Shown here: positions 1-64,000 of the stretch, piece after piece | Layout of the letters: each line of letters begins with the position of its first letter | Position numbering within the stretch: position 1 is the first letter of the stretch | Virus record (IMG/VR): IMGVR_UViG_3300010430_000013 | Span: 25,734-89,733 of that record | Source: a virus | Reading direction: 5' to 3' (one strand) | Length of the DNA: 64,000 nucleotides | Program-made: the position numbers and the translations under genes | The notes under the pieces: model-generated | Seen by the model: only the letters and a program-made list of their open reading frames with translations | Told to the model about the DNA's origin: nothing | Databases searched by the model: none

Positions 1-1
1 C

Positions 2-76
2 TCTGGATGGTTTTTTGATTTAGAAACATCCAGTGGCACATTTCATGCTGGAATTGGGCAGGGAGTAGTCCATAAT
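2..76 (+). mobile_element. C-terminal end of an intein in gmd
   Basis: SGWFFDLETSSGTFHAGIGQGVVHN|S matches intein blocks F/G with terminal His-Asn and Ser+1, in place of the expected Gmd LFNHE before SPRRG. Confidence 0.85.
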
Positions 77-577
77 TCCCCTCGTCGCGGTGAGAACTTT
101 GTGACTAGGAAAATTACAAAAGCCCTATGTAATGTAGCCAAAGGTGATCTAGCTTATCTCCACATTGGCAACATGGACGCCAAAAGAGACTGGGGACATG
201 CTCGTGACTATGTAAGAGGAATGTATCTGATGCTCCAGCAGGATTCCCCAGAAGACTACGTTCTAGCCACAGGAGAACAGCACAGCGTCAGAGAATTCAT
301 CGAACTAGCCGCTTTAGAGTTAGGAATTGAGATTGGCTGGACAGGCAAAGGACTTAGTGAAGAGGGGTATGTTAAAAGACTGTTCGACACAAAATATGGA
401 GATCCACCACTTGTAGAAGACGAAGTCATTGTGGTTGTTAATGAAGAGTTCTATCGACCGACCGAAGTCGATACCTTGTTGGGCGACCCCAGCAAAGCCA
501 AGAAGGAACTCTCTTGGTATCCTCAGGTTTCATTTAAATCCCTCGTCTCTGAAATGGTGGAAGCCGACTATGACTAA
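2..577 (+). CDS. gmd: GDP-mannose 4,6-dehydratase, C-terminal part (5' truncated), interrupted by an intein
   Basis: Frame open from base 2; SPRRGENFVTRKIT, GNMDAKRDWGHARDYVRGMYLMLQ, DYVLATG, RPTEVDTLLGDPSKAKKEL are diagnostic Gmd motifs. Confidence 0.95.
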   Translation, partial: SGWFFDLETSSGTFHAGIGQGVVHNSPRRGENFVTRKITKALCNVAKGDLAYLHIGNMDAKRDWGHARDYVRGMYLMLQQDSPEDYVLATGEQHSVREFIELAALELGIEIGWTGKGLSEEGYVKRLFDTKYGDPPLVEDEVIVVVNEEFYRPTEVDTLLGDPSKAKKELSWYPQVSFKSLVSEMVEADYD

Positions 578-755
578 CGATAGTCAAGGATATGGAGCAG
601 GAACATGTTTTAGATCTGGCCATGCGTTTGTTAAGATTTATGATAAGTCATACGGGGAAGCTGTGGGTGGACATGAGCCTACTTTTTTTAAAAGTATTGG
701 ATTTGGAACTAAAAACATCCTCATGATAAAAAAGCTTCTACTAAATAAAAAGTGA
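570..755 (+). CDS. hypothetical protein
   Basis: ATG at 570 overlaps the end of gmd; 61 aa. Confidence 0.45.
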   Translation: MTNDSQGYGAGTCFRSGHAFVKIYDKSYGEAVGGHEPTFFKSIGFGTKNILMIKKLLLNKK

Positions 756-791
756 ACTCATTTTACAATCTAGCCAACTGAGCTAAATACC

Positions 792-1010
792 ATGACCAGA
801 CCATATCGGGCGGTGATTGTCCTTGAGACTGACGACGGCTGGTGTGCAGCGGTCGCGGAATATGAGTCAGAGGAACTGTATTACGAGTGTTGCAGCGGTG
901 GTGAGTCATTCCCTGTGCCAGAAAGCGAAATCATGACAACCTGCAGACACCGTCACAGGTCGCCTGCGTCGTGTAGGCGATGTTGCTTACGCATGCAGAA
1001 GACGCTCTAG
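792..1010 (+). CDS. cassette 1 hypothetical protein, Cys/His-rich C-terminus
   Basis: ATG 6 nt after repeat 1; TAG stop lies in repeat 2. Confidence 0.75.
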   Translation: MTRPYRAVIVLETDDGWCAAVAEYESEELYYECCSGGESFPVPESEIMTTCRHRHRSPASCRRCCLRMQKTL

Positions 1011-1051
1011 CCAACTGAGATAGGAAACCAAACGGAAGGAAACGAAACCAA

Positions 1052-1753
1052 ATGTTTAACCCAGAAACCGGAAAACGAATCCACCTCACTCACGGAGCAG
1101 GCAACGGCGTGGATAAAGCCTGCTTAATTACCGCTTCCAACATGCTGATTGGTCGCGGACAAGACGGCGACAACAATAGTTGCGTCTGCCCTGTCCTGCG
1201 GAAATTCATTATCACTACCAACGACTCGATGCCCGAAGATTTGCTCAGCGAACTCTACGGTCCACTCGCATGGGAAATCCTTGGCACCGCAACCGGTGAC
1301 CCTGCAACCGAACAGCAGCGTGCGTATCGCTTTGTGGACTGGGCGGTGCGGGAGATTACACCAATAGCATTAAGGGCATCAGGGATGGGTGACCACGCAT
1401 CAAAGCTGAAGGCGCTGTCGCCAGTGGTAGACCAGCAGACCGCCCGTGCCGTCGCCCGTGCCGCCAGTGCCGCCCGTGTCGCCCGTGCCGCCGCCCGTGC
1501 CGCCGATGCCGCCTATGCCGCCGCCGCCGTCGATGCCGCCGTCGATGCCGCCGTCGATGCCTCCGCTTATGCCGCCGCCCGTGCCGCCGCCCGTGCCGCC
1601 GCCAGTGCCGCCCGTGCCGCCCGTGCCGCCGATGCCGAATTGATCTGGCGAAAGTGCCCTGACATTATCCGCGAGGTAGCTGCGATTGGGGACAGGCGAC
1701 CTGTTGAGACTGTAATTGACCACTGCGATTTAGCAGCCGCTCTAGCCGACTGA
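1052..1753 (+). CDS. cassette 2 Ala-rich repeat phage protein
   Basis: RBS AAGGA; AAxAA low-complexity tract; TGA stop lies in repeat 3. Confidence 0.85.
   Translation: MFNPETGKRIHLTHGAGNGVDKACLITASNMLIGRGQDGDNNSCVCPVLRKFIITTNDSMPEDLLSELYGPLAWEILGTATGDPATEQQRAYRFVDWAVREITPIALRASGMGDHASKLKALSPVVDQQTARAVARAASAARVARAAARAADAAYAAAAVDAAVDAAVDASAYAAARAAARAAASAARAARAADAELIWRKCPDIIREVAAIGDRRPVETVIDHCDLAAALAD
1441..1637 (+). repeat. degenerate GCC-GCC-NNT tandem repeat (coding, AAR/AAD/AAY/AAS units)
   Basis: gccgcccgt / gccgccgat / gccgcctat / gccgccagt units are directly visible. Confidence 0.9.
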
Positions 1754-1783
1754 GCTAGTTAACTAACCAGAAGGGAAATTGAA

Positions 1784-2041
1784 ATGGAACATCACGAAAA
1801 AGCAAACGAGCAGGAAGAACGTATCAAAGCACTCGAACAGATTGCGAGGCGATACCAATTCTTGCTTTCGCAATTCCAAATGCACTCGCCCGACATGGCT
1901 GGAGCGACTCGCTACCGGTTCCGCAATGGTGGCTGGCCTATGACACATTTTTGCGGCCCGACCATCGAGGCGGCGATTGATAATGCGATGTCGGAAGTAG
2001 AGCGGGAAAAAAAAGACACTCTAGCCAACGGAGCTAATTAA
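1784..2041 (+). CDS. cassette 3 hypothetical protein
   Basis: Fills the space between repeats 3 and 4; reads through repeat 4 because its TGA is changed to GGA. Confidence 0.75.
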   Translation: MEHHEKANEQEERIKALEQIARRYQFLLSQFQMHSPDMAGATRYRFRNGGWPMTHFCGPTIEAAIDNAMSEVEREKKDTLANGAN

Positions 2042-2042
2042 C

Positions 2043-2141
2043 ATGAGAATGATTGCAATTGAACTTATTTGTGCCGGATTGCTGATGGCTCTTGGGGTAG
2101 TCAAGTTAATCGAAATCATACACGACGCTCTAGCCAACTGA
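2043..2141 (+). CDS. cassette 4 small membrane peptide (32 aa; not in the ORF track)
   Basis: MRMIAIELICAGLLMALGVVKLIEIIHDALAN*; ATG 6 nt after repeat 4, TGA in repeat 5. Confidence 0.65.
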   Translation: MRMIAIELICAGLLMALGVVKLIEIIHDALAN

Positions 2142-2167
2142 GCTACACAACCAAGAGGTAATAAAAA

Positions 2168-2371
2168 ATGAACAAAATGCAATTGCAAAAGATTTCGAGC
2201 GACGTGTTCACGGTCAGCGTTGGCTGCGTGTCTATGGCGGTAGAGCTAGACAGCGATGACGAGAGGCATCGTCTCGTACTGCGAGACATGGTCGACGCAT
2301 ATAACGATGCCATTGAGTTTCGGACAGCCAAGGAACGGCATGCCGAATCACAATACAACAATACGCTATAG
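2168..2371 (+). CDS. cassette 5 hypothetical protein
   Basis: RBS GAGGT; TAG stop lies in repeat 6. Confidence 0.75.
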   Translation: MNKMQLQKISSDVFTVSVGCVSMAVELDSDDERHRLVLRDMVDAYNDAIEFRTAKERHAESQYNNTL

Positions 2372-2389
2372 CCAACTGAGCTGATAACT

Positions 2390-2596
2390 ATGAGTCGAGA
2401 AGAATATAGAAACTTGGAATACGCACTGGGCGGGCGCAAGGCAGCGGATAGGCATATAGCTTCGCGGTTACGTGAACTGGCGGATATTGTCGAATCAGAC
2501 GAGTGGCCAGACGTGATTAGCTGGCAAGACGATAGAGAGTTTGAGCCAATGATGACGACGGTAAAGCTGACGTTGTCACTGCCGCTGGGCGGGTAG
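2390..2596 (+). CDS. cassette 6 hypothetical protein
   Basis: ATG 6 nt after repeat 6; TAG stop lies in repeat 7. Confidence 0.75.
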   Translation: MSREEYRNLEYALGGRKAADRHIASRLRELADIVESDEWPDVISWQDDREFEPMMTTVKLTLSLPLGG

Positions 2597-2646
2597 CCAA
2601 CTGAGCTAGAAAAAGCTCTAGACAACTAATAAAGGAAACCAAACTT

Positions 2647-3018
2647 ATGTCCAATAACAAACAGCCAAATAGACACGTCTGGTTCTTCCGCCTTGCAGGT
2701 GGAGGAAACCAATGCACTGAATACAGAACTAGTGAAAAAGAAGCCGCGATGCGTCTCTTGCACGACGAATATGGAGAAACCGCAGTCGATGCTGTTCGGC
2801 GGGAGTTGACGTTTTTTGAATACGCTGGACTGCTCCGGTGTAATTACGAGGGGTACGGGCGGCAGGTGTATCAAGCGTTGCAGGACTTCTTTTTTCGGTG
2901 CGACCCGCGAGGACATAAGGGCTTTGACGACGAGACGTTAATCCGGTCGCAGTCCGACATCCAAGCAGGCAGGGTGCTGTCCACGGAGGAATACCTTGAG
3001 GACTTAAGGAAAGACTAA
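2647..3018 (+). CDS. cassette 7 hypothetical protein
   Basis: RBS AAGGA; stop immediately before the last repeat. Confidence 0.75.
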   Translation: MSNNKQPNRHVWFFRLAGGGNQCTEYRTSEKEAAMRLLHDEYGETAVDAVRRELTFFEYAGLLRCNYEGYGRQVYQALQDFFFRCDPRGHKGFDDETLIRSQSDIQAGRVLSTEEYLEDLRKD

Positions 3019-3051
3019 CGTTCTAGCCAAATGAGATAATAAGCATTAAAA

Positions 3052-3089
3052 TGCAAGCGCCGAAGTCGCCCGCCGCTTGTAGTTTTTTT
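3052..3089 (+). terminator. intrinsic terminator closing the cassette array
   Basis: TGCAAGCG...CGCTTGTA stem followed by GTTTTTTT. Confidence 0.7.
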
Positions 3090-3181
3090 ATTGTTGTGCG
3101 ACCAGGAGATAATTTTATAGGAATTTTTTCTGCGCTCATTCTTTTGTTGTTGACTGAAGTTAAACTCTAAGGACCATAAAT

Positions 3182-3427
3182 ATGTTAAATATTCTTGCTG
3201 CTTTCGGTGTGCTGCTTCTAGCGAGTTTTCCATTGATTGTTGGATACAAGATCATTCGATGGGTTCTCACAATTGAAAGAAGAATTGATGTAGTGGCTAA
3301 CGCTATTAACGAAGTGGCTCGCACGCAGATGGCCTCAAGCCCTGCGCTGGCTATTTCATCTGAAACGTCTGAAACTCAAATGGGCTTTGTCCAAGGAACC
3401 TACCATGAAGAAGATGGGAATTCATAA
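3182..3427 (+). CDS. membrane protein
   Basis: RBS AAGGA; N-terminal hydrophobic helix. Confidence 0.7.
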   Translation: MLNILAAFGVLLLASFPLIVGYKIIRWVLTIERRIDVVANAINEVARTQMASSPALAISSETSETQMGFVQGTYHEEDGNS

Positions 3428-3989
3428 TTTCCTGCTATTGGTCTATTTATTTCTGTTTCTCTTTGCGGTGTTTGTGCCGCTCGGCATTTGGAAACTTTTG
3501 GAGATTTTATTCTGATGCCCAGCTATGAACTTGGTAGAGCCACCATTGATTATATTTCTGGTAAAAATTCTGATCCATGCGATAATTGCGGTACCACTCA
3601 TGCAACAATGTATTCTGTTGGACTAGCGAAATCGCCTGGAGAAGAAAAGAACATTTCCTGGACCCTTTGTGTTACTTGTAGATCCCACCTAGAAGGCGTA
3701 TTTAATGAGCACACAGAGGACTGGGATTCAATCTTCTATTAAGTTGAGGTGAAATGATAGACTTAATAAACGCAATAGCTATTGTTGTATTGGTATTCTA
3801 TTGCTTTTATTGGCTACTTTGGATTAGTAAGGTTGAAAAATACATTGACTCTAAGGAAAAAGAGAATGGACAATAAACTAGTCATCACTACAAAAGCGTA
3901 CAGCGAATTAACCTATATTTTGAGGGAGCTGGTAGATGAAATACATGAATCACGCAGATGCTATCTTGTAGATGCTTTAAAAAAACTAG

Positions 3990-4412
3990 ATGATGAGATT
4001 TACACAACAAATCAAGAGGCATGGCAAAATTTTTAATCCATATTCTGATAACAGCTGGCCTTCAATAATCATAGCCCTCGCTTTAGTTGCGCTTTTATGT
4101 GGGTGGCTAATATATTCTCAAGAGAAACCAAAAGGTCCAATCATTCAAACTTGTGAGATGTGTGGGTCTGAATGGGAAGTATATCCTAGAGACCCAAACA
4201 GGCCAGTCCCATCCACTGTGGAATGGTGCTTTAATGATGGGTCATACTGTGAAGAAGGTTTCAAGATGATTATCGAATCAATGGAACACGGAGAAACTCC
4301 TGAACAAAATGTTCAATGGATCAATCATTGTATGAGGTGTAAGGGCTGTAGGTGTGCCGCATTTAGTCCTGAAAGGTGGAAAGAACTAATGGAAGCTTTG
4401 GAGAGAATCTAA
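3990..4412 (+). CDS. membrane-anchored Cys-rich hypothetical protein
   Basis: TM helix, CxxC and CxxCxxCxC. Confidence 0.65.
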   Translation: MMRFTQQIKRHGKIFNPYSDNSWPSIIIALALVALLCGWLIYSQEKPKGPIIQTCEMCGSEWEVYPRDPNRPVPSTVEWCFNDGSYCEEGFKMIIESMEHGETPEQNVQWINHCMRCKGCRCAAFSPERWKELMEALERI

Positions 4413-4552
4413 TGGAATTTTTTATATTTCTGATATTATGGCTAGCGGCTGTCGCGATAGTGTTTATCATGTACTTCATAATGTATGACATGAACAGAAG
4501 ATTTTCAAGGAATGGCTTCCGTAGTTAATTATGAATTAATTGAGATGCAAAA

Positions 4553-4750
4553 ATGAGTAACTATATTGGACTTCAACTTAGAGTTTCTAGAAAATTTCTT
4601 TTTATCCCCAGGAAAGTAGGAAAAAGGCTTATGTGGCTTCGCTGGGTTAAAGAAGTAAATTTTTGGTTTGATCCTCACAATTGCTGCATCCCTAGGTGGG
4701 CTCATGTTTGTTTCTACGTACCGAAGTATCTAAGGATAAATAATGATTGA
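4553..4750 (+). CDS. hypothetical protein (paralog of 5147)
   Basis: KFLFIPRKV..WLRWVK motif shared with the 5147 ORF. Confidence 0.65.
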   Translation: MSNYIGLQLRVSRKFLFIPRKVGKRLMWLRWVKEVNFWFDPHNCCIPRWAHVCFYVPKYLRINND

Positions 4751-4915
4751 GTTTCTAACTTTTTTTGGTGGAATGTCACTGGTGATGCTCGGTATCGTGG
4801 GTGTGTTTTTTACAATACATTTCATCTGTGAGACTTACGATTGGAGAAACAAGACAAAGAACCAAATTTCGGATCTTCAGTCAAGGGTACAAGAACTTGA
4901 AAACAAGGAACAGTA

Positions 4916-5125
4916 ATGCATCACATAACATGCGGCGAATATTGGATTAATTACAATTCAGATTTTAGTGGTGACCTCCACATTAGAAAAGATGATTTTT
5001 TTGTAAAGCTTCCTATGGAACTTTTCGAAGCTATAGTTGCCCAAAAAATTCGAACTGAAATGATTACAACTTTAGAGAATGCTGATAATCAAACAATTCT
5101 TTATGGGAAGAACCATGAAAAATAA
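4916..5125 (+). CDS. hypothetical protein
   Basis: Overlapping stop/start in an operon; YNSDFSGDL. Confidence 0.65.
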   Translation: MHHITCGEYWINYNSDFSGDLHIRKDDFFVKLPMELFEAIVAQKIRTEMITTLENADNQTILYGKNHEK

Positions 5126-5146
5126 CGATATGCTGGTCAAAATGCC

Positions 5147-5354
5147 ATGAGTTTCAGTGAAGAAATTTTAGCACACACAGCAAAAGATGGTCTACTTTCT
5201 GTAGAAGAGAAATTTTTATTTCTGCCTAAAAAAATAGATGGTAAATTTTACTGGTTAAGAAAAGTCAAAATGCTATCGTTTTCAGTGGTTTTGGACGTAC
5301 GGTTCAGAAAATTATCAATTTTATTACATTCCTAAATACATTAAATTACCATGA
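5147..5354 (+). pseudogene. frameshifted paralog of 4553 (extra A at 5267-5270)
   Basis: +1 frame continues CYRFQWFW...FYYIPKYIKLP*, matching the paralog's FYVPKYLRI, and ends in an ATGA overlap with the next gene. Confidence 0.55.
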
Positions 5355-5557
5355 GAGTATATGAACCCGGAACAACCGTATTTATTGGAGATGGTACCAT
5401 TCAAGGAGAGCTTTTGAAGGTGTGTATATGCAATGAAAATTACGTTAAATATCAGGTCGTTTGGTGGAATGGCGGGGAAAGAAAAGTAAAGTGGTTAGAT
5501 TATAGGGAAATTCATACTAACTATAACAGCGAAACCATTAGAATAGACTACGAATAA
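5351..5557 (+). CDS. hypothetical protein
   Basis: Coupled start; compact beta-rich sequence. Confidence 0.65.
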   Translation: MRVYEPGTTVFIGDGTIQGELLKVCICNENYVKYQVVWWNGGERKVKWLDYREIHTNYNSETIRIDYE

Positions 5558-5610
5558 TGGATTTTGGTGTATGTAAGGTATACACCCGACCCACCCGAAA
5601 CAATGGAAAA

Positions 5611-6258
5611 ATGATCATTCTAAGTGACCTACATTTAGGCTCTAATCGTAACTATCTATATAACTTAAACAGGTGGCTAAAAAAGGAGAATAAAGACCAA
5701 GAAGTAGTTCTGCTTGGGGACACGTTCGACGATTATAAGAAAAGGTTTCTAACCTATGACGACTTGGTGTTTCTGGAGAGAGTTAGAGAATTCAATTCAG
5801 TTCACATATTTCCTGGAAATCACGACGCTCAAGTCTTTCGGAATCATTCTCACCACTTTGCGTCTTATTGTGGGAAAATGCACTGCAATCTAGATAACCT
5901 TCCAGTTCATCTAACCCCCAACATCTTGGCCTTGCATGGCGACCATTGGGACAGAACAAACCCAATCCTTATGAGATGCGCAGATGTAGTGTACGACTTA
6001 ATGCTGGCTAATAACAGAACCGGTTACGGCTGGATCAAACAGCTAGCTAAAAGACGCTGCATAAATTCTTTTCTAAAAAATGCAAAAATTTTGTTTGAGG
6101 AAAAGCCTGAAGTAGACTATATATTAGTAGGCCATCTTCATCAGCAACAGTCGTGGGAGCTACTTCCCGGTAAGACACTAGTGTGCTCTGGATGCTTTGT
6201 TGAGGAGGAAACTTTCCTAACTGTCCAGGGCAAAACCATAACCATGAGAAGGTTTTAA
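5611..6258 (+). CDS. calcineurin-like metallophosphoesterase (LpxH-like)
   Basis: SDLHLG, GDTFD, GNHD, HGD, GHLH motifs. Confidence 0.9.
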   Translation: MIILSDLHLGSNRNYLYNLNRWLKKENKDQEVVLLGDTFDDYKKRFLTYDDLVFLERVREFNSVHIFPGNHDAQVFRNHSHHFASYCGKMHCNLDNLPVHLTPNILALHGDHWDRTNPILMRCADVVYDLMLANNRTGYGWIKQLAKRRCINSFLKNAKILFEEKPEVDYILVGHLHQQQSWELLPGKTLVCSGCFVEEETFLTVQGKTITMRRF

Positions 6259-6260
6259 AT

Positions 6261-6806
6261 ATGAAAAAGTTCATTATTTTAATGGCGCTTTTTGCCATGT
6301 CGATTGGCTGTCAGAGAGTTCCGCAGTATACTGTCGAACTAGTAGATGTTGTCCCAGATGCTCCGGGACCTAATCCGACCCCCCGACCAAATTCCAATAA
6401 GGTTCAGACGGGCAGGGTTTACGAGCCAAGAACCTACAAAGAATACAACGATTTAGTCCAGAAGGCAGTCAAAGCTAAGCAGCCTGTCGCGATTAATATT
6501 GGGACTACTTGGTGTGGCTACTGCGTGAAGATGACTCCTCACTTCAAGAAGCTATCTAAAGAAATGACCAAAGTTGTCTTTATTAAGGCTACAGTGGACA
6601 AGTGGTCCGAAGATGATAGAGTCCGACTGACTATCTTGGCAAAGATCAAGGGCTACCCTAAGACCTTTATTAAGTATCCCGACCGAGAATGGAAAAACAA
6701 TACTGGGTATATGGAAGAGTCTGTTCTCCGAAATTACCTCAGCGAACGTTACAATCTAACTAACTCCCTTTATTACGGCGAAAGAACCCTGTTAAATGAA
6801 AATTAA
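6261..6806 (+). CDS. thioredoxin-like lipoprotein
   Basis: Signal peptide with lipobox-like SIG|C, WCGYC active site, GYP cis-Pro loop. Confidence 0.85.
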   Translation: MKKFIILMALFAMSIGCQRVPQYTVELVDVVPDAPGPNPTPRPNSNKVQTGRVYEPRTYKEYNDLVQKAVKAKQPVAINIGTTWCGYCVKMTPHFKKLSKEMTKVVFIKATVDKWSEDDRVRLTILAKIKGYPKTFIKYPDREWKNNTGYMEESVLRNYLSERYNLTNSLYYGERTLLNEN

Positions 6807-7776
6807 ATTCGAAACTCTAGAGAAAAAAGAGTTGTTCGCAATTGACGCTCTTGTAGATCACTTGTCTCAAAATGTGCATGATGCGGTAGCCGACAATGTC
6901 GCTCCGTACGAACAGCACATGTATTCAGAAGACGCTATTCATTTTCCCGGAGCTGGCTATGGAAAAATGTGTACGGCTGGATTTCCTCAGTTTTGCTTTG
7001 GCGATGACTGGTGGGATGAAAACTTCTTCTTGGCTGAGTATGACTTTACGGGAGTTAACTACGGCCCCAAAAGCGGCACAGTAGTAGCACCGGATATTGT
7101 ACTGTCCGCCGAGCACCACGGTAATCTAACCAGCACCAGTTCTCCATTGCCTGATTATTTGTATTTTTATGACCAAGATGGAGTGGAATATCAAAGATCT
7201 ATCGTAGGTCATATGTATGTTCCGGGCTCTGGTGACTTGAGAGTTAATAAGCTTGACTCACCGCTGCCCGCTGAAATCAAGGTTTACAGCTTGCCTGACC
7301 CAGATTTTCATGCTGATGATTATAGATTAGCTAATGCAGTTTACATGGATCAAGACGACAATGTATATATTGGCAAGTTGGCCAATTATACTCCAGCAGA
7401 CGTATCAGACGTTAATGATCAGTACCAGAGATTAATTAAAGATACCGTCCCTTATGTAGACGAATGGGAAGGTGCAGTAGGAGGAGACTCTAGCCATCCA
7501 ACCTTTATCCTCAATGGAAACGGCGAACTGGTTCTGGCATCAGTTATGCACAAGGGACCGTCTCCAGCGGGTCCAGACCTTGGGGACCCTGTGGTTCAAG
7601 CAAATCTGCAATCTGCTATGGCTACTTTGGGTTCTACATATTCCCTACAAACTGTTGAATGGGGAGTTCCTGCTGATTGGGAGGCTCCAGCACCCGCGTC
7701 TGTTGATGCTATATTTGCATCCTTTGAAGAAGTGGGAGGAAGACGAACGCGAACTGTTAGACAGACTTGGTCTTAA
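6796..7776 (+). CDS. trypsin-like serine protease with Planctomycete-type N-terminal motif
   Basis: FETLEKKELFA N-terminus; putative triad LSAEHH / GDLRV / GGDSSHP; C-terminal VDAIFA. Confidence 0.65.
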   Translation: MKIKFETLEKKELFAIDALVDHLSQNVHDAVADNVAPYEQHMYSEDAIHFPGAGYGKMCTAGFPQFCFGDDWWDENFFLAEYDFTGVNYGPKSGTVVAPDIVLSAEHHGNLTSTSSPLPDYLYFYDQDGVEYQRSIVGHMYVPGSGDLRVNKLDSPLPAEIKVYSLPDPDFHADDYRLANAVYMDQDDNVYIGKLANYTPADVSDVNDQYQRLIKDTVPYVDEWEGAVGGDSSHPTFILNGNGELVLASVMHKGPSPAGPDLGDPVVQANLQSAMATLGSTYSLQTVEWGVPADWEAPAPASVDAIFASFEEVGGRRTRTVRQTWS

Positions 7777-7778
7777 TA

Positions 7779-8189
7779 ATGATTAAAAGCTACAAAAAAC
7801 GAAAAATAGATTTAACTTCAAAGGTGCAGGTTTATAAAAATTTACACAAAGATTGTTACTCAATAAGACAAAACGGCCTGGTGGTAGGGCATGCCGACAA
7901 GGTAGTCCTGTGGGGATGCGCTTTCAAAGTAAGCAAAATGGGTGTCCAAAAGATACGGAAAGAAAAAAAGAAATCCGTAATTGCTTACGTGGAAGGAAAT
8001 ATTTCTCCATGTCGTAGGCCAATAACCAGGGTCTTTGAGCAGAATCTTGAAAATGAAAAAATTTCATCAGACTTCACCTTTAATCCCTATAAAAACGAGG
8101 AGTTTATATGCACCAAGACACAAACCCCACTGAAGACGGCAGCGTATTGTCTCTTGGATTCCAAGAGAAGAAAGGTCGTCCTTTGGTAA
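7779..8189 (+). CDS. conserved phage hypothetical protein
   Basis: VYKNLHKDCYSIR...GLVVGHA...AYVEG pattern. Confidence 0.7.
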   Translation: MIKSYKKRKIDLTSKVQVYKNLHKDCYSIRQNGLVVGHADKVVLWGCAFKVSKMGVQKIRKEKKKSVIAYVEGNISPCRRPITRVFEQNLENEKISSDFTFNPYKNEEFICTKTQTPLKTAAYCLLDSKRRKVVLW

Positions 8190-8464
8190 CTTTCGGCGTA
8201 GATAGCGCCGGACAACTGGTAATTAAACTTCACGAGGGAGCAACTTCTGACGCAGAGTCATTGTCTGCGGCTATGTTTTACCTGACTCAGAAACCAGAAA
8301 TTGTAGAGCAAAAACTTATCCAGGCCGTTCAAAATATTCTTTTGAATAATCCAGAAAAAGCCACGGAAATGGCGAACGCTTTGACCAGATTTAAAACCTT
8401 GGTAGCCTTAACTTCGGTTGAAAGACCAACTATGAGTGGTTACGATGTTTTTGTAGGATAATAA

Positions 8465-8899
8465 ATGACTGATTTAGAAAAAGAAAAGTACATTAACGTT
8501 TCTGAGCGGCAAATTGATTTTAAGCCCATTACTGAAAGTGATTTTTTCGAATCTACGGAAGAAATGGTATACTCTGCCCAGGAAGCCGAACAAGTAGCGT
8601 CCCATCCATTATCTAATATTTACGCAAATAACTTGAGATGGGCGCTCAGTTCCTTTAATTTGTTCGAATTTCACACAAATTTTCCAATTACAGAGCAAGT
8701 TCTGGACACAATTGAAAAAACCGCAGGAGTTGAAAGCATTTCTCAGTATACTAAGTACCGTGGGATTATCAGCGTTGGGCGGCTTTTTGATGATGTTGTC
8801 GTCAGAAATGATATTCGAGAGGGTATTACCAAAACTTTCCAGAAGCAGAACGAAGACATCGAACCGCTTTTAAATGAACAAACTAAAGAGGAGGACTGA
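8465..8899 (+). CDS. hypothetical protein
   Basis: 144-aa ORF with RBS. Confidence 0.7.
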   Translation: MTDLEKEKYINVSERQIDFKPITESDFFESTEEMVYSAQEAEQVASHPLSNIYANNLRWALSSFNLFEFHTNFPITEQVLDTIEKTAGVESISQYTKYRGIISVGRLFDDVVVRNDIREGITKTFQKQNEDIEPLLNEQTKEED

Positions 8900-8965
8900 T
8901 ATGGTGTATATTATAACAGGAATACCTTTATTTCTTGTTAATATAGCCAATAAGTGAGACAAATC

Positions 8966-9412
8966 ATGAGTGAGTTCATTCCGAATAATGCTGTGGATGG
9001 CAATCAGGTTGAAAGGGGCGCTATTTGGGGCGTAAAAAGCTCTAGCAACTCGGCTGCTGTGCAAGCACATTACTTTACTGCACTTCCTTCGGGTTCGACG
9101 GACGCTACCAGTTCGCTGGTTTGTAGCCCGTCAAACGTAGGTGATTATGCCTGTACCCCTTGGACTGGCAAAAACGTTGTCGATTATAATAGCTGTCAGG
9201 AGCAATTGTGCCCTGCTACGGCAGAAACTATCGCAGACAACACTGAGTCGTACACAGTAACCTTGTGGGACGACCAGCAAAAATGCGCAACAAAGTATCA
9301 GTTTGCTAGCTGTGGGGGAGACCCTAAAAGCGGTGAACCAATCACTTCCTGGGATGCTGCACAGGTGTCTGGAGTATCTGCTCCAGGTAGTGACGCAGAT
9401 CAAACAATTTAA
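8966..9412 (+). CDS. possible virion/late protein, acidic and Cys-containing
   Basis: Preceded by TGGTGTATATTATA motif; composition resembles the - strand structural proteins. Confidence 0.55.
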   Translation: MSEFIPNNAVDGNQVERGAIWGVKSSSNSAAVQAHYFTALPSGSTDATSSLVCSPSNVGDYACTPWTGKNVVDYNSCQEQLCPATAETIADNTESYTVTLWDDQQKCATKYQFASCGGDPKSGEPITSWDAAQVSGVSAPGSDADQTI

Positions 9413-9445
9413 TTTTAAACTAGCTATATTAACAGGACACGATTT

Positions 9446-9631
9446 ATGTCTGGATTTGACTATGAGCTTTGGTTAGTAGAACGGGACAACACCGGGAAAC
9501 CGGTGTTGAACTCGTTTGGGAATCCCCGATACAAAAAAATGACATCTAACGATGCTAATGATGTATCGGCTTTCTTCGATAAGTATTCGGGAAAGAAGCG
9601 CAAAAAGAAGACTAAAAAAACTAAAAAATAA
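9446..9631 (+). CDS. hypothetical protein with basic tail
   Basis: RBS AGGA; Lys-rich C-terminus. Confidence 0.65.
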   Translation: MSGFDYELWLVERDNTGKPVLNSFGNPRYKKMTSNDANDVSAFFDKYSGKKRKKKTKKTKK

Positions 9632-9891
9632 TCAGGTCAAGGATTTGTACATGTCAGAATTTTTCATACCACGAAGAGACCTGTTAGAAATAAATTGTTT
9701 CTCTATCAATAGGATTTTATTTGAACCAGAAGGCGTTCCAGGTAGGTTTTCTGCTATGAGGCTTTCTATTCTGGTGCAGCTTTTATCTCGAAACGGCGTT
9801 CAGGCTGATGCGGTTGAAAACATGTTTAGAGAATCAGCCGCAAAATGCACAACTGGAATTAGATTTAACACTTCTAAAAATGAATTAATCT

Positions 9892-10329
9892 ATGAGTAAT
9901 ATTTATACTACAGAGGCCGGAACCGGTCAATTCTTGATGAATGATGCATCGGGGAATATGACTTGGTCTGACCCAGTTTACGCTTCTACAACGAACTCAG
10001 TCTACGATACTTGGTCTGGGACCAATCAATGGAACTACACAATAAAAGTTCCTAACCCTAATGAAGAACTCCCAGAAACATTAAAACAGATAACCGACCA
10101 CACTCTTGAAGAATGCTGGAAGGACTCACGAGTCAAGTGCTTTAGTTCTAGAGAAGAGCTATATTCCTACATCGACTCACTAGAATATGAGTCTACGGTT
10201 TTCTTCCATGAAGAGATTTCCAAAAAGGTAAAGCCTAAAACTATTCTTCATGTATTTAAAGATTATGGGCGAGTTGGACTAATCCTCAGTGGCGACTCAA
10301 GTGAAATTTTCTTCGTTAAAGATGAATAG
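9892..10329 (+). CDS. hypothetical protein
   Basis: Overlapping start; 145 aa. Confidence 0.6.
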   Translation: MSNIYTTEAGTGQFLMNDASGNMTWSDPVYASTTNSVYDTWSGTNQWNYTIKVPNPNEELPETLKQITDHTLEECWKDSRVKCFSSREELYSYIDSLEYESTVFFHEEISKKVKPKTILHVFKDYGRVGLILSGDSSEIFFVKDE

Positions 10330-10785
10330 CTCTGATTTAATCCCAATACTGGCTATGCTGCTGTATTCTACACAGGGCTTCATATTACTACATAAAAGGC
10401 AGTACGGATTTGCCTTAATGTGGTTTTCTTATGCTGTAGCAAACATCGGCATCTTAATTGCACAAAGAAAATAAAATGAATTGGAAATATTATCCATTAG
10501 AGTCGCCCAAGCGGGCTGGAAAATATTTGGTCGTACTTGAGTGCATGGGCGAACGTTGGGTTTCTATTAAACCTTGGGGTCAAACGCAAGTTCATAGCGG
10601 AAGCTCATTTGGTCACAAACAAGAAAAGTGCTGGTTTCTGGGCATGGAATTTAAAGATACGCAAGTTGTAAAGTGGTGTGAGATACCACCTTGGGAATAG
10701 TCAAAAAAAACTTGATGACGTAACTCGTTGATTGGTGTAGAATACTATTAGCCAATTAATTTAACCCAACAATGGACGTATCCCA

Positions 10786-13782
10786 ATGGAAAACAATCTT
10801 CCCACCCCTTACCAAGAGTTCATTCATCTTTCACGTTACGCTCGATGGCTTCCAGAAGAAAAAAGACGAGAGACTTGGGAAGAAACGGTTGATAGATTAG
10901 TTAACTTCTTTGAAGAGCACCTTAAGGAAAACTTTGACTTTGAGTTAGGCAAGGCAAAAAACCGCCTCCGCAAAGGAATCTTGAATCTTCAGGTTGTTCC
11001 AAGCATGAGGGCGCTTTGGGCTGCTGGTCCCGCTGCATCACGCGATAATGTGGCATGTTACAACTGTTCAGCTTTGCCTATCGACAAGCCCGCATCTTTT
11101 GATGAATTATTTTATATTTTAATGAATGGCTGTGGCGTCGGATTCTCAGTTGAACGACAGTTTATCAACAAGCTTCCTGAGGTGTCTGATAGCTTCCATG
11201 AGTCCGATACAACCATCGTGGTGAGTGATAGCACCATCGGCTGGTGCAAGGCGTTAAAAGAGCTTATAGGCATGCTCTACGTGGGGCAGGTTCCAAGATG
11301 GGATCTATCGAAGATTCGCCCTGCCGGAACTCCACTTAAAACCAAAGGCGGTCGAGCTTCTGGTGGCGAAATTCTCGGTCAACTGTTTGACTTTGTTGTA
11401 GTTACCTTTAAGGGTGCATCGGGCCGAAAGCTAAACTCTCTTGAGTGTCACGATATCTGCTGCAAAATTGCTGAAATCGTAACCGTCGGAGGTTGTCGCC
11501 GTTCAGCTTTGCTGAGTTTGTCCAATTTGTCAGATTTACGCATGAGAGAAGCAAAAGTTGGGCGTTGGTGGGAAGAAAGCGCTCAACGTGCAATGGCAAA
11601 CAACAGTGTGGCTTACACAGAAAAGCCAGATATGGGCATCTTTATGGAAGAATGGAAGTCCCTCTATGACAGTAAATCTGGCGAGAGAGGTATCTTTAAT
11701 CGGGAGTCTTGCAAAAAAATTATCGAAAAGATTGGTCGCAGGGATACTGATTTTGAGTTTTTAACTAATCCGTGTGTCACATCTGATACATGGATTGATA
11801 CTTCCGAAGGTCCGATTCAAGCATTCAATCTGATCAACAAGCCATTTCTGGCAACAGTAAATGGAAAAAATTATGAATGTAAAACAGGTTTCTTTAAAAC
11901 GGGACATAAAGATGTTTACGAAATCGAAACCTCTCGCGGATACTCAATTAAATGCACCTCTGACCACAAAATCTTAACAATTAAAGAAGGTCAAGAGCTT
12001 TGGGTTGAGGCGCAACATCTAGACGAGAGTTCAAATATCTGTATTAATCAGCTTGTTCATCAGGATGATTACGATTTGGATTTGAATGAATTTCATCAAG
12101 GTTGGCTAATGGGGGAAGTAGCTGGAGACGGCGGTCACAATCCTGAAAAATATCCTTCGTATGTCAGATTCTGGGGACATAATCGACATCAAATGTCGTC
12201 TATGGCTCACGATTTCGTTAAAGATTTGCCTTATGATTCGCACAGGCCAACAGCGCTTGCTGATGATCCCACTGACAACGGAACTTATAGTCAATCGGCC
12301 AGCAGAGCGCTTGACGAGCTACTGGAGGGCATGCTTGAGCCAGAAACCAAGAATATCCTGCCAGCCCTAGAGGGGGCGTCAGACTCTACTGTGAGAGGCT
12401 TCTTGAGGGGCATTTTTGATGCTGATGGAACCGTGCTTTTTAATAAAGAGAAGGGGCGCTCAGTAAGGCTTGGTCAGAACAATTTAGACCGACTTAAGTC
12501 AGTTCAGAGAATGCTGCATCGTTTTGGTATTGAGTCTTCGGTTTATCAAAATCGAAAACCTGAAGGTTATTACGAAATGCCTGACGGAAAAGGAGGTAAT
12601 AAAGAATACTTCTGTAAGGCTATGCATGAACTGGCTATCTCTCGTGAAAACATTTGCAAGTTTGCAGAATTAATTAATTTTTATGATGCTGACAAAAAAA
12701 CAAAACTAACTGAGTGCATTGATTCGTTAAGTCGAACTCCGTATAAAGACAAAATGACCACGAATTTCGTGTCTCGTCGTCATATCGGTCAGCAAGACGT
12801 TTATGATTGCACAGTGGATGAAGTGCATCGGTTTGGAGCGAATGGAATTATTATTCATAATTGTAGCGAAATATTACTCAGACCTCGTGGATTCTGTAAC
12901 CTCTCAGAAGTAATCCTTAGGGAGGATGATACAGAAGAAACAATCCTTGAAAAGATTGAACTAGCAACAATTCTTGGAACCATCCAAAGCACCTTTACTA
13001 ATTTTCGCTATCTTAGCAAAAACTGGAAGAAGAACGCAGACGAAGAGCGACTGCTTGGTGTTTCGATGACTGGAATTATGGACTGTCCTCTTACGAATGA
13101 TTCCGTAGAAGGTCTTGAAGGAAGGTTAGAGAGATTCAAAGAAAGGGCCATTGAAGTAAATAAAAAATGGGCAAAGTCTATTGGTATTAATCAGTCTGCT
13201 GCTATTACCTGCGTTAAACCGTCAGGCAATACTTCACAGCTTTGCGACACTGCAAGTGGAATTCATACTCGTCACTCTCCTTACTACATCAGAACGGTTA
13301 GGTCTGACAAAAAAGACCCGCTAACCAAACTAATGATTGATAAGGGGTTTCCATATGAGGACGAAATTAACAATCCTCAAAATATTGCAGTGTTTAGTTT
13401 TCCAATTAAAGCTCCTGAGCAATCGTTTTTTAGAAATGATAAGACCGCTCTTGAGCAGCTAGAGCTTTGGAAGAAGTATCAGTTGCATTACTGTGAGCAT
13501 AAGCCATCTATTACGGTTTCGGTAAAAGAAGACGAATGGCTTGAGGTTGGTGCCTGGGTTTATAAAAACTTTGATTTGATGAGCGGCGTTTCTTTCTTGC
13601 CGTTCAGTGATCATGTCTATAAGCAAGCGCCTTATCAGGATTGCACTAAAGAACAATACGAAGAGCTTTTGGCAAAGATGCCGAAAACTATTGACTGGTC
13701 TGAACTATCTGCTTACGAGTCCTCGGATATGACTACCGGAGCACGAGAATTAGCATGTACTGCTGGAGGCTGCGAAATTTGA
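10786..13782 (+). CDS. nrdJ: class II (B12-dependent) ribonucleotide reductase with intein
   Basis: SRYARW, RETWEETVDR, PSMRAL, YNCS, GGCRRSA, NPC/CSEI, FCNLSE, TCVKPSG, C-terminal LACTAGGCEI; no nrdB/nrdF small subunit adjacent. Confidence 0.92.
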   Translation: MENNLPTPYQEFIHLSRYARWLPEEKRRETWEETVDRLVNFFEEHLKENFDFELGKAKNRLRKGILNLQVVPSMRALWAAGPAASRDNVACYNCSALPIDKPASFDELFYILMNGCGVGFSVERQFINKLPEVSDSFHESDTTIVVSDSTIGWCKALKELIGMLYVGQVPRWDLSKIRPAGTPLKTKGGRASGGEILGQLFDFVVVTFKGASGRKLNSLECHDICCKIAEIVTVGGCRRSALLSLSNLSDLRMREAKVGRWWEESAQRAMANNSVAYTEKPDMGIFMEEWKSLYDSKSGERGIFNRESCKKIIEKIGRRDTDFEFLTNPCVTSDTWIDTSEGPIQAFNLINKPFLATVNGKNYECKTGFFKTGHKDVYEIETSRGYSIKCTSDHKILTIKEGQELWVEAQHLDESSNICINQLVHQDDYDLDLNEFHQGWLMGEVAGDGGHNPEKYPSYVRFWGHNRHQMSSMAHDFVKDLPYDSHRPTALADDPTDNGTYSQSASRALDELLEGMLEPETKNILPALEGASDSTVRGFLRGIFDADGTVLFNKEKGRSVRLGQNNLDRLKSVQRMLHRFGIESSVYQNRKPEGYYEMPDGKGGNKEYFCKAMHELAISRENICKFAELINFYDADKKTKLTECIDSLSRTPYKDKMTTNFVSRRHIGQQDVYDCTVDEVHRFGANGIIIHNCSEILLRPRGFCNLSEVILREDDTEETILEKIELATILGTIQSTFTNFRYLSKNWKKNADEERLLGVSMTGIMDCPLTNDSVEGLEGRLERFKERAIEVNKKWAKSIGINQSAAITCVKPSGNTSQLCDTASGIHTRHSPYYIRTVRSDKKDPLTKLMIDKGFPYEDEINNPQNIAVFSFPIKAPEQSFFRNDKTALEQLELWKKYQLHYCEHKPSITVSVKEDEWLEVGAWVYKNFDLMSGVSFLPFSDHVYKQAPYQDCTKEQYEELLAKMPKTIDWSELSAYESSDMTTGARELACTAGGCEI
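11773..12861 (+). mobile_element. intein with LAGLIDADG homing endonuclease (363 aa) at the active-site Cys of NrdJ
   Basis: NP|CVTSDT...TSDHK...GEVAGDG...LRGIFDADG...VYDCTV...IIHN|CSE. Confidence 0.95.
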
Positions 13783-13963
13783 AGCCGTTAAAAGAATTAA
13801 TAGATCTTAATGAAAACTTCTTCTGTGAATGGACCGGGGTAACGGATGACCCCGTAGGTTTGAAATATAGCACTAAGTGTGGAAACACAGTCTTTGAATT
13901 TGAAACCAAGCCTCACGTTTCATGGAAATTTTGTCCATTCTGCGGAAAAATGCTGAAGCCATA

Positions 13964-14233
13964 ATGTACATTCCAGATTTTAACGTACTAGACCAACTGA
14001 AACCTTGTCCGTTTTGCGGTGGGCCACCTCTTGTTATTGAGAATGACTCATATGGTGGATGCTTTGTAGAGTGTACAAAATGCGATATAGGCTTTATGGA
14101 CGAAGCTGACAATCTACAAAATGTAGTTGAAATTTGGCAAACGCGCAAGTATCGCGAAAATCCATTCAATTTTCTCTATGAATTTGAGCATTGGTTTGCT
14201 TTTGAGGTTGCTATAAGAAACAATGACGACTAA
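13964..14233 (+). CDS. Lar-like zinc-ribbon protein (restriction alleviation family)
   Basis: LKPCPFCGG...VECTKC...VEIW. Confidence 0.65.
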   Translation: MYIPDFNVLDQLKPCPFCGGPPLVIENDSYGGCFVECTKCDIGFMDEADNLQNVVEIWQTRKYRENPFNFLYEFEHWFAFEVAIRNNDD

Positions 14234-14528
14234 AATAAAGTGTCAGGAATGTTCGTCAACCGGAAATGTCACAGTATTCGAAGATGGAGATAAGTTATGC
14301 GACAACTGTCTTTGTAAGAAGGCTAGACAAGGCGTAAAAGATTCTCTTAACAAGCGGTGCCCTAAAAAACATTGGGCTTTTGCCTTTCCTGAAATGGCAA
14401 ATAAAGTTGGGATAGACATGAAGAAAATTTGTCCAGATTGCGAACTCGCTGTGGTCAAATTTGAAAAAGACTTGTGGACATGTCCTTCTTGTAAAACAGA
14501 TTTTCCTAAAGAACGATTTAAACAATGA
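14223..14528 (+). CDS. multi-CxxC zinc-binding protein
   Basis: Four CxxC pairs. Confidence 0.6.
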   Translation: MTTKIKCQECSSTGNVTVFEDGDKLCDNCLCKKARQGVKDSLNKRCPKKHWAFAFPEMANKVGIDMKKICPDCELAVVKFEKDLWTCPSCKTDFPKERFKQ

Positions 14529-15055
14529 ATGAAGAACACGTAAATGAGATTTTAAAAGACCTATCTATTGAGACATGTGCTCAGATTTTGGGTAACACAT
14601 GTCGCTTTAATGGTCGTTATGATTTTAGCAGCGTAGCAACACATAGCGTCTACGTTAGCAGACTCTTAGAAGACAGAGGTTGCTCGGCTGAAGTTCAAAT
14701 GTGCGGATTGTTGCATGATTTGAATGAGATTCTAATTGGGGATATTGTCAAGCCGATTAAACCATATTTGTTAGTTCTTAATGATAATCATTATATCAAT
14801 ATCTCGGTCTTCGAAGGACTCTTGATGGAACAAATTCTAGACTTGCTTGGGCATTATGACTTAAAACAAACGTTTAATGACTTTCGTCACGAGATTAAAC
14901 AAGCAGACAGGGATTCTTTAGCTGAAGAAAAAAAGCTAATCGATAAACAGCACACGGATTACTTTTTTGAAAACCCTGCGGAGGGGCGAGACTCTTTTCT
15001 TGAAAGATACCGAAAGCTTGAACTCTTAATGAAAGAAGAACGAGTTAATGCGTAG
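14525..15055 (+). CDS. HD-domain 5'-deoxynucleotidase (YfbR/YfdR-like)
   Basis: CRFNG, SVATHS, LLHDLNE, GDIVKPIK, KQAD. Confidence 0.85.
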   Translation: MNEEHVNEILKDLSIETCAQILGNTCRFNGRYDFSSVATHSVYVSRLLEDRGCSAEVQMCGLLHDLNEILIGDIVKPIKPYLLVLNDNHYINISVFEGLLMEQILDLLGHYDLKQTFNDFRHEIKQADRDSLAEEKKLIDKQHTDYFFENPAEGRDSFLERYRKLELLMKEERVNA

Positions 15056-15692
15056 CTTCTCGATTTCTAATAGCGACACACTATTTGACTACTGGAATAA
15101 ACGAGAATCGGGCACAGAAAAAGAATCTCTGATTTGGATTTCCGAATCTAAAAAACTTCTTTACCTTAAGTCTTGTAAGTGTGCAAGTACCTCAATAGCT
15201 CAAACGCTTATTAAAAATATTCCAGATATGAAGAACTTGAGGGCCTACCGCAAAGCTCCTGATTTCTCTAAGTATTACAAAGTTACATTTGTACGGAACC
15301 CATGGGATAGGATGGTTTCTTTGTATCACAATTATTATGATACGAATAAGCTTAAACGAAAATTCGAAGTTCCTGAAATGACCTTTGATGAATTTATGCA
15401 TTCTGATGTGATATTCAAATATCAAACAGTTACCCTTCACGCTATGCCAATTATGGAACTAACAGTTTTTAATGGTAAGCAGCAAATGGACTTCATAGGA
15501 AAAGTTGAAAATCTAAACCAAGACTTCGCCAAGTTAAGAAGGTTTACAACAGCAAAGCTCCCTAAGTCAAACGCTACAAAGAAAAGAAAACATTATTCAA
15601 AATACTATACCGATGAAACGAAGCAAATGATTGCAGAGTGGTATCACAAAGATATCGAGGAATTTGGCTACACATTTGAATTGGAAAAATAA
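15048..15692 (+). CDS. sulfotransferase (Sulfotransfer_2 family)
   Basis: KCASTSI (5'-PSB), FVRNPWDRMVSLY (3'-PB), DFIGKVENLNQDF, DIEEFGY. Confidence 0.88.
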   Translation: MRSFSISNSDTLFDYWNKRESGTEKESLIWISESKKLLYLKSCKCASTSIAQTLIKNIPDMKNLRAYRKAPDFSKYYKVTFVRNPWDRMVSLYHNYYDTNKLKRKFEVPEMTFDEFMHSDVIFKYQTVTLHAMPIMELTVFNGKQQMDFIGKVENLNQDFAKLRRFTTAKLPKSNATKKRKHYSKYYTDETKQMIAEWYHKDIEEFGYTFELEK

Positions 15693-16576
15693 TGAAAATT
15701 GTAATGGTGGCTCCAGGGCATAAAGAAATCACAGAAGGAATACATGGCGGCGGGCAACAATCATGTAAAGATATCTGCCAAGGTCTGGCTAAAAAGGGAC
15801 ACGAGATGTTTCTGGTTGGCCATCCGATGACAGATTTGTCTTGCGTGTCTAAGGTTTATCCATACGAGCCAGAAGAAAAGAACGCGGTTAAAGTGCTCAA
15901 GTATGTCTGTAATGAGGTCACGCCGGATGTGATTTTAGACTCTAGCGCTTTTCATACTGCGGCAAACGTAGACCTTGGAGTGGCTCGGGTTAATAGGTTA
16001 CCACAACCACGCCAACCCGGAATCAAATACCCTAACACGGTAGTCAACTCCCAATGGATGGCTGATAGAAACCCTGCCAAAGTCATTAAAACAGCAATGC
16101 GAGACGTTGGATATACTGAACGCATGAGCGAAACATGGCACGATTATGTTGTTTATACTGGAAGATTTTATCCATTTAAAGGATATGAGCATGTAAGACG
16201 ACTTCAAATGGCTGAAGCGCCAATCATCTCGATTGAGAATATTGATAGAGAAGTTTATTTTGATGTACTTTCAAAAGCAAAATACCTACTTCATCCCTCG
16301 GTGGAGGATGCCGCACCAAGGTCGCCAGTCGAAGCGGCTATGATGGGAATACCAACGCTTTGTTTGGATATCAGCGGAACGGTTGACCAAGTTATAGACG
16401 GGAAGACTGGATATGTCTGCTCTTCCCTAAATAACCTTTATGCAAGAATGACTCAACCTAGAGAGCTAAAACCTTCTGACATTAGAAACGCAATGCTGAA
16501 CGATAGGTCCTATGACCAAATGATTAACGAGTACGAACAACTTCTGCAAAACGCAGTCAATGGAGAGACTTGGTAA
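15692..16576 (+). CDS. GT-B glycosyltransferase (GT4-like)
   Basis: MKIVMVAP, GGQQ, GRFYPFKG, PSVED..PRSPVEAAMMGIP, DGKTGY. Confidence 0.85.
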   Translation: MKIVMVAPGHKEITEGIHGGGQQSCKDICQGLAKKGHEMFLVGHPMTDLSCVSKVYPYEPEEKNAVKVLKYVCNEVTPDVILDSSAFHTAANVDLGVARVNRLPQPRQPGIKYPNTVVNSQWMADRNPAKVIKTAMRDVGYTERMSETWHDYVVYTGRFYPFKGYEHVRRLQMAEAPIISIENIDREVYFDVLSKAKYLLHPSVEDAAPRSPVEAAMMGIPTLCLDISGTVDQVIDGKTGYVCSSLNNLYARMTQPRELKPSDIRNAMLNDRSYDQMINEYEQLLQNAVNGETW

Positions 16577-17355
16577 TGGTTAAAATTAATATTGTGTCAG
16601 ATAAGGATGGATGGGTTCTTCAGAGGATTTCCGAAGAGCTACATAAACGCTTACCCGACAGTAAGATCTATCCTTTTGGGGCTCAATACAGAGACGCTGA
16701 TTGGACTTGGTACTGCCATTTTAGCTTATGCTTGCGTGAGAATGTAAATACAAAAATTGGGGGTTTATTTACACATTTTGTTCCGGGTCAGGAACAGGCA
16801 TGGAAGTTAGCCTCTCGAAAGCTGGATCATTGCTTTAGTATGAGTGAACCTTGGGCGAATCATCTTCCTCCTGAAAAGACCAGCGTGACTAAGTGTGGTC
16901 TCTTTGATCATTTTATTCAACCATTAAGAATCTTATTCATCAACAAAGAAAACAATGGTAATGCATGGCGCAAAGGCGTAACTCTACAGAGAGAGCTTAA
17001 AAGCAGATTTCCCCAGGTAGAGTGGATGCATATTAATGGTGGCCTAACAAATGAACAGATGGTCGAAAAGATACGTTCTGTGGATTATGTTTGTTCTACC
17101 TCTAGGGTAGAGGGAGGAGCTATGCCATACATTGAATCTATCGCGCTGGGCAAATCCTTAATCCTTAGAAACTCTGAAGAGATTGGTTATCTTGAAGAAT
17201 GCAGAAACTATGGAGACGTACTGCGTTATTCCAGTGATGACGAATTATTTAATATTGTCGAAATGCTAATCAACACTAGGGACGCTCTTCATGAAGAATT
17301 CTCATGGGACAAATTCGCAGAACAACACCTCAAAATCTTTTCTGGGAAAAATTGA
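16576..17355 (+). CDS. GT-B glycosyltransferase
   Basis: RKG, STSRVEGGAMPYIESIALGK, FSWDKFAEQH. Confidence 0.8.
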   Translation: MVKINIVSDKDGWVLQRISEELHKRLPDSKIYPFGAQYRDADWTWYCHFSLCLRENVNTKIGGLFTHFVPGQEQAWKLASRKLDHCFSMSEPWANHLPPEKTSVTKCGLFDHFIQPLRILFINKENNGNAWRKGVTLQRELKSRFPQVEWMHINGGLTNEQMVEKIRSVDYVCSTSRVEGGAMPYIESIALGKSLILRNSEEIGYLEECRNYGDVLRYSSDDELFNIVEMLINTRDALHEEFSWDKFAEQHLKIFSGKN

Positions 17356-17500
17356 TAAAAAGTCAATAAAATTACCTGTCTTAGAGGAGCCGACAGAGTA
17401 TAATTTAGGTGAGCTTATAGCCAAGCTAGAGCAAAAGCATATTTATGGAATTAAAATAACTATAGAAAAGAACTACATCTCCTTAGAAGGAAAAGTTTAA

Positions 17501-18001
17501 ATGCCAAGAATTTCAGTTTCCGGTTTAGACGCGCAAGGTCTCACAGTAACCCTATATAGTGATAAAAGTGTCTCATCAGCAGAAGACACAGCAAAAGAAA
17601 CAGCTAAGCTTTTGAAAGACGCTTTCTACCTAGGCCTTAAGGGCGAAGTTGACCCAGATCAACCAAGGGGTCTCGATAGGCAATTTGTAACTCACTTTAT
17701 TCTTCGGAAAAAGGGTGAAGATCTTGAGGTGGATTTGTTTACTAAATATGCAAACATGAAAGTAGTAACTCTTTACCTTTCTAACGAAGGAATGGAAGAA
17801 GCTTTCAAGGATAAGTCTGGCATAGAATCTATGGCGGCATACAAGGTTTATCCAGCAACGGCTTTCGATAAATCTGAACAAGGCGAGACTTCAGAGTTCT
17901 TCCATAAGCTGCCAAAGTCTTTCCCGGTTACGATTAAGCCTAATGGAGTTTACAAAGACGGCAAGGCTAAAGGTAAACAAAAGATGAAAGCGATTCTCTG
18001 A
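17501..18001 (+). CDS. hypothetical protein
   Basis: RBS AAGGA; 166 aa. Confidence 0.7.
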   Translation: MPRISVSGLDAQGLTVTLYSDKSVSSAEDTAKETAKLLKDAFYLGLKGEVDPDQPRGLDRQFVTHFILRKKGEDLEVDLFTKYANMKVVTLYLSNEGMEEAFKDKSGIESMAAYKVYPATAFDKSEQGETSEFFHKLPKSFPVTIKPNGVYKDGKAKGKQKMKAIL

Positions 18002-18142
18002 TGCCTTCTTTAAGAGTTATTTTAGGTATGCTTGGGGCAACTTGGTTATTCTTCGGATTTATGGTCCTGGGACATCAAGTGATTTATTACCCCCTAGCGT
18101 GGTTATTTATTGGATTAGTTGTTTATTCATCAGGACTTGTAA

Positions 18143-18568
18143 ATGAAACTTTCTGTAAAATACAAAAAACTCGCAGAGAATGCTCAAGAACCAACAAAAG
18201 CCCACCCGTCTGATGGGGGCTGGGACTTGTATGCTTCAGAAATTGTACACGAGGGCTCCACGACTCTTGTTAAGCTAGGTTTTGGAATGAGTGTCCCAGA
18301 GGGCTGGTGTGCCAGAATTGCCCCCAGAAGCTCATTTACGAAGTATGGCTGGGTATTGAGCAACAGCCCAGCTTTGATTGACTGCTCCTACACTGGGGAA
18401 ATTATGCTAAGATTTACTGGCATTTCCGAGAAAATCTTCCCATATGGAGTTGGAGATAGAGTCGCCCAAATGACATTCGAAGAAGTTCCCGAAGTCCTTT
18501 GGGAGCAAGTAGATACGCTGGGAAATACGGCTCGTGGAGACGGTGGCTTCGGCAGTTCTGGAAAATGA
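18143..18568 (+). CDS. dut: dUTPase
   Basis: GGWDLYA, IAPRSS, LIDCSYTGEI, GDRVAQ, RGDGGFGSSG. Confidence 0.95.
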   Translation: MKLSVKYKKLAENAQEPTKAHPSDGGWDLYASEIVHEGSTTLVKLGFGMSVPEGWCARIAPRSSFTKYGWVLSNSPALIDCSYTGEIMLRFTGISEKIFPYGVGDRVAQMTFEEVPEVLWEQVDTLGNTARGDGGFGSSGK

Positions 18569-18641
18569 CCAGAAGTTGCGACTGCTTTGGTGTATATAAT
18601 ACTGTCAGACAACTGACCAAACTTAACACGAGGATTTAAAA

Positions 18642-18857
18642 ATGCAACCGCAAGCTAAATCTATTCTTTTTTCGGTATTGTTTCTAGTTGGCCTTTTACT
18701 TGTTTTTACGGCTAATCTGCAAATTAGTGCAGGTGTAATTTTGATGGTCATTGGATATAATGAATTTCGTTCTTTCGGACTCGCTGAAAAGCTTCTCGCA
18801 GAAATCCGAGATGCGCTTGACGGCGACGATGAAGAAGAAAATTCTGAAGTATCCTAA
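18642..18857 (+). CDS. two-TM membrane protein
   Basis: Promoter motif at 18586, RBS GAGG, two hydrophobic segments. Confidence 0.65.
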   Translation: MQPQAKSILFSVLFLVGLLLVFTANLQISAGVILMVIGYNEFRSFGLAEKLLAEIRDALDGDDEEENSEVS

Positions 18858-18916
18858 TAAAAACAAATCTTAAAATCTGAGCGCGACTTCCTCAGCCAAC
18901 ATCCAGGAGTCCCTCT

Positions 18917-19549
18917 ATGTCCAACAAGGTCGGGAGGATTGTACGTCATCGTAATGACGAACAAAAATATTTTTTAGAGGCTTTAAACAACTTTGACTTA
19001 ACTATGGTAGAAGCCAGATTTGGCTCAGGAAAAACTGCATGTGCCGTAGGGCACGGCTGCGAATTACTCTTACATAAAAAGATTGAAAAGTTTTATTTAA
19101 TTAGATCCGTGGGTCATCTCAGCAGCGTTGTTGGTCATACCCCTGGAACTGTTCATGAGAAGTGCGCTAACTTTTTTGCTCAACAGATTGAATACCTTTG
19201 TCAGTTCTTAGGATCACGACAAAAGTATGAAGATTTTGTTAGAGATGGAAAGATTAAGCTATTACCAATTGGTTTATTGCAAGGTCTATCTCTTGATAAC
19301 TCATATGTTTTCTGTGATGAGATGCAAAACTCTTCAAAACAAGAATTTCAGATGTTGTTATCTAGATGGGGTCGCGGTACAACTATGTGCTGGGCTGGAG
19401 ACCGACTTCAGTCTGGGCGTGGTGAAAACTGTTACTTCGCAAGGCTTTTCGATAATCTAGAAGATGAATCTATCCGTAAGGTTACTTTGACGGAATGTTT
19501 CCGACATAAGTCACTGGTTAGAATCTTCAATAAGATGGACAAGATTTAA
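18917..19549 (+). CDS. phoH: PhoH-family ATPase
   Basis: ARFGSGKT, LQGLSL, DEMQN, LSRWG, GDRLQ. Confidence 0.88.
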   Translation: MSNKVGRIVRHRNDEQKYFLEALNNFDLTMVEARFGSGKTACAVGHGCELLLHKKIEKFYLIRSVGHLSSVVGHTPGTVHEKCANFFAQQIEYLCQFLGSRQKYEDFVRDGKIKLLPIGLLQGLSLDNSYVFCDEMQNSSKQEFQMLLSRWGRGTTMCWAGDRLQSGRGENCYFARLFDNLEDESIRKVTLTECFRHKSLVRIFNKMDKI

Positions 19550-19669
19550 CAAGACGTGAACAAAGCATTGTAGTAGCGTCAGCAAACCAGAATGCTTGAA
19601 AGACCCACAGCCCATTTTTTTGGGTGGTTGAAGCTGTTAGGCTGACATTTTTTTACAAGGAGACTTGAC

Positions 19670-19975
19670 TTGCCTTTATACTGCTTTAAATGCAATAATC
19701 CAAAATGTGAAGAACCATATTTCGAGGCCGTAAATAATATGGCTGAGGCGCATCTAATTCCTAGCTGCCCAAGTTGCGGCAAAGGGGATGTGGAACGAGA
19801 CTGGGGTTCCGAAGGCGCTTATCTCGCTGGACCCACAAAAACAGTTGGTTCTCTCATGGACAAAAATAGTGCAAAAATGTCTGAAGACGAGAAGCAAAAA
19901 AAGCTCTATGATTATGGTAAAGAGCAAAACAAAGGCACGGGATCAATTTCCCCTTGGAAGAGAGTTGACAAATAA
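19670..19975 (+). CDS. FmdB-like zinc-ribbon protein
   Basis: MPLYCFKC...C...CPSCG. Confidence 0.75.
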   Translation: MPLYCFKCNNPKCEEPYFEAVNNMAEAHLIPSCPSCGKGDVERDWGSEGAYLAGPTKTVGSLMDKNSAKMSEDEKQKKLYDYGKEQNKGTGSISPWKRVDK

Positions 19976-20391
19976 TGCATCAAGACATTGTTGAATCGCA
20001 ACGCAATATTTACGAACCTGGAGAGAATTGCTTTACTCTTCAGGGCAGCCATCACTTTGAAGACGAGGATGGCAACTTCAGGCTTATTGAACAATACGAT
20101 AAGCGTGGCAATAGAATCGACTTCAGAGAGCATAGACAAGCTTACGCTATTGAAAAAGTTATGCCGTCTATGATTAAGTATTTTGTGATGTCAGATACGA
20201 CTGGGCAATTATTTGACCCCAGGAATGTAGACCATTTACAAACTGCTATGACAGTAAGAAATGGAAATAAGATTTGGCGCTGGGTAACCATCTCAAAGAA
20301 TGGCTTCGAATTTTATAAAGATTATCTAAAAAGAAACAACAAGGTTTTCTACGCGAAAGCCAAAACCGCACTTTCAAATCCAGGAGGCTAA
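19975..20391 (+). CDS. hypothetical protein
   Basis: Coupled ORF in the replication operon. Confidence 0.7.
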   Translation: MHQDIVESQRNIYEPGENCFTLQGSHHFEDEDGNFRLIEQYDKRGNRIDFREHRQAYAIEKVMPSMIKYFVMSDTTGQLFDPRNVDHLQTAMTVRNGNKIWRWVTISKNGFEFYKDYLKRNNKVFYAKAKTALSNPGG

Positions 20392-20392
20392 A

Positions 20393-20911
20393 ATGCCAAG
20401 ACTTAGTAAACTACAACAAAAGAAAATTCGAGAATTGTTCCTCTCAACGGATATGTCTTTTGATGAAATCCGAGATGAGGTTGGATTGAGTAAAAGCTCT
20501 AAGCAGGTTGAAAAACTTGTAGAAGAGGAAAACTTGGAGGAACTCAAAGACAAAATTGTCGAAAATGTAGAAGTAGAAGCTGCCACAGAAGAACTAAACG
20601 ACTACGAAGACGTTGTTGGACGACTTCGGAAAGCTGGACTTAGTGAAAATGATGCAAGAAATGCTCTTCGTCGAGCCCTTAAGTCTATGGAAGAAGCAGG
20701 AAACGAGAATGCCACCTCTGACGAAGTGTTCATCGCTGCAACTTCATTCATTGGTTCAGGTGCCCTTATTCGTAAGACCACTGATTCTGGGCGAGAAGGT
20801 GTAGCGATTATGACGCCAGAAGCATCTCGTGCGGCTAGCCCAGCTCCATCTAATCCTAATGCAACTTCTCGACACCTGAAGAACGCGCATATCAGACCAA
20901 AAGATGTTTAA
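20393..20911 (+). CDS. hypothetical protein, possible N-terminal HTH
   Basis: MSFDEIRDEVGLSK HTH-like segment. Confidence 0.65.
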   Translation: MPRLSKLQQKKIRELFLSTDMSFDEIRDEVGLSKSSKQVEKLVEEENLEELKDKIVENVEVEAATEELNDYEDVVGRLRKAGLSENDARNALRRALKSMEEAGNENATSDEVFIAATSFIGSGALIRKTTDSGREGVAIMTPEASRAASPAPSNPNATSRHLKNAHIRPKDV

Positions 20912-21278
20912 TTCGAAGTATACTAAAAAGAGCGTTGACTGGAGGCATAGGATAATTGAGCTTCTTTGCGAAAACAAAGCTAAGATGGACAAGAAGCTTC
21001 CTTTGCCTCCTTCTTTTTGGAATAACAAGCCCTGGTCGCAGTACTGGGCATATCAAGCAAGTTTGATTAAACCAATTGTTGAACATGTTGACTATATTAG
21101 CATTTACAAAGCAATCAAAGAGACTGGCGCGACATCCTTAAAGAATCAAAAATTCAAAAAAAGATGTTGGGCAATATACAAAGCTAGCCAAGCCAAACCT
21201 CAAGTTCAAGTAGATGTCTCTTCGGAAAAGTCTCTAGGGTCGTTTAAGAAAACGAAAACAAATTTAGACCTGCTGTAG
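20904..21278 (+). CDS. hypothetical protein
   Basis: Coupled ORF upstream of recA. Confidence 0.65.
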   Translation: MFNSKYTKKSVDWRHRIIELLCENKAKMDKKLPLPPSFWNNKPWSQYWAYQASLIKPIVEHVDYISIYKAIKETGATSLKNQKFKKRCWAIYKASQAKPQVQVDVSSEKSLGSFKKTKTNLDLL

Positions 21279-21286
21279 GAAAATAT

Positions 21287-22255
21287 ATGAAAATTTCGGA
21301 ACTAGTAAAAAAGATTACTTTCTCTTTTGAAGAGTTTGAGGCTATGCAAGGCGAAAAGCCAATTGTAAGTCTTAGTCCTACATTTAATTCAATTTGCGGA
21401 GGCATTAAAGGCGGCTCGTTTGTTTTGATGGGTGGACCACCTAAATGCGGTAAAACAATTACCTGTCTAGACTTTGCTGCACGCGCCCAGCAAGCTGGAT
21501 ATACAGTGCTTTATCTTAATTCAGAAGGAAGACTCGCCGTAAGAGATATCAAGGGCTGCAAAAAACTTGACTATTCGGTAGAAAAGTTTAAATTGATTAC
21601 TTCTACCACTGAGAACAAAGTTTCTGCGGAGCAATATCTAGGCTCTGTACTTCATTACATGGAAACCGAAGAACGCTTGTTTGTTATTGCGGACTCTCTT
21701 AGCCATATGGAAGCAGAGAAACAGCTTAACGATGCAACTTGCGACCTTACAAGAGATGCCTCTCCAAGAATCATGTCTCAATTCTGCAAGAAGCTGGCTC
21801 CATACATCAGCTCAAGTGACCACATTTTTCTAGGCGTTGTCCATTTAATTGCCAATACTTCTGGTTATGGAAAATCCGTAGTAGAAGGAGGAGGCAATAA
21901 AATTCAATATGCTGCTGATATTAAGCTTCGTCTAAAAAATTACGAACCTATGACGAATGCTGATACCTATAGGGACAGGGAATACGGTCGTAAAATTAAC
22001 TGGATTTGCGAAACGTCTAACATGGGCTTCCCGAAGATGGAAGGAACGTCTTATGTTATCCTTGGAGAGGGCATTGACGACATTGCTGAGCTTTTGCCCA
22101 TTGCACTGGAAACTGGCGTAATGAGCAAGGGGGGAGCGTGGTATAATTATGGAGAGCAAAAGTTTCAAGGAGAGAAAAAGACTATCGAAGCACTGCGCGA
22201 CAATCCAGAAATGTACAAAGAAATTAAAGATGAAGTAGAGGCAAGACTAGCATAA
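21287..22255 (+). CDS. recA: RecA/UvsX-like recombinase
   Basis: GPPKCGKT, VIADSL, GGNKIQYAA, GAWYNYGEQKFQG. Confidence 0.9.
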   Translation: MKISELVKKITFSFEEFEAMQGEKPIVSLSPTFNSICGGIKGGSFVLMGGPPKCGKTITCLDFAARAQQAGYTVLYLNSEGRLAVRDIKGCKKLDYSVEKFKLITSTTENKVSAEQYLGSVLHYMETEERLFVIADSLSHMEAEKQLNDATCDLTRDASPRIMSQFCKKLAPYISSSDHIFLGVVHLIANTSGYGKSVVEGGGNKIQYAADIKLRLKNYEPMTNADTYRDREYGRKINWICETSNMGFPKMEGTSYVILGEGIDDIAELLPIALETGVMSKGGAWYNYGEQKFQGEKKTIEALRDNPEMYKEIKDEVEARLA

Positions 22256-22662
22256 TGGCAGACCCTAGAATGAAGGGCCTGGACGGAAAGGAGTATCCAT
22301 TCAAAATGGTCAGTAGACCCAAAGCGAATTGTTCTTCCTACCATAAGGAAGCGATTGAATTAGTTAAGACTGTTTATCCTAACTCAACGATGCTTGAAGA
22401 AGTTTCAGCGAAGATTGGTTATGGAAAAACTCTATATTTAGATATTTATCTGCCAACATTGGGTGTTGCGATTGAAGTCGACGGTGAGCAACACAGCAAA
22501 CGGAACGACTTCTTCCATAAGGACAGACAAGCATTTCTCAGAGCGAAATTTCGCGATGAACAAAAGAAAGAATGGTGTGAATTAAATGACATCAAACTCA
22601 TCAGATTCGACTGCAACGGAAGGGAACAGTGGGAAGAGCTTCTTAGAGGCGCTGTTGAATAA
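22255..22662 (+). CDS. PD-(D/E)XK endonuclease (DUF559/Vsr-like)
   Basis: LDIYLP...IEVDGEQH...DEQKKEWC...IKLIR. Confidence 0.8.
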   Translation: MADPRMKGLDGKEYPFKMVSRPKANCSSYHKEAIELVKTVYPNSTMLEEVSAKIGYGKTLYLDIYLPTLGVAIEVDGEQHSKRNDFFHKDRQAFLRAKFRDEQKKEWCELNDIKLIRFDCNGREQWEELLRGAVE

Positions 22663-23107
22663 GTCAGAAGAACTTATCAAAGAGTTTCGAGAGAAAACAA
22701 AAACCCCCATCTTCGACGAGATTGACGACGTTAAGCATATTCTCTGTCCGCGCAAAGAATACTTAGCCACTCTAACGGCTGACGAATGTTTTACTAATTG
22801 TATGACGCTTATGACTTATAAAGCGGCCTACCAAAACATCGTAAATGAAGTGGCGTCTCAAAAAATAATGCTGCAAAAGTATTTGAATCAGCAATACGCC
22901 AAATATTGGCATAAAGCGCCAGAGATGCTTCCCAAAGAAATTCATTACGCTTGGTTGAATAACGACCAGCAATACCTAATGCCAATCGTTAAACAAGTTA
23001 ATGTATTAGAAGTTTATCTAAAAGAATCAGAAGGCAGGATAGCGGATATCTCAAGGTCGGTCTCATTTTACGAGAGTAAAGGTAAAGCAATCCAGTGGAA
23101 TAAATAA
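22586..23107 (+). CDS. helical hypothetical protein (possible recombination mediator)
   Basis: Coiled-coil character and position next to recA; function is a guess. Confidence 0.55.
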   Translation: MTSNSSDSTATEGNSGKSFLEALLNKSEELIKEFREKTKTPIFDEIDDVKHILCPRKEYLATLTADECFTNCMTLMTYKAAYQNIVNEVASQKIMLQKYLNQQYAKYWHKAPEMLPKEIHYAWLNNDQQYLMPIVKQVNVLEVYLKESEGRIADISRSVSFYESKGKAIQWNK

Positions 23108-23608
23108 ATGTCTAAAGAACTTGACGAAATCAAAGCTTTGTTGGCGGGATTAGCTGAAGCTCAGTCTAAAATAGTAGAAAGAATAGATCAAATGGAGTCC
23201 TCCTCGGAAGAGGAAGCTCCTGCTCCAGCTCCCAAGAAAAAACGCGGTAGGCGCAGAAAGAAACAACAAGATCCGGCAGGATCAACGTGAAGAGTTCCAA
23301 GTGCCGGAGTTTCCGACATGAATACAGCTCAAGCCAATACAGCCAGACCAAGAAGCGCCCAAAAATTTGGTGACGGCACAAATCAGTTTAATGCAATCCT
23401 TCCAAAGCTCAAGCGAGATAAAGACTATATCAAAGCTGACAAAGAAGATCAGGAAGAAAAAATTGAATACTTCGAAAAAACCAGAAGAGCCCCGGCCAAA
23501 AAGGTTTCGGTTATGTGCAAGATGTGTGGAAAAACAGAGAAAGTAACTCCATATGACGGAATGAGAGAAGTACATCTTTGTAAGTCTTGCAACAAAAAGG
23601 GTTGAAAA

Positions 23609-25057
23609 TTGCAAAAAGATTTATCGGCAGAAAATGCCATCATTTCCTCTGTATTTAAGGGCGGCGAAGAAATATTTTGGGACCTACAACCAATCATTGT
23701 AGAACCTAGAACTTTTACAAACAATAACAATGGCGTCTTATGGGACATCTATGAGAAGGCTTTCGTAACCCATAAGCAAAAAACGATAGATTTACCTAGT
23801 ATCTTCAGCATTGCAAAAGAACGGGGTCTCGATTCTTGGGTGGGTCGAGACTCTTTTCAAAAGCATCTTGATGACATTGTCGGTTTGCCTTGTGATCCAG
23901 CCAACGCCTTACCTAAGGCTAAAAAAATCAGACGGCTTTATGTCTGTAGAATGGCGCAAGAATGCGTGGCAAACATCGGTAACGACTTGGAAATCGTAAC
24001 CGGCGACGAACCAATTAGTCAAATATTCTCAATTCTAGAGAAGCCGATTTTCGACTTAGCTGGAAAGATTAATTCGGTTGAGCAAGAACCCGTAATGATG
24101 GGTAACGCCGTTGACGAGTATCTAAAAGCTAGAACTGAAAATTCCGGCGAAGACATTGGCGTATCAACTATGTTGCCAATTTATGATTGGGCGCTAGGTG
24201 GTGGCTTACGTCCAGGCGCACTAGACATCATCGCAGCCAGAGCTAAACAGAATAAGTCCTCTTTGGCGATGAACCAAGCAATCCACTTTGCCAAGATGGG
24301 CCTTAAGGTTCTCTATGTAGATACAGAGCTTTCCTTGGATGACCAAATGTCTCGCGTTTTGTCGAGTCAAACCGGCGTAAAGATGCGCAACATTGAGAAT
24401 GGAGCGTATGCCTCAAGCGAGAACGATGCTCGGCTGATTGACAGCGAAGCAGAAGTCCTTAAAGAAATACCTATTTACCATTTAGATGTCAGTCAGGTTC
24501 CGTCATTCGAGGAACAAATCTCAATTATGAATAGGTGGGTTAGAAAAGTCCCAGGAGTAAACTTTGACAATTCTTCTAATCCTTGTGTTGTAATTTATGA
24601 CTATATCAAACTGCTCAATAAAGACCAGCTCAGTAGGAATGTGGCAGAGTATCAACAGATTGGTTATATGGTGAGTCAATTAAAAAACTTTGCGCAAAAA
24701 TATTCCTTGCCGATTCTGGCGTTGGCTCAACTAAATAGAAGCGGAGTTTCAGATCAAACCTCAACATCTCTCAGTCAATCTGATAGAATTCTATGGTTCG
24801 CATCTAGTGTATCCATCCTAGCTAAGAAAACGCCAGAAGAAATCGAATCAGACGGCGCAGAGAACGGAACACACAAACTTTACGTGTCAGATGCCCGACA
24901 CGGCCCAGGAACTCCGTTCGGTTCTCATATTAATCTGGAAATACAACAAGACTCATTCAAGATGAAAGAAGTCGGTATGAACGTTGCAGAAGAAGATGAA
25001 GACGACGGAAAATCCAAAAAGAAAAAGAAAGAAAAAGTAACTGAAATTGATTTCTAA
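23609..25057 (+). CDS. dnaB: replicative DNA helicase
   Basis: AENAIIS, ARAKQNKS (variant Walker A), DTEL, DYIKLL, LAQLNR, RHG. Confidence 0.92.
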   Translation: MQKDLSAENAIISSVFKGGEEIFWDLQPIIVEPRTFTNNNNGVLWDIYEKAFVTHKQKTIDLPSIFSIAKERGLDSWVGRDSFQKHLDDIVGLPCDPANALPKAKKIRRLYVCRMAQECVANIGNDLEIVTGDEPISQIFSILEKPIFDLAGKINSVEQEPVMMGNAVDEYLKARTENSGEDIGVSTMLPIYDWALGGGLRPGALDIIAARAKQNKSSLAMNQAIHFAKMGLKVLYVDTELSLDDQMSRVLSSQTGVKMRNIENGAYASSENDARLIDSEAEVLKEIPIYHLDVSQVPSFEEQISIMNRWVRKVPGVNFDNSSNPCVVIYDYIKLLNKDQLSRNVAEYQQIGYMVSQLKNFAQKYSLPILALAQLNRSGVSDQTSTSLSQSDRILWFASSVSILAKKTPEEIESDGAENGTHKLYVSDARHGPGTPFGSHINLEIQQDSFKMKEVGMNVAEEDEDDGKSKKKKKEKVTEIDF

Positions 25058-25300
25058 GGTCTTTCTCTCTGAAAATTTAGAACCAAGCACGGTTGTGATT
25101 AAATCAAGACATTGGGATACACATTTGTCTTACTCGGATGTCATCTCTATTGCCTGTTTTAAGCATGACTGTTTGCGTAGTTACATTACGTCTCCTAAGA
25201 CAGAATACGGATTTCTCTTTATCCCTATTGAGTATATAATAATTGGGAAAGAAGTAAAGCTAATAGAATGTGCGGAACCAATTCCTCTGAAGAGATTACC

Positions 25301-26134
25301 ATGAGCGAACGCCTCAAAAAACACGGATTTGTCGACAAAGGTGATTATTGGTCTGGACCATGCCCAGTGCACCGAGGAGATAATACTACAGCTTGTACAA
25401 TTTACAAAGACACAAGAATCTGGCGCTGCTGGACCAGACAGTGTCATCGTAATCAAGATGCCCTATGGGAAGCCCTAAAGATCAATAAAGGGTTAATCCA
25501 CACGGACGAACAACTAGAAAAGAAAAAAGTTGATATTAATGATCTTCCTGAACTTATGTCCAAAATGGAGATCAAGAAACGTTTTTGTATTCCAAGTCCG
25601 TTCTTAATTAATCGCGGGTTTAATAGGGATGTATTAAATGAGTTTTACGTTGGGGCTTGTTTCAACGCAAGAGATTTTCTTGTAAATAGGACGGTTGTCC
25701 CAATGTTCTACAATGGTATAATAATAGGGTGGTCGGCACGCGCACATGATCCGAATGCTAAAAGCAAATGGATTCATTCGAAAGGTCTTCCAAGGTCTCA
25801 ATATTTATACAACATGGACTCAATCCAAGATACCGTTATCCTGACAGAAGGCCCGCTAGATTGTTTAAAGCTTCATGAGGCTGGATACACAAGCTGTGCC
25901 GCTATTTTGGGGTCGTCCATTAATAGCGGTCAAGTTAATCTGCTAGAAAGCAAACAAGTTAAAAAAGTCATTCTGCTGTTTGATAACGACGAAGCAGGAA
26001 AGAAAGCTACGGAAGAATCTCTTAAGAAGCTTTCAAAAGTTGAAACTGTAGTTCCTAAGATATCTGGCGCTGATCCCGGTGACATGGGCGCGCAAGAACT
26101 TAAAAAAGAGTTGGAGGGATTTCTAAATGACTAA
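25301..26134 (+). CDS. dnaG: DNA primase (Zn finger + TOPRIM)
   Basis: CPVH...CWTRQC, GWSAR, LTEGPLD, FDNDEAG, DPGD. Confidence 0.9.
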   Translation: MSERLKKHGFVDKGDYWSGPCPVHRGDNTTACTIYKDTRIWRCWTRQCHRNQDALWEALKINKGLIHTDEQLEKKKVDINDLPELMSKMEIKKRFCIPSPFLINRGFNRDVLNEFYVGACFNARDFLVNRTVVPMFYNGIIIGWSARAHDPNAKSKWIHSKGLPRSQYLYNMDSIQDTVILTEGPLDCLKLHEAGYTSCAAILGSSINSGQVNLLESKQVKKVILLFDNDEAGKKATEESLKKLSKVETVVPKISGADPGDMGAQELKKELEGFLND

Positions 26135-26891
26135 AATCATCGGTTTCTGCGGGGAGAAGACCTCCGGGAAAAACACTATCGCCAACATATTTACATTAGT
26201 GGCTCTTCAAAGATATAATCTCGGTGAAAACCTACAGATGAATGGATCTACCGGTAAGATCATCATGGACGGAGAGCCTGTTCATCCTAATAGATTAAAT
26301 TCTATGATTGTAAAACAATATGCCTTGGCCGACGCCCTCAAAGAAATCTGCGTTAATGTGTTGGGTTTGGAAGAGCGATGTGTCTATGGGTCTAATGACG
26401 ATAAGGCTGAGTTGACCGATTACTACTGGGAAAACATGCCTGGGGTAATCACCAACAAAAGAGCCTATACTTCAATAGAAAAAATGTTCAAGGAAAACAA
26501 CTGGAGAGAATCATCGTGGCCTTGGCTCTTCCATAAGAAAGGTCAAATGTCAAACCGAGAAGTAATGCAGTTTGTCGGAACGGACATTTTTCGAAAAATG
26601 AACAGCCAAGTTTGGGTAGACTGCACAATCAAAAGAATTGCCCGAGAAAACCCAGAGTATGCCCTAATTACGGATGTTCGCTTTCCAAATGAAACATTGG
26701 CATTTTCCAAAATTGGAACAGTGGTCGGACTTAATAAAAAGTCTGGAGAAGTCGATACCCACGCCAGTGAACAAATTAACATGCAGAACTGTAAATATAT
26801 AGTTAAAAACGAAAACGCTAAAAACGTTCAAGACTTGATTCAGTGTATTTATGAAACCTTCGGAAAGAATAAGGACTTACTAAGCATATGA
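26127..26891 (+). CDS. deoxynucleoside monophosphate kinase
   Basis: GEKTSGKNT, ADALK, REVMQFVGTD, ITDVRFPNE, HASE. Confidence 0.88.
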   Translation: MTKIIGFCGEKTSGKNTIANIFTLVALQRYNLGENLQMNGSTGKIIMDGEPVHPNRLNSMIVKQYALADALKEICVNVLGLEERCVYGSNDDKAELTDYYWENMPGVITNKRAYTSIEKMFKENNWRESSWPWLFHKKGQMSNREVMQFVGTDIFRKMNSQVWVDCTIKRIARENPEYALITDVRFPNETLAFSKIGTVVGLNKKSGEVDTHASEQINMQNCKYIVKNENAKNVQDLIQCIYETFGKNKDLLSI

Positions 26892-27190
26892 GAAACCTAC
26901 TAATTATTTTGACTTTTTGTTTTATTCCGGCAGTAGCTGATGCTCAGATTAGGGCTCCACAGCCTGACCGTTTGCGACAGCCTGAATGTAGAAATGTCGA
27001 CCGACTGCACAGCGCAAGAGTTCGAACTTACATTTATAGATATCCTGTTCGACCAACTCGACGCCTAGATGAATACTATCCTGGTTTGCGTCAGCCGTTT
27101 CGACTTCGACGGTATGAGCCAGTTCGACCAGTCTATCCCGTTCTTCCTTTGTACGGGCCAGGACCATTTTATTATCGATATTGGTATTAA
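26888..27190 (+). CDS. secreted Arg/Pro/Tyr-rich small protein
   Basis: Signal peptide ending ADA|Q; RPY-rich tail. Confidence 0.6.
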   Translation: MRNLLIILTFCFIPAVADAQIRAPQPDRLRQPECRNVDRLHSARVRTYIYRYPVRPTRRLDEYYPGLRQPFRLRRYEPVRPVYPVLPLYGPGPFYYRYWY

Positions 27191-27199
27191 GGAATAATT

Positions 27200-27691
27200 A
27201 TGTGTAGCTCTCGCGTTAAAGTTGAACTTACGGACGACGAAGTTAATCGTGTAAGGGAGATAGCTAGCATTAGAGACAGCAATAAAAAAGGCTTTTCCTC
27301 AACGCGACACTGGACAGGGAAAGAGAGCACGCATTTTGTAGGGCTGCTAGGCGAAATGGCATTCGCTAAATACACAGGGCTCGACTTAGACGATACTAAT
27401 TATCGTTATAAGGGGGATGGAGGCATAGACTTCGCAAAAGATGTAACCTGCCAAGTCAAGACCACCAATTATAAAAATCCATCTATTTTGTGTTTTTACG
27501 ACCATCTGAATGATTTCACGGCGGATTATGCCGTACTTACATACAGGGAATCAAACAACGTTATCTGGCTTTGCGGTTGGATTTCGAGACATGATTTTGA
27601 AATGGCGGCACACATTAGAAATTTCGGCTATGGGGATAGACTCGTAATGCGTGATCATGACCTCGAACCAATGTGGGAAAAAGATGCATAG
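27200..27691 (+). CDS. putative PD-(D/E)XK nuclease
   Basis: GLLGEMAF...DGGIDF...QVKTT. Confidence 0.6.
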   Translation: MCSSRVKVELTDDEVNRVREIASIRDSNKKGFSSTRHWTGKESTHFVGLLGEMAFAKYTGLDLDDTNYRYKGDGGIDFAKDVTCQVKTTNYKNPSILCFYDHLNDFTADYAVLTYRESNNVIWLCGWISRHDFEMAAHIRNFGYGDRLVMRDHDLEPMWEKDA

Positions 27692-28694
27692 AGACAGAAT
27701 TTCGGCTTCAGAAATAGCAAAATTCACAGGATGCGAAATGGATTGGTTCTTGAGTTATGTGCTCAAGTTTTACATGCCTGCGGGAATTGCGGCGACCAGA
27801 GGATCAATTTGTCACTCTTTCTTGGAGACCTGCGCAATCAGCAAGATGCACAGGCAACAAGGTGGAGAATTGCTGGACGACCCAATTTTGGGACCTAAGT
27901 CGGTCGGCTCAGATTACGAGCCAGACAAATGGTTTGATGCTGTGCTTGAGTATTACAAAGTGGAGGATTCACATGTCGATATTACAAACAGCGACATAAA
28001 AAAATGCTGGAAGGGCATCGAAAAGGTCCTTGAGCATGAAATGAGTCCTTACAATCTTTATGAGGTTGTAGCTCCAGAATTATTGATCCACCAAGAAATT
28101 GATCAAGACTGGGCTCTCTTTGAGAAAGACGGTGAGCAGAAACGACTTATGATCAAAGGCTTCGTCGATGCCGTGTTCCGAGACGAAGAAGGAAATTTAA
28201 ATTTTATTGACTACAAGAGTTCATCTAGACTAGAATGTTTTTCGACGGGCAAAACTAAAACCGTGTTAAACATGCACGAGGACCCGCAGTTAGTTTTTTA
28301 CTGGTGGGCCGCTAACAGGATGTTTCCAGAAGATCATGTGATTGGACATATTTGGTTTTTCAATCTGGATACCTTCTGGAGCCTCGGCATAGATGAAAAC
28401 GACGCTCAAGCTTGCTTTGACAAGGTTGGCGAGAGAATTCAAAAAATGAGAGAGTTGAAAGTACCTAAGTGCCGATACGAACTCGATAAGAAGCAATCAT
28501 GGAAATGTAAACGATTTTGTCCGTTCAGCAAAATGGTTCATCCGACGATACAGGTAGACTACAACCCAATGAGACACAGGTTCGACCCAATCGACGGAAA
28601 AGCATGTATCTGCGATACTATTAAGCAGGCTTGTGAACAAAGAGACATTCTGACAGTTGTAGAAAATTGCCAGAATAAAGATTCAAAACGATAA
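27684..28694 (+). CDS. Cas4/AddB-like PD-(D/E)XK exonuclease
   Basis: SASE...C, GSICH, GFVDAV, IDYKS, QLVFY, CKRFCP. Confidence 0.85.
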   Translation: MHRDRISASEIAKFTGCEMDWFLSYVLKFYMPAGIAATRGSICHSFLETCAISKMHRQQGGELLDDPILGPKSVGSDYEPDKWFDAVLEYYKVEDSHVDITNSDIKKCWKGIEKVLEHEMSPYNLYEVVAPELLIHQEIDQDWALFEKDGEQKRLMIKGFVDAVFRDEEGNLNFIDYKSSSRLECFSTGKTKTVLNMHEDPQLVFYWWAANRMFPEDHVIGHIWFFNLDTFWSLGIDENDAQACFDKVGERIQKMRELKVPKCRYELDKKQSWKCKRFCPFSKMVHPTIQVDYNPMRHRFDPIDGKACICDTIKQACEQRDILTVVENCQNKDSKR

Positions 28695-28718
28695 CCACTT
28701 TTTTCTCAGGAGGCCACA

Positions 28719-29099
28719 ATGGCTAACTCTTACAATCACTCGGTTCTGGTCGGCAACGTTGTTCGTGATACGGAAATTCGCGATGCCGGAAAGTCTAAGG
28801 TAGCAGACAATGCTATCGCCATTACGGAGACTTTCGGGGAAAAGGAAGTAACAACATTTGTTGACATTACTCTTTGGGGACGAAATGCTGAAACGTTTCA
28901 GAAGTTCTGCCCTAAAGGTCGCACGGTCTTGATTGAAGGCTCTCTTCGTCAAGACAAGTGGACAGACAACGACGGCAACAAACGTTCTAAAATGTTTGTT
29001 AATGTCGACCGATTTGTTCTTTTAGGCTCAAAGCCTGGCGGTGGTCAGCAGCAGGAAACTGTTGCGGCAGGAGCAGGCTCGGATGATCTCCCCTTCTAA
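28719..29099 (+). CDS. ssb: single-stranded DNA-binding protein
   Basis: LVGNVVRD, KGRTVLIEGSL, DDLPF tail. Confidence 0.95.
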   Translation: MANSYNHSVLVGNVVRDTEIRDAGKSKVADNAIAITETFGEKEVTTFVDITLWGRNAETFQKFCPKGRTVLIEGSLRQDKWTDNDGNKRSKMFVNVDRFVLLGSKPGGGQQQETVAAGAGSDDLPF

Positions 29100-29130
29100 G
29101 CCTCCCTCTCGCTTAGAAGGCACTTCGATG

Positions 29131-29164
29131 CGCCTGCGTGCTCGTAGCACGCAGGCGTTTTTTA
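29131..29164 (+). terminator. intrinsic terminator after ssb
   Basis: 12-bp stem CGCCTGCGTGCT/AGCACGCAGGCG followed by a T-run. Confidence 0.85.
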
Positions 29165-29181
29165 TTCTTTTGGAGTTGTTT

Positions 29182-30687
29182 ATGTATCACCCCGGCGTAA
29201 TGACTCACGGCTCTGTTTTGCAAAGTGCAGTACACCCGGAGCATATTCAGGATTTTATCAATAATTCTGACTACTCCATGCTGCCAATCCTTGACTGGAA
29301 TCTTAGTCAGGCTTACCCGTATATAGACTCGACCGAACAACCTGTAATCGGTCTATTGAAAAACTTTACACAAGATAATGTTGAGATAACCTGCGCCCTC
29401 TATGCCCTCAATCGAAAGGGGTTTGGCGAGCTGCTCAGAATATCCAACGGGCTCCCAATTGCGGATAATTGCAAGAATATTGCAGCACTCTCGCCGGAAG
29501 CTTTAAATATCCCGGATCTTGAAGATATTGACCTGCATATCAAGACATTCAATCCTATAGCCCCAGCGCTCGTTCTAAGGGACTCTCAGCTTGATCACCA
29601 TAAGGTACTCATTAACAAAGCAAAAGGCGAATACGACGCGCCTGTGCCCCTAGAAAACGATGTTACCGATTGGTCTTGTTTAGCGCCGCTTTATGAGGCC
29701 GTAGAGAAATACAGTTTGGACAACAATCCTAGGCTTCCTCACTTTCCAACGGGAGACAAAACTGAAGACGAATTTCTCCGCGAACTCTGCGTTAAATCCT
29801 TAAAAGATAAAAATTTAGAGAGTGAAATATACCTTAGCCGTTTAAATTATGAGCTACAGACGTTCGAAAACGCCGGAATGAGTGGTTATTTCCTAATTAT
29901 GTGGGATATTTGCCGCTTTATTCAGGAGAGTGGCTCTATGTTGGGGGCTGGTCGTGGGTCTGCTGCGGGTTGTTTAGCGAGTTATCTGCTGGGCGTTACT
30001 AAAGTTGACCCGATTAAGTACGACCTAATCTTCGAAAGATTCTATAATCCTGACCGAAAGGGCGTACCCGATATCGATTGCGACATTGTGCCGGAATTTA
30101 GACCTAAAGTTATTGATTATTTAAGAGACAAGTATGGTTCCGAGAAAGTTGCACAGCTTTGCACTTACACTACTTTTAAAGGTCGAGGAGCCCTCAAAGA
30201 AACCCTAAAGCAACACGGAATGTCGCACGCAGAGGCAAATAAGGTAACTGAATGCCTTCATGAAGAATCTAAAATTGATCCACAGCTCAAAGACCAGTAT
30301 AATTCATTAGGGACTAAAAGTGTGCTTCTGTACACTTTAATGCATAGTCGAAGACTCGATTTCTGGTGTAAATTTAATAGGAAGACAAGTAAATACACTG
30401 GTAAGTGGGCGGATGCCTTCAAACTGGCAGTTGAGATGGACAGAACTAATATTGCAATTGGCAAACACGCTTCGGCTTTTATTCTGTCAGATAGAAATTT
30501 GCTAGATCAGTGTCCTGTTATACCAGATCCGGCCAACGGGCCTCACCCAGTTTGTGGCTGGGAAATGAATGCGGCAGAAAGATCAGGTTTGGTTAAGTTG
30601 GATTTGTTGGGACTGGACTGCTTGTCTAAATACCAAAGAAGCAGAGAAGTCATATCTAGTAAATCAATCTACTTGGAGGCCATATAA
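29182..30687 (+). CDS. dnaE: DNA polymerase III alpha, N-terminal half (degenerate PHP + catalytic palm)
   Basis: GYFLIMWD, GRGSAAGCL, FERFYNPDR, PDIDCD, GKHASA, LVKLDLLGL. Confidence 0.93.
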   Translation: MYHPGVMTHGSVLQSAVHPEHIQDFINNSDYSMLPILDWNLSQAYPYIDSTEQPVIGLLKNFTQDNVEITCALYALNRKGFGELLRISNGLPIADNCKNIAALSPEALNIPDLEDIDLHIKTFNPIAPALVLRDSQLDHHKVLINKAKGEYDAPVPLENDVTDWSCLAPLYEAVEKYSLDNNPRLPHFPTGDKTEDEFLRELCVKSLKDKNLESEIYLSRLNYELQTFENAGMSGYFLIMWDICRFIQESGSMLGAGRGSAAGCLASYLLGVTKVDPIKYDLIFERFYNPDRKGVPDIDCDIVPEFRPKVIDYLRDKYGSEKVAQLCTYTTFKGRGALKETLKQHGMSHAEANKVTECLHEESKIDPQLKDQYNSLGTKSVLLYTLMHSRRLDFWCKFNRKTSKYTGKWADAFKLAVEMDRTNIAIGKHASAFILSDRNLLDQCPVIPDPANGPHPVCGWEMNAAERSGLVKLDLLGLDCLSKYQRSREVISSKSIYLEAI

Positions 30688-30928
30688 TGGCAGATTCTAT
30701 TACATATGGTCAGTTGACGGTTGGCCAGAAATATACTCTCGTTAATGGAGAGGACACAGATACAATTTGGCTTAAAATCAAAACTCAAACAAAAGGCTGC
30801 TGCCGTAATCGAAAGGTTGTGGCGAATGCTCGTAATTCTGTGGATGCTACTAAAACAGCAATCCATAAACCAAGCGATAAGGTCGTGGTTGTCGGTTAAT
30901 CAATAAAAGATAAATTGATTCTTTTTTG

Positions 30929-30968
30929 AACCCGCTGACTGACCTATAGGCTTTTGGCGGGTTTTTTT
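30929..30968 (+). terminator. intrinsic terminator
   Basis: AACCCGC...GCGGGTT stem followed by a T-run. Confidence 0.7.
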
Positions 30969-30990
30969 ACTTCTTAAATAAGGATTTATT

Positions 30991-31194
30991 ATGGCTAGAT
31001 TTGACTGGGTTCCTTTTGGTGAGCAATTCCGATTTGAGGGGGATATGTTCAAAAAGATAGATTTCGATACCGCTGAGAATATGTTCACAGGCGACTTTCA
31101 GCGTTTTGACTCGATGCAGCAAGTAGAGTACGAAGACTACGAAGAAGAAGCGATGGACGTATTCGCGCTTGATGACGATAACTTGGACTGGTAA
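30991..31194 (+). CDS. acidic hypothetical protein
   Basis: RBS AAGGA; very acidic C-terminus. Confidence 0.65.
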   Translation: MARFDWVPFGEQFRFEGDMFKKIDFDTAENMFTGDFQRFDSMQQVEYEDYEEEAMDVFALDDDNLDW

Positions 31195-31198
31195 TCTT

Positions 31199-31990
31199 AT
31201 GAAGAAAGTATGCGGCAAGTGCAAGACAGAGAAGCTCACGGAGGAGTTTTACAAAAATAAGTCAACGAAAGACGGCTATGCTGGTTGTTGCAAGTCTTGC
31301 CACACGTCATACTTAGACGCATACAAACAAAGAAATATAAAGATACCAGAAGAAAAAACTTGTTATAAATGTAAAAAGACAAAATCCAAAGACTGCTTTA
31401 GTAAAATGAAGCAAGCTAAGGACGGCTTACAGCAATCATGCAAAGAGTGTTGTAAAAAATACAAAGAGTCTCTAAAGAATAGAGAAGATAAAGCTGAATC
31501 AAAAGCATGCCCAAGTTGTAAGGTTCTTTTAAGTTCTTCCGAATTTAATTCTTTTTGTTATAGCGCTGACGGACTTTCTGTCTATTGTAAAGAGTGTACA
31601 AAAAAGAAAAAAACAGAATATCTTCCAGTAAGACGAAAAAGGAAAAAATTTAGATATGATAATGACGTTCAATACAAAATAAAAGACTCCTTAAGAAAAA
31701 GAATTCGCGTTGCCCTTAAAGGTAAAGCAAAATCAAAAGCCACAATAGCTCTTTTGGGGTGCTCCGTAGATTTTTTAAAAACATATCTAGAAAATAAATT
31801 TGAATCTGGAATGACGTGGGAGAATTACGGAATTGATGGTTGGCACATAGATCATATAATTCCTTGTTCTGCATTCGACTTAACTGATCCAGAGCAACAA
31901 GGGCTTTGTTTTCATTACACGAACCTTCAGCCTTTATGGGCTGAGGACAACATTAAAAAAAGCAACTCACTGAATTGGAGAAAAAGATGA
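31199..31990 (+). CDS. HNH-type homing endonuclease with three Zn-ribbon repeats
   Basis: 3x KxCxxC...DG...CKxC; WHIDHIIP...HYTNLQPLW..DNIKKSN. Confidence 0.85.
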   Translation: MKKVCGKCKTEKLTEEFYKNKSTKDGYAGCCKSCHTSYLDAYKQRNIKIPEEKTCYKCKKTKSKDCFSKMKQAKDGLQQSCKECCKKYKESLKNREDKAESKACPSCKVLLSSSEFNSFCYSADGLSVYCKECTKKKKTEYLPVRRKRKKFRYDNDVQYKIKDSLRKRIRVALKGKAKSKATIALLGCSVDFLKTYLENKFESGMTWENYGIDGWHIDHIIPCSAFDLTDPEQQGLCFHYTNLQPLWAEDNIKKSNSLNWRKR

Positions 31991-32688
31991 TTTTAGTTAC
32001 GGATTTGGAGACAATAGACTTAAATAAAAATAAGGTTTCTCATGAGACTGCAATTCCCGTACAACTTGCGGCCATCCCTCTGGATGAGAATTCTCTGGAG
32101 ATTATCGACGACCCTCTGTGTATGTGGATTAATCCTGGCGAAGAAATACTTAATTCACCGTCCTTTTATCAAGATTACTCAAATGTTTTGGCCTTTCATG
32201 AAAAAGCACAAGGTAAACCAAAAGAGGAACTTGTCGAACTCTGGCGCTCAGGATTGGCCACGAGAGACGCGATGAAAGAATTTAAGGATTACGTTAAGTC
32301 TTATACCAAGGGCTCAAAAAAAGCATATTTTGGAGGTATGAACGTCAGAAATTTCGACATACCTATTCTAGAGCGTTTAATCGACAAAGGCTGGCCCTTT
32401 GCTAAAGTTAAGACTTGGGATATTAGAGACGTTGCCCAAATGTGGTTCGAATATTCTCGCAACCCACCTAAGTTGAACGGTAGAGTCAGCTATAGCTTCG
32501 ACTCTTTGCGTCAATACTTTGATATGAGCACAGAGAATGCTCACGACGCCCTTGTTGACGTTAGGCAAGAAGCAGACCTGCTCAGAAGATTTTTACGACT
32601 TCAGAAGAACCTAATGACTTACGGTTATCAACACAGAGACCAAAAGGCATTTGCTTGGGCTAAAGTTCTTCATGGAGTTAAGTCTTGA
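31987..32688 (+). CDS. DEDDh 3'-5' exonuclease (DnaQ/epsilon-like)
   Basis: TDLET, NVRNFDIP, AHDALVD. Confidence 0.88.
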   Translation: MILVTDLETIDLNKNKVSHETAIPVQLAAIPLDENSLEIIDDPLCMWINPGEEILNSPSFYQDYSNVLAFHEKAQGKPKEELVELWRSGLATRDAMKEFKDYVKSYTKGSKKAYFGGMNVRNFDIPILERLIDKGWPFAKVKTWDIRDVAQMWFEYSRNPPKLNGRVSYSFDSLRQYFDMSTENAHDALVDVRQEADLLRRFLRLQKNLMTYGYQHRDQKAFAWAKVLHGVKS

Positions 32689-33281
32689 GCTTAGGCGATA
32701 AGATTAAAGCGCTAAGAAATAAAGGATATTCTTACAACGAAATAGCAAAAGAGCTTGGTTGCTCTAAAGGCACTGTTTCGTATCATTGTGGAGAGGGTCA
32801 AAAGGATAAGGCAGAAGCCAGAAGAAAAAAACGAAGGAAAGAAAAGCCTGTCGACAGAAAGGTTGAAAATTTTCATGCTGAGAGAACATCATCCTTTGAA
32901 CAATCTATTGTTAGAAATAATAACGAAAGAATTTCAGGGAAGATAGCGCTTTTTCATAGTTGTGGGAGTAGAATGAAAACTAAATATACACCAAGAACCT
33001 TCAGCGTGAGCGAAGCAAAAGAACTACTAGAAGAACGAGGAGTTTGTTATTTGACTGGAGATCCAATCGACCCAGAAGACAGTCAATCTTATCATTTTGA
33101 TCACATTAAGCCAAGGTCCGCAGGGGGAGAAAATACAATCGATAATTTAGGAATTTCTTCACCAGAGGCTAATTATGCCAAGGGAAGCATGGAATTTGAG
33201 GACTTCATAAAAATGTGTCATAAAATAGTGAAGAGATATCCTGATCCAGAAGACCCAAGACCAAAACACGAAAGGGGCTGA
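32685..33281 (+). CDS. HTH + HNH endonuclease
   Basis: GYSYNEIAKELGCSKGTVSYH; CYLTG, DHIKPRSAGGENTIDNL...ANYAKG. Confidence 0.85.
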   Translation: MSLGDKIKALRNKGYSYNEIAKELGCSKGTVSYHCGEGQKDKAEARRKKRRKEKPVDRKVENFHAERTSSFEQSIVRNNNERISGKIALFHSCGSRMKTKYTPRTFSVSEAKELLEERGVCYLTGDPIDPEDSQSYHFDHIKPRSAGGENTIDNLGISSPEANYAKGSMEFEDFIKMCHKIVKRYPDPEDPRPKHERG

Positions 33282-33409
33282 AATAGTTTCGATTCGAAGT
33301 CAAGTGATGCGTCTGCCGTGGGAGGCAAAAAGGTCTAACTGCACTAGCAAAAAAGCCTTGGCGTTATCAGCAGCTTTTGAAGACCTCGGGGCAGGACCGA
33401 GCAGCTCCA
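33274..33409 (+). ncRNA. ssrA: minimal tmRNA (ssrA-like)
   Basis: 5' GGGGCTGAAATAGTTTCGA; 3' AGAC-CTCGG-GGCAGGA-CCGAG-CAGCTCC-A; acceptor stem with G3.U alanine determinant. Confidence 0.8.
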
Positions 33410-33429
33410 CTTTTTTCAAAGGAGAAGCA

Positions 33430-33633
33430 ATGGGTGAATTTTTTGTAGAGGCCATTTTTGGCATGATAGTGTCTGCGGTTATTGTAACCGCGCTTGTTGT
33501 GGGAGGAGTTACGTTTGCCGTGACTTGGTATTTCAGTCAACCTCCTTCAGAAGCTCAAGTCTTAAAAGAAGGGCAACGACAACAAGTTATCGAAAAACTT
33601 ACACCTGAAGAACGAGAATTGCTGGGCGTTTAA
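33430..33633 (+). CDS. membrane protein
   Basis: RBS AGGAG; TM helix; KLTPEERELLG. Confidence 0.7.
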   Translation: MGEFFVEAIFGMIVSAVIVTALVVGGVTFAVTWYFSQPPSEAQVLKEGQRQQVIEKLTPEERELLGV

Positions 33634-33634
33634 T

Positions 33635-35221
33635 ATGATTTTTGATTGTGGGTGCGAATTTCACCAAACAGAAGACGGCGGCTGGACTTGGGACGACGAG
33701 AATATTAATTTTCAATGTCCAAAAGTTTGGAGGTTAATTTGTTCTGGCAATACGTCTGGCGTCTTTCAGCTGGACGCTATGCTGGGTCAACATTGGTCCA
33801 GGCAGGTCAAGCCAGAAAACATTAATGAATGGTCTGATCTTATTGCTATTATCCGTCCTGGTATGCTGGAAGCTATCGTGGACGGAAAGAGCCAGACTCA
33901 GCGCTATGTTGACAGAAAACACGGCAAAGAGAGTGTCGCGTTCGACCATCCAAAGCTAGAGGAGGTTCTAGGACCAACTCAAGCTACCATGCCGTTTCAA
34001 GAGCAAGCCATGAGAATCGCCACAGACTTGGCGGGGTTCACAATGGCCGAGTCGGATACTTACATTCGCAAGGGTATCGGCAAGAAGATTCCTGAGGTGA
34101 TTGCCAAAGCCAAGGAAATGTTCATCGAGGGATGCCTCAAGAATAATATCTCCAAAGAATTAGCCGAAAGAATCTTTACGTCTATCGAGGCTGCACAGCG
34201 ATATTCGTTCAATAGGTCACACAGTCTTAGTTACGCTCTGGATGGTTATATTTATTCAGCATATATCAAAGCGCATTTTCCGCTGGAGTTTCATTGCACA
34301 GAATTAGACTTTGCTAAGGGCAAGCAGCCTAAGACTGACCTTGAGGCCGTCTGTGACATCATCGAGGATGCCCTAAAGATGGACATCAAGGTTATGAAAC
34401 CCGACCTTAGATATTTAAATGAAAGATTTTCTATAGTTGACGGCACCATCCTTTACGGCTTAACTAAGATAAAGCATCTCGGTCCCGATAAAATTCGAGC
34501 ACTTCCAGAGCTGAAAGACGCTACTTACATAGAGCTTATCGCTGCCTTAGACAAAATAAACAAAACTTCCGCAGAAAACTTAATCAAAAGCGGGTCTTGT
34601 GATTGGATCAAAGCGCCTCGTTCTAAAATGTTGGCAGACTATGCGGCTTACTCCAAGCTAAATGTGCAGCAAAAAGAAGTTTGTGTAGAAGAATCTGACG
34701 TTCTTAAGGGAATTCAAAAAATTATAGAAATTGGGCCGTCCACCAAGAGCAAGCTGTGCTATAATAAAGTGTCGCTAAAAAAATTAAAGGAACTTGAGAA
34801 TCTCCTCGTGAATCCAATCCGACAGCCAAAAGACACCCCTCAAAAGATTATTGACTGGGAAAAGGAAACACTTGGGCGCTCATTTACTTTTGATGAGGCT
34901 TTGACTCGTTATTGGGATGGGAATTACAAAGAGTTGATTGATGTTAAGCATCATTCTGTCCCCCTAAAAGATCAATTCCTGTTGAGCGCGGTTCTCAGGG
35001 ACTTTAAAGAAATTTACACCAAGAAAAAACAAGAACCTATGGCTCGAATAACTGTTTACAGTTTAGATTGGGTCAGTGATGCGGTTATATTTCCTAGGGC
35101 TTGGGAATTGTGCAAGCATGCGATTGAATCTAATGTCGGCCAGCCGCTTTTATTCAAAGCCAGAATGAATTTCTACAACGAGCAATGGGGCCTAGTAATC
35201 GAGGAGATAGAAGATGTCTAG
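33635..35221 (+). CDS. dnaE: DNA polymerase III alpha, C-terminal half (fingers, HhH, OB)
   Basis: GNTSGVFQL, IRPG, FQEQAM, YSFNRSHS, AYIKAHFPLEF, YGLTKIKHLG, AVIFP. Confidence 0.93.
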   Translation: MIFDCGCEFHQTEDGGWTWDDENINFQCPKVWRLICSGNTSGVFQLDAMLGQHWSRQVKPENINEWSDLIAIIRPGMLEAIVDGKSQTQRYVDRKHGKESVAFDHPKLEEVLGPTQATMPFQEQAMRIATDLAGFTMAESDTYIRKGIGKKIPEVIAKAKEMFIEGCLKNNISKELAERIFTSIEAAQRYSFNRSHSLSYALDGYIYSAYIKAHFPLEFHCTELDFAKGKQPKTDLEAVCDIIEDALKMDIKVMKPDLRYLNERFSIVDGTILYGLTKIKHLGPDKIRALPELKDATYIELIAALDKINKTSAENLIKSGSCDWIKAPRSKMLADYAAYSKLNVQQKEVCVEESDVLKGIQKIIEIGPSTKSKLCYNKVSLKKLKELENLLVNPIRQPKDTPQKIIDWEKETLGRSFTFDEALTRYWDGNYKELIDVKHHSVPLKDQFLLSAVLRDFKEIYTKKKQEPMARITVYSLDWVSDAVIFPRAWELCKHAIESNVGQPLLFKARMNFYNEQWGLVIEEIEDV

Positions 35222-35513
35222 AAAGCCTCTAGAAACGAGCCCTGGAAATATTTACGTGTACAATTGCGACTTATGTAACTGTGATAAAAACTTTTACAGA
35301 GAGTGCGAATACTGCGAAAAAGACGTTTGCGAAAAATGCTGTGAGTATATAAAAAAAGATTTATTTTGGCATAATAGTAGCAATAGTTGCTTTGTTTGTG
35401 ACGATTGTCTTGCAAGATTTAATGAGAGGTATAAAAAAACCACCACTCATATGAATAAGGCTATTAAAGAATTTGAACTCGAATTTAGAGAAGATAGAAA
35501 TGCTAAGTCCTAA
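35214..35513 (+). CDS. Cys-rich zinc-finger protein
   Basis: Multiple CxxC. Confidence 0.6.
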   Translation: MSRKPLETSPGNIYVYNCDLCNCDKNFYRECEYCEKDVCEKCCEYIKKDLFWHNSSNSCFVCDDCLARFNERYKKTTTHMNKAIKEFELEFREDRNAKS

Positions 35514-36978
35514 AGACTCAAAAATACTTGTGATTGGCGACTCCTCAACAAAAAAGACAGGATTTGCTGTAGCTAAAAGACAATTGCTTGATCTATTGTG
35601 GGGCGAAGGCTATAATATAGCAGAGTTCGGATTTGCTGGAGCGCAACGAAACAAGCAGTTGGTTCCATGGAAATACTATCCAGTTGTTCCAACAGATAGA
35701 AACTCTGAAGAGTATGCGGCTTACGGAAGAAACCCCAAGCACAAGCAGGGCGGCGGCAGATGGCACGACTTATGTTTGCACTATAAGCCGAACCTCGTTA
35801 TTATGTTCTGTGATCCGTGGGACGTAGACACGATGGTGTTTTCGCCATTGTCAGATTTTTACAAAACTGTGCTTTATGTACCTTTGGATTCTGGTCCGGT
35901 TAATGCGCATTTGACTTCCGTGCATCATGCAGCAGATTATGTTATTCCATTTACCCATTTTGCTAAAGATGAATTGGCCAAAGTTGGCATTGAAACCCTT
36001 GAGCCAATCGCGCCGGGGTTTAATCAGGTGCATACAGACAAAGCTGCTTGCCGAAGAGCTTTGGGCATTCCCATGGAGGCAGAAGTTTTTGGCTGGGTGG
36101 GCAGAAACCAGCCACGAAAAAGAATCCTGGAGTTAATTAATGCCTTCGAACGATATCTTGCATCCACAAATCGTGATTCTTATTTGTTTTTGCATACTGG
36201 TTTGGTTGATGTCAGCTCTTGGGATTTACCTAGCCTCCTAGTAAACTCGGACTACGCTCATAGAATCTTGTTTTCCTACAAAGAAAAGGATACGCAAAAC
36301 ATAATTGCTCGACCGTTTCAGCATGTGAGAATTCATGCAAATGATAAAATATACAATGCATGTAACGCCGAGTCGACCGTTATTGAGTCTATGGCTACGA
36401 TTTATGGAGCCATGGATTGTTATGTTCAGGCAGCAAATTGCGAAGGATTTGGCATTCCGATTGCTGAAGCGGCTGCCCACGGGACTCCAAACATCTGTGT
36501 TGACCATACAGCAATGGCTGAGGTTTGTCGAAACACAAAAGGTCTTCCGGTTAAGCCAGCCTCTCTTTTGTATGAACCAATCATTTCAACATTAAGGGCT
36601 TCAATCGACCAAGAAGCAATGGTGGAAGCGATGAAAAATCGACCCACTGCTGTCGAACATTACTACACTATGGAAAAGTTTGAAAGAGATTGGCTTAAGT
36701 TCATCAATGAGGTAGAATTAGAAAACCTTTGGGATCAACCTCAAAGACGATTTGACCAAAACCACCCATATGAATTAATGAGCACGGCTAGCTTTGCAGC
36801 GTGCGGGAACATACATCCTTACGTTAGTTTGCAAATCTTACAAGATTCTTACATTCATGATAGAAAATCTGAGGAAATAACAAATAGAGTTCGTGACGCC
36901 GAAGGCAAACTGAAGCATATGGAAGCTATTCGTTTAGGCTTAGTTCCACTAGAAGAAAAAGATTGGATGAAAGATTAA
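35500..36978 (+). CDS. GT4-like glycosyltransferase
   Basis: TGFAV, GWVGRNQPRKR, CEGFGIPIAEAAAHGTP. Confidence 0.88.
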   Translation: MLSPKDSKILVIGDSSTKKTGFAVAKRQLLDLLWGEGYNIAEFGFAGAQRNKQLVPWKYYPVVPTDRNSEEYAAYGRNPKHKQGGGRWHDLCLHYKPNLVIMFCDPWDVDTMVFSPLSDFYKTVLYVPLDSGPVNAHLTSVHHAADYVIPFTHFAKDELAKVGIETLEPIAPGFNQVHTDKAACRRALGIPMEAEVFGWVGRNQPRKRILELINAFERYLASTNRDSYLFLHTGLVDVSSWDLPSLLVNSDYAHRILFSYKEKDTQNIIARPFQHVRIHANDKIYNACNAESTVIESMATIYGAMDCYVQAANCEGFGIPIAEAAAHGTPNICVDHTAMAEVCRNTKGLPVKPASLLYEPIISTLRASIDQEAMVEAMKNRPTAVEHYYTMEKFERDWLKFINEVELENLWDQPQRRFDQNHPYELMSTASFAACGNIHPYVSLQILQDSYIHDRKSEEITNRVRDAEGKLKHMEAIRLGLVPLEEKDWMKD

Positions 36979-36979
36979 T

Positions 36980-37726
36980 ATGGCCAAAAGTCAAGAATAT
37001 CAAACAAGCTGCGTAAACTGTGTTTTTGCTGATTGGGACCCCGAAAGCCCATATCAAATTGGTTGCAAGGTTCGTCCGCTTATGGAATGTGACGAGCACC
37101 TTGGGGATGGCCATTGGAATTTGCGCAGACGATGCCATTACAAAAGAGAAGACGGATGGCTTCAGTCAGCAGCACGCAAACAAGTACGCAAGGAAGTTAC
37201 CCCAAGTTACACGGTAGCCTTTTCTCTCAAGGAAAATAACGCTGACCGCATCTTTGATGCTTTTGTTGGGGCTCGACTGATGCCTAAGCAAATTTTGGCC
37301 TATACTACAGACGTAGACAAGTTCTACTCTATGATGGATAAAATCAAAACTCGACCATCTTATTGTTCAATCAGGTTGATGCAAGATGATATTGATCCCA
37401 AGCTAGAAATCTTGCGAAACGAAAAAAACAAGTATGTTTGGTTTTTGAATCCAGGCGAAGACCCATATAAGGACCTGTTCTGGTGGATGGACCGACAAGT
37501 AAACGACTTGGAGTGGCGTTACGGTCTCATTGATGGAATCTGGCCCGTATCTCTGTTTAAAGCTTTGCCAGGATTGTCTCTGGAAGAAATTAAACAAAAA
37601 ATTATGTCTGAGGAAAACCTTTACTATGAGTACGATTTTATTACAGACTGCGCAACATCCGGTGCTGATTGGGCTTGGAAACAGGCTCGCTTTATCAAAC
37701 CAAGTAAAGATGCTGGATCTGAATAA
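36980..37726 (+). CDS. hypothetical protein (glycosylation cluster)
   Basis: TSCVNCVFA N-terminus; follows the GT gene. Confidence 0.65.
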   Translation: MAKSQEYQTSCVNCVFADWDPESPYQIGCKVRPLMECDEHLGDGHWNLRRRCHYKREDGWLQSAARKQVRKEVTPSYTVAFSLKENNADRIFDAFVGARLMPKQILAYTTDVDKFYSMMDKIKTRPSYCSIRLMQDDIDPKLEILRNEKNKYVWFLNPGEDPYKDLFWWMDRQVNDLEWRYGLIDGIWPVSLFKALPGLSLEEIKQKIMSEENLYYEYDFITDCATSGADWAWKQARFIKPSKDAGSE

Positions 37727-38180
37727 TCCAGAAAAAGCAGACGTAATTCTCCTGGATAATCCAAGCGAAGTTCCAAAGAATATGGTCTCGCACTTTGGCA
37801 AGGCGTGCCGATGGATATGCATTAACGCGCCTAAGCCATTTGCGTCAAGCCGCTTCGAGGAAGTGCAAATCGACAATATGGAATACATTGACGATGTAGC
37901 GTTTAGCCCCTCGAAGAAGTTTAATCTAGAAAATGTTGTTTTATTCTATTCATCCGAGCAGTCGGAAGAAGAGTATGAGTACGATATCGCGACTGGTCCT
38001 TACAAAGATGTAGAAAACTATATTGGATATAGCACAGCGGCAGAAGCTATCGAAATGGCTCTCTCGGCTAAGGGTTTTGTGACCAACAGCGCAACCATGG
38101 AAAACATATTCAAGCATTTCAGCGGTGAAACAACTCTTAAATCGTACAAGGCGCTTGCAGAAAGGTTAGAACTGTGTTAG
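37626..38180 (+). CDS. hypothetical protein (possible degenerate GT-B fragment)
   Basis: Position in cluster; start uncertain. Confidence 0.5.
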   Translation: MSTILLQTAQHPVLIGLGNRLALSNQVKMLDLNNPEKADVILLDNPSEVPKNMVSHFGKACRWICINAPKPFASSRFEEVQIDNMEYIDDVAFSPSKKFNLENVVLFYSSEQSEEEYEYDIATGPYKDVENYIGYSTAAEAIEMALSAKGFVTNSATMENIFKHFSGETTLKSYKALAERLELC

Positions 38181-38560
38181 GAATCTACATTAACTCTCAC
38201 GACCTCCAAGATGAAAAACTTATCAATCTTGTGCAGGCTATCCCAGCAGGAAAATGCAAGATATTCTTTAATACGGATGTCTTTGCCCATTGGGAACATC
38301 CAACTTTTCACGCCCAGTCTTTGTCCATTTTTAACGGTAAGCTAATTTGTACTTGTCCTTTTACTTATAAGTTTGCCAGAAAAACTTTTCCAAATCAAGA
38401 GAATTTATACTTGATGTGGAGACCGGAAATGGCTAAGATATATAGGGCGGCTGATACAGCGGAGGCTTTATCGGAAGCTAATGTACTTGGTGATGTTGAG
38501 CCACCTTTTTGTAAAACTTTTAAACCATGGAACGACTTTCTGAAAGAGCAAAATGTCTAG
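38174..38560 (+). CDS. hypothetical protein
   Basis: Coupled ORF. Confidence 0.6.
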   Translation: MLGIYINSHDLQDEKLINLVQAIPAGKCKIFFNTDVFAHWEHPTFHAQSLSIFNGKLICTCPFTYKFARKTFPNQENLYLMWRPEMAKIYRAADTAEALSEANVLGDVEPPFCKTFKPWNDFLKEQNV

Positions 38561-38900
38561 TAAAGATTTGATTCTAGATGCCCTAGCGGCAAAAGCTGAG
38601 GCCGAAGTAAAGTGTTGTCGCGCCAACATCGAAGCGATGCTTGACTATCCGAAAAGCATTCCTGATCACACAGAAATGGTAGAAGACGTGTTTGCACTTT
38701 TTGTTAAGCTGGAAGCCGCGCAATCAATGCACTATTGTATTGAAGCTTATATTGAAAGCGATATGGAAATCACAGAAGAAGAAACGATTGATCTTTCAGA
38801 ATTGAAAGAGTATCTGGAGAAAAATGTAGAAGGATGCTGTGGAGGGGGCACCTGCGAAACAGTCAACGAAGCAGACTTGGAGGAAGACGGATTTATTTGA
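38553..38900 (+). CDS. acidic hypothetical protein
   Basis: Coupled ORF; CCGGGTC. Confidence 0.65.
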   Translation: MSSKDLILDALAAKAEAEVKCCRANIEAMLDYPKSIPDHTEMVEDVFALFVKLEAAQSMHYCIEAYIESDMEITEEETIDLSELKEYLEKNVEGCCGGGTCETVNEADLEEDGFI

Positions 38901-38901
38901 T

Positions 38902-39055
38902 ACACCGCAGGCTTTGGCGTTGCTTGTTAAATCTAAACTGTTAGCCCTGCGGGGCGGGTTTATTTCGAATCAAGCGTGCGAGACGCCAAGCGCAAATTTA
39001 TTGATGATTCGCACTCATTAAATATCTTTGCGTTACGCTAAAAGCGGTGTTTTTT
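38902..39055 (+). ncRNA. candidate structured ncRNA (three-way junction)
   Basis: Intergenic; nested helices ACACCGC/GCGGTGT, TTGGCGT/ACGCCAA, GCTTG/CAAGC, GCGCAAA/TTTGCGT, then a T-run. Confidence 0.5.
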
Positions 39056-39129
39056 GGAGAAGCTAGGCTACAAGCCAAGCGGGGTATGGGTGGGCACAAT
39101 ACAATTGATTTCTTTTTGGAGAATTGACT

Positions 39130-39822
39130 ATGGCTAGAGCTAAAGCCAAAAAAGACTTGATTAAGTTTGCATCTAACGAATGGCAAGACTGGTTCATCGA
39201 GCAGCTTGAAGACGACGAGGGCTTTGATAAGGATGGTAAAATTCTACCTAAAGCCATGGGTCTATTGCGAGCTACCCAGCGCGTTATCGGGGATATTACC
39301 TATGAAACTTCAGTTATTAAAGCAGCCACTGAGCAGGATATTTCGGCAACTGTAATGGTTGACGTTAAAATCCAAACTAGGGACACGATTCTTAATGAAT
39401 TCGAAAATGCCCCTGCGATTATGGCAGCTCAAGGGGTTGCAGACGCTGGGCGCTCCAACACGGAAATGCCATTTGGCGCTCATGCAGCAGCTACTGCTCA
39501 TACACGAGCCCTGGGCCGAGCAATCAAACAAGCTCTTTTCTTAAATACGCATTGCGCCGAAGAAATCTTTGGGACAATCAAACCTGAAGATTGCAAGAAT
39601 CTAATCTCTAGCGCTAACACAGTTAGTGAAACTAAGATTAAATCTATTCTAAATTTGCTTAAACGACTTGATGCCAATGAGCAACTCTCCCTCGACAAGC
39701 TCGGAGGACCGGCGGAAAAAGTTTTGCGAGATGGCAGCGTCAGCCCAGAAATCGCAAGCGCGTTTTTGTCTCTTCTTAATGAATTTCAAAACAGTGAAGT
39801 CCCAGAAAAATACAGAAAGTAG
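39130..39822 (+). CDS. putative ssDNA-annealing protein (Rad52/Sak-like)
   Basis: ATVMVDVKI...GVADAG...ATAHTRALGRAIKQAL...AEE. Confidence 0.55.
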   Translation: MARAKAKKDLIKFASNEWQDWFIEQLEDDEGFDKDGKILPKAMGLLRATQRVIGDITYETSVIKAATEQDISATVMVDVKIQTRDTILNEFENAPAIMAAQGVADAGRSNTEMPFGAHAAATAHTRALGRAIKQALFLNTHCAEEIFGTIKPEDCKNLISSANTVSETKIKSILNLLKRLDANEQLSLDKLGGPAEKVLRDGSVSPEIASAFLSLLNEFQNSEVPEKYRK

Positions 39823-39831
39823 AGGGAGTTT

Positions 39832-40293
39832 ATGTCTTCTAAAAAGAAGTTTCTGTCGTGGTTGTTGATTAGTAGCGTTTATGTTACATCTTTCATTGGG
39901 GTTGAGTCTCAGACTGGCATTCTTTCAGAAATGGCGAACAACGACGTAAGTCGAATTTGTTATGTTATTTTGGGTTTGTTTGTTTTTGGAATGGTTATCG
40001 CTGGAATTCAATCTTGGAACAACGCGATGCACTTCAAGCGCATTGATCAAATTGGTGGAATGTCTCAAAGCATGGGACTCCTCGGAACTATCATTGGTTT
40101 GGTTATGATGTTTGCTCAGATTAACTCTGGCAACTTGGACCCATCGGACAAGCAGGCGGTACTATCTATGATGGAACAAATGTCCTCCGGCTTGGCAACA
40201 GCTCTAAATACTACAATGTGTGGGATTATATCCAGCTTGGCTTTGGGGCTCTATACTCTAGTTCTCAGAGACACCGGAGAATCCAAATCATGA
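39832..40293 (+). CDS. MotA/TolQ/ExbB-family proton channel protein
   Basis: GLLGTIIGL...GLATALNTTMCGII. Confidence 0.88.
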   Translation: MSSKKKFLSWLLISSVYVTSFIGVESQTGILSEMANNDVSRICYVILGLFVFGMVIAGIQSWNNAMHFKRIDQIGGMSQSMGLLGTIIGLVMMFAQINSGNLDPSDKQAVLSMMEQMSSGLATALNTTMCGIISSLALGLYTLVLRDTGESKS

Positions 40294-40862
40294 AAAACGT
40301 ACCAATCGCCATGCTGGACCTCTTTTTGGTGTTGCTGCTTATTGTGATGCAGCAGTGGGTCTTTGCGATGCTTCTGATTAATCCAGCTGAAGAATCGAAA
40401 CCAACTCTTGAGCCAACAGCACACTTTACTATGAGAGTAACCTGGGACGAACCTAGCTCAGATGTAGATTGCTGGGCTATGATTACGAATGATCCAGATA
40501 GTATCTGTGGGTTCAAGCGACGAGAAGTTGGTAATCTTCAACTGACAAACGACCATACTTCTTTAACCTACGGAAGTGTCGATGGAAAACCGGTAACTCA
40601 AGCAGTAGAAAATCTAAATATTACATCTATTCATGCTGCTGAGTATGCGTTTAACATTGATGGTTACTCAATCAGAACTAACCCAACGAATGTCACTGTC
40701 GAAATCTACAAGAATAATCCCAAGAGGTTGCTTTACTCAAAGCAGCTTACTATTGATACAGGGCAAGAGGAACACATTTGCAGAGTTACGATTGACTCAG
40801 ACGGTTCTGTTCTGAGCGTTGATGACTCTCTCCCGATTTACTTTGTAAGGAGCCAACTATGA
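40290..40862 (+). CDS. ExbD/TolR/MotB-like single-TM partner with beta-sandwich domain
   Basis: MLDLFLVLLL (conserved TM Asp); ATGA overlap with the MotA-like gene; VTWD..SDVDCW. Confidence 0.7.
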   Translation: MKNVPIAMLDLFLVLLLIVMQQWVFAMLLINPAEESKPTLEPTAHFTMRVTWDEPSSDVDCWAMITNDPDSICGFKRREVGNLQLTNDHTSLTYGSVDGKPVTQAVENLNITSIHAAEYAFNIDGYSIRTNPTNVTVEIYKNNPKRLLYSKQLTIDTGQEEHICRVTIDSDGSVLSVDDSLPIYFVRSQL

Positions 40863-41422
40863 CCGAGTTTTTAGCTGCACTAGTCGTTCTCAGTGCTGTT
40901 GCGTGGATGCTTATCGATGGACGTAGTCACTGGGTCGTCAAGGCGTTCTTTATCGTTGCGCTTGTGTCTGCCAGCTTGGTCATCTTTGGCAGAATTTCAA
41001 AGTATAAGGGTTCTCCAAGAGAGGTGTCAGAACTTCCGATAGAGTTTATCCATGTTTCGTCGGTGGTTGATGAACCAAATGGCTTTATCTATCTTTGGAT
41101 GAAAGATATCGACTCAACCAGGATCTATCCAACAAGTGTTAAAATTGCCTACAATAGACAGATTCACAAAGCTGCCCAAAAAGGCAAAGAAGCCACCAAA
41201 GGCAAGCCGTTCAAAATGAGCCTCGAAAAGGCACAAGGAGGCAACGGCTCTGGTGCTGAGGGGTCACCTGGTGGCGAGGGAGCTGGTCAAGGCCAGGGCG
41301 GCATGGGTCAAGGCTCAGGCTCCAGTGGAACCAAAGGCTCTGGTTCTCTATCGCTTGAATCTATTGGGGGCGCTAGCATTGGAATTGTACCGCCATCCTC
41401 AATGCCTATCAAGGAGAACTAA
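40859..41422 (+). CDS. two-TM membrane protein with Gly-rich tail
   Basis: Coupled third gene of the MotA-like module; IYLW motif. Confidence 0.7.
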   Translation: MTEFLAALVVLSAVAWMLIDGRSHWVVKAFFIVALVSASLVIFGRISKYKGSPREVSELPIEFIHVSSVVDEPNGFIYLWMKDIDSTRIYPTSVKIAYNRQIHKAAQKGKEATKGKPFKMSLEKAQGGNGSGAEGSPGGEGAGQGQGGMGQGSGSSGTKGSGSLSLESIGGASIGIVPPSSMPIKEN

Positions 41423-41705
41423 TATGTTTAAAGATATGCTTCAAAACCTAGCCAACAAAGCAGTACATGACCGAAACGAAGAAATCAAGCAAAAATTTGA
41501 ACTATCTAAAGCCCCTCTCAAAGAATTTCTGATTAAGCACGCTAAAAAGGGGAACTTCTCTATACCTAGAAAGGATATAGTAGAACAAATAGACAGCGAT
41601 ATTAGGTACTCAGGACTAGTTAGAGAATGGCTTGAGGCCTTCTTAGAGGATGAATTACGGTTAACTAAATCAAACTCGCCGGAGTATTATTACTGGCAAG
41701 ACTAG
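41423..41705 (+). CDS. hypothetical protein
   Basis: RBS AAGGAG before MFKDML; last + strand gene. Confidence 0.6.
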
Positions 41706-42007
41706 CTCCAAACGCCATCCGGGCATTTCTCTGTTTTGAATTGAATCTTGTTAAGCTCTAGCAAGTTCTTGCGGTCCTTTAAATAGCACCCACAAAGATT
41801 ACACTCGCCTTCGTCTTGATGGAATCTATTAAAGTGCTCGCAAGACCCACACTTGTTGTGGAAAATGTCGTGAATTTCTTCCTCAGATCTAGTTGGACAG
41901 CCAGCAATAAACCACTTGCCATAAGCTTCAACTGCTGAGAGAATCAACAATGGGTTGTGGTAAAGTTTATTGAGGGCTTCGTTGATAGTTTTAATAATTT
42001 TGCTCAT
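41702..42007 (-). CDS. Cys-rich zinc-binding protein
   Basis: CGSCEHF, CNLCGC, CPDGVW. Confidence 0.75.
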   Translation of the reverse strand: MSKIIKTINEALNKLYHNPLLILSAVEAYGKWFIAGCPTRSEEEIHDIFHNKCGSCEHFNRFHQDEGECNLCGCYLKDRKNLLELNKIQFKTEKCPDGVWS

Positions 42008-42030
42008 TTTATATGTCCTTATTGAGTAAC

Positions 42031-43809
42031 TTAGGGTATGCGTACAGTAGCTGTGGCGCTAGACCAGTCTAGATATTTATTTCCACCAAGTGGTGGGGCA
42101 TCACGAACAAACGTGCTATATTCTTGATAGCAACTTTCGCTTAAATTTTCACCATAAAGTTCGTCTATTTGGGAAGATCCTCCGGTATTAACTGCTCCTG
42201 AAATTTTCCAGGTATCATAACCACCGCCACTAGGTCTTGAGGTCATCGCTATGGAAATAAAGCAAGACGTGTTAAGCGGGCTTCCTCCAGAATCTTCGGC
42301 TTCGACATCAAAATCTATTTGCCCACCAGGATTACCTAAAGCACAATTCATTGGTATGGTGTGGGTTTTATTAAAATAAGACAGAAGAGTGGGCGAAGCA
42401 TTATCATAGTTTGGCTTAAATGGGTCGCTATCCCACGGAACATACGTCACTCCAGTTATAGTGACCTCTAGCTCCGTTGGAACAGAACCTTCCAAACAAC
42501 CAGCACATAAGACATACTCCGTCCCAGAAGGACATCCGCAAACATCTCTGGCATTCGTAATTCCAGAAGCGAGGGTTTCTGCTTCCCCTGTGGTTATGTC
42601 GTTGTTCTTGTCGAGAATGTTTACAACTGTTTCTAAACTATTAATGATTGCACAAAAACAATCTTTGGAAGCAAGCCCACTCGTAGACGCGCCTCCGCTA
42701 GGCGTTGCCGTGGCAGCAGCGGATAAAGCAGTAACCGAGTCGCTAAATATACTCCAAACACATTTATTTCTATCCCATCTAAGATCCACCGGCCCAACAG
42801 GCCAAGTGTTCGGTTTTCTCAAATGCCCCTCAAGAAACTTGTTGTCATCGAGTCCGTCCTTGGTAAAGTTTCCGGTTGAGGCGGCTGTTTCGCTGTCGCC
42901 CAAATTTGGGACTGGGCGGTTGTTCGTATCGTAACCCCAGCCATGAACAACCATCGGGCCTTTGTGCGCCATTACTCGGTAATTATCTCGATGGTCCAAC
43001 GAAGAGAACCCAGAGCCCTGAGCGATAGCCGCTTGATACATTCCTAGACCACCGTCTGGTGTTTCTCCTCTGGCTGTTCCGCTACGTGCTGCTACTTCTA
43101 AGTCATGTCCGACTTCCTTAGTATCTGATCTATTCGCGGCCACATGATCCCACAGAAGACCGGAAGGGTTCTGCCAAGGCTGCAAATCATAAATAGTTAG
43201 TGCATTAAAACCAGCAGCGCTGTACGACCCGCCCGTATAACCGCTTGGTTGACCGCCAGACCAAACAAACGGAATAGGGTTATTCGAATCAACACATGAG
43301 ACAACCCCGCTACTCGGAGAAGAGGTCTCGCCATCTATTTCGAGAATCCAAGCTGATCCATTATAATATATAGATATGTTTCTAGCCGCATCGTAATTCC
43401 ATTTGCACCCGCTAATCCTGCTAAGTGAGTAGATTCCATTTATATCAGTCAGACCACTAGCGGCAGTCACATCCTCAACGGTTAGCAAGAAAGTATTCGG
43501 TGAGACACCTGAGCATCCTGCACAGTCTTCAAATATTTCACAATAGGCATATTGCGGCAACCCACTCTGACGAGATATAGAGATAGGGCGGAATAAACCA
43601 TCCCAACTCATGAAAGCTTTCTCGGAATAGTTGTTTTGAAGCTCCACAGTCATCGCTTCGGCATCCTGCTCTCGAACGATGGTCCTGTAGTAACCTAATC
43701 CGCTGCCCTCAGCATTTTCTATTTCGATGATCTGCCCAGTCAAACCAATAAAATTGTTTGCATTATTAAGGGCTTGACCGTTAAATCTGTCTGCTTGTCT
43801 ATAATTCAT
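42031..43809 (-). CDS. putative tail tip/fiber protein (paralog B)
   Basis: Structural module; shares HGWGYD...PVGPVDLRWDRN with the neighbour. Confidence 0.7.
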   Translation of the reverse strand: MNYRQADRFNGQALNNANNFIGLTGQIIEIENAEGSGLGYYRTIVREQDAEAMTVELQNNYSEKAFMSWDGLFRPISISRQSGLPQYAYCEIFEDCAGCSGVSPNTFLLTVEDVTAASGLTDINGIYSLSRISGCKWNYDAARNISIYYNGSAWILEIDGETSSPSSGVVSCVDSNNPIPFVWSGGQPSGYTGGSYSAAGFNALTIYDLQPWQNPSGLLWDHVAANRSDTKEVGHDLEVAARSGTARGETPDGGLGMYQAAIAQGSGFSSLDHRDNYRVMAHKGPMVVHGWGYDTNNRPVPNLGDSETAASTGNFTKDGLDDNKFLEGHLRKPNTWPVGPVDLRWDRNKCVWSIFSDSVTALSAAATATPSGGASTSGLASKDCFCAIINSLETVVNILDKNNDITTGEAETLASGITNARDVCGCPSGTEYVLCAGCLEGSVPTELEVTITGVTYVPWDSDPFKPNYDNASPTLLSYFNKTHTIPMNCALGNPGGQIDFDVEAEDSGGSPLNTSCFISIAMTSRPSGGGYDTWKISGAVNTGGSSQIDELYGENLSESCYQEYSTFVRDAPPLGGNKYLDWSSATATVRIP

Positions 43810-43813
43810 AGGG

Positions 43814-45649
43814 CTATGGCGCAGGGGTGGTAGAAATAGTTATCGTGGATGTGTCTAAGTATCTATCTGCGGTATTGGTAATTAAAGCATCGCTAAAGTC
43901 TGCTGTATCGTCCGCTATACAGTCTTCACTGTTATTTACACCGTCAAACTGAGATGTTTGAGCCAGAATTCCGACCGGGGTGTTAACCTCTCCAACATTA
44001 TTGACGAAGATAGTGTATCTCCATTGTGCTCCAGCTTGCATTGCCAACCAAAGCTCAACTCGTACATCATATGGGTTGTTGCCCGAGTTGGAAGGAGAGT
44101 AATTATTTGCAGCGAAAGTTTGCGAGACGAATCCTGCCGGGGCTCCAGATTGTCCTCCTGGAATGCCGTCACAATCAAGTGTAATTGTGTGAGTTTGATT
44201 CAACCAAGCCGCAATATCGCTTCCTGTGAAATCCCAGAAGGATGTATTAGACGGATAAGCAACGTTACTAATGTTGGCCACAGTTACGTCAACAGCTACT
44301 GGCATCTGATTAGATGATCCAGAGCAATTCTCACAATCAACAACGCTCTGTGGACATTCGCACGTTGTTATAGCGGTTGCTATTCCAGAGTTTAAAGTTG
44401 TGGCTTCTGCAGAATTTATAGTGGCGTTGTTTTCCAATATATCAACCAAACTCTGCACCACGTCTAAAACTGCGCATGCACAATCCTGCGTAGCATAACC
44501 AGAACAATCAGCAACCCCTCCTCCAGATGATCCGTCAGAAGAAATCACCCCGTCTGATCCACAACCTGGAGACACCCAGACGCACCTGTTTCTATCCCAC
44601 CTTAGATCTACTGGGCCAACTGGCCAAGTGTGAGGTTTTCTGAGATGTCCCTCTAAAAATTTATTATCGTCCAGTCCATCTTTGGTGAATACACCTGAGC
44701 TGGTTGCTTCTTCTGAGTCGCCAAGGTTTGGCACAGGTCTTCCGTTACAATCATAACCCCAGCCGTGTACAATCAATGGACCTTTCAGGGCCATAAATCT
44801 ATAATCATCCCTATAGTCAAATGCGTCCGCTCCAGTGTCCCCTTGAGTAACTCCGGCTTGATACATACCAAGTCCACCAGAAGGAGTAGAGTTTCGGTCC
44901 GTACCTGTTCGACCGACTACTTCTAAGTCATGACCAATTGTAGATGTGTCAGACCTCTCAGAGGGCACCTTATCCCAAGGGGGCATTCCAGATGGGTTTT
45001 GCCAAGGTTGTAAATCATAAATAGTTATAGCATTAAAGCCTACCGCTTCGTAGGTTCCTCCTGTGTACCCACTTGGAGGTGAAGCCCAGGTAAACTGAAT
45101 TGGGTCATTTGAGTCTGCGCAAGCAACTTGCCCTGAAACCTGATTAGAGGTTTGCCCGTCGATACTTAGGTTCCAGCCATTGCCGTCGTATGCAACCTTT
45201 AAGTTAAGTCCGTTGGCAGCATTTCCAGACCAAAGACATTCTCCCTCGCGGGGGATATTATAAATGCCGTTGATTTCCTGAAGACCGCTTGCCGCTGTAG
45301 TGTCTTCAATAGTTAAAATAAAGGTATTTGGGGAAACCGCAGAGCATCCAGAGCAATTTGCAAAGGTCGGACACCTAGCATATCTTGGAAAGCCTCCTTC
45401 TCCATCCATAGAAACTGGTCGAAATATGCCATCCCAGCTCATAAAGGCTTTCTCAGTGTAGTTATTCTGCAACTCAACTGACATAGCCTCAGCGTCCTGG
45501 CTGCGGGTTATGGTTCTATATAGTCCTAGCGCGTTTCCGCTTTCGTCAGCTATTTCAATGATTTGCCCTGCAAGCCCTAAGTTATTGTTAGCGCCGTTCA
45601 GAGCCTGTCCATTAAATCTATTTGACTGACCTAAGTTTCTATAAGGCAT
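43814..45649 (-). CDS. putative tail tip/fiber protein (paralog A)
   Basis: N-terminal ~360 aa highly similar to 42031-43809. Confidence 0.7.
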   Translation of the reverse strand: MPYRNLGQSNRFNGQALNGANNNLGLAGQIIEIADESGNALGLYRTITRSQDAEAMSVELQNNYTEKAFMSWDGIFRPVSMDGEGGFPRYARCPTFANCSGCSAVSPNTFILTIEDTTAASGLQEINGIYNIPREGECLWSGNAANGLNLKVAYDGNGWNLSIDGQTSNQVSGQVACADSNDPIQFTWASPPSGYTGGTYEAVGFNAITIYDLQPWQNPSGMPPWDKVPSERSDTSTIGHDLEVVGRTGTDRNSTPSGGLGMYQAGVTQGDTGADAFDYRDDYRFMALKGPLIVHGWGYDCNGRPVPNLGDSEEATSSGVFTKDGLDDNKFLEGHLRKPHTWPVGPVDLRWDRNRCVWVSPGCGSDGVISSDGSSGGGVADCSGYATQDCACAVLDVVQSLVDILENNATINSAEATTLNSGIATAITTCECPQSVVDCENCSGSSNQMPVAVDVTVANISNVAYPSNTSFWDFTGSDIAAWLNQTHTITLDCDGIPGGQSGAPAGFVSQTFAANNYSPSNSGNNPYDVRVELWLAMQAGAQWRYTIFVNNVGEVNTPVGILAQTSQFDGVNNSEDCIADDTADFSDALITNTADRYLDTSTITISTTPAP

Positions 45650-48600
45650 TGAGTCTCTCTGAAATCTTTTCTAATTTTTTAACCCGCTTAATCAACTCTT
45701 GATTCAGTTTGTTGGCTTTTTGCAAGCGGTCCAACAATTGTCTATCCATGCCGCCTCGTCGAGGGGCGTAAGACCTAAACGAATAAGTCGTGGTGGCATT
45801 ACAGCTTGAGTCAATCGATACACTAATGTTTGTAATATTAGGACCAAAGTTTCCTGACCAAAAATTACCAAAGTCTACCGTACTGTAATCAAACGAATAT
45901 GGGTTTCCGTCTGCTCCAGTTTCATTCTGGGTGGTTGAACTAAATGTTCTTGTTTCTGTAAGGTACTGTGCGCCCAGCCCGTTAATAGTTCCCAGTTCTA
46001 CTCCGAGGGGTGCCGTAGGATAACCTGGAACAGTAATGTTCCCAATCTCTGCTCCAAGACCATCTTGTCGTCCCGCGCAAGCGTAGAATAATCCTGCTCG
46101 ATTCATCTTTTCGTATGAACCAAAGTTCCACGGTGCGAATTGGTCATCCTGAATGAATTCTCCACCCCAAGAGGGGTTGCTAGGATTGCACCAAGGTCCA
46201 TAATGAATCTCATTGTGTTTCATAGGAATTGCTGCCCCCTCAATCATGCACGGTGGCGGCTGCTGAGGTAGCCATGCGTCTTCGCCGCCAACATTTCCCA
46301 GGGCGCTATTTCCTGCGTTTTGACCAGGAGTAAGTCTAAATTCATTAATTCCATCTAAAGTATCTACGTTTCTTTCAAAGACTGGGCCTGGAGTTGATAC
46401 TACGACTCGCGGAACATAGCATAGCGCTTTATCATGAAAAACGTATTCGGTTTGAACGGAAGCTCTAACGTACAGAGTGACAGCAAGGGTTCCTACTTCT
46501 GTAATCGAAGTAATGAAACTGTTAGAGTTAACTGTATAGGCTGTAATGATGTAGCCCAAACCGGTATTTGTATCAAACCAGACTAGCGGCACATCTGGGC
46601 TTCCAAATAACTGTAAATCTAGATCAGTAGGATGAGCATCCTTCGCAACAAAAGGCAAAAAGGTAATTTTAACCCAATCACTACCGTCGTAGATGTAAAT
46701 CATTCCAGTTAGATTGTCCGCATAGGCATCTCCGAGACTACCTCCGCCTGATGGCGCACCGTCCCCAAAAGTCATTCCTGAGAGTAAAGCGTCAGAAGCT
46801 TGCCATTTGAAAAAGAAAGAATCCTTAGGTAGAGACGTAGCGTCCTTTAATGCGCCTTGATCAAATCTAACAAACGGAAGAATTTTTCGGTCTTCAGTTA
46901 AGAAGTAGTTTTTTAAGTCAAAGTCATTTCCTAATTCATAGCCGAATCCAGTAACGCTGCCGTCTGCATAATTTCCATTTGGGAGTCCAAGCACCTCGCA
47001 AACTTCAGTCCATCCTCCGTCATTTGTGGGACTTTCTGTTATTCGAGTAGTTTGGTTCTCCAGATCTGGATAACAGCAAGTAAATGGAACTCTGACTGCC
47101 CATTTGCTGCCTAAGTTCTCTCTTGCATATTCCTGCACCCATTGGTAAATGGTTTTTACGTCATTAAAAAACTGATCTTCCAAAGGCAAAAATCTATTAA
47201 CATCTGGCATATTCCAGTCGGCTGGATTCTTGCTATTTCTGTCTTGTGGAGTTGCTCGAAAACCTTTAGCAGTTAACATTCTGTCGTCTGAGTTACGAAT
47301 GTATGCTCCGATTTGGCTAACATTCGGAATGTCTGGGTCCATAACATGTTTATACCAAGTATCATATGAAACTAGAGCTGCTCGCATTTCACTTTCGGTA
47401 ACTCTAACATATGGATCAGAAATTAAAACACTAGCCAGCGAAGTGCTCACTCCAATCGATGGCAAATCCCAAGCGTATTCAGTTAAACTAAATCCACTAG
47501 GGTCTGGCACACCACTAATTTTAGATTGACCAGTAATCTCATAAGTATTTAAAATATCCCCATTCTGGTCAACTCCCATATAAGGAATAATCATATCATC
47601 CATAGCTCCAGATACCGAAGCTGTAACTGGAAGAGCCCCGCTGTTTATAGTGTATCCAGCCAAAGTAACAGCATCATTCGCTGGAGAAGTAAAGAATGCA
47701 TCTGGGTTGATGTCTTGTCGAGCTTGGAAAATAGTTTGTTTATGTGCGCCTAAAACAAATCGCGAAGCTGCATCTGTCCTTAGTTCTCGTCCTTGGGTGA
47801 ACTGAATTTGACATTGCGGAAAGTCAGTCAGTGAACAAATTGCATTATTTTGAGCAGGCGCTACTTTCTTGTTGATTACACGAAGCTTAATAAACTTTTC
47901 TACAGACGTACAAGTTTCAGCAGGAGCGCCCGAAGGATTCTTGACTGGAACCATATCTACATAGTAGTCAAACCCAAAGTCTTTAGACATTTGTTCTATC
48001 ATTTCCATGACGGTCATCGAAGTGCCGCTCATCCGATAGGATTTGTCTAGAGAAGTGGGAAGGTCGGCACCACAAGTAAAATTACCAACATCAAAGACTT
48101 GCGTAAGCTCAGACAAATCTAAATAATAATAATTTAATGTTGAAAAACACCCTGCGCCGGAGTCTGGTGGCATAAGCCCACCAAATTCATCTGTGGTTAA
48201 ATCGTATGCCAGCGGCAAACCGTATTGAAGACTGGCAGGGGCCGAGGGATCACTCCAGTCGGCAAAGTATGAATGCTTAGCAAAGACAACTCGCCCATAT
48301 GGGGAATACGCATCAAAGCCAGATCCATCGACGGCTACAGAAGGAACCTTATTAACTAGTGTGTTTAAACCGAAGTAAATTCGGTTCCAAGGCATTCCAT
48401 CTTCTGTCCAGCATGATCCTCCGAAACCGCTAGATGGAGTACCAAACACAAGGCCGTCTCTACTGACTCCAGCACCTATTGTAAGGTTGGCTACGCTATC
48501 ATAGAAGCCCCATTCAGAATCAACAGGATTACAGTCAAAATTCTGCTGAGCGTAAGCTGTACAGGGCGTGCCCCCAAAAAACTCCATGAATCCATAAACA

Positions 48601-49181
48601 TTAATCAGGTTAGCGTTAGGACAAGACGGATCACAGTTCACTGCGCCCTGATAGTCCCCAATAATCATGTTTACCTTTTCAAGGATGATCTTTGGGTCTA
48701 CAATCTTAACTCTATACTTGACGCCGCCATTACAGTCTACGTCCTTTGCCCAGTCGCTAACGACTCCGCACCACTCAAACAATCCAAACTTAAAGAATAC
48801 CGGAACGCCTTCCAGGTTAATCGCTGGTCTAACTAGCGTGTCTGCTACATTTTCCTTAGTGCAAGAACTATACTCGCTGCCAGACGGATAAGCTACTTTT
48901 CCTCCGATGATCAAGTCGGCAGAACGCCTCCATCTTGTGTCACCAAAGAACCCAGGATCTGGAGCGCTCCAGGTTTGCTCGGAAAGACATTGGCTGCTGT
49001 AATAGGTCTTATCAGTAGAACATGCAAAATCTTCATACAACACCACATCCATAGATGAAACTGCGCTATTCCATCCGGCAGTCGCGCTAAAACTCTGAAT
49101 AGAGCAACCTAAGAAAAGAGTTTGCTGTACGTCTAGGTTAATTCCACTGCAAACGCAGGTTTGTGTATCTATAATAGCCAC
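45639..49181 (-). CDS. large tail tip/hub protein
   Basis: 1180 aa, two genes downstream of the tape measure; FLGCSIQSFSATAGWN; call based on position. Confidence 0.65.
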   Translation of the reverse strand: MAIIDTQTCVCSGINLDVQQTLFLGCSIQSFSATAGWNSAVSSMDVVLYEDFACSTDKTYYSSQCLSEQTWSAPDPGFFGDTRWRRSADLIIGGKVAYPSGSEYSSCTKENVADTLVRPAINLEGVPVFFKFGLFEWCGVVSDWAKDVDCNGGVKYRVKIVDPKIILEKVNMIIGDYQGAVNCDPSCPNANLINVYGFMEFFGGTPCTAYAQQNFDCNPVDSEWGFYDSVANLTIGAGVSRDGLVFGTPSSGFGGSCWTEDGMPWNRIYFGLNTLVNKVPSVAVDGSGFDAYSPYGRVVFAKHSYFADWSDPSAPASLQYGLPLAYDLTTDEFGGLMPPDSGAGCFSTLNYYYLDLSELTQVFDVGNFTCGADLPTSLDKSYRMSGTSMTVMEMIEQMSKDFGFDYYVDMVPVKNPSGAPAETCTSVEKFIKLRVINKKVAPAQNNAICSLTDFPQCQIQFTQGRELRTDAASRFVLGAHKQTIFQARQDINPDAFFTSPANDAVTLAGYTINSGALPVTASVSGAMDDMIIPYMGVDQNGDILNTYEITGQSKISGVPDPSGFSLTEYAWDLPSIGVSTSLASVLISDPYVRVTESEMRAALVSYDTWYKHVMDPDIPNVSQIGAYIRNSDDRMLTAKGFRATPQDRNSKNPADWNMPDVNRFLPLEDQFFNDVKTIYQWVQEYARENLGSKWAVRVPFTCCYPDLENQTTRITESPTNDGGWTEVCEVLGLPNGNYADGSVTGFGYELGNDFDLKNYFLTEDRKILPFVRFDQGALKDATSLPKDSFFFKWQASDALLSGMTFGDGAPSGGGSLGDAYADNLTGMIYIYDGSDWVKITFLPFVAKDAHPTDLDLQLFGSPDVPLVWFDTNTGLGYIITAYTVNSNSFITSITEVGTLAVTLYVRASVQTEYVFHDKALCYVPRVVVSTPGPVFERNVDTLDGINEFRLTPGQNAGNSALGNVGGEDAWLPQQPPPCMIEGAAIPMKHNEIHYGPWCNPSNPSWGGEFIQDDQFAPWNFGSYEKMNRAGLFYACAGRQDGLGAEIGNITVPGYPTAPLGVELGTINGLGAQYLTETRTFSSTTQNETGADGNPYSFDYSTVDFGNFWSGNFGPNITNISVSIDSSCNATTTYSFRSYAPRRGGMDRQLLDRLQKANKLNQELIKRVKKLEKISERLNAL

Positions 49182-49194
49182 TATAAATCCTCAA

Positions 49195-50682
49195 TTATGG
49201 GCAGTCGTTTGGCAGAGTGTCGGTGCAATTCTGATAAACCCAGGTTACATTTCTGCTATATGTACCATCCGGGAAGGAGAATCCTTCATTATCTACTTCT
49301 CTAGCTAAAAAATCCACCCCAGACATGGTTTCTTCAACACAACACAAGAAATTTTCAACATGTGTTCTTTGTGTTGCACTCAATCCGAAGGCGGCTAGTC
49401 GAGCTGTTGAGCAGCCGCTTGTAGCAGCAGGACAGTCCTCATATGGAAAAATAACCTGAATGTTTACACTTTTTCTTTTTGTCGGCTGAGTTTGACAACT
49501 ACGCAAGATTGGTCCCGGAACACGTCCTGGAATTGGAATCTCAATGATTTGTTCTTGGTTATTGTCATCAGTAATCGAAATATTTTCAAAGATTGCGCCC
49601 TCGACAAGGGATAGTGGGCGATTATCATATGTATAATTATATGTAACCGTACCAGCTGTCGGACTATAACCTTTACTCTTGGTAACGGGCAGTGGATTTA
49701 TGCCGCAAAGCACCCCAGTAGGAGCACATAAACACTCAATCCTGGCGTATAGATTGTCCTCTATGGCGCTAAAGCATCCTAGAGCTTGCTCTATCTTGGT
49801 TTCAGTAATCTCATTAAAGTCTGCGGGGTTTCTAGTTTCAAAACCCGTTATCGTGCCTTGAATAGAATAGGTATTAATTCTAGATTGTGTATTCTCTTCG
49901 CAGGTAACGGTATAATCGTCAAGACAGCAATTGCCTGAACGATTACTTACTGTGAAAGCTTCGGTCATACTGTATGAACCAGCATGACGATTTAGGGTGC
50001 CTGAGCGAACATGGCCGCATACCGAAAAGTCATCAGCTCCAAAACCAAATTTTGGGTCTCCGGCAAACAAAGAAGCGTCGAATCCCAGTTGGTCATTTAC
50101 CCAATTTTGTGCAATAACATATCCAGAAGTAGTAGCTCCACTAATACAGCAATCAACGGCTGTAGCCTCTACCGTATGCTCAAATTGGAAGAAGGCAGTT
50201 CCGCTACACGAACCGACTGTATATGCAGCAGGCGTCTCCAATGGGGAGAAATTCCAGTTATCGGCAATACTTCTAATGCAAGAAAGACATTCTGCTCCGC
50301 CTGAAGTGGTAGCGATATTATCTTGTGCCTCATCCCATTCAACAGTCACAGAAATAGGAATAGTAACAGTCCAGTTGTCCGCTGACTGACCCCAAGAAAT
50401 ATTCTGTATCCTAACATAGGAGTCAATAATAACTCCAGAATCACACGAAAGGGTCATCTGAACACAGTTGTCACATGACTCAAATGCTTTATCCATCTCG
50501 TCTCGAAGCGAGAGTGGATTGTCTGGGTTGCTTTTATTTTCAGATAGAAGCGTACCTGTAAACGTAGCCGTTTTAAGGGCACCGATTGGCGCGCCAGCGT
50601 CTGTACGAATCCATGTTTTTTCAATGGAGACCACGGGAACTGGATCAAATTCGTAGCCACCTAGAGTTAATGATGCTGCCAT
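49195..50682 (-). CDS. distal tail-like protein
   Basis: Immediately after the tape measure; beta-rich. Confidence 0.6.
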   Translation of the reverse strand: MAASLTLGGYEFDPVPVVSIEKTWIRTDAGAPIGALKTATFTGTLLSENKSNPDNPLSLRDEMDKAFESCDNCVQMTLSCDSGVIIDSYVRIQNISWGQSADNWTVTIPISVTVEWDEAQDNIATTSGGAECLSCIRSIADNWNFSPLETPAAYTVGSCSGTAFFQFEHTVEATAVDCCISGATTSGYVIAQNWVNDQLGFDASLFAGDPKFGFGADDFSVCGHVRSGTLNRHAGSYSMTEAFTVSNRSGNCCLDDYTVTCEENTQSRINTYSIQGTITGFETRNPADFNEITETKIEQALGCFSAIEDNLYARIECLCAPTGVLCGINPLPVTKSKGYSPTAGTVTYNYTYDNRPLSLVEGAIFENISITDDNNQEQIIEIPIPGRVPGPILRSCQTQPTKRKSVNIQVIFPYEDCPAATSGCSTARLAAFGLSATQRTHVENFLCCVEETMSGVDFLAREVDNEGFSFPDGTYSRNVTWVYQNCTDTLPNDCP

Positions 50683-50683
50683 G

Positions 50684-53600
50684 TTATGCTCCGTTATCTC
50701 CGGCTGGGCTTACTCCGGGAGTTGGTGTTTGATTTGCGCCATCTACAAGAGCTTGTGCGTTTTGCTGAACTACTTGGCCAACTTTTTCTGCCAATTGATT
50801 TGTAAATGTTTCTGTTCCCTCGATTCTCAGAGGTGATGTGAATGCAACAGCAATTTGACTATTTGCTAAAGTTTCAGATGCTGCGATTTGTCTGTTGATT
50901 AGGTCCTCTTGGAGTCTTAGCTGTTCTCTCCGTGCTTCGTTCTCCAGATTGAATAGTTGCTCTCGTCTAGAGATAGCGTCCAGCTCTGCTGGATTATCTG
51001 GGCCGCTAAGTGCATTTGGAGTCAATGTGTTAGCCAGGATGTCTCTCGTGGATGCATTTCCAGCAACCCCGCCTAGTTGTTGACCCAGTCTACTAGCGAT
51101 AAGGTTTTCTAGGTCTTCTGATGAGCGTACTTGCGTTCCAAAGACGTTGTCGAAAGCTCCAGAAGCTAATTGATCAGCATTGAGAGAGCCTGCAAATTGT
51201 CTAGCGGTTTGAAGAGCCCCTCCAAGGTCCTCGCTCCTTACATTACCCCCGCCAGCGAATGCCCTAAAGACATCTAGATTTCTAGTGGCTTGACGTTGAG
51301 CCGTCGCTCCACCTGTTGCTAAGCTTTCAAGCAAGCTTCTAGACCCTTGACGAGCCTGGCCAATAGATGCAAGTTCATTGTTTACACTGGCTAGAGCTGC
51401 GGTCTGACTGGCGTTGAGAGTCAGCGCTTGAGTAAGACGAGCTATTTCCAAATTAGCCTGGGCTTGTGCTTGCTGACTTAGTCCACCGTTCTGAAGGGCG
51501 TTTCGCAGCTCTAAAATTCTGTCTCCAATTCCTGAATTATTTGTAGCAGAAATACCTCCAGAGAAAAACTGAGTTTGACTTCTAGAAAAAAGCCTTGCGC
51601 TTAAGGTAGCCGCTCTAGTGCCCTGAGGAGCGCCCCTACCAAAGAATTGATTTGACTGTTGTCTCTGGGAGAACTCTCGACCTCTCTGTTCTGACAACCC
51701 TCTCTCAAATTCAATAATAGAAGAATTTATAGTATTAAAGGCGTTTGCCAGGGAGGCAGAGCTTTGTTCAATAACCTTCAGACCATCTCCAGCAAATTTA
51801 GCCGCTCTTTCAAACTCTTCCAGTTCTGAGAGAGTATTGGTTAAGTTTCTGAGGTTATTTCCCTCAAGGAGACCGCCAAGGGTTCCTTCTACCCCCTGAA
51901 TTCCTCTTTCAATAGCATCCCGACCAGCAGCCGAAATATCATTATTATCCAAGAAATTCGATACGACTTCCTCAATGCTTGTTCCAATGTTAGCTTGTCC
52001 AGAACGCAACTGTCCTTGAATAGATCCAGCTAATTGATTTTGGACGGTCGCCCTGTCATTAATCAAACCGCTAGTCAGTCTAGCTGTTGAGCTATCTGTT
52101 ACTCTAGTTAGGTTGGTTAATTCTGCGGCAGCTCTCGCAGCAGCTGGCCCACGAAGATTTGAGAAGTCCCCAGAGAATGTTTGTCCTTGAACTCGACCCG
52201 AACCAATAGCTTCAAATGACTGAACGTTTCTGGCAAGAGAACTTGATAACTCTTGAAGACGTGCTGCAGCAATATCGATTCTATCAGAAAAAACAGACAG
52301 ATTTTTGCTAAATTCATTAGAAATTGATTGAGCATTAATGTCTGAAATAAATTGATCAATATTATCTCTAAGCCGATTCAATAAAACCGCTTCGCCAGAC
52401 TGTCCACCGCCTGCAGTCAATCCAACTGATCTAATTTGCGCTTCATTTAAGGTATTAAGAAAAGATTGACCAAGGTTTTCAGAGAGTCTATCTACTACAG
52501 CAACACCCGAATCTGAATCATCATTTACACTTGGAAGAGTTTCGCCTGATCTAATGCGCTCTTGAAGAGCAGTTCTAGCAAACGTATCTAATTGATCTTT
52601 AATAACATCCGTTGTGGGACCCAATGCTGAATTGATTTCTTGTTGCCTAGCCGCTCTTTCAGAAGAAACTACTCTGTCTCTTGCCGTGGTTCTTCGCTCA
52701 AGACCCCCTAAGAAAATATCGCTTGCGACAGCTAAACCTTGCGTGCTTAGACTAGCTCGGTTAAAATCTGCCCTGTCTCTTTGGTTTAGTCCAACGAGAC
52801 CGCTGTCAATTCCTCGTCTAAATTGTCTGCTTTGAGTTCTTATTGCTACATTAAATTCTCGAAGATCACCCTCTGTGGCCTCGGCAAAATTACTGATTTC
52901 TTGAGTAACTTTTTCTAGCGAAATGTCTCCACTTAAATCTGGCGGTATGATATCAGCCAAAACATCTCGGAATTTTTCTAGCTCCTCTGTGTTTGCAGCT
53001 TTTGTTAAATTTCTTAAGGTTCCTTCAAGACCAACTAAAGCCCCTACGGCTGCCCCAACAGGACCGCCAAACTGAGCGCCTACTGCCGCGCCTGTTAATC
53101 CAGCACCTACAGATCTGATTGTATTGTCTTCAGATTGGCCCAAAGCTAATCCGCCAATACCTGCGCCAACAGATGCTGCGCTTAAAAACTGACTTTGTCC
53201 AAACAACTGAGAGAATCCTGGTCGTCTTGCATCGATTGCAGATCTAGCGCGGTCACGAATATTGCTCGCAACAACACCAGTTCTTCGACGAATCCGATTA
53301 AGCCTGCTTTCGATAGGGGCAGGATTAAGGGCGTCTAGAGCGTCTCGGCGTAATCGGGCGTCTCTATTTGATTCAAAAGCCTCCCTTGACGGACCAAATT
53401 GTTGTCCTGGGCCGACTCCAGCAAGCGCCTGAAGCGCATCGATTCTTTGTGCAGAAGCCGAGTCTAGTTCAGCCTTTACAACGGGCTTGAGACCGGGAGT
53501 TCCTCCTCCAAGGTTAACCCTACGAGACTCTACTTGTGCCCTTGTTGCTGGATTAGTTAAATCAACGACACCAAAAGCGCTTCGTGCCTGCGTTGCAGAA

Positions 53601-55996
53601 GCATCGCGAGCATTCGCTCTTGGGGCGCTTCTAGCGGCAGCTTCTCTAGATTGTCTCTTTAAAAACTCTATCTCTGATTTTTTTCTTTCTTGGGCCTGTT
53701 TGATAGAAGTTTCTTGTTGTTGGAATAAATCAATAGCTTCTGATTGCTGTAAATTCTTTTTAAGCTCACGAAATTCGTTGGTGGCTTGTTGATCTTTTTG
53801 CGCTTGACTAGGGGAAGGTAAATTCAAGCTTCCGCTGTTTGTCCCGCCCCCCCTTACTGGGCCTCTAACATTATCGGGCTGCGTTGTATTGCCTTCGCGC
53901 CCCTGGCGGTCTACTGCTCTTTGAACTCGAACTTCTTCTGCGCGTCTGTTTCCAGCTGTTAAAACGTTAGATTCTTCGAGAGCGTCGAAAGAATTCTGAA
54001 CGCCTTCAGCAGTCAGTTTGTTTACCGCAGCTAAATCCGAAGAAGCATTTCTAATGATAGACGCGACTCTAGTAATTGAGGCACCGGCATTTTCTCCTGC
54101 TCCAACTAATCTCTGGAATGCTTGATTGGCTGCAGCAAAAAGACGCTGGTTTGTTTGGGCTAAACTATTAATTAGAGTTAAATCAGCAGGGCTTCCGCTG
54201 CGCCCCCCAACGTTAAATCCTACTCGACCCCCTTTATTAAACCCTTGAGATAAAAATCTAGCAGCTCCGCTTCTTCTAATTACAACTCCAGGAGGAAGCT
54301 CTGTTGGAATAGAGTCAACATTAGCAGCAGAGCCAGCTGTAAATAGGTGAACGCCACTTGCAATCTCAGTAGCGCCTCTGATTCGCCCGCCTGCATTGTA
54401 ATTATTGTAAGCAAGTACGTTGCTTGCTCCGCCATACTTTCCAAGTTGAGACTCTTCAATAAAAATCTCACCTTTGGTCGTCATGGCATTGATGCTTCCG
54501 CCAACTCGTCCTCCAGAATTAAACCCTCGACCTCTCGCAAAACCTCTGCCTGCTCCCAGGAGAGATGCCCCAATACGTACCGTGCCGATTGCCGCGATAA
54601 GCGGAATAAGCGGCTCTAAAGCGTTGGCAAGTGAAACTGCTGCGTTCGCAGTTGTAATAAACGTTCCAGCAATAGTTTGAAAAGCTTCGCTTCCTACGAT
54701 GGTTCTGGCTAATGCTGCAAATCTTTGTTGAAGTTTTTCAATTTGAACTGACAGGTTCTGCTGAGCAAGAGCAACGTCTTCTGCGACAGATCCGCTTGAA
54801 CTTTGAGCCTCTGTTAGCAACTCTTGAATACGACGAGTTCGCGTCAGCAAAGGAACCACTCTGTTGAACTGACGAAGTCCACCAATCTGTTCTGCAATTC
54901 TTGAGAAAGCTGGGTCAGTAGGAGCTAATCCGCTAAGGGCTTCTCCAATTTCTCTTAAGGCATTCGCTGCACCAATAAACTCAGTTCTGTTGGTTTGTTC
55001 GTTGGTTTTTTGTAGTTCAATATTGAAGTCTCTAAGAACTTCTACAGTTTCCCTACGATTCAACCTCGGAAGAATAGTTCTAAGAGACGTACCTACAGTA
55101 GCACCGCTCTCTCGGGTGGTTTCAATAACTGTGGCAAAGATAGCCGAGAATTCTCTCAAGTTATCCAGATTAAGAGCAGAGCCGGTTGCTCGTTCCGTTG
55201 CTCCACTTAGGGCGGCAAAAGCAGCACCACCACGTCTCAAGCCATCAAACAACTCAGCAACACTAGTGTTGGCTTCTTTGGCGACTGCATTCAAAGAATC
55301 GAATACGTCTGTACTTTGTCTCTCAAGAAGGCGAAACTGAGTATTCAATGCGAGAATAGAGTTAGCTGTAGTTCTCAGATCTGGAAAGCTTGCAGTCAAA
55401 GTAGTCTGACCAACAGCCTCAAGAAGAGTCTGAGTCTCGCTGATTGACTTACCGGCCTGAAGGAAGACTTGAGCTACCCGAGCCAGTTCAACCGCCGAAG
55501 TTCCATAGCTTTGAGAAACTTCGCTAATAGTGTTAGCTAGGCCTCTAGTGGATGCATTGGTTACGTTGGCTAGCTGAGCTACTCTGACAAGCTCTCTATT
55601 AAACTCAAGCGCCTCTCGGGTCGCTCCAGCTAACGTATCAACAAGTGTGCTAATGCCTCGACTAGCAATCAAGTAACCTGTAAATCTACGAACAGTGATT
55701 CGAGTTTGCTGACCAAGCTTTTCTGTTTCAGAAGTAGTTTTTTCAATTCTACTAGTAAGCAGGGTATTAGTCTGAGCAGCAGCTCGATTGGCTCTAGAGA
55801 GAGTGTCTAGCCCTTTAGCTGTCGCGCCCGCTGAATTAGCAATGGCGCGTAGCTGATCTGGAGTTTGAGCAAGCTGGGGGTCTACCGTCACACCTCGCCT
55901 AGACAACTTGTTGAGCTGGGATTCAGCTTGTTTAAGTTGCTGATTAAGGCGTTGTGTTTGAAGACGTAGTTCTATATTAAGATCAAAATCTGCCAA
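50684..55996 (-). CDS. tail tape measure protein
   Basis: 1770 aa, A/R/Q-rich helical; TP901-like core (RESGATVGTSLRTI); FNxGGRVG motifs; TTG start. Confidence 0.9.
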   Translation of the reverse strand: MADFDLNIELRLQTQRLNQQLKQAESQLNKLSRRGVTVDPQLAQTPDQLRAIANSAGATAKGLDTLSRANRAAAQTNTLLTSRIEKTTSETEKLGQQTRITVRRFTGYLIASRGISTLVDTLAGATREALEFNRELVRVAQLANVTNASTRGLANTISEVSQSYGTSAVELARVAQVFLQAGKSISETQTLLEAVGQTTLTASFPDLRTTANSILALNTQFRLLERQSTDVFDSLNAVAKEANTSVAELFDGLRRGGAAFAALSGATERATGSALNLDNLREFSAIFATVIETTRESGATVGTSLRTILPRLNRRETVEVLRDFNIELQKTNEQTNRTEFIGAANALREIGEALSGLAPTDPAFSRIAEQIGGLRQFNRVVPLLTRTRRIQELLTEAQSSSGSVAEDVALAQQNLSVQIEKLQQRFAALARTIVGSEAFQTIAGTFITTANAAVSLANALEPLIPLIAAIGTVRIGASLLGAGRGFARGRGFNSGGRVGGSINAMTTKGEIFIEESQLGKYGGASNVLAYNNYNAGGRIRGATEIASGVHLFTAGSAANVDSIPTELPPGVVIRRSGAARFLSQGFNKGGRVGFNVGGRSGSPADLTLINSLAQTNQRLFAAANQAFQRLVGAGENAGASITRVASIIRNASSDLAAVNKLTAEGVQNSFDALEESNVLTAGNRRAEEVRVQRAVDRQGREGNTTQPDNVRGPVRGGGTNSGSLNLPSPSQAQKDQQATNEFRELKKNLQQSEAIDLFQQQETSIKQAQERKKSEIEFLKRQSREAAARSAPRANARDASATQARSAFGVVDLTNPATRAQVESRRVNLGGGTPGLKPVVKAELDSASAQRIDALQALAGVGPGQQFGPSREAFESNRDARLRRDALDALNPAPIESRLNRIRRRTGVVASNIRDRARSAIDARRPGFSQLFGQSQFLSAASVGAGIGGLALGQSEDNTIRSVGAGLTGAAVGAQFGGPVGAAVGALVGLEGTLRNLTKAANTEELEKFRDVLADIIPPDLSGDISLEKVTQEISNFAEATEGDLREFNVAIRTQSRQFRRGIDSGLVGLNQRDRADFNRASLSTQGLAVASDIFLGGLERRTTARDRVVSSERAARQQEINSALGPTTDVIKDQLDTFARTALQERIRSGETLPSVNDDSDSGVAVVDRLSENLGQSFLNTLNEAQIRSVGLTAGGGQSGEAVLLNRLRDNIDQFISDINAQSISNEFSKNLSVFSDRIDIAAARLQELSSSLARNVQSFEAIGSGRVQGQTFSGDFSNLRGPAAARAAAELTNLTRVTDSSTARLTSGLINDRATVQNQLAGSIQGQLRSGQANIGTSIEEVVSNFLDNNDISAAGRDAIERGIQGVEGTLGGLLEGNNLRNLTNTLSELEEFERAAKFAGDGLKVIEQSSASLANAFNTINSSIIEFERGLSEQRGREFSQRQQSNQFFGRGAPQGTRAATLSARLFSRSQTQFFSGGISATNNSGIGDRILELRNALQNGGLSQQAQAQANLEIARLTQALTLNASQTAALASVNNELASIGQARQGSRSLLESLATGGATAQRQATRNLDVFRAFAGGGNVRSEDLGGALQTARQFAGSLNADQLASGAFDNVFGTQVRSSEDLENLIASRLGQQLGGVAGNASTRDILANTLTPNALSGPDNPAELDAISRREQLFNLENEARREQLRLQEDLINRQIAASETLANSQIAVAFTSPLRIEGTETFTNQLAEKVGQVVQQNAQALVDGANQTPTPGVSPAGDNGA

Positions 55997-56020
55997 GATT
56001 AGACCCCTTTGCTTTTAAGT

Positions 56021-56815
56021 TTATTCTTCCTTGGGAGCTTCTGGCTCTTCAGGAGTGTCTGCGTTTTCAGAAGCTTCCGTGTTTTCAGAGGCTTCCGTGT
56101 TTTCAGGCTCAGGCTCGGAAACTTCTACTTTTTCTGGAGCATTTAAGAATGGTTTCTTTTCTTTGGGCTCTGGCTCAGGTTCCACTTCTGGTTCTGGATC
56201 AATAGGGTTCCCGTCCTTATCCAAAATAATCATTTCATCATTCATTCGACCATAATCAAGAAGGAACTTGTTCTCGGGCAGGGTCTTGTAGAAATCGTTA
56301 TTCAGTCCAATATCTTGCGACACAGCGACATAAATCAATGGATCATTTTCTTCTTTAGCAACCAAAAAGTCCTCAAAGGTTTTATATGGACGACGCTTGT
56401 TCTTTGATTGCTTTAGGCTTGCCCAAAGAAGATAGTCAGATTCAGCAGTTTCAGCTTGACGCTCAGCCGAATGAGAGAGTAGCTCAGAAATAGTCATGTT
56501 CATTGCGAAGATTTTATTTCTAAGTTCTCCAGCTTTAACTGCATCTTCTACGGCCTCCTCAAAGTCATATCCCCCCTCATCCAACTTTTCTAGAAGCGCC
56601 TGCAGCTCAATCTGGAGTTCTTCCATCTCTTGGTCCTTCTTTTCAGACCAAACACCCCATTCTTTAGCTTTTTCCAGAGCGTTAGCTTGCAAAAATGCAC
56701 CGTCCTCAAGAGCCTTAAAAAAAGCTCGGCGATAGACGGTCTTTCCCTCTTGGCGCTCTTTAGCGCTTACAGGTGCCAAAACATACTCTGTGTCTTGATA
56801 TTCAAAAGTCTTCAT
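56021..56815 (-). CDS. putative tail assembly chaperone
   Basis: Between tube-like and tape measure genes; acidic EP-rich tail. Confidence 0.55.
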   Translation of the reverse strand: MKTFEYQDTEYVLAPVSAKERQEGKTVYRRAFFKALEDGAFLQANALEKAKEWGVWSEKKDQEMEELQIELQALLEKLDEGGYDFEEAVEDAVKAGELRNKIFAMNMTISELLSHSAERQAETAESDYLLWASLKQSKNKRRPYKTFEDFLVAKEENDPLIYVAVSQDIGLNNDFYKTLPENKFLLDYGRMNDEMIILDKDGNPIDPEPEVEPEPEPKEKKPFLNAPEKVEVSEPEPENTEASENTEASENADTPEEPEAPKEE

Positions 56816-56831
56816 TTAATAAATCCTCAAT

Positions 56832-57119
56832 TCACTCGTCATAGTAATTACGGTTTTTACGAATAGAAAAATTGTTAATATTATTAAGCAGGATATCTTG
56901 CGACTCCTTGCCTCTTTCCTTAATTTGATGTCTAACGTACTCCCAGGTTTCACGAAACTCCTTTTGGTCTTCTGTTAATTCTTCAAGCTCTAGTCCGTGT
57001 CCCCAGAGTTCTCCGAAGTTGGTTTCTAATATCTCAAGAACGCCGATGGTAATTGTTTTTACACTGATTCGTACGCCATTCTTGAGGTAGGACTTATCTG
57101 ATATTCTATTGTTAGACAT
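56832..57119 (-). CDS. hypothetical protein
   Basis: Coupled ORF. Confidence 0.65.
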   Translation of the reverse strand: MSNNRISDKSYLKNGVRISVKTITIGVLEILETNFGELWGHGLELEELTEDQKEFRETWEYVRHQIKERGKESQDILLNNINNFSIRKNRNYYDE

Positions 57120-58078
57120 TACTTAAATACCTGTGTTCGTTTTTTGAACTCCGACTCCTTAACGGCACCTTTTGTTTGGAGTTCTTTGAATCTTGCTTTT
57201 TGCATGGTTCTGGCACTTCCAGAATTACTTGAATAGATAGCATTTGCCTCTTCTTGAGTTTCTGCAGTAATAAATACATTTTCTCTATTTTTTACTGAGG
57301 CAGGGATGTTATCAGAGGCTTTCCCTTTATCCTGACTCAAAATCCAACCGTCCAGAGCATCGTCATCATTTATGATGAAGGCCGGAGGACAATCCGTATG
57401 TTGGAAAATATTTTCGTACATATTTATATATGACAAAAACATCAACTGTAGCTCATTTGGATACTTAGGGAAAACTTCACCCTTTTTTAACCCAAAAAGT
57501 AGCTGTGTAGAATTAGCTCGCGCTAGCTTGCGAATTTCTTCTCCATCTGGATAGGTTGAAAGTATTTGATACTTTGCTTGGTCGATTAGAGAAGTTTCAA
57601 CTTCGATTGGCTCACGAGTTCTTAAATCAAGAAAACATTTAGAGATTAGATAGTCCTCTGCGGCGTCCGCTATATGGCCTTCTCGGGACTTTTTACGAAT
57701 AGTAGCAAGGCTGCTCTCAAAGAATCTGAGACGATTTTGAGGGCCCTCTAGGGCTCTACGGGCCTTTTTAAGTTGTGGGTCTTCTAGATTACCCTTGGCA
57801 GAAATTGCAGCGCCATAAATGTCTTTTTTAGCGCTTTTTATTTGAGACTCTAAGGACTTCATATGGCTCTCATAATCATGATCAAGCAAGCCCTTAAATA
57901 AGTACCAGTCGATTAATTTTTTTTCAGGCCAAATTTCAAGCCATTTTGTTGACTCAACTATTTCGCTCTTGTATTGTTCAGAATCCCAAACAATCTCTGG
58001 AGCGGGACATAAGTCCACTAAGTATCTATTTTTATTAAAGGTTATTGGGTAGTATTGCAGCAAAATTCTACTGAGCAT
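57119..58078 (-). CDS. putative tail assembly chaperone / hypothetical protein
   Basis: NIFQHTDCPP..IINDDDALDGW; position. Confidence 0.55.
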   Translation of the reverse strand: MLSRILLQYYPITFNKNRYLVDLCPAPEIVWDSEQYKSEIVESTKWLEIWPEKKLIDWYLFKGLLDHDYESHMKSLESQIKSAKKDIYGAAISAKGNLEDPQLKKARRALEGPQNRLRFFESSLATIRKKSREGHIADAAEDYLISKCFLDLRTREPIEVETSLIDQAKYQILSTYPDGEEIRKLARANSTQLLFGLKKGEVFPKYPNELQLMFLSYINMYENIFQHTDCPPAFIINDDDALDGWILSQDKGKASDNIPASVKNRENVFITAETQEEANAIYSSNSGSARTMQKARFKELQTKGAVKESEFKKRTQVFK

Positions 58079-58110
58079 GTACGGCTTCCGCGCAAAAATC
58101 TATGGAAGAA

Positions 58111-58147
58111 TAAAATGTTAACCGGGAGAATTTCCCCCGGTTAACGC
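58111..58147 (-). terminator. intrinsic terminator after the major tail gene
   Basis: GTTAACCGGG/CCCGGTTAAC stem followed by ATTTTA on the - strand. Confidence 0.7.
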
Positions 58148-58153
58148 GTTACT

Positions 58154-59473
58154 CTAGTTACACAACCAAGTGTCACGAGCTGCCCACCATGTGGCTGCAT
58201 TGTCTTCGCAACCATTTTCGTGCATGACCGTCATCGTGTTAAACGTCTGGAAGTTATAAGTAATGGTCATGTTATCACCATCGGTGGATGCACCACTCAT
58301 GGAGATACTTTGAATCTTGTTTTGGGTTCCAGTGTAGATTCTCAAACCACCACAGATAGCAACTCGAATCGTTCCTTGGCGTAGGTTTTCACCAGCCGTA
58401 TCACAGAAAGAGCCAGTCGGAAGACTTGGGGTAAATGCACCAGCTTCGGTAGCACTCAATGCCGAGTCAAATTCCGAAACAACCTCAATCGATGTGTTAA
58501 CTGTAATAGGAGGCGTAATCGTACGAGTACGAGGGGCGCGAGTTCCAAGGGCAGTCAACTCTTCTCGGTTAAGGTCAGCGCTGAATGAGATACTTTGAAC
58601 AGCAACTGCGTTATTCAGGTTTGTGCCATCGCAAGCAACACCAGGAATAATAGCCGGGAGAACCGTCGTATCAGGGTCGCAAAGAGCACCATTTACATCA
58701 AGCGTTTCTGTAAAGTCTTCATTCGACTCATCCCAGATAAAGTCTTCACGATACTGAGGCTTACGAACCTGACCGCTTGGCATAGCTGGGCCAGGAGTAC
58801 CACTCTCACAACAAGCATCAAAGCTAATCGAGGCAACATCAGCCAAGAATTGAGCCGTGTAGCTAAAGTTCAGTGTACCCGTACAGTCAGCAATGTCGTT
58901 AATGTCGTCGGTTGGGTTCGTCCAAATAATATCATTACCAACGAAGGTGATGTCTTCGGAGAACGGAGTGTTGTCCGAACCGAAGGTGTACGAGATGCTA
59001 TTGATCTGTGCATCAGGGAATACTACAACTGCGCGTGGCGTCGAGCTACCCGAGCTACCTGTGCTGTCTTCATCACAAGGGAAAATAGCACTTGCGATAT
59101 GACATTTGCAAGCGGCGCGACCAAAGAGAGTCGGCTGGTTTGCTTCTTTGGTAGCCATAGAGTAAATTGGGCAGCTACCATCCAAAATTTTGTTTACAGT
59201 AATTTCTACCTGAGGCAAGCCTTCGTTAATGAAGTAAGGCTCACTGTCACAGAATTCGAATACTGGACTCAGGTCAAAGTTAGCGTCGTAGCCCATGCTT
59301 TGAACGCCAAATGCCTGTTGTTGCGAAGCGTCTCCGGGAATAGGCGCACCACAACCAAAATTGTATTTCGTTCCCGGCGTGCCTGATTCTTTGGCGTCAC
59401 TATCAGCCTTGGACATAATACCAAGCTGGCGATTCGCCCATTTGACACTTCCGCAACTTCCAGCACTAGCCAT
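58154..59473 (-). CDS. putative major tail tube protein
   Basis: Own promoter motif and terminator; GVQSMG, VQSISFSADLNREELTALG, ITYNFQ. Confidence 0.65.
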   Translation of the reverse strand: MASAGSCGSVKWANRQLGIMSKADSDAKESGTPGTKYNFGCGAPIPGDASQQQAFGVQSMGYDANFDLSPVFEFCDSEPYFINEGLPQVEITVNKILDGSCPIYSMATKEANQPTLFGRAACKCHIASAIFPCDEDSTGSSGSSTPRAVVVFPDAQINSISYTFGSDNTPFSEDITFVGNDIIWTNPTDDINDIADCTGTLNFSYTAQFLADVASISFDACCESGTPGPAMPSGQVRKPQYREDFIWDESNEDFTETLDVNGALCDPDTTVLPAIIPGVACDGTNLNNAVAVQSISFSADLNREELTALGTRAPRTRTITPPITVNTSIEVVSEFDSALSATEAGAFTPSLPTGSFCDTAGENLRQGTIRVAICGGLRIYTGTQNKIQSISMSGASTDGDNMTITYNFQTFNTMTVMHENGCEDNAATWWAARDTWLCN

Positions 59474-59515
59474 ATTATTTATTCCTAATTTTAATTAAAA
59501 TAAAGGGTATTAGTC

Positions 59516-59535
59516 TATTATATATACACCAAAAA
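59516..59535 (-). promoter_or_regulatory. phage-specific promoter motif TTTGGTGTATATA
   Basis: Similar motif at 5562, 8902, 10732, 18586 (+) and 63243-63260, 63853-63870 (-), each upstream of a gene. Confidence 0.65.
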
Positions 59536-59539
59536 TTGG

Positions 59540-60439
59540 TCACTGGGGATAAACTTCTAGGTTCCATCGAATAATTCCTTCATATAGTCCAGTATTTATC
59601 TGGGCAAATGACCGAATTTCCGTAGAATTTATCCTCGCGCAGCCCCAAAGGTGATTAGTTAAAAGATCTGGATACTGCATTCCAGAGGGATTTAGGAAGC
59701 CGTTGCAGTCAAGTGGGAGTTCGGCTCCGTCAGGATCAAATAAACAAAATTGTTTGTATTCTTGGAGGTTCAGAATATCCGCAATATTTTGCCTATCTCC
59801 CTTTTGGTCTGTATAAATGTATAAATCTATTGGCATTTGGAAGCCGTTTGTGCAGTCTCCAAGGCCCCTGCGAATAAGCTGGCTGGCCCCAAAAGAGTCG
59901 ATTACGACCGCTGGAAGCTGCACTCTATTTTGGCTTTGCATGCCGATAGTCCAAGTTCCGCAGTTATCTCGGGTAAAAAAGCCATCTTGAATATCCCAAG
60001 AATTAAGCTCAAGCTCTTTCCACCAGGATTCCTCGTTGGCTATGAGAACACTAACTTGTTTAGCGGCATACTCTGCAGAAGGAACTACTCCCTCCACATA
60101 ACCGTACTTATAGTTAATATTCCCGCTAATCGATGGAGTCGAAGGAGAATGAACGCCCCCCTCGGTATCTGTATAAGTCACGCCTGTCTCGTGGACCCAA
60201 TTGGCACGCCATCCTTGGGACGCTGTTCCACCTACATAGCAATCAACCTGGCTTAATAAGGATGCGTCTTCACCATTAGGTCCGGGAAAACCCGAACGAA
60301 TTTCCACCCATGCGCCGATTTCTAGAAAGGCCCAATCTAAAAAGAATTGTATATTTTTTTCTACTTTGGTAATTGGCGTCGTAAGGCCAAAATGCGCAAA
60401 GTTCTTAAACCCGGAGGTTGGATCACATCCGCAAGACAT
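59540..60439 (-). CDS. putative tail terminator/completion protein
   Basis: RVQLPAVVID; position upstream of the tube-like gene. Confidence 0.55.
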   Translation of the reverse strand: MSCGCDPTSGFKNFAHFGLTTPITKVEKNIQFFLDWAFLEIGAWVEIRSGFPGPNGEDASLLSQVDCYVGGTASQGWRANWVHETGVTYTDTEGGVHSPSTPSISGNINYKYGYVEGVVPSAEYAAKQVSVLIANEESWWKELELNSWDIQDGFFTRDNCGTWTIGMQSQNRVQLPAVVIDSFGASQLIRRGLGDCTNGFQMPIDLYIYTDQKGDRQNIADILNLQEYKQFCLFDPDGAELPLDCNGFLNPSGMQYPDLLTNHLWGCARINSTEIRSFAQINTGLYEGIIRWNLEVYPQ

Positions 60440-61122
60440 TATCTAACTCTCCTTCTAACTCTAGTTAAATAGGTTTTAAGCGCTAAGTCAGTTTGTCGTC
60501 TTATTGAGATAAGGCGCTTGTTCAGCGCTCTTGTCACAAAGTTATTGTTCACGGTTCCGGCAAACTGAGTTGGGACGGCCCAGCTTCTAGCTCGCCCCTT
60601 TCTCATGACTACATTTGTTTTACTTCTGGAGTTTTTAGCAGCCGGGGTGCCTCTTGCATCATAAACGTCCCACCCTAGAACTTGAACTACAGCTCCAGAA
60701 AGAGCTAACCATTTAAACCAAGGTAATTGAGGTGGTCCATTTTTTCCGCTATTATCTTGAAATGCCCAACCCTCGGATGCCATTGCAGTTACATCAGGTG
60801 TAAACTCGATATTGACTCTTCCTAGCTTTCTTCCAACTGCTCTTTCTCTTTTTACTTTGACGTTCGTAAGTATAGAGCGTTTCATCAAGTTAACTTTTTG
60901 AGCCGCGCTAGTTAAACCAAGCTGAGCTTTCAAAGATCCAATGCTTCTCCCGTTAACCATTGAGTCAACTTCCGGGGAATTCGCTGGGTCGAAAGCAAGC
61001 TCGATTTGATCATCTACAACCTCTTTAAGCTCTTTAGTTAATGCAGGAAGCTCAGCATTAAGGGCGGAGTTTACGGCTTTTGAAATAGCTCTACTAGCTA
61101 AGGTTGCTTTGAATTTGGCCAT
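60439..61122 (-). CDS. putative neck protein
   Basis: Basic; LPWFKWL, AGTVNNNFVTRA. Confidence 0.55.
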   Translation of the reverse strand: MAKFKATLASRAISKAVNSALNAELPALTKELKEVVDDQIELAFDPANSPEVDSMVNGRSIGSLKAQLGLTSAAQKVNLMKRSILTNVKVKRERAVGRKLGRVNIEFTPDVTAMASEGWAFQDNSGKNGPPQLPWFKWLALSGAVVQVLGWDVYDARGTPAAKNSRSKTNVVMRKGRARSWAVPTQFAGTVNNNFVTRALNKRLISIRRQTDLALKTYLTRVRRRVR

Positions 61123-61664
61123 TATCTAGATGAAACTCCAGTCCAAGCCGCGCCAACAAAATTAGGATTGCCAATTCCACAGGGCTCTACATCTCCAACT
61201 CTCTCGAATCTCCTGCCAGAGAAACAAGGGTCAGTATTGTATGGGATTAAATATTGAGCAGTCCGCAATTTATTTGCAAGGTCTATATGGCAGAATGTTT
61301 CTAATTCTACTCTAGCGGCATTTACCCCTTGAGACTCAGTAGTCCACCAGGACTTGCTGTCCCAGATTACCATCAGAGAAACGTCTTCAGTTTGGCTCGA
61401 TAGAACCTTGCCCTTACCTGAACAAGTAATGCATCTTTGACCAGGGTAATGAAATGGAGTCGTTCCATCGGGGCCGAAAACCCCTGCATTACAGGTTGGG
61501 CAATCTACATAAACATTAGCAAAAACAAGCCCGCACGATACCGCGCAAGCGCAGTCTTCTAGGAGGGAGTTAATAGCTGCATTGAATTGATCCTTAAAGT
61601 TTTGACCAATTATGCCGGAGTAAATTCCGTTGTTCGAGGGGTTACCCGAAATTTCACACGCCAT
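61122..61664 (-). CDS. putative head-tail connector with CxxC pairs
   Basis: CPTC, CITCSGKG; position. Confidence 0.55.
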   Translation of the reverse strand: MACEISGNPSNNGIYSGIIGQNFKDQFNAAINSLLEDCACAVSCGLVFANVYVDCPTCNAGVFGPDGTTPFHYPGQRCITCSGKGKVLSSQTEDVSLMVIWDSKSWWTTESQGVNAARVELETFCHIDLANKLRTAQYLIPYNTDPCFSGRRFERVGDVEPCGIGNPNFVGAAWTGVSSR

Positions 61665-61747
61665 TTAGAACCTCCTCCCAGAAGCTTAAACAAAAAATAA
61701 TTACAAGGAAAAACAACGCCCAGAGCACATGCATCAGGACGCAGACA

Positions 61748-61981
61748 TTAGTTCCCTTGCACACAGCCTGGGCATCCACAGTTAGAGCATTTACATGGAT
61801 TGCAAACACACAAGCAGCCTTCGGAGCTACACTGGCATTCACACTCATCGCAGTATTTAACTACATCGCTCTTAACTGGAACTTTTTTGGCCGTAGCGAG
61901 ATCAAAGACAATCGCGCAGAGAAGCGTTCCAGCGGTCAAAGCAAGAATTACTCCGATATTTTTCCACATGTCATCATTCAT
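61748..61981 (-). CDS. TM-anchored metallothionein-like Cys-rich protein
   Basis: CDECECQCSSEGCLCVCNPCKCSNCGCPGC. Confidence 0.6.
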   Translation of the reverse strand: MNDDMWKNIGVILALTAGTLLCAIVFDLATAKKVPVKSDVVKYCDECECQCSSEGCLCVCNPCKCSNCGCPGCVQGN

Positions 61982-61985
61982 ATTT

Positions 61986-62123
61986 TCACCCATATATTAA
62001 ATATAAGAACACGCCTAATACTATAGCGGCCAATATCATCAAAAACTTTAAGCATCCCTTCAAGTTCTTAATAATAAGATATACCGTAACTATAGACACC
62101 ACGGCGCTTAGAATGAGTTCCAT
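61986..62123 (-). CDS. small two-TM protein (45 aa, holin candidate; not in the ORF track)
   Basis: MELILSAVVSIVTVYLIIKNLKGCLKFLMILAAIVLGVFLYLIYG*; RBS GAGGAG. Confidence 0.55.
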   Translation of the reverse strand: MELILSAVVSIVTVYLIIKNLKGCLKFLMILAAIVLGVFLYLIYG

Positions 62124-62125
62124 GA

Positions 62126-62464
62126 TTACTCCTCAATGGGAGCAATTGGGCGGACTTTCATAGGGTCTTCCCATTCGTTTAAATCGGGGAAATCACGTCC
62201 TTCTCGGCCAAAAAGCTTATCAAAGAAGCCTTCTGCGCGAGATTTTCCACTGACAGCTTGGAATTCCTGTTTGACCCAGTTAAAGAAACCATAATAATTA
62301 TTCTTGATAACCTGCACAGCCTGCTCTTTTTCGGCCAGTGTCACGGAAACTTGGGCAAATTTCCACCCAAACCATAGATTTGAGGCAACCAGTGCCGCGA
62401 TAATAAGCATTGAGATAGTCGGACCTAAGCCTGGTTTTACTACTATTTTTTCATCTTTTGCCAT
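62126..62464 (-). CDS. membrane protein (possible spanin/holin)
   Basis: Single TM followed by an amphipathic helix. Confidence 0.55.
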   Translation of the reverse strand: MAKDEKIVVKPGLGPTISMLIIAALVASNLWFGWKFAQVSVTLAEKEQAVQVIKNNYYGFFNWVKQEFQAVSGKSRAEGFFDKLFGREGRDFPDLNEWEDPMKVRPIAPIEE

Positions 62465-62470
62465 AATAAA

Positions 62471-62493
62471 GAAAAAGCCGCCCGAAGGCGGCT
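62471..62493 (-). terminator. intrinsic terminator with UUCG loop
   Basis: AGCCGCC-TTCG-GGCGGCT followed by TTTT on the - strand. Confidence 0.85.
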
Positions 62494-62522
62494 CTCCGTA
62501 GGTTAAATTAACTCGCCGTTGA

Positions 62523-62843
62523 TTAGGCAGGAGCCGTAGCCGGTGCTGGAGCTGGCTCAGCGGCAGCTGCTGCTTGTGCAGCTTCCTGAGTAGCAATCTC
62601 CTTCTTTAGATAGTCCATAATCGGTGCAACGTGTACATATGGAAACTTACCCAAAGCACCGCCGATAACATTCCAATGAACGTCCGACAGCTCAACCAGG
62701 TACTGGTCCTGTTCTTCTGACTCAACCACAGCTGGCACCAAGTCCAGAATAGGTTTTGCTTCGTTAAAAGGAAGCGTCTCAACCGCACTGCGCATCACTT
62801 CAAGATGCTGTTTAGAAACATTAACAGAAAAAGTCTTGTCCAT
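62523..62843 (-). CDS. hypothetical protein with internal duplication
   Basis: LPFNEAKPIL / FPYVHVAPIM repeat; RBS GGAG. Confidence 0.7.
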   Translation of the reverse strand: MDKTFSVNVSKQHLEVMRSAVETLPFNEAKPILDLVPAVVESEEQDQYLVELSDVHWNVIGGALGKFPYVHVAPIMDYLKKEIATQEAAQAAAAAEPAPAPATAPA

Positions 62844-62898
62844 GAAAAATCATGTCTCCAAAAAAAGTAAAAAGGTACGTACTGTAATTGAACCGAAA

Positions 62899-63189
62899 TT
62901 ACTGCTTCACCATAACAATTCCAGCTGCATTTAATGGTGCAGAACCGGAACCGGTCGTTTGGTAGAGGTCTCCAGCATTCAAGCCGGAAGCAGCAGCGTC
63001 ATCGTCATAAGCAGGCAAACCGATGCCCGAAAGCGACTCAAGAACGCAACAGCCCCAAACGAATGGAGTATCAGTGTTGTTCGAAGATACGATATCAGTA
63101 TCAAGCGCTGGAAGCTCTTTGTTTTGTCCAGACAAGCTGTACTGACCGCCAAGATCTTGTGTAGATCCACCACCAGAATAAATAGCCAT
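62899..63189 (-). CDS. putative virion decoration protein (paralog)
   Basis: N-terminus similar to 63298-63819; LPAYDDDAAA..GL..GDLY. Confidence 0.65.
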   Translation of the reverse strand: MAIYSGGGSTQDLGGQYSLSGQNKELPALDTDIVSSNNTDTPFVWGCCVLESLSGIGLPAYDDDAAASGLNAGDLYQTTGSGSAPLNAAGIVMVKQ

Positions 63190-63297
63190 TAGTTTTCTCT
63201 CTTTTAAAAAGCGTTAATTTAACCTAAAAAGGCAATATGCCCTCTATTTATACCCCAAAAATAAAAATAATGAATATTAGAGTGATCCTTTATAACT

Positions 63298-63819
63298 TTA
63301 TCGGAAGTACCAAGTGTCATTAGCTGAGCGGTATCTCAATGAGATAGAGTCACCGCTTGTTACCGTCATAGGAAAATTGCCCAAAACGGTACCACCAGTA
63401 AAACTAAAGGCGTCAACCACAATATCTCCAAAGGAAATTTGCCCCCCAAAATGATACTCAGCTAAATCTCCATTAGTTGGGGAAGAAGGAAGGGCTTGAC
63501 TAAGAGAGGCTTGTTGTGAAGCCGGATCAACATAAATAACAGTAATTGCATCAGGAGTAAGAGCCGCCAGCGCGGTCACATCCGAATCAAGCTCGGCTAT
63601 GGCCGACTGTACGGTATTTGATACAATACTTCCTGTGGGGACAAACGAAACCTGAGAAGCGCTCGTAGCAATGCTACAACAACCCAAACCGATATTTTCG
63701 TCAGAATTATTAGAAGTAACAATCCCAGGGTTAACTTCGGGCAAATCTTTTACAGCGCTAGAAGTTGAAAAACTTCCGCCAATATTCTGAGTTGTTGCGC
63801 CATTTGTGAAGATTGCCAT
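63298..63819 (-). CDS. putative virion decoration/fiber protein (paralog)
   Basis: ASQVSFVPTG..VQSAIAEL fiber motif; LPSSPTNGD. Confidence 0.7.
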   Translation of the reverse strand: MAIFTNGATTQNIGGSFSTSSAVKDLPEVNPGIVTSNNSDENIGLGCCSIATSASQVSFVPTGSIVSNTVQSAIAELDSDVTALAALTPDAITVIYVDPASQQASLSQALPSSPTNGDLAEYHFGGQISFGDIVVDAFSFTGGTVLGNFPMTVTSGDSISLRYRSANDTWYFR

Positions 63820-64000
63820 GGTTTTACCTGATTGTTAAGTAATTTTCTACCACTCTTATAGACACCAAAACAGCCGCTTATTCAGCTAAACGCTTCTGAA
63901 CAACGATTTCCCCAACTTGAGGGGCCTCTGGGTCTTTTAGTACGGCTAATTCTTCGTAATTTTCGGTTTGTCGGGTGATTAGCATGTTTGCTTCGTCCCC

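Follow-up and report, generated by a model that had tools for sequence, protein, structure and literature searches.

A short linker antisense to the tRNA D-arm joins small accessory genes in an uncultured marine-sediment phage

The PeSL (promoter-early stem-loop) cassettes of T4-type phages combine a sigma-70-like early promoter with a terminator stem-loop, and each gene forms its own transcription unit (Arbiol et al. 2010, PMC2839356; Comeau et al. 2014, PMC4122927). Cluster A mycobacteriophages carry stoperators, genome-wide sites that are bound by the immunity repressor (PMC9283540, PMC6550527), and partial tRNA genes form the direct repeats of elements that integrate into tRNA genes (PMC9897764). 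How phages gain and trade small accessory genes, including those for host takeover and anti-defence, is only partly understood. Here we report an operon of an uncultured marine-sediment phage (record of 89,733 bp) in which seven small, foreign-looking, co-oriented genes are set apart by one recurring linker of 15-22 bases. The locus lies in a window, i.e. the whole stretch of DNA analysed, of 64,000 nucleotides; its features are listed in Table 1.

A pattern search recovered eight plus-strand copies of CTAGCCAACTGAGCTA with 0-2 mismatches, which start at the positions given in an earlier note on this DNA (770, 1007, 1742, 2021, 2130, 2368, 2593 and 3023); among 100 shuffled sequences none reached 10 matches (shuffle mean 0.51). 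The spacings in that note (237, 735, 279, 109, 238, 225, 25 and 405 nt) were all correct, and its degenerate copy at 2618 resembles the repeat mainly in the left half, GCTCTAGACAACT; this copy may represent a unit without a gene or the scar of a junction. The GACGCT-like hexamer described ahead of the repeat was found in 9-11 of 13 copies, those of a second phage (see below) being counted in. As had been claimed, each unit except that of 25 bp holds one co-oriented ORF, the cassettes are packed without room for a promoter (6-38 nt from repeat end to next start codon), and a single terminator with hairpin and U-run ends the array. The repeats number one more than the cassettes, and the outermost copies coincide with a shift in composition: the G + C excess is real and bounded by the outer repeats (100-nt bins: 0.31 at 701-800, 0.56 at 801-900, 0.31 at 3101-3200), and GC3 is 0.46-0.62 in the cassette ORFs versus 0.33-0.44 in the flanking genes. 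The repeat core is near-palindromic (TAGC-7 nt-GCTA, with inverted arms of 4-5 nt), and the only notable inverted repeat in the array is that of the terminator (3048-3085).

Table 1. Features of the array and its surroundings in window coordinates
Feature	Position	Strand	Remarks
Terminator-like hairpin and T-run	663-689	+	Stem 663-682, then T-run; downstream of a GDP-mannose dehydratase-like gene (2-577)
AT-rich leader	690-769	+	31% GC; presumed place of the array's own promoter
Repeat copy 1	770-785	+	Exact core; hexamer and preceding ORF absent; ORF1 start 6 nt on
ORF1	792-1010	+	72 aa; Cys-rich orphan; GC3 0.60; stop is the TAG in repeat 2
Repeat copy 2	1001-1022	+	Hexamer plus core, 1 mismatch
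ORF2	1052-1753	+	233 aa; all-helical; variable Ala-rich (AAx)n tract; stop is the TGA in repeat 3
Repeat copy 3	1736-1757	+	
ORF3	1784-2041	+	85 aa; belongs to a large family of small viral proteins
Repeat copy 4	2015-2036	+	T-to-G change removes the TGA and makes GGAG 9 nt ahead of ORF4 start
ORF4	2043-2141	+	32-aa hydrophobic peptide; C-terminus is the repeat-encoded DALAN
Repeat copy 5	2124-2145	+	Exact 22-mer; same as one copy in the second phage
ORF5	2168-2371	+	67 aa; stop is the TAG of repeat 6
Repeat copy 6	2362-2383	+	Core and next ~18 nt common to an L117 copy that precedes an unrelated gene
ORF6	2390-2596	+	68 aa; stop is the TAG of repeat 7
Repeat copy 7	2593-2608	+	Core only
Degenerate copy	2612-2633	+	Left half alone retained
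ORF7	2647-3018	+	123 aa; conserved ~90-aa core, then 28-aa extension with own TAA
Repeat copy 8 (last)	3017-3038	+	2 core mismatches; no ORF after
Intrinsic terminator	3048-3091	+	15-nt arms, then U-run; ends the operon
RecA/UvsX-like recombinase gene	21287-22255	+	PF00154, E 6e-11, above cut-off

When the repeat was searched over the full phage, all copies lay within 770-3038 and none elsewhere in 89.7 kb. A genome-wide promoter was rejected because neither the motif nor any of its sub-words occurs outside the array. An assembly chimera was rejected on the evidence of independent assemblies and of independent-run unitigs that span both borders (300-881 and 1598-3500) at an even depth of ~8. 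The upstream hairpin insulates the array from transcription of the preceding region, and no consensus sigma-70 site in the leader passed the promoter scan.

All three reading frames meet a stop in the linker (TAG, TGA and TAA/TAG), and most ORFs terminate within the repeat. In the two phages together, six ORFs stop in the TGA frame (plus one with a mutated TGA), four in the TAG frame and two at a stop of their own; the third-frame stop is never used in either array. ORF3 runs on to a TAA just past repeat 4 because the TGA of that repeat is mutated to GGA. In four copies the next start codon follows 6 nt past the repeat, where the GAG/GGAG of the linker probably serves as ribosome-binding site. 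A gene fused to the linker in either frame seen in use would be terminated, and as the linker would supply both stops and, to judge from its sequence, a restart, the cassette genes would not have to bring along a stop codon, a promoter or a terminator. The array is probably read as one operon, from a putative promoter in the leader to the terminator. The promoter scan reported no promoter-like site at the internal repeat copies, and its sole match, at 9 of 12 positions and under shuffle expectation, overlaps the last copy (3024-3052).

Junction RNAs and DNA fold weakly (z-scores -1.7 to +1.7) with no conserved RNA structure; the repeat stem has only 4 bp and no U-run, and junction segments fold no better than shuffled ones. 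Since the sequence is strongly conserved and an RNA fold is not, the repeat could be a single-stranded, accessible site, i.e. purely cis-regulatory (an endoribonuclease site, a translational operator or a stoperator-like protein site), its constancy being kept by a factor that reads it and the mosaic genes being incidental. The presence of the repeat at every stop/start junction in one orientation would suit such a site, as would the phages with ORF2 homologues, which bear lineage-specific intergenic repeats of their own ahead of small genes. Against it stand the restriction of the motif to one 2.3-kb operon, the end copies, which have no ORF on one side, and the foreign composition of the cassettes. 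Regulation is moreover compatible with recombination, as PeSLs do both.

The same linker recurs in a second array, in the L117 lineage (L117, L121 and L122), an unrelated viral contig with a G + C content of 54.5%. The L117 contig and the window phage have only three proteins in common, and a phage of this type occurs in the same sediment sample and sequencing run as the window phage (loose end at 2145). The earlier note had proposed that the repeat marks the boundary of exchangeable modules, and the L117 phage bears this out: in its array the repeat surrounds one gene family shared with the window array and three unrelated genes, and when the content of the two arrays was compared, all cassettes were unrelated except for that family. 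Window positions 995-1757 and L117 positions 9946-10682 share 73% nucleotide identity, a homology that breaks off at the repeats. Between the two genomes the repeat core is 90% identical (TAGCC being invariant in 13 of 13 copies), so that the linker is better conserved than the gene family shared by both arrays; linker plus 5' leader types reappear before different genes.

These two array lineages are the only ones seen as DNA. In four DNA scans of IMG/VR, all the matches listed belonged to tRNA genes or to the L117 lineage; relatives of the window phage were not found in a scan with a neighbouring gene, and a blastn comparison of this phage with the INPHARED phage records gave no match. The proteins adjoining the L117 array had no Pfam match but for one metallophosphatase. 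The L117 relatives, at 99.6-99.99% identity, have the same cassette order. Such identity of order would suit a regulatory site; no gain or loss was caught between close relatives, and these near-identical genomes are uninformative on turnover.

The cassette proteins all lack a match in Pfam or NCBIfam, and a homologue search with ORF1 found none. The ORF2 family has 116 matches, of which the nearest finish in a repeat-encoded ALAN tail; this tail is kept in all relatives at 64-73% identity, and remoter ones are without the repeat in their DNA. A confident model of ORF2 (pLDDT 81) gave no PDB match with Foldseek. Homologues of the ORF7 core have C-termini formed either by the repeat tail or by other tails. 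A check of cassette homologues elsewhere for the same flanks revealed close ORF7 homologues both with and without the repeat tail: P0118 has the tail, and its >90% identical cluster mates do not. A protein identical to ORF7 was found on contigs from three sources (the longest of 121 kb), and no locus of the family was found in IMG/VR. From the comparison with L117 and the relatives of ORF7, the repeats delimit the small accessory genes that are inserted, deleted or replaced from phage to phage. A purely cis-regulatory repeat accounts poorly for nearly identical ORF7 genes in repeat-tailed and repeat-free versions and for homology between the arrays that breaks exactly at the repeats, and its reader would be needed in two otherwise unrelated phages; we consider this explanation unlikely.

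Hexamer and repeat together form a sequence exactly antisense to nucleotides 8-29 of tRNA, in most cases tRNA-Gly. The 22-mer consensus is perfectly antisense to many bacterial tRNAs, lying at tRNA position 8 in 115 of 125 hits and at position 9 in one more, and the 16-mer matches in IMG/VR fall wholly within opposite-strand tRNA genes in 98 of the 114 loci listed (at tRNA positions 8-23 in the loci inspected). From this match, the linker evidently arose from part of a tRNA gene (nucleotides 8-29, opposite strand). The repeats contain no tRNA nucleotides outside 8-29, and nucleotides 1-7 are never included. Two variant copies have a D-loop change at tRNA position 17, which varies among real tRNAs, and several copies are altered at universally conserved tRNA positions. 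Complete tRNA genes or tRNA-like RNAs were rejected: ARAGORN predicted none in the window or the genome, Rfam gave no tRNA match at E values up to 10, and a weak Rfam match to YrlA (E 5.3) merely reflects the D-arm. A cloverleaf was not found either, as no copy has an acceptor stem, anticodon arm or T-arm.

The location of the 16-mer in opposite-strand tRNA genes would also fit a decayed minus-strand tRNA cluster, of which the repeats are the functionless last relics, and small ORFs are common in phage tRNA clusters. But the missing arms and the blank ARAGORN and Rfam results argue against this origin of the array, as does its orientation, contrary to that of all neighbouring genes. The four copies with 6 nt to the next start could not accommodate the remainder of a tRNA, and relics would not hold 90% identity where the shared gene is at 73%. 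We regard a decayed cluster as extremely unlikely.

The linker might instead work via complementarity to host tRNA, by pairing with nucleotides 8-29 of the tRNA or with fragments from its 5' part (sensing or sponging), or might be made from host tRNA, if cassettes were captured by reverse transcription primed by tRNA fragments, possibly by a retron-type reverse transcriptase of the phage. The perfect antisense match to nucleotides 8-29 in many bacteria, its persistence in old arrays and the two copies that differ at D-loop position 17 would agree with such a role; for capture, a cDNA strand of each gene would have the tRNA-sense sequence as its 5' terminus, and a retron-type reverse transcriptase is encoded at genome positions 10426-10941. 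This gene, however, lies 16 kb from the array with no repeat-like sequence nearby, and the L117 record has no reverse transcriptase, so that a link with the array was rejected; enzymes of the retron family are self-primed on their own RNA. The tRNA nucleotides 1-7, which copying of a primer predicts, are never there, several copies have changes at universally conserved positions, and a folded tRNA leaves its D-arm hard to reach. This explanation is therefore highly improbable. Broader participation of the tRNA itself, which would hold the linker to the exact antisense of nucleotides 8-29 and would cover pairing of the polycistronic mRNA with tRNA or with 5' halves that host anticodon nucleases set free (a tRNA-damage sensor or sponge serving the accessory-gene operon) as well as tRNA-dependent gene capture, seems to us very unlikely; if true, it would be a principle of phage gene capture or gene control without described precedent.

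A search of the phage record for recombinases and reverse transcriptases gave no tyrosine or serine recombinase, and the reverse transcriptase described above. The tyrosine recombinase family PF00589 had no match in the 89.7-kb record or the L117 record (controls 14/14), and PF00239, RecT and ERF were likewise unmatched in both. Such an enzyme could be missed, as the two records are incomplete (59% and 43%, respectively, by CheckV). The RecA/UvsX-like protein is a candidate trans-acting factor for homology-driven exchange, and its link to the array is conjectural. A check for excision or circle junctions gave no reliable ones among the assembled contigs of one DNA run. Two joints were rejected as unreliable or as derived from the co-occurring L117-type phage, namely 1000->1782 (21 nt on one side, 90% likeness, depth 3.4) and 1526->2124. 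The earlier note had inferred a system that captures or shuffles genes; the promoterless, co-oriented, foreign single-gene cassettes stood up, and no evidence of an active capture machine was found.

The inner cassette borders vary: the left edge either coincides with the hexamer or the TAG or lies 5-20 nt upstream, the right leader measures 6-65 nt, and shared sequence sometimes extends beyond the core into the next ORF. Such borders are better explained by illegitimate plus homologous recombination than by a fixed crossover point. They bear on a site-specific cassette system of integron-like logic, in which the near-palindromic core would be the target of a recombinase or nuclease that adds or removes cassettes of one gene each; the gene for such an enzyme would lie in the ~40% of the phage that the record lacks, in a helper element or in the host. 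Its attractions are a 15-nt core that is near-invariant across unrelated phages while the shared gene is down to 73%, the inverted 4-5-nt arms of the core, the n+1 repeats, and array ends that fall exactly on the GC shift and on repeats; the incompleteness of the records leaves room for an enzyme. However, the variable borders and the shared stretches running past the core are unexpected from a fixed crossover, the four recombinase families are unmatched in both records, an attC-like fold is absent, and known tyrosine-recombinase sites have far longer arms than this core. We therefore think a site-specific system decidedly unlikely.

The explanation that we prefer, although tentatively and at a little under an even chance, is a universal stop/restart linker that doubles as short homology for cassette exchange, functionally like the PeSLs of T4. 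Small accessory genes would be strung together by a constant intercistronic linker of 15-22 nt. Because the linker surrounds every gene and is common to unrelated, co-occurring phages, it would offer short homology for recombination and looks like a swap point for genes. The phage recombination system (here RecA/UvsX-like) would swap, add or delete whole genes at the linker, and recurrent exchange would maintain its uniformity. Homologous recombination would be the moving force, and the direction of transfer would be from GC-richer phages. For recombination of the RecA type to be efficient, 15-22 bases are usually just enough or too few, which counts against this explanation, and the perfect match to living tRNAs is not obviously explained by drift plus exchange; sequence-specific recognition could account for it instead.

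The linker is a very compact solution, since 15-22 nt would allow expression in an existing operon of a gene joined in either frame seen in use, and would give unrelated phages of one habitat a common splice point. If exchange at the linker is confirmed, the PeSL principle would reach beyond T4-type phages, and a fragment of a universal gene (tRNA) would be recruitable as a portable connector for genes. A further possible use of the linker is as a natural three-frame stop-and-restart element.

Among known systems, CRISPR was rejected, as its repeats of 23-50 nt alternate with uniform non-coding spacers, whereas the spacings here are 25-735 nt and are filled by ORFs that have homologues. The array resembles an integron in its promoterless single-gene cassettes, which share one orientation and would be served by one expression region upstream (here the presumed leader), in the recombination-site-like repeat between the cassettes and one in front, and in a foreign composition, mostly unknown functions and some ORFs ending inside the repeat. 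It is not an integron, because neither a recombinase of the tyrosine or serine type nor an attC-like structure was found; attC is an imperfect palindrome of 57-141 nt, whereas the repeat is constant in sequence and has 15-22 nt, the cassette edges are not fixed, an integrase was not found, and the host is a virulent-looking phage. The initial view that the repeat is neither attC nor CRISPR therefore holds.

Like stoperators, the copies are short and asymmetric, all point the same way with respect to transcription, and occupy very small intergenic gaps, often over stop codons; unlike them, they lie within 2.3 kb and mark exchangeable modules. With the partial tRNA repeats of integrating elements they share direct repeats that are part of a tRNA gene and surround foreign DNA, with tandem insertions leading to arrays. 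Williams, in 2002, is said to have placed att cores in the anticodon loop, the T-loop or the 3' end of tRNA genes, adjoining one complete tRNA gene and an integrase. Here the repeat corresponds to the D-arm, the complete tRNA and the integrase are absent, and each insert is one gene of 0.1-0.7 kb.

From PeSLs, the linker differs in its length of 15-22 nt, in having neither promoter nor terminator and in its position inside a single operon; it would act on translation (stops and a probable ribosome-binding site), is apparently derived from tRNA and is common to unrelated phages. Mini-circles, which PeSLs form when neighbouring repeats exchange, gave no reliable junction here among the assembled contigs of one run. 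The likeness to PeSLs lies in a conserved short repeat that flanks small accessory genes, most of them orphans, in a plastic part of the genome of a lytic-type phage, in a RecA-family recombinase encoded by the phage itself, and in a repeat that would be both an expression element and an exchange point between otherwise unrelated sequences.

The window covers bases 25734–89733 of a single IMG/VR virus record of 89,733 bp with a G + C content of 42% and a completeness of 59% (CheckV), in which no tRNA genes were found. A pattern search for the 16-mer CTAGCCAACTGAGCTA placed eight copies on the + strand (0–2 mismatches; 0.5 matches expected after shuffling), exactly where an earlier note had put them, and located no copy outside the array in the entire record, even when four mismatches were allowed or 8–9-nt sub-words were used. 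The conserved stretch reaches 22 nt in most copies once the GACGCT hexamer is counted. The units are occupied by seven co-oriented ORFs (ORF1–ORF7), with 6–38 nt between each repeat and the next start codon, and the anatomy described in that note (one-ORF units, small gaps, closing terminator) is borne out. Its GC-richer cassettes were likewise recovered: with the first repeat the G + C content goes up from 0.31 to 0.56, beyond the last it drops again, and GC3 is 0.46–0.62 in the cassette ORFs versus 0.33–0.44 in neighbouring phage genes. Mis-assembly of the array was rejected because unitigs from a public sequencing run of marine sediment span both borders with even depth (~8). An identical ORF7 protein is encoded on contigs, up to 121 kb long, that come from three independent sources. 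Within ORF1, the sediment run contains two haplotypes (5 differences per ~100 nt; depths 4.1 and 3.5) next to a left flank of 582 nt without differences, which localises the microdiversity inside the cassette.

Coordinates of features in the window, in the full phage genome and on compared contigs (L numbers)
Feature	Location	Strand	Remarks
Terminator-like hairpin	window 663–689		terminates upstream GDP-mannose dehydratase-like gene
AT-rich leader, ~80 nt	directly after 663–689 hairpin
ORF1 haplotype region	window 876–988
Left-half remnant of repeat	window 2612–2633		by sequence
Hairpin and U-run	window 3048–3091		closing element of array
RecA/UvsX-like gene	window 21287–22255		window's phage
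Retron-type reverse transcriptase, 234 aa	L150:1474–2178 = genome 10399–11103	+	PADLOC RT_III-A/II-A, E 2e-36
Trypsin-like protease, 223 aa	L150:511–1182 = genome 9436–10107	-	divergent
(Ala-Ala-x)n tract, ORF2 family	window 1430–1640; L117:10380–10560; L122:8380–8600
CCGTGGTGAGCGCAGGA (17 nt) and close variants	L123:5496–6086		8 copies, last seven spaced 65–66 nt
Lineage-specific repeats	L128:6482–7521; L120:9950–10890
~111-aa domain beside Gly-rich repetitive coding sequence	L117:1331–2760; genome 3431–3769 (before window)
Calcineurin-like metallophosphatase	window 5557–6258; L117:11311–11979	- (L117)
DNA polymerase ORFs	window 29041–30687; 33635–35221		PHROG 405 positions 313–615; 619–1054
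HNH-motif ORFs	window 31169–31990; 32685–33281
Tandem partial-tRNA units	L342:7300–7750; L271:40–130; L255:7890–7980; L312:4670–4770		Chitinophagales, Bacteroidales MAGs

In reverse complement, the 22-mer corresponds to part of a tRNA: U8-A9, then D-stem GCUC, D-loop AGUUGGCUA and D-stem GAGC, followed by G26, U27 and C28. Among the IMG/VR matches listed for the exact 16-mer, 98 of 114 loci had every match antisense inside ARAGORN tRNA genes, at tRNA positions 8–23 in those inspected individually. The exact 22-mer was found in >120 bacterial genomes of many phyla, with 116 of 125 matches antisense within tRNA genes (tRNA-Gly(GCC), 60; tRNA-Gly(UCC), 24; others Val, Ala, Met, His and Thr) and 115 beginning at position 8. 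Because these matches fall antisense in tRNA genes, the repeat is, judged by its sequence, certainly tRNA-derived or tRNA-matched. The remaining tRNA arms are absent from every copy, just 6 nt separate repeat and next start codon in four copies, and no stable or conserved RNA fold was found around any of them. Tandem partial-tRNA units (acceptor strand, D-arm and GAA anticodon arm, no T-arm; period ~70–170 nt), uncalled by ARAGORN, occur in several bacterial MAGs, adjoined by a complete tRNA-like sequence at least in L342 and L312.

Scans with the family of ORF2 (233 aa, 116 homologues) recovered, among the matches listed, one other array, located in a second phage lineage (viral contigs L117, L121 and L122; G + C content 54.5%, mutual identity 99.6–99.99%); as DNA, arrays were seen in these two lineages only. 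The second array comprises four cassettes and five copies of the same repeat, and the sediment run that contains the window's phage also contains an L117-type phage. The two phages have only three proteins in common, and the ORF2 homologue is the sole L117 cassette related to any window cassette. Nucleotide homology between the arrays (73%; window 995–1757 versus L117 9946–10682) ends on both sides at the flanking repeats; the earlier note's idea of a repeat marking the limits of exchangeable foreign promoterless genes holds. Repeat-core identity between the two genomes is 90% (TAGCC invariant in 13/13 copies), leader types downstream of the core recur ahead of different genes, and one pair of copies shares ~18 nt past the core, reaching into two unrelated ORFs. 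No cassette turnover was observed between close relatives. These otherwise unrelated phages share a second accessory module, the ~111-aa domain (61–64% identity). Both also carry a metallophosphatase gene 0.3–2.5 kb from the array, supported by Pfam in L117 (E 1e-6) and by eye-matched motifs only in the window; BLASTP detected no similarity between the two.

Every reading frame of the + strand repeat holds a stop codon. In the two phages, six ORFs end at the repeat TGA and therefore carry a repeat-encoded ALAN-type tail, four end at the repeat TAG and two at a stop of their own immediately ahead of the repeat, while the third-frame stop is used by none. One additional ORF has a mutated repeat TGA; in this copy TGA has become GGA, which creates a GGAG 9 nt ahead of the following start codon. 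The closest ORF2 homologues (P0001–P0006; 64–73% identity) all terminate in LA[DE]ALAN, the in-frame repeat, and remoter relatives have a native LAxAL-like end, with the repeat absent from their DNA. P0118, 80% identical to ORF7, terminates directly in HDALAN, its cluster mates (>90% identical to P0118) in GNDG, and ORF7 itself carries a 28-aa extension. ORF3 belongs to a large small-viral-protein family without repeat tails, no homologue was found for the orphan ORF1, and Pfam and NCBIfam gave no assignment for any cassette protein. ORF2 is predicted to be all-helical, and its model has no PDB match. Among ORF2 homologues the Ala-rich tract is hypervariable, both in its length and in the x residue, with other reading frames open across it, and a 39-nt in-frame indel in it separates contigs 99.6% identical. 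Among phages with ORF2 homologues, L123 (88 kb, 60% G + C) carries the CCGTGGTGAGCGCAGGA repeats 2 kb upstream of the homologue, and L128 and L120 have their own repeats directly 5' of the start codons of small neighbour genes; such regions may often contain repeated intergenic linkers.

The consensus matches living tRNAs perfectly, which is a weak point of the linker reading given below and would also be compatible with other explanations: a site-specific enzyme may act at the linker, a trans-acting reader may recognise it, or the tRNA itself may have a role. Neither phage record encodes a tyrosine recombinase, serine recombinase, RecT or ERF, which extends to the full record the earlier observation that no recombinase is visible in the window. 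Candidate trans-acting genes of the window's phage are a RecA/UvsX-like gene, HNH endonuclease ORFs that sit within its split DNA polymerase, and a reverse transcriptase. The polymerase halves lie ~3 kb apart with two HNH-motif ORFs between them, and the gene looks as if split by a mobile insertion. This co-occurring reverse transcriptase, suggested as a check, is present 15 kb upstream of the window: it is of retron type (best NCBIfam family retron St85, with E 8e-35 falling below the cut-off), and its neighbour shows weak similarity to the protease component of type XI RT-protease retrons. Phage-borne retrons are unusual. No sequence link connects the enzyme with the array, and the L117 record has no reverse transcriptase.

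The proposed analogy with integrons fails on their defining parts, integrase and attC: no integrase was found in either phage record, and no attC-like palindromes in the array. Since the inner borders of the cassettes vary in position and shared sequence runs over the core edge, illegitimate joining followed by homology-driven exchange fits better than a fixed crossover. We therefore tentatively read the element, with slightly less than even confidence, as a universal intercistronic linker that also provides short shared homology for PeSL-like cassette exchange between phages. Such a linker would stop translation in all frames and supply a probable ribosome-binding site, a gene joined to it would require no signals of its own, and its short common homology would allow cassettes to be exchanged between co-infecting phages. 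This reading is weakened by the very short homology, by the fact that only two lineages were seen as DNA and by the lack of observed turnover among close relatives. The promoter-early stem-loop (PeSL) cassettes of T4 follow the same functional logic (PMC2839356, PMC4122927); compared with them, the window linker is much smaller, would act at the level of translation and appears tRNA-derived.

Follow-up and report, generated by a model that had tools for sequence, protein, structure and literature searches.

A tRNA-derived repeat with stop codons in three frames delimits small genes in an uncultured marine-sediment phage

The small genes in one block of an uncultured marine-sediment phage are delimited by a short repeat that matches the reverse complement of part of a tRNA and carries stop codons in three reading frames. 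Within the 64,000-nt window analysed here, which was taken from the studied 89.7-kb phage record (G000), positions 771-3039 hold eight co-oriented copies and one degenerate copy of (GACGCTC)TAGCCAACTGAGCTA, and these separate seven unrelated small ORFs. We see roughly even chances that the repeat is a portable gene-junction module, in which a tRNA-derived recombination linker is combined with a stop/restart signal. The features of the array are as follows.

663..692, + strand: terminator-like hairpin and T-run, 3' of a GDP-mannose dehydratase gene, at the AT-rich left border of the array
770..786, + strand: repeat copy 1, without the GACGCTC extension; stops TAG, TGA and TAA all present; the ORF1 ATG lies 6 nt on
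792..1010, + strand: ORF1, 72 aa, ending ...QKTL on the copy 2 TAG
1001..1023, + strand: repeat copy 2, with the GACGCTC extension; right arm GATA; third stop TAG
1052..1753, + strand: ORF2, 233 aa, Ala-rich, ending ...LAAALAD on the copy 3 TGA
1736..1758, + strand: repeat copy 3, TAGCCGAC variant, with the leader GTTAACTAACCA... 3' of the copy
1784..2041, + strand: ORF3, 85 aa, reading through the mutated copy 4 TGA (GGA) to a TAA at 2039-2041; repeat-encoded tail ...DTLANGAN
2015..2037, + strand: repeat copy 4, with TGA changed to GGA
2043..2141, + strand: ORF4, 32 aa, hydrophobic, ending ...HDALAN on the copy 5 TGA
2124..2146, + strand: repeat copy 5, full 22-mer; the sole copy without the third stop (TAC)
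2168..2371, + strand: ORF5, 67 aa, ending ...NNTL on the copy 6 TAG
2363..2401, + strand: repeat copy 6 and junction GAGCTGATAACTATGAG, a 39-nt module
2390..2596, + strand: ORF6, 68 aa, ending on the copy 7 TAG
2594..2634, + strand: repeat copy 7, then the degenerate copy (TAGACAACTAATAAAG) 25 nt on; an empty interval between two junctions
2647..3018, + strand: ORF7, 123 aa, with its own TAA (3016-3018) 5 nt 5' of the last copy
3024..3039, + strand: repeat copy 8, the most diverged (2 mismatches), all three stops kept; right border of the GC-rich island
3051..3092, + strand: GC-rich hairpin then T-run (fold), likely an intrinsic terminator closing the array operon

The array is not a chance assembly of similar sequences. 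A search of the window with the 15-mer at up to 3 mismatches returned 11 matches against 1.55 expected, and none of 100 shuffles reached 11. All eight copies are on the + strand, their TAGs starting at 771, 1008, 1743, 2022, 2131, 2369, 2594 and 3024; the degenerate ninth copy lies at 2619. When up to 2 mismatches are allowed, the 89.7-kb record as a whole yields no + strand match other than these eight, and the motif is absent from the ~87 kb beyond this single short array.

The array coincides with an island of distinct base composition. Its GC content is 0.534, compared with 0.352 (578-770) and 0.379 outside, in a phage region of 35-38% GC, and the ends of the island coincide with the first and last repeat copies. 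GC3 is 0.45-0.62 for array ORFs and 0.33-0.44 for resident ORFs. We propose that the array genes are of foreign origin, and their composition suggests that they derive from GC-richer phages. A point against the junction-module reading is that one transfer event might have brought all 2.3 kb of the block into G000. At the right end of the array, the terminator scan listed only a - strand version of the hairpin (3073-3053). ORF2 belongs to a widespread phage family without known function, which a protein atlas places in unnamed phage clusters only; the atlas also gave a weak lead to Imm5_like (0.83).

We identified a second, independent array of five copies in an unrelated phage contig of 55% GC (L131/G001), and it contains the same ORF2 cassette (L131 8001-8678) with different neighbours. 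The two phages share this cassette (73% nucleotide identity over 766 nt), the 39-nt junction, a DUF6948 protein and part of a 478-aa protein, and little else. The G000 module at 2363..2401 is 90% identical to the L131 junction at 7700, and the leader GTTAACTAACCA... of copy 3 also precedes the ORF2 homologue in L131. As in G000, the motif was not found in the rest of G001 (~26 kb) outside its array. Variants of the right end of the repeat travel together with the downstream leader in both arrays (GCTG+ATAACyATGAG; GCTAGTyAACTAACCA), which places breakpoints inside the 12-nt core; leader modules have also been exchanged independently of ORFs, so breakpoints lie outside the site as well. Searches of Pfam and PHROG gave no family for the cassette ORFs of either array.

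Read on the opposite strand, the repeat corresponds to tRNA nt 8 to about 33. Of 117 matches to the exact 18-mer in viral contigs, 105 fall within tRNA genes called by aragorn, and in the IMG/VR scan 34 of 41 matches to the 21-mer fall inside called tRNA genes. The other seven are two in G001, one in G002, a single copy in L144, and L093, L140 and L146; the last three were considered as further arrays and rejected, since they look like uncalled or end-cut tRNAs. In eight of the 13 copies of the two arrays the tRNA-sense match extends 7-11 nt further, whereas an extension of at least 7 nt occurred in 4 of 2000 random sequences. One end of the tRNA-like block is sharply set at nt 8; the other varies over nt 22-33, reaching the anticodon loop at most. 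These matches indicate that the repeat is tRNA-derived by ancestry. Aragorn called no tRNA in the window or in the whole G000 record, Rfam gave no tRNA-clan match for 500-3300 even at E values up to 10 (a YrlA match at E = 3 was dismissed as chance), no full tRNA gene was found at either end of either array, and no stable RNA fold was found at the junctions (z-scores -1.35 to +1.62). We attach only a minimal probability to the notion that the array is a decayed tRNA gene cluster or that its tRNA likeness is accidental. Clusters of tRNA genes in phages do contain multiple copies of this 18-mer, but no copy here has acceptor, anticodon or T arms, aragorn and Rfam were negative, and the boundaries are identical in all copies; an exact 18-mer common to >100 tRNA genes cannot be a chance likeness.

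The initial annotation of this DNA had described the repeat as a three-frame stop signal, and this description is supported. In the 16-mer that begins at 770, TAG is found at position 2, TGA at 10 and a further stop codon at 15, in three different frames, and the third stop is present as TAA, TAG or TGA in seven of the eight window copies, that at 2131 having TAC. ORF1 (1010), ORF5 (2371) and ORF6 (2596) end on the repeat TAG, and ORF2 (1753) and ORF4 (2141) on its TGA; where copy 4 has GGA for TGA, ORF3 continues to the TAA at 2039-2041. Three ATGs (792, 2043 and 2390) follow the 16-mer at a distance of exactly 6 nt, also as annotated. When the second array is added, giving 13 copies from two unrelated phages, the first stop survives in all 13, the second in 11 and the third in 12. 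Ten of the 12 upstream ORFs in both arrays run into the repeat (four end on TAG, five on TGA and one passes through the mutated TGA), and two have their own stop. None of the 12 uses the third-frame stop, so a role in ending the listed ORFs does not account for its conservation. Nor does tRNA ancestry explain it: the third stop occurs in 12 of 13 array copies but in 30 of 101 tRNA-type contexts of the same 18-mer (Fisher p = 1.2e-4 for 10 of 11 CTA-bearing copies, a value that is optimistic because array copies are not independent, two junction types being shared by descent). It is also kept in all four copies with a mutated right arm. Since the same nucleotides are read in two frames, as ..TL* and ..DALAN*, conservation is at the nucleotide level.

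The proposal that repeat-encoded residues have replaced the native C-termini of cassette proteins fits the ORF1, ORF3 and ORF7 families but not ORF2. ORF1 ends earlier than its homologues, whose tails are longer and different, and none of seven homologues has the TL end; likewise, the TLAN tail is found in none of nine ORF3 homologues. Within a single 90% cluster of the ORF7 family, P0002 ends ...CDPRHDALAN, whereas P0136 and P0137 end ...CDPRGNDG, such that the difference between these >90% identical proteins begins exactly at the junction. In ORF2, the repeat-encoded ALA equals the native tail of the family, and no replacement is therefore visible; the match could reflect microhomology capture, or part of the repeat could be native to the ORF2 gene. 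Taken with the ORF ends and the stops of the enlarged set, the replaced tails support the stop-signal half of the initial reading.

The same complementarity to tRNA could be given a different meaning, namely that the repeat is an antisense decoy or sensor that pairs with the 5' halves of tRNAs cut by host anticodon nucleases, and either soaks up the halves or switches the array genes on. We consider this very unlikely. Over 18-26 nt, and stopping at the anticodon loop, the repeat in the mRNA is indeed an exact complement of tRNAs (nt 8-33) of the Ala(UGC), Val(UAC), Gly(GCC) and Met types, and the array genes are small accessory genes without known function; however, the repeat region overlaps coding 3' ends, and stop conservation and leader co-variation are explained without a decoy.

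Translational coupling of each captured fragment to the next cassette, also part of the initial annotation, is plausible only for junctions with the 6-nt spacer. Four of the 12 junctions with a downstream ORF have a start exactly 6 nt after the 16-mer (792, 2043 and 2390, and L131 7721); the others have 21-50 nt to the start and separate SD-like leaders. In the window, four of seven junctions (gaps of 26-50 nt) have their own SD-like leader, and coupling via the repeat is therefore not needed there. In copy 4, as read from the sequence, the change of TGA to GGA creates GGAG 9 nt 5' of the ORF4 ATG at 2043. We infer translational restart at the repeat.

These features would also suit a pure expression signal of one phage lineage, similar to the start-associated sequences (SAS) or stoperators of mycobacteriophages: a factor-bound mRNA or DNA motif for termination, re-initiation or transcription, the block of genes having moved into G000 once, with no cassette mobility at the motif. 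The exact 6-nt spacing at four of 12 starts, the GGAG of copy 4, stops that are better conserved than symmetry and the existence of an unrelated junction repeat in L126 are in keeping with this idea, as are SAS-like features including a short start distance and an upstream stop codon (PMC3203893). We nevertheless regard it as doubtful, because the motif is limited to one short array in each phage, is common to two phages that otherwise have little in common, and has no stable RNA structure, because the tails of nearly identical proteins diverge exactly at the junction, and because an exact tRNA identity of 18-26 nt is unexpected for a ribosome-binding signal.

The second half of the initial annotation, in which the core TAGC-CAACTGA-GCTA resembles a tyrosine-recombinase core site, is not supported. 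The core occurs as described in five of eight window copies, and in nine of 13 with the second array, and the other copies deviate. Tyrosine-recombinase cores typically have inverted arms of 7-13 bp around a 6-8-bp overlap region; here the arms are 4 bp, and the right arm, the least conserved part of the repeat, is broken in four of 13 copies with no compensating change. Thus, in the larger set the stops persist, but arm symmetry is perfect in only nine of 13 copies. The arm pairing is probably not a tRNA helix and would be a product of this D-loop variant. Neither tyrosine nor serine recombinases (PF00589, PF00239) were found in G000, G001 or G002, which are 59%, 43% and 29% complete, respectively.

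A broader form of the site-specific reading is an integron-like array of att sites, in which a tRNA-modelled att core (D-arm to anticodon loop) would receive circular one-gene cassettes, inserted serially by a recombinase encoded elsewhere, with the stops as a secondary adaptation. The sharp end of the tRNA-like block at nt 8 and its variable end at the anticodon loop at most are consistent with this account; Williams, in 2002, is said to have named the anticodon loop as a usual integrase crossover sublocation. The left extension is missing from the first copy of each array, as it would be in an attI-type site. The first G000 copy lies behind an AT-rich stretch after a terminator, in a partial record with no PF00589 match. 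The single L144 copy is part of a tRNA 5' fragment, with a tyrosine-integrase ORF ~350 nt away, and serial integration into tRNA genes leaves elements parted by partial tRNAs, according to bioRxiv 10.1101/2020.12.28.424599. However, we think the account rather unlikely given the lack of matches to the recombinase families in the three partial records, 4-bp symmetric arms that are not maintained, the lack of a full tRNA gene flanking either array, leader modules that swap independently of ORFs with breakpoints also outside the site, and a conserved sequence of 15-26 bp, shorter than the ~40-nt att sites that the same preprint describes.

In the gene-junction reading that we prefer, the module would derive from the 5' half of a tRNA, taken in antisense (nt 8 to ~33, covering the D-arm and the 5' side of the anticodon stem), and would punctuate a single operon of small, unrelated accessory genes. 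As a recombination linker, it would allow genes to be joined, swapped and carried between phages at the repeat, with joints often cutting into the 3' end of the incoming gene. The likeliest route would be short-homology recombination, as proposed for the promoter-early stem-loops (PeSLs) of T4. A RecA-family gene (RecA/UvsX-type recombinase) is present in G000, and neither ERF nor RecT was found in G000 or G001. As a stop and restart signal, the module would end any ORF fused upstream, because it has stops in all three frames, and translation would resume 1-50 nt downstream via the 3' half of the module (GAG; GGAG in copy 4) or via an attached leader with AAGGAA or AAGAGG. A stronger version, on which we would place only a modest bet, is an integron-independent capture system: a tRNA-antisense site of 15-26 bp would join single genes or fragments in any frame, and the stops and restart would make each of them expressible from one operon. 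If so, the site would find homology in almost any genome, since the tRNA D-arm is universally conserved.

We observed arrays as DNA only in the two independent cases described here; further cases are deduced from protein tails. Five additional proteins of the ORF2 clade from other assemblies (P0009, P0010, P0011, P0013 and P0014) have the ALAN end, and a sixth protein of this clade, P0012, is the L131 copy. The repeat is absent from ORF7-family loci from JGI metagenomes (L125-L130). L126 has a junction repeat of its own, an SD plus ATGA that occurs four times. Among cultured phages, blastn of 600-3200 gave no match, tblastn of ORF7 gave none, and tblastn of ORF2 gave one weak, partial match. 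Searches with the neighbouring 140-aa and 233-aa proteins found no G000 relative with an empty site. In prokaryote genomes, alignment of ORF2 found no relative and the junction 21-mer had 0 matches, and a two-copy pattern scan of IMG/VR returned a tRNA cluster and two tandem-repeat genes but no further array. G001 and G002 are 99.99% identical over their shared 15,218 nt, and a cassette differing between close genomes was not seen in this pair. One sequencing run with this DNA is listed, a marine sediment metagenome, and no RNA run is listed. Comparison of its contigs with positions 1-5000 revealed G001-like junctions but no excision product, precise cassette deletion or repeat-to-repeat deletion; the joints reported for this run are explained by a co-occurring G001-like phage or have short sides, those with sides of 21-22 letters at 85% likeness being discounted.

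Integron attC sites are imperfect palindromes of 57-141 bp with RYYYAAC/GTTRRRY cores. By comparison, the conserved sequence here is 15-26 nt long, and there is neither an inverted-repeat family around the junctions nor a stable fold. Integron gene cassettes with attC sites have been reported in phages (PMC9892861), and the G000 array resembles integrons in having co-oriented, promoterless, unrelated single-gene cassettes behind one promoter, with a recombination-site-like repeat after each. The differences from integrons are that no intI (PF00589) was found in the three incomplete phage records, the arms are 4 bp, and the G000 repeat overlaps the coding end of the cassette.

Among the closest known parallels are the PeSLs of T4-type phages (Arbiol et al. 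2010, PMC2839356; Comeau et al. 2014, PMC4122927). PeSLs are likewise short conserved repeats that lie between small, non-essential ORFs without known function, within the plastic part of a large phage genome, and are exchange points between otherwise unrelated sequences that double as expression signals. They consist of sigma70-like promoters and terminator stem-loops, and the G000 repeat has neither: promoter-like sites number two in 500-3300 against 2.6 expected, one of them using the first hexamer of copy 8 (TAGCCA). In contrast to PeSLs, the G000 repeat lies within one operon, overlaps ORF 3' ends, has three-frame stops and is tRNA-derived. Mini-circles were shown for PeSLs, whereas none was observed for the G000 array.

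SAS of Cluster K mycobacteriophages are 13-bp asymmetric sequences in one orientation, 3-7 bp before the starts of non-structural genes; in some cases the stop codon of the preceding gene falls within them, and their function is given as unknown (Pope et al. 2011, PMC3203893). SAS and the G000 repeat are both asymmetric, short, one-orientation repeats in a region of small non-structural genes, located a few nt before the starts of varied gene families. However, SAS contain AGGAG, span half a genome and belong to a single phage cluster, whereas the G000 repeat is tRNA-derived with three-frame stops, occupies one compact foreign island and is common to unrelated phages. The array also resembles tycheposons (bioRxiv 10.1101/2020.12.28.424599) in having direct repeats that are tRNA-gene pieces between adjoining horizontally acquired units. 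There, the repeats are ~40 nt, lie beside a full-length tRNA gene and bound kilobase, integrase-carrying elements of bacterial chromosomes; here, in a phage, the units are single ORFs of 99-702 nt, no full tRNA or integrase was found, and the D-arm fragment is antisense to the genes. A literature search revealed no description of a phage junction repeat derived from a tRNA D-arm, and the tycheposon supplementary examples might hold comparable small arrays.

Only in a handful of models is the mechanism of small-gene shuffling in phage plastic regions known; the PeSLs of T4-like phages are one example, with integrons as the bacterial case. The junction described here is compact, sequence-defined and of tRNA-antisense origin, present in two unrelated uncultured phages and, judging from protein tails, in several further assemblies. 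It predicts that a 22-nt element suffices both to terminate any incoming frame and to act as a swap point. If confirmed, the repeat would provide a searchable marker of mobile phage accessory genes in sediment viromes, and would be a natural counterpart of engineered three-frame stop linkers.

The repeat that separates and flanks ORF1 to ORF7 is real. Its 15-mer, TAGCCAACTGAGCTA, occurs in eight + strand copies from 771 to 3038 with at most two mismatches, and there is a ninth, degenerate one at 2619; at the same threshold, the rest of the record contains a single match, on the - strand. When up to three mismatches are allowed, the window contains 11 matches to the 15-mer against 1.55 expected, a number reached in none of 100 shuffles. 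The initial annotation described the element as a stop signal in all three frames, and the details of that description are borne out: TAG, TGA and a third stop lie in three different frames; the third is present in 7 of 8 window copies, as TAA, TAG or TGA; ORF1, ORF5 and ORF6 terminate at the repeat TAG, and ORF2 and ORF4 at its TGA; copy 4 carries GGA, and ORF3 reads through it to a TAA at 2039-2041; and the ATGs at 792, 2043 and 2390 begin exactly 6 nt past the 16-mer. ORF7 is an exception, with its own stop 5 nt upstream of the last copy. The T-to-G change in copy 4 (2030-2043) removes the TGA and gives rise to GGAG, 9 nt before the ATG of ORF4; the ORF3 TAA stop lies 1 nt before that ATG. 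At 2594-2634, a full copy is followed 25 nt on by the degenerate copy, which has TAA in place of TGA; the empty interval resembles a cassette slot that has lost its insert.

In its composition, the array stands out as an island. GC content is 0.534 at 771-3039, as compared to 0.352 at 578-770 and 0.379 at 3040-3300, the first and last repeat copies coincide with the shift, and GC3 is 0.45-0.62 for the cassette ORFs and 0.33-0.44 for neighbouring phage ORFs. Since terminator-like hairpins with T-runs flank the array, the seven ORFs look like one operon:

663-692, terminator-like hairpin and T-run, before the array
about 3051-3092, GC-rich hairpin and T-run, after the array (RNA fold)

We detected no stable RNA structure at the junctions (fold z-scores -1.35 to +1.62), no excess of sigma70-like promoters (2 found, 2.6 expected), no match to Rfam families at E values up to 10, and no known function for the cassette proteins. 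The 89.7-kb IMG/VR record, of which the window spans bases 25734-89733, has an estimated completeness of 59%, and the stretch is present in one public run, a marine sediment metagenome. Window genes encode ribonucleotide reductase, a DnaB-like helicase, a RecA-family protein and a DNA polymerase (phrog_405); the polymerase is in two ORFs about 3 kb apart (29041-30687 and 33635-35221) whose matches follow one another along the profile (313-615, then 619-1054). Aragorn called no tRNA genes anywhere in the record, the window included.

A protein search with ORF2 located a second array, on the one viral contig recovered (L131; 27,981 nt, GC about 0.55); these two arrays were inspected as DNA. It has five co-oriented copies of the repeat:

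L131 7231, repeat copy
L131 7700, repeat copy
L131 7959, repeat copy
L131 8668, repeat copy
L131 9040, repeat copy

There, one upstream ORF ends at TAG, three end at TGA (...QDALAN, ...ADALAN and ...QGALAY) and one has its own stop; one ORF begins 6 nt past the 16-mer. Across both arrays, the 12 upstream ORFs end at TAG (4), at TGA (5), by readthrough of a mutated TGA (1) or at their own stop (2). In each of the two phages, a metallophosphoesterase gene follows the array within 2.5 kb (window 5557-6258; L131 9311-9979, - strand), and the two proteins have no mutual match at E < 1e-5.

In reverse complement, the repeat is a canonical tRNA D-arm. More than 115 viral contigs contain the exact 18-mer, and 105 of the 117 matches listed fall within tRNA genes called by aragorn, most commonly Ala-TGC (31), Met (27) and Lys-TTT (14); most of the remaining 12 resemble tRNAs that are truncated or went uncalled. 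The consensus of the 13 copies from the two arrays reaches upstream to gaCGCTC. In the tRNA orientation, the match to real tRNA genes goes on past the 15-mer by 7-11 nt in 8 of 13 copies, reaching about nt 33 at most; an extension of 7 nt was attained by 4 of 2000 random sequences. On the other side, the match ends sharply at nt 8. From these limits, the repeat is antisense to tRNA nt 8 to about 22-33 and lacks any acceptor, anticodon-loop or T-arm part. The choice of the D-arm may reflect an ancestral att site, the near-universal homology of this segment, or pairing with tRNA halves.

Among the 13 copies, TAG is conserved in 13, TGA in 11 and the third stop in 12. The D-arm sequence itself accounts for the first two stops and not for the third. 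The matches listed give 101 distinct contexts of the 18-mer in viral contigs, most of them tRNA genes; the 18-mer is followed by A in 30 of these, by C in 48, by T in 23 and by G in none, so that a stop forms in 30% of contexts. In the arrays, A or G follows 10 of 11 CTA-bearing copies (Fisher p = 1.2e-4, which is optimistic because the copies are non-independent and two junction types are shared by descent). Two array copies have TGA as the third stop instead, and all four right-arm mutants (GATA twice, GCTG twice) keep a third stop. None of the 12 upstream ORFs uses the third-frame stop, which counts against a simple stop-signal reading. One frame of the same repeat nucleotides yields ..TL* and another ..DALAN*, and hence conservation is at the nucleotide level. 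We conclude that the stop-signal half of the earlier claim holds.

The other half, that the repeat resembles a tyrosine-recombinase core site, is not supported. The TAGC/GCTA arms are only 4 bp long and are perfect in 9 of 13 copies; every break falls in the right arm, and none is compensated. Pairing of the D-stem (GCTC/GAGC) is intact in just 5 of 13 copies. Phage_integrase and Resolvase domains were absent from the incomplete records of the two array phages (G000, the window's record, and G001, which is L131) and of a further record, G002, with control genomes positive in 14/14 and 12/14 cases. We retain an att-site origin of the repeat as a rival to our main reading; one case that bears on it is L144, a viral contig with 66% GC. 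There, a single repeat copy lies within the 5' fragment of a tRNA, and an ORF for a tyrosine integrase is about 350 nt away:

L144 about 10995-11035, tRNA-Ala-like 5' fragment, acceptor to anticodon loop
L144 11381-12289, tyrosine-integrase ORF

Such tRNA fragments can be att remnants, and this one, in which aragorn called no tRNA, may be an att remnant retaining the tRNA 5' half; L144 is, however, one case. The fragment holds the same 26-nt stretch as the L131 copy at 8668.

Protein tails cut short or replaced at the repeat were seen in the ORF1, ORF3 and ORF7 families; in ORF2, the repeat-coded residues are indistinguishable from native ones. Seven small ORF1 homologues have tails that are all unlike the window's ...RMQKTL and mostly longer, and none ends in TL. 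The tails of nine ORF3 homologues diverge past AEVEREK, with the repeat-coded TLAN in none. The ORF7 homologue P0002 ends in ...CDPRHDALAN, the repeat-coded tail of ORF4, and P0136 and P0137, from the same 90% cluster, end in ...CDPRGNDG; the window ORF7 runs on for 30 further residues. The six closest ORF2 homologues end in ALAN, and the native tail of the family, including members without the repeat, is LA[DE]AL[A], a likeness for which capture by microhomology or selection favouring a native-like tail would account. ORF2 also contains, at window 1431-1646, a 9-nt-periodic GCC-rich repeat encoding an Ala-rich segment (AARAA/AADAA) of variable length among homologues, which draws many unrelated contigs in the sediment run (depth 209 versus about 9). 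HMMER matched residues 29-45 of ORF1 (792-1007) to three giant proteins of 2889-4551 aa, two of which have 8-16 repeated stretches like the short Cys/Gly/Glu-rich segment of ORF1.

G001 and G002 are the same phage (99.99% identity over 15,218 nt). Both G000 and G001 carry the ORF2 cassette (73% over 766 nt) and a 39-nt junction (window 2363-2401), and they have in common a DUF6948 protein and a portion of a protein of 478 aa; otherwise the two are unrelated. The DUF6948 protein (G000:C1:3446-3772, before the window; paralogues at G001:C1:23013-23387 and 23641-24060) is about 70% identical between them. The neighbours of ORF2 differ between the two arrays, and right-end variants of the repeat co-vary with the leader that follows: GCTG with an ATAACyATGAG leader stands before different ORFs in G000 and G001, and GCTAGTyAACTAACCA precedes ORF3 in the window and the ORF2 homologue in L131. 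Because right-end variants travel with leaders, the breakpoints are placed among the 12 nt with which the repeat begins (on the linker reading, strain pairs differing by one cassette would break inside TAGCCAACTGAG), and junction-plus-leader modules have been reassorted relative to ORFs. The contigs of one sediment run reveal that a G001-like phage co-occurs and that other sequences run on past the repeat; no precise cassette deletion was seen among them.

Most likely, the repeat is a portable junction, for which two jobs are proposed; the mechanism is one that we infer. First, it would be a short sequence at which small accessory genes join and are exchanged between phages, as suggested by the foreign GC of the island, by one cassette that both phages carry next to different neighbours, by the co-variation of leaders and by the tail swaps. 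A presumed enzyme would act here; G000 has a RecA/UvsX-type gene (window 21287-22255), and a domain search found neither ERF nor RecT in G000 or G001. Second, the repeat would end whichever frame is fused upstream and support restart. At junctions of the 6-nt class, the repeat GAG is 9 nt upstream of the ATG, and the TGA-destroying change in copy 4 turns it into GGAG at the same position; the remaining junctions have AAGGAA or AAGAGG leaders. In outline, the first job resembles that of the PeSLs of T4-type phages, short junctions for gene joining and exchange (PMC2839356, PMC4122927), and the second resembles the SAS repeats of Cluster K mycobacteriophages (PMC3203893), whose function is itself unproven. 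A separate junction repeat, of 18 nt, occurs in L126, an unrelated phage-like contig that encodes a homologue of ORF7:

L126 801-818, AAGGAGCTAAGCGAATGA
L126 990-1007, AAGGAGCTAAGCGAATGA
L126 1235-1252, AAGGAGCTAAGCGAATGA
L126 1937-1954, AAGGAGCTAAGCGAATGA

It encodes the C-termini of upstream ORFs (..KELSE/..KELIE), contains an SD, ends in an ATGA stop/start overlap in 3 of 4 copies, and has GAGCTAA in common with the 3' half of the window repeat. We found no description in the literature of a phage junction repeat derived from a tRNA D-arm. The general kind is already known, namely repeats conserved at junctions that serve modular exchange or act as translation signals; the array repeat is real and reproducible, and is apparently undescribed.

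Follow-up and report, generated by a model that had tools for sequence, protein, structure and literature searches.

A 136-nt mini-tmRNA gene is carried by an uncultured marine phage that is represented by an IMG/VR virus record of 89.7 kb. The gene occupies positions 33274–33409 (+) of the 64,000-nt stretch of this record analysed here (the window), follows the standard, non-permuted order and does not encode CCA. It keeps a complete tRNA-like domain (TLD) together with 75 nt of unrelated interior, in which there is no stop-terminated tag frame. With moderate confidence, we interpret the element as a functional, TLD-only tmRNA from an aquatic-phage lineage with an alphaproteobacterial-type T loop, which would compete with the host tmRNA for SmpB and AlaRS. 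The initial annotation had proposed a minimal tmRNA with a complete TLD and no terminated tag; homology and covariation of the TLD helices now back that description.

All features of the element lie on the + strand. The acceptor stem consists of seven base pairs. Its 5′ strand, GGGGCTG (33274–33280), is paired at 7/7 positions in 8/8 aligned relatives, and its 3′ strand, CAGCTCC, occupies 33402–33409 together with the discriminator A73 (33409). G3:U70 and A73 provide the alanine identity elements. The 5′ strand is followed by the D-loop analogue AAATAGTTTCGA (33281–33292), 11 of whose 12 positions are invariant in an alignment of eight relatives (A2). The D-loop analogue belongs to a 19-nt motif common to 18 viral loci. 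Helix 2a pairs TTCGAAG (33293–33299) with TTTTGAA (33375–33381) over 7 bp, as indicated by both MFE folding and covariation, and its 3′ strand runs into a GAC (up to 33384) that is invariant in A2. The T arm, CTCGG-GGCAGGA-CCGAG (33385–33401), has 5 bp and a 7-nt loop, adjoins the acceptor 3′ strand directly and changes on both sides at four of its five pairs among the relatives. Rather than TTCRANY, its loop is of the type seen in the Rfam alpha_tmRNA consensus and in permuted phage tmRNAs. This order, with the D-loop analogue, helix 2a and GAC ahead of the T arm and no anticodon arm, is that of a tmRNA TLD. The acceptor stem with its G3·U pair and A73, as well as the T stem and loop, are present as the initial annotation had described them, but it overlooked helix 2a and the GAC, where covariation among the relatives is strongest. 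It was also right that CCA is not encoded: A73 is followed by CTTTTTT (33410–33416), a C and six T that may end transcription or form a 3′ trailer.

The two strands of helix 2a are separated by 75 nt. Inside them, MFE folding places inner helix 2, in which TGATGCGTC (33305–33313) pairs with GGCGTTATCA (33360–33369) over 9 bp (TGATG+CGTC / GGCG+TATCA). This helix encloses 46 nt and corresponds to the helix-2-like pairing around ~45 nt noted initially; it is a prediction of MFE folding only. The MFE structure of the remaining interior contains only a small 4-bp hairpin, TGCC-GTGGGA-GGCA (33314–33327), and a 5-bp stem-loop, AAGGT/GCCTT (33330–33359). Pseudoknots are outside the scope of the fold tools applied, and by eye no loop complement for one was noticed.

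The loop of the second stem holds a resume-like TAACT-GCA, with the GCA codon at 33341–33343. Three-frame translation agrees with the earlier reading of this region on all three frames. The GCA frame (ALAKK...) has no stop and is open through the 3′ end, the frame encoding KKALALSAAF is open too, and the third frame stops at once, containing TAA, TAG and TGA. Only this third frame has stops, and no frame combines the resume codon with an in-frame stop. ARAGORN detected no tag at any threshold. The similarity of the 75-nt interior to relatives was not significant for any of them. We also considered TGCACTAGC in the loop as a vestige of the ...ALAA tag end found in two relatives (L007 and L017), using local alignment against 12 family members with 200 shuffles, and rejected it; comparable 9-nt matches arose in 12–16/200 shuffles.

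The resume-like sequence bears on whether the element could be a working rescue RNA that dispenses with tagging, accepting the stalled peptide in its alanylated form and freeing the ribosome by another route so that phage proteins are not degraded. Release could occur at a third-frame stop (TAA at 33336–33338 or TAG at 33345–33347), by drop-off or through an alternative rescue factor, and would add a few residues at most. Both of these other-frame stops lie ≤10 nt from TAACT-GCA, and the account in PMC11915505 describes natural tags of only 2 residues as well as conserved mitochondrial tmRNAs without a tag frame. Even so, we consider this improbable: the GCA frame is open through the 3′ end, pseudoknot 1 was not found with fold tools that do not predict pseudoknots, no relative offers support for a conserved frame, and the loop, as the shuffles above indicate, is not significantly similar to the tag ends of its relatives.

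Judged from its sequence, the mini-tmRNA is not a chance fold, because its 5′ and 3′ motifs are unique and its TLD covaries among relatives. The 19-nt 5′ motif GGGGCTGAAATAGNTTCGA occurs once in the 64 kb, even with two mismatches allowed (0.00 expected). At the 3′ end, the 28 nt of GAC-N5-GGCRGNA-N5-CAGCTCCA likewise form a motif with a single copy in the window (0.01 expected). The same 5′ motif forms the 5′ end of six ARAGORN-called tmRNA genes in other viral contigs, and heads three further tmRNAs that are called only under relaxed thresholds. Across A2, which aligns eight standard-order phage relatives of 136–400 nt, pairing in the TLD helices reaches 99.3%, and both partners have changed at 10 of the 19 TLD pairs. 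Pair 3 is GU in 8/8 aligned relatives, and helix 2a is 98.2% paired, with both sides changed at 6/7 pairs. The pairing and covariation values of A2 were reached by 0/500 shuffles, and all slid controls were far lower. Folding energy was not significant relative to shuffles (MFE z = −0.88 over the full 136 nt, −1.17 over the interior).

Two checks had been suggested at the outset. Covariation among phage homologs gave the positive result described above, and a search with ARAGORN and Infernal tmRNA models left the element undetected by either. ARAGORN called no tmRNA in the window, in the whole 89.7-kb record or, with relaxed thresholds, in the region. Rfam gave no match at the gathering score, and RF00023 gave none on the whole record. 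In E-value mode, the T arm and acceptor matched two tmRNA models, RF01849 and RF04321, with 13 and 9 bits (E ~1–2). Two other matches in this mode, to a snoRNA and a lncRNA, were discarded as chance. The curated tmRNA models (RF00023, RF01849, RF04321 and ARAGORN) thus do not recognize the element. A tRNA cloverleaf with an anticodon arm was not found by ARAGORN in tRNA mode, even relaxed to ps70, and there was no RF00005 match.

The relatives include reduced standard-order tmRNA genes in viral contigs, namely L011 (355 nt), L015/L018 (280–282 nt) and L001 (226 nt). They share with the window element an identical 5′ 19-mer and acceptor stem, a covarying helix 2a and T stem, and the absence of an encoded CCA. 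L011 and L015/L018 keep the terminated tags ANDNAYATPALAAA and GKCKNSYALAA, L001 shows no more than a short frame with AQAA-stop at its end, and the window element has none. Related phage genes form a size series of 400, 355, 280, 226 and 136 nt, of which the window element is the shortest. The loci of the reduced relatives lie in tRNA clusters, whereas the 89.7-kb record of the window is devoid of tRNA genes. The T loop of L001, GGCAGGA, is that of the window element, with three compensatory changes in the T stem. Searches with wider patterns of this T loop yielded one real match of 60 in viral contigs, 0/4 in metagenome contigs and 0/42 in genome contigs, leaving only one other sequence with the window's T loop from these searches.

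A wider kinship is seen with the permuted, alphaproteobacterial-type tmRNAs of marine phages (Melnitz and pelagimyophages; PMC9004378; RF01849, RF04321), which have the 5′ motif GGGGCTGAAATAG.TTCGA and an acceptor as in the window. Among permuted tmRNAs, L003/L004 carry the T arm CTCGG-GGCGGTA-CCGAG, with the same T stem as the window element, and the L010/L017 T loop, GGCAGTA, is one base off the window's GGCAGGA. The permuted phage genes measure ~420–430 nt (ARAGORN) and encode tags such as ANDNFAPQDFALAA, compared with 136 nt and no terminated tag here. In circular permutation the acceptor piece lies ahead of the coding piece; the window element is not permuted in this way, its 5′ acceptor strand lying upstream of the 3′ strand.

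A T arm and acceptor may also reach a phage genome as part of an attachment site, here a piece of host tmRNA on an ssrA-integrating phage. Phages and islands are described as often integrating into ssrA and carrying its 3′ part (PMC9004378, PMC11915505), and one viral locus, L027, is a lone T arm and acceptor fragment with the same T loop as the window element. We reject the integration-site explanation, which is largely refuted and which we regard as extremely improbable. The TLD has both of its halves, the 5′ one base-pairing with the 3′ one, the 89.7-kb record lacks a tyrosine integrase, and the window's T loop and acceptor occur in no species-representative bacterial genome (none of 42 matches was real).

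The phage mini-tmRNA type is already known from Mycobacterium phage DS6A, whose 'TLD only' (CDS-less) tmRNA is listed in the tmRNA Website as tmID 11587 (Hudson, Lau & Williams 2014, PMC4131195; PMC11915505). The element had initially been presented as unusual, yet tag-less tmRNAs are described in PMC11915505 for one phage, mitochondria and two plastids. According to PMC4131195 and PMC11915505, which cite Mao et al. 2009, strong inhibition of tmRNA has been reported for a molecule similar to the DS6A 'TLD only' tmRNA, and titration of SmpB may be the cause. Like the DS6A element, the window element is phage-encoded and in standard order, has an intact TLD with an acceptor bearing G3:U and A73 and a directly adjoining T arm, and lacks both a tag reading frame and an encoded CCA. 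Both elements also happen to be followed directly downstream by a DnaE-type polymerase gene. They differ in size: the DS6A element is 80 nt long with ~20 nt inside a short helix 2, whereas the window element has 136 nt, a 7-bp helix 2a and a 9-bp helix with 46 nt inside. Whereas DS6A is little more than a TLD, the window element is therefore a longer, intermediate form. DS6A has a canonical T loop, TTCGATT, and another D-loop analogue, whereas the window has GGCAGGA. Compared by reading, these sequences suggest different tmRNA lineages and hence independent reductions. Organellar tag-less tmRNAs (mt-tmRNA, RF02544, and two plastid genes of ~65 bp) have a TLD without a tag frame and are conserved with SmpB, according to PMC11915505. 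Set beside the window element by description, they are mostly permuted or far shorter, and Rfam gave no match to RF02544 in the element.

The mini-tmRNA lies within a lineage-specific insertion between exo and dnaE_C, next to an HTH-HNH homing-endonuclease ORF of 198 aa (32685–33281, +). The final 8 nt of this ORF, including its stop codon, lie inside the mini-tmRNA; the stop, TGA at 33279–33281, forms nt 6–8 of the element. The same insertion holds a small ORF of 67 aa (33430–33633, +) with a hydrophobic stretch, AAAGGAG ahead of it and no Pfam family. The surrounding genes all read in the + direction and are separated by short gaps, and a promoter/terminator scan called nothing at the element, nor the CTTTTTT that follows it. 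The record contains no SmpB gene, so that any SmpB partner must be the host's. Querying viral contigs with the single dnaE_C protein revealed no relatives; the best homologue of dnaE_C is 40% identical, and the best from an isolated phage ~26%. A profile search for dnaE_C relatives in viral contigs provided 80 related phage loci. The HNH gene and the 67-aa ORF are missing from all 80, and none carries a tRNA- or tmRNA-like gene close to dnaE. The element is thus no conserved trait of these phages and may merely be carried along by the HNH cassette. Searching 1.1 kb around the element with blastn against phage records gave no match, and the window's proteins have no homologue in the 18 motif-bearing loci (126.8 kb in all).

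This setting would suit a decaying relic, that is, a full-length phage tmRNA gene from which internal deletion removed the message and pseudoknots, and which is now carried passively, without function, beside the HTH-HNH endonuclease gene that brought it to this ectopic site. Such a history is consistent with the homing endonuclease in the lineage-specific insertion and with the absence of the HNH gene, the 67-aa ORF and any tRNA-like gene from the 80 related loci. The three HNH relatives found in viral contigs all lie within or beside tRNA gene clusters, which makes it plausible that the endonuclease captured a neighbouring tRNA-like gene, and ARAGORN finds no tRNA gene in the whole 89.7-kb record. 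The unrecognizable interior without a terminated frame fits as well, as does the fact that no RNA run is listed as containing the stretch. However, neutral decay should strike TLD and interior alike, whereas the 19 TLD pairs, G3:U70, A73, the D-loop analogue and GAC are all intact and the interior has diverged beyond recognition. A TLD-only form also arose independently in DS6A. We therefore consider a relic rather unlikely, while giving it serious weight.

Copies in other sequencing samples further argue against decay. A 348-nt contig from run X2 has seven differences in 33065–33206 and none in 33207–33412; it is identical across the element despite seven upstream coding differences. The chance that none of seven evenly spread differences would fall in the 139 nt from 33274 onward is ~0.03. 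A 10,369-nt contig from run X3 represents a lineage differing by ~7% (72 differences over 32400–33409) that still carries the element. The X3 contig and the window differ at 130 places, of which 40 were located. The X3 match ends exactly at 33409, the 3′ end of the mini-tmRNA, and the sequences diverge beyond; this variant, shared by X3 and X4, lacks the C and six T (33410–33416), which are replaced in X3, as well as the 67-aa ORF. The match in run X6 covers only 33713–33894, outside the element. None of the listed sequencing runs containing the stretch is an RNA run, which is evidence neither way.

The overlap with the HNH gene could instead mean that the element acts in cis, as a tRNA-like processing signal at which an RNase P cut at G1 parts the HNH message from that of dnaE_C, with no function in trans. 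Because the HNH ORF runs 8 nt into the acceptor strand (to 33281), such a cut would leave the endonuclease mRNA without a stop and limit its expression. In Carsonella, as described in PMC4131195, the smpB CDS similarly runs into ssrA, and tmRNA maturation yields a non-stop mRNA. The uniform + orientation and short gaps of the genes in the stretch are compatible with this explanation. An acceptor/T minihelix would suffice for processing, however, leaving the retained G3:U70, A73, D-loop analogue, helix 2a and GAC unexplained, and the overlap may be an accident of insertion. We hold a purely cis-acting role to be a slim prospect.

More speculatively still, the mini-tmRNA and the HTH-HNH endonuclease might form one mobile, self-regulating unit, an arrangement we judge very improbable. 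The RNase P cut at G1, 5 nt ahead of the HNH stop, would produce a non-stop endonuclease message, and the mini-tmRNA freed by the same cut would block or divert the host tmRNA–SmpB. In this way the RNA could set the amount of endonuclease and whether its truncated product receives a degradation tag, while the endonuclease could carry the gene for this RNA into further phage genomes, in the present case into the exo/dnaE_C gap.

We favour a tag-less decoy. The mini-tmRNA would be co-transcribed with the upstream HNH gene from the + strand, cut by RNase P at G1, trimmed at its 3′ end and provided with CCA by host enzymes. It would then be charged with alanine by host AlaRS and bound by host SmpB. 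A ribosome switching onto the mini-tmRNA could not terminate, so that full trans-translation would not be carried out. Instead, the mini-tmRNA may compete for SmpB, EF-Tu and stalled ribosomes with the tmRNA of the host, so that fewer incomplete proteins would be tagged and degraded in the infected cell. An intact TLD with an unrecognizable interior is what would be expected if selection acted on the TLD only. We infer this decoy function from one published precedent, DS6A. In favour of a functional element are the unique motifs, the covariation, its retention in X2 and X3, and the DS6A precedent. We count against it that no RNA run is listed, that no promoter or terminator was called, that ARAGORN and Rfam miss the element and that its folding energy is unremarkable, as well as the occurrence of its T loop in only one other sequence, its absence from the 80 related loci and the lack of a phage SmpB.

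The current picture of trans-translation stays unchanged unless a function of the mini-tmRNA is shown at the bench. DS6A provides the only such phage RNA described in PMC4131195 and PMC11915505. What the window element adds is an independent origin, in a lineage with an alphaproteobacterial-type T loop, which argues for repeated selection for reduction to the TLD. The size series adds a view of how the message and pseudoknots were lost while the TLD and helix 2a persisted. The link to a homing endonuclease is also new, the overlap of a CDS with a tmRNA having been described earlier in PMC4131195 only for Carsonella smpB–ssrA. As ARAGORN and Rfam miss such genes, phage annotations probably undercount mini-tmRNAs. 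Tag-less tmRNAs suggest that phages may interfere with, rather than supply, host ribosome rescue and protein tagging.

The mini-tmRNA candidate lies on the plus strand at 33274–33409 (136 nt), taking up most of the gap between an upstream 198-aa ORF with HTH and HNH domains (HTH-HNH, 32685–33281) and a downstream 67-aa ORF preceded by a good ribosome-binding site (33430–33633). The IMG/VR virus record, of which the window is bases 25734–89733, comprises 89,733 bases (CheckV completeness 59%); of the public runs, only a marine sediment metagenome, probably the source sample, gave a near-complete match. All features described in the initial annotation are present, namely the tRNA-like domain (TLD), with the acceptor stem GGGGCTG/CAGCTCC (G3:U70 and a discriminator A) and the T stem CTCGG/CCGAG with the loop GGCAGGA, and an inner helix pairing TGATG+CGTC with GGCG+TATCA around 46 nt. 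CCA is not encoded, as had been claimed, and no frame holds a terminated tag, since two of the three meet no stop before the 3′ end of the RNA and the other stops at once. The feature is real and was correctly described; a further helix of 7 bp, not named at the time, appears in the minimum-free-energy fold: helix 2a (33293–33299 with 33375–33381), followed by GAC. The TLD is intact, the alanine identity elements are present and the message is unterminated.

ARAGORN, suggested as a check in the initial annotation, made no tRNA or tmRNA call for the window or the whole record, nor for the region when its thresholds were relaxed. Rfam returned no match for the element at the gathering score; in E-value mode it aligned the T arm and acceptor strand only, to tmRNA_permuted and alpha_tmRNA (E ~1–2), and the T loop resembles the alpha_tmRNA consensus. 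In folding energy the element did not surpass shuffled sequences (z = −0.88; interior alone, z = −1.17). The 5′ motif, comprising the first 19 bases GGGGCTGAAATAGNTTCGA, occurred once in the window even with ≤2 mismatches allowed (0.00 expected); the 3′ motif GAC-N5-GGCRGNA-N5-CAGCTCCA also occurred once (0.01 expected).

Searching viral contigs with the 5′ motif yielded 18 stretches, in which ARAGORN called four permuted tmRNAs (L003, L004, L010 and L017) and two standard ones (L011 and L012), adding L015, L018 and L016 at relaxed thresholds. The permuted genes of L003 and L004 have a T stem identical to that of the window and the loop GGCGGTA; those of L010 and L017 have GGCAGTA. PMC9004378 describes a group of aquatic-phage tmRNAs with an alphaproteobacterial-type T loop. 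Because of the unique 5′ and 3′ motifs, the ARAGORN-called relatives and the likeness of the T arms, the element is, judged by sequence, homologous to the TLD of these tmRNAs. Among the other sequences found, only L001 shares the loop GGCAGGA, and its T stem carries three compensatory changes; the tmRNA relative there (476–701, 226 nt) lies between tRNA-Tyr and tRNA-Leu and was not called by ARAGORN at any threshold tried. The tmRNAs of L015 (481–760) and L018 (3444–3725, minus strand) are reduced to 280–282 nt, carry the tag GKCKNSYALAA and were missed at default settings, being called only at ps90. Three near-identical phage tmRNAs of ~400 nt, in L005 (6714–7113), L016 (7829–8228, minus strand) and L012 (977–1376), have the unusual predicted tag DTTVVTLHPALLAVLGQRAVA; the T loop is the canonical TTCGATT in L012 and 9 nt long in L005 and L016 (GGGCAGTTC and GGGCGGTTC), and ARAGORN did not call the L005 gene at any threshold tried.

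A lone T arm and acceptor strand, GAGGT-GGCAGGA-ACCTC-CAGCTCCACC, was found in another contig (L027, ~478–510, minus strand); no matching 5′ acceptor strand precedes it within 500 nt, and it may be the attachment-site fragment of a tmRNA gene that shares this rare T loop. That the window element is itself an attachment-site fragment is very improbable, given that both TLD halves are present and no integrase was found in the record.

Covariation among phage homologs, also proposed as a check, was found in helix 2a and the T stem. Seven relatives in standard order (L001, 226 nt; L015, 280; L018, 282; L011, 355; L012, 397; L005, 400; L016, 400) were aligned with the element, and pairs were counted in the acceptor stem, the T stem and helix 2a. 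With the structure derived from these same eight sequences, and three pairs of rows being close relatives, standard pairs filled 99.3% of 152 cells and 10 of 19 pairs showed both-sided changes (six of seven in helix 2a, four of five in the T stem). None of 500 shuffles reached any of the five observed pairing measures, and sliding the 3′ partners by 1–3 columns lowered pairing to 39–54%. The acceptor stem is nearly invariant and therefore uninformative on covariation, for or against.

The element thus has the TLD of a tmRNA and lacks its message: from the resume-like TAACT|GCA, the reading frame meets no stop in helix 2, in the T arm or before the 3′ end, and local alignment of the 75-nt interior between the helix 2a strands with those of 12 family members gave no significant similarity. 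No pseudoknot 1 complement was seen by eye. We also considered TGCACTAGC as an ...ALAA tag end like those of L007 and L017, but 12–16 of 200 shuffles gave equally good matches, so it is not evidence of a tag. The relatives form a size series, with ordinary tags at 400 and 355 nt, GKCKNSYALAA at 280–282 nt, no more than a short frame that closes with AQAA-stop at 226 nt (L001), which Rfam aligns to the tag end of alpha_tmRNA, and no tag at 136 nt. CCA is likewise not encoded in L001, L011, L015 and L018.

The genes around the element follow the order dnaE_N, exo, dnaE_C and glycosyltransferase, which is kept in viral loci with related dnaE_C (present in 76, 71, 80 and 68 of 80, respectively); exo ends ~100 nt or less from dnaE_C in most of the 40 of these 80 loci listed. 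The two halves of dnaE are separate genes, with one for a DnaQ-like exonuclease lying between them (window 29041–35221; L082–L161), and the conserved order marks this split as a stable trait of a large group of uncultured phages. Additional insertions in the window copy are a 67-aa ORF and HNH1 in the dnaE_N–exo gap and, in the exo–dnaE_C gap, HTH-HNH, the mini-tmRNA and another 67-aa ORF. None of the 80 loci contains the two HNH genes, the 67-aa ORF, or a tRNA or TLD-like element (ARAGORN and a structural regular expression); 32685–33633 is therefore a lineage-specific insertion. The block of replication and nucleotide-metabolism genes contains a further mobile element, an intein with a LAGLIDADG endonuclease domain (PF14890, PF14528) in the 998-aa ribonucleotide reductase ORF (10786–13782).

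HTH-HNH has three relatives in viral contigs (39–43% identity; L162 2914–3516, L163 and L164 2828–3631), each located within or next to a cluster of tRNA genes; the endonuclease gene of L163 and L164 is flanked by tRNA-Ser and tRNA-Asn and runs on the opposite strand. We take this setting to be similar to that of homing endonucleases of phage tRNA regions, and the relatives look like members of that family. Members of the tmRNA family also lie among tRNA genes (L001, L005, L011, L012 and L016), and ARAGORN found no tRNA gene in the window's whole record. The window proteins have no homologue in the 18 loci with the 5′ motif, and the phage of L001 has an unsplit DnaE only 28% identical. The simplest history, we infer, is that the endonuclease gene and the adjoining tmRNA-type gene moved here jointly.

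Contigs of four other runs were compared with window 32400–34100. One from another marine metagenome study (X2, 348 nt) covers 33065–33412 with seven differences, none of which lies beyond 33206, and the element is therefore identical there; the chance of none in the last 139 nt is ~0.03 if differences are evenly spread (simple arithmetic). A 10,369-nt contig (X3) matches 32400–33409 with 72 differences (~7%), continues with 20 other letters and resumes at 33635. In this strain the HNH gene and the element are retained, but the T-run and 67-aa ORF are missing; the break falls directly after the predicted discriminator base, and a loose end in X4, from the same study, agrees. Strains are thus polymorphic at 33410–33634, with either the T-run and 67-aa ORF or the 20 other letters (X3, X4); the ORF has a hydrophobic stretch, no Pfam family and no homologue in the 80 related loci. 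The mini-tmRNA is retained in diverged strains; that it is a passive relic is possible, if doubtful.

The element would be co-transcribed with the HNH gene; a promoter and terminator scan called none at the element. RNase P would cut at G1, and host enzymes would trim the 3′ end and add CCA. The RNA would then be alanylated and bound by host SmpB, no SmpB gene being present in the phage record. Because a ribosome switched onto it could not terminate, the mini-tmRNA would most likely act as a competitor of host tmRNA, a role we propose with moderate confidence. The initial annotation's idea of a decoy or tag-free rescue RNA seems reasonable and is in print for a relative; tag-free rescue taken separately is unlikely. 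Tag-less tmRNAs in mitochondria and two plastids, and two-residue tags in 25 bacterial sequences, are reported in PMC11915505.

In Carsonella smpB-ssrA the coding sequence overlaps the tmRNA 5′ end, predicting a non-stop mRNA after maturation, and PMC4131195 reports such an overlap as found nowhere else; there the overlapping gene is smpB, whereas here it is a homing endonuclease. A purely cis-acting processing signal that would also take off the HNH stop codon is an improbable account of the mini-tmRNA.

The 80-nt TLD-only tmRNA of mycobacteriophage DS6A (JN698994, 28479–28558) likewise has G3:U, A73 and no encoded CCA, but its T loop is the canonical TTCGATT rather than GGCAGGA. It lies directly upstream of gp34, annotated as DNA polymerase III, as the window element lies upstream of dnaE_C, a shared position that is probably coincidence. 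The window RNA is of the same kind from a different tmRNA lineage, and is longer because helix 2 and the 46-nt loop region are kept. It is noteworthy for being of intermediate size, for combining an alphaproteobacterial-type T loop with a non-permuted gene order, and for its association with a homing endonuclease and overlap with a stop codon.
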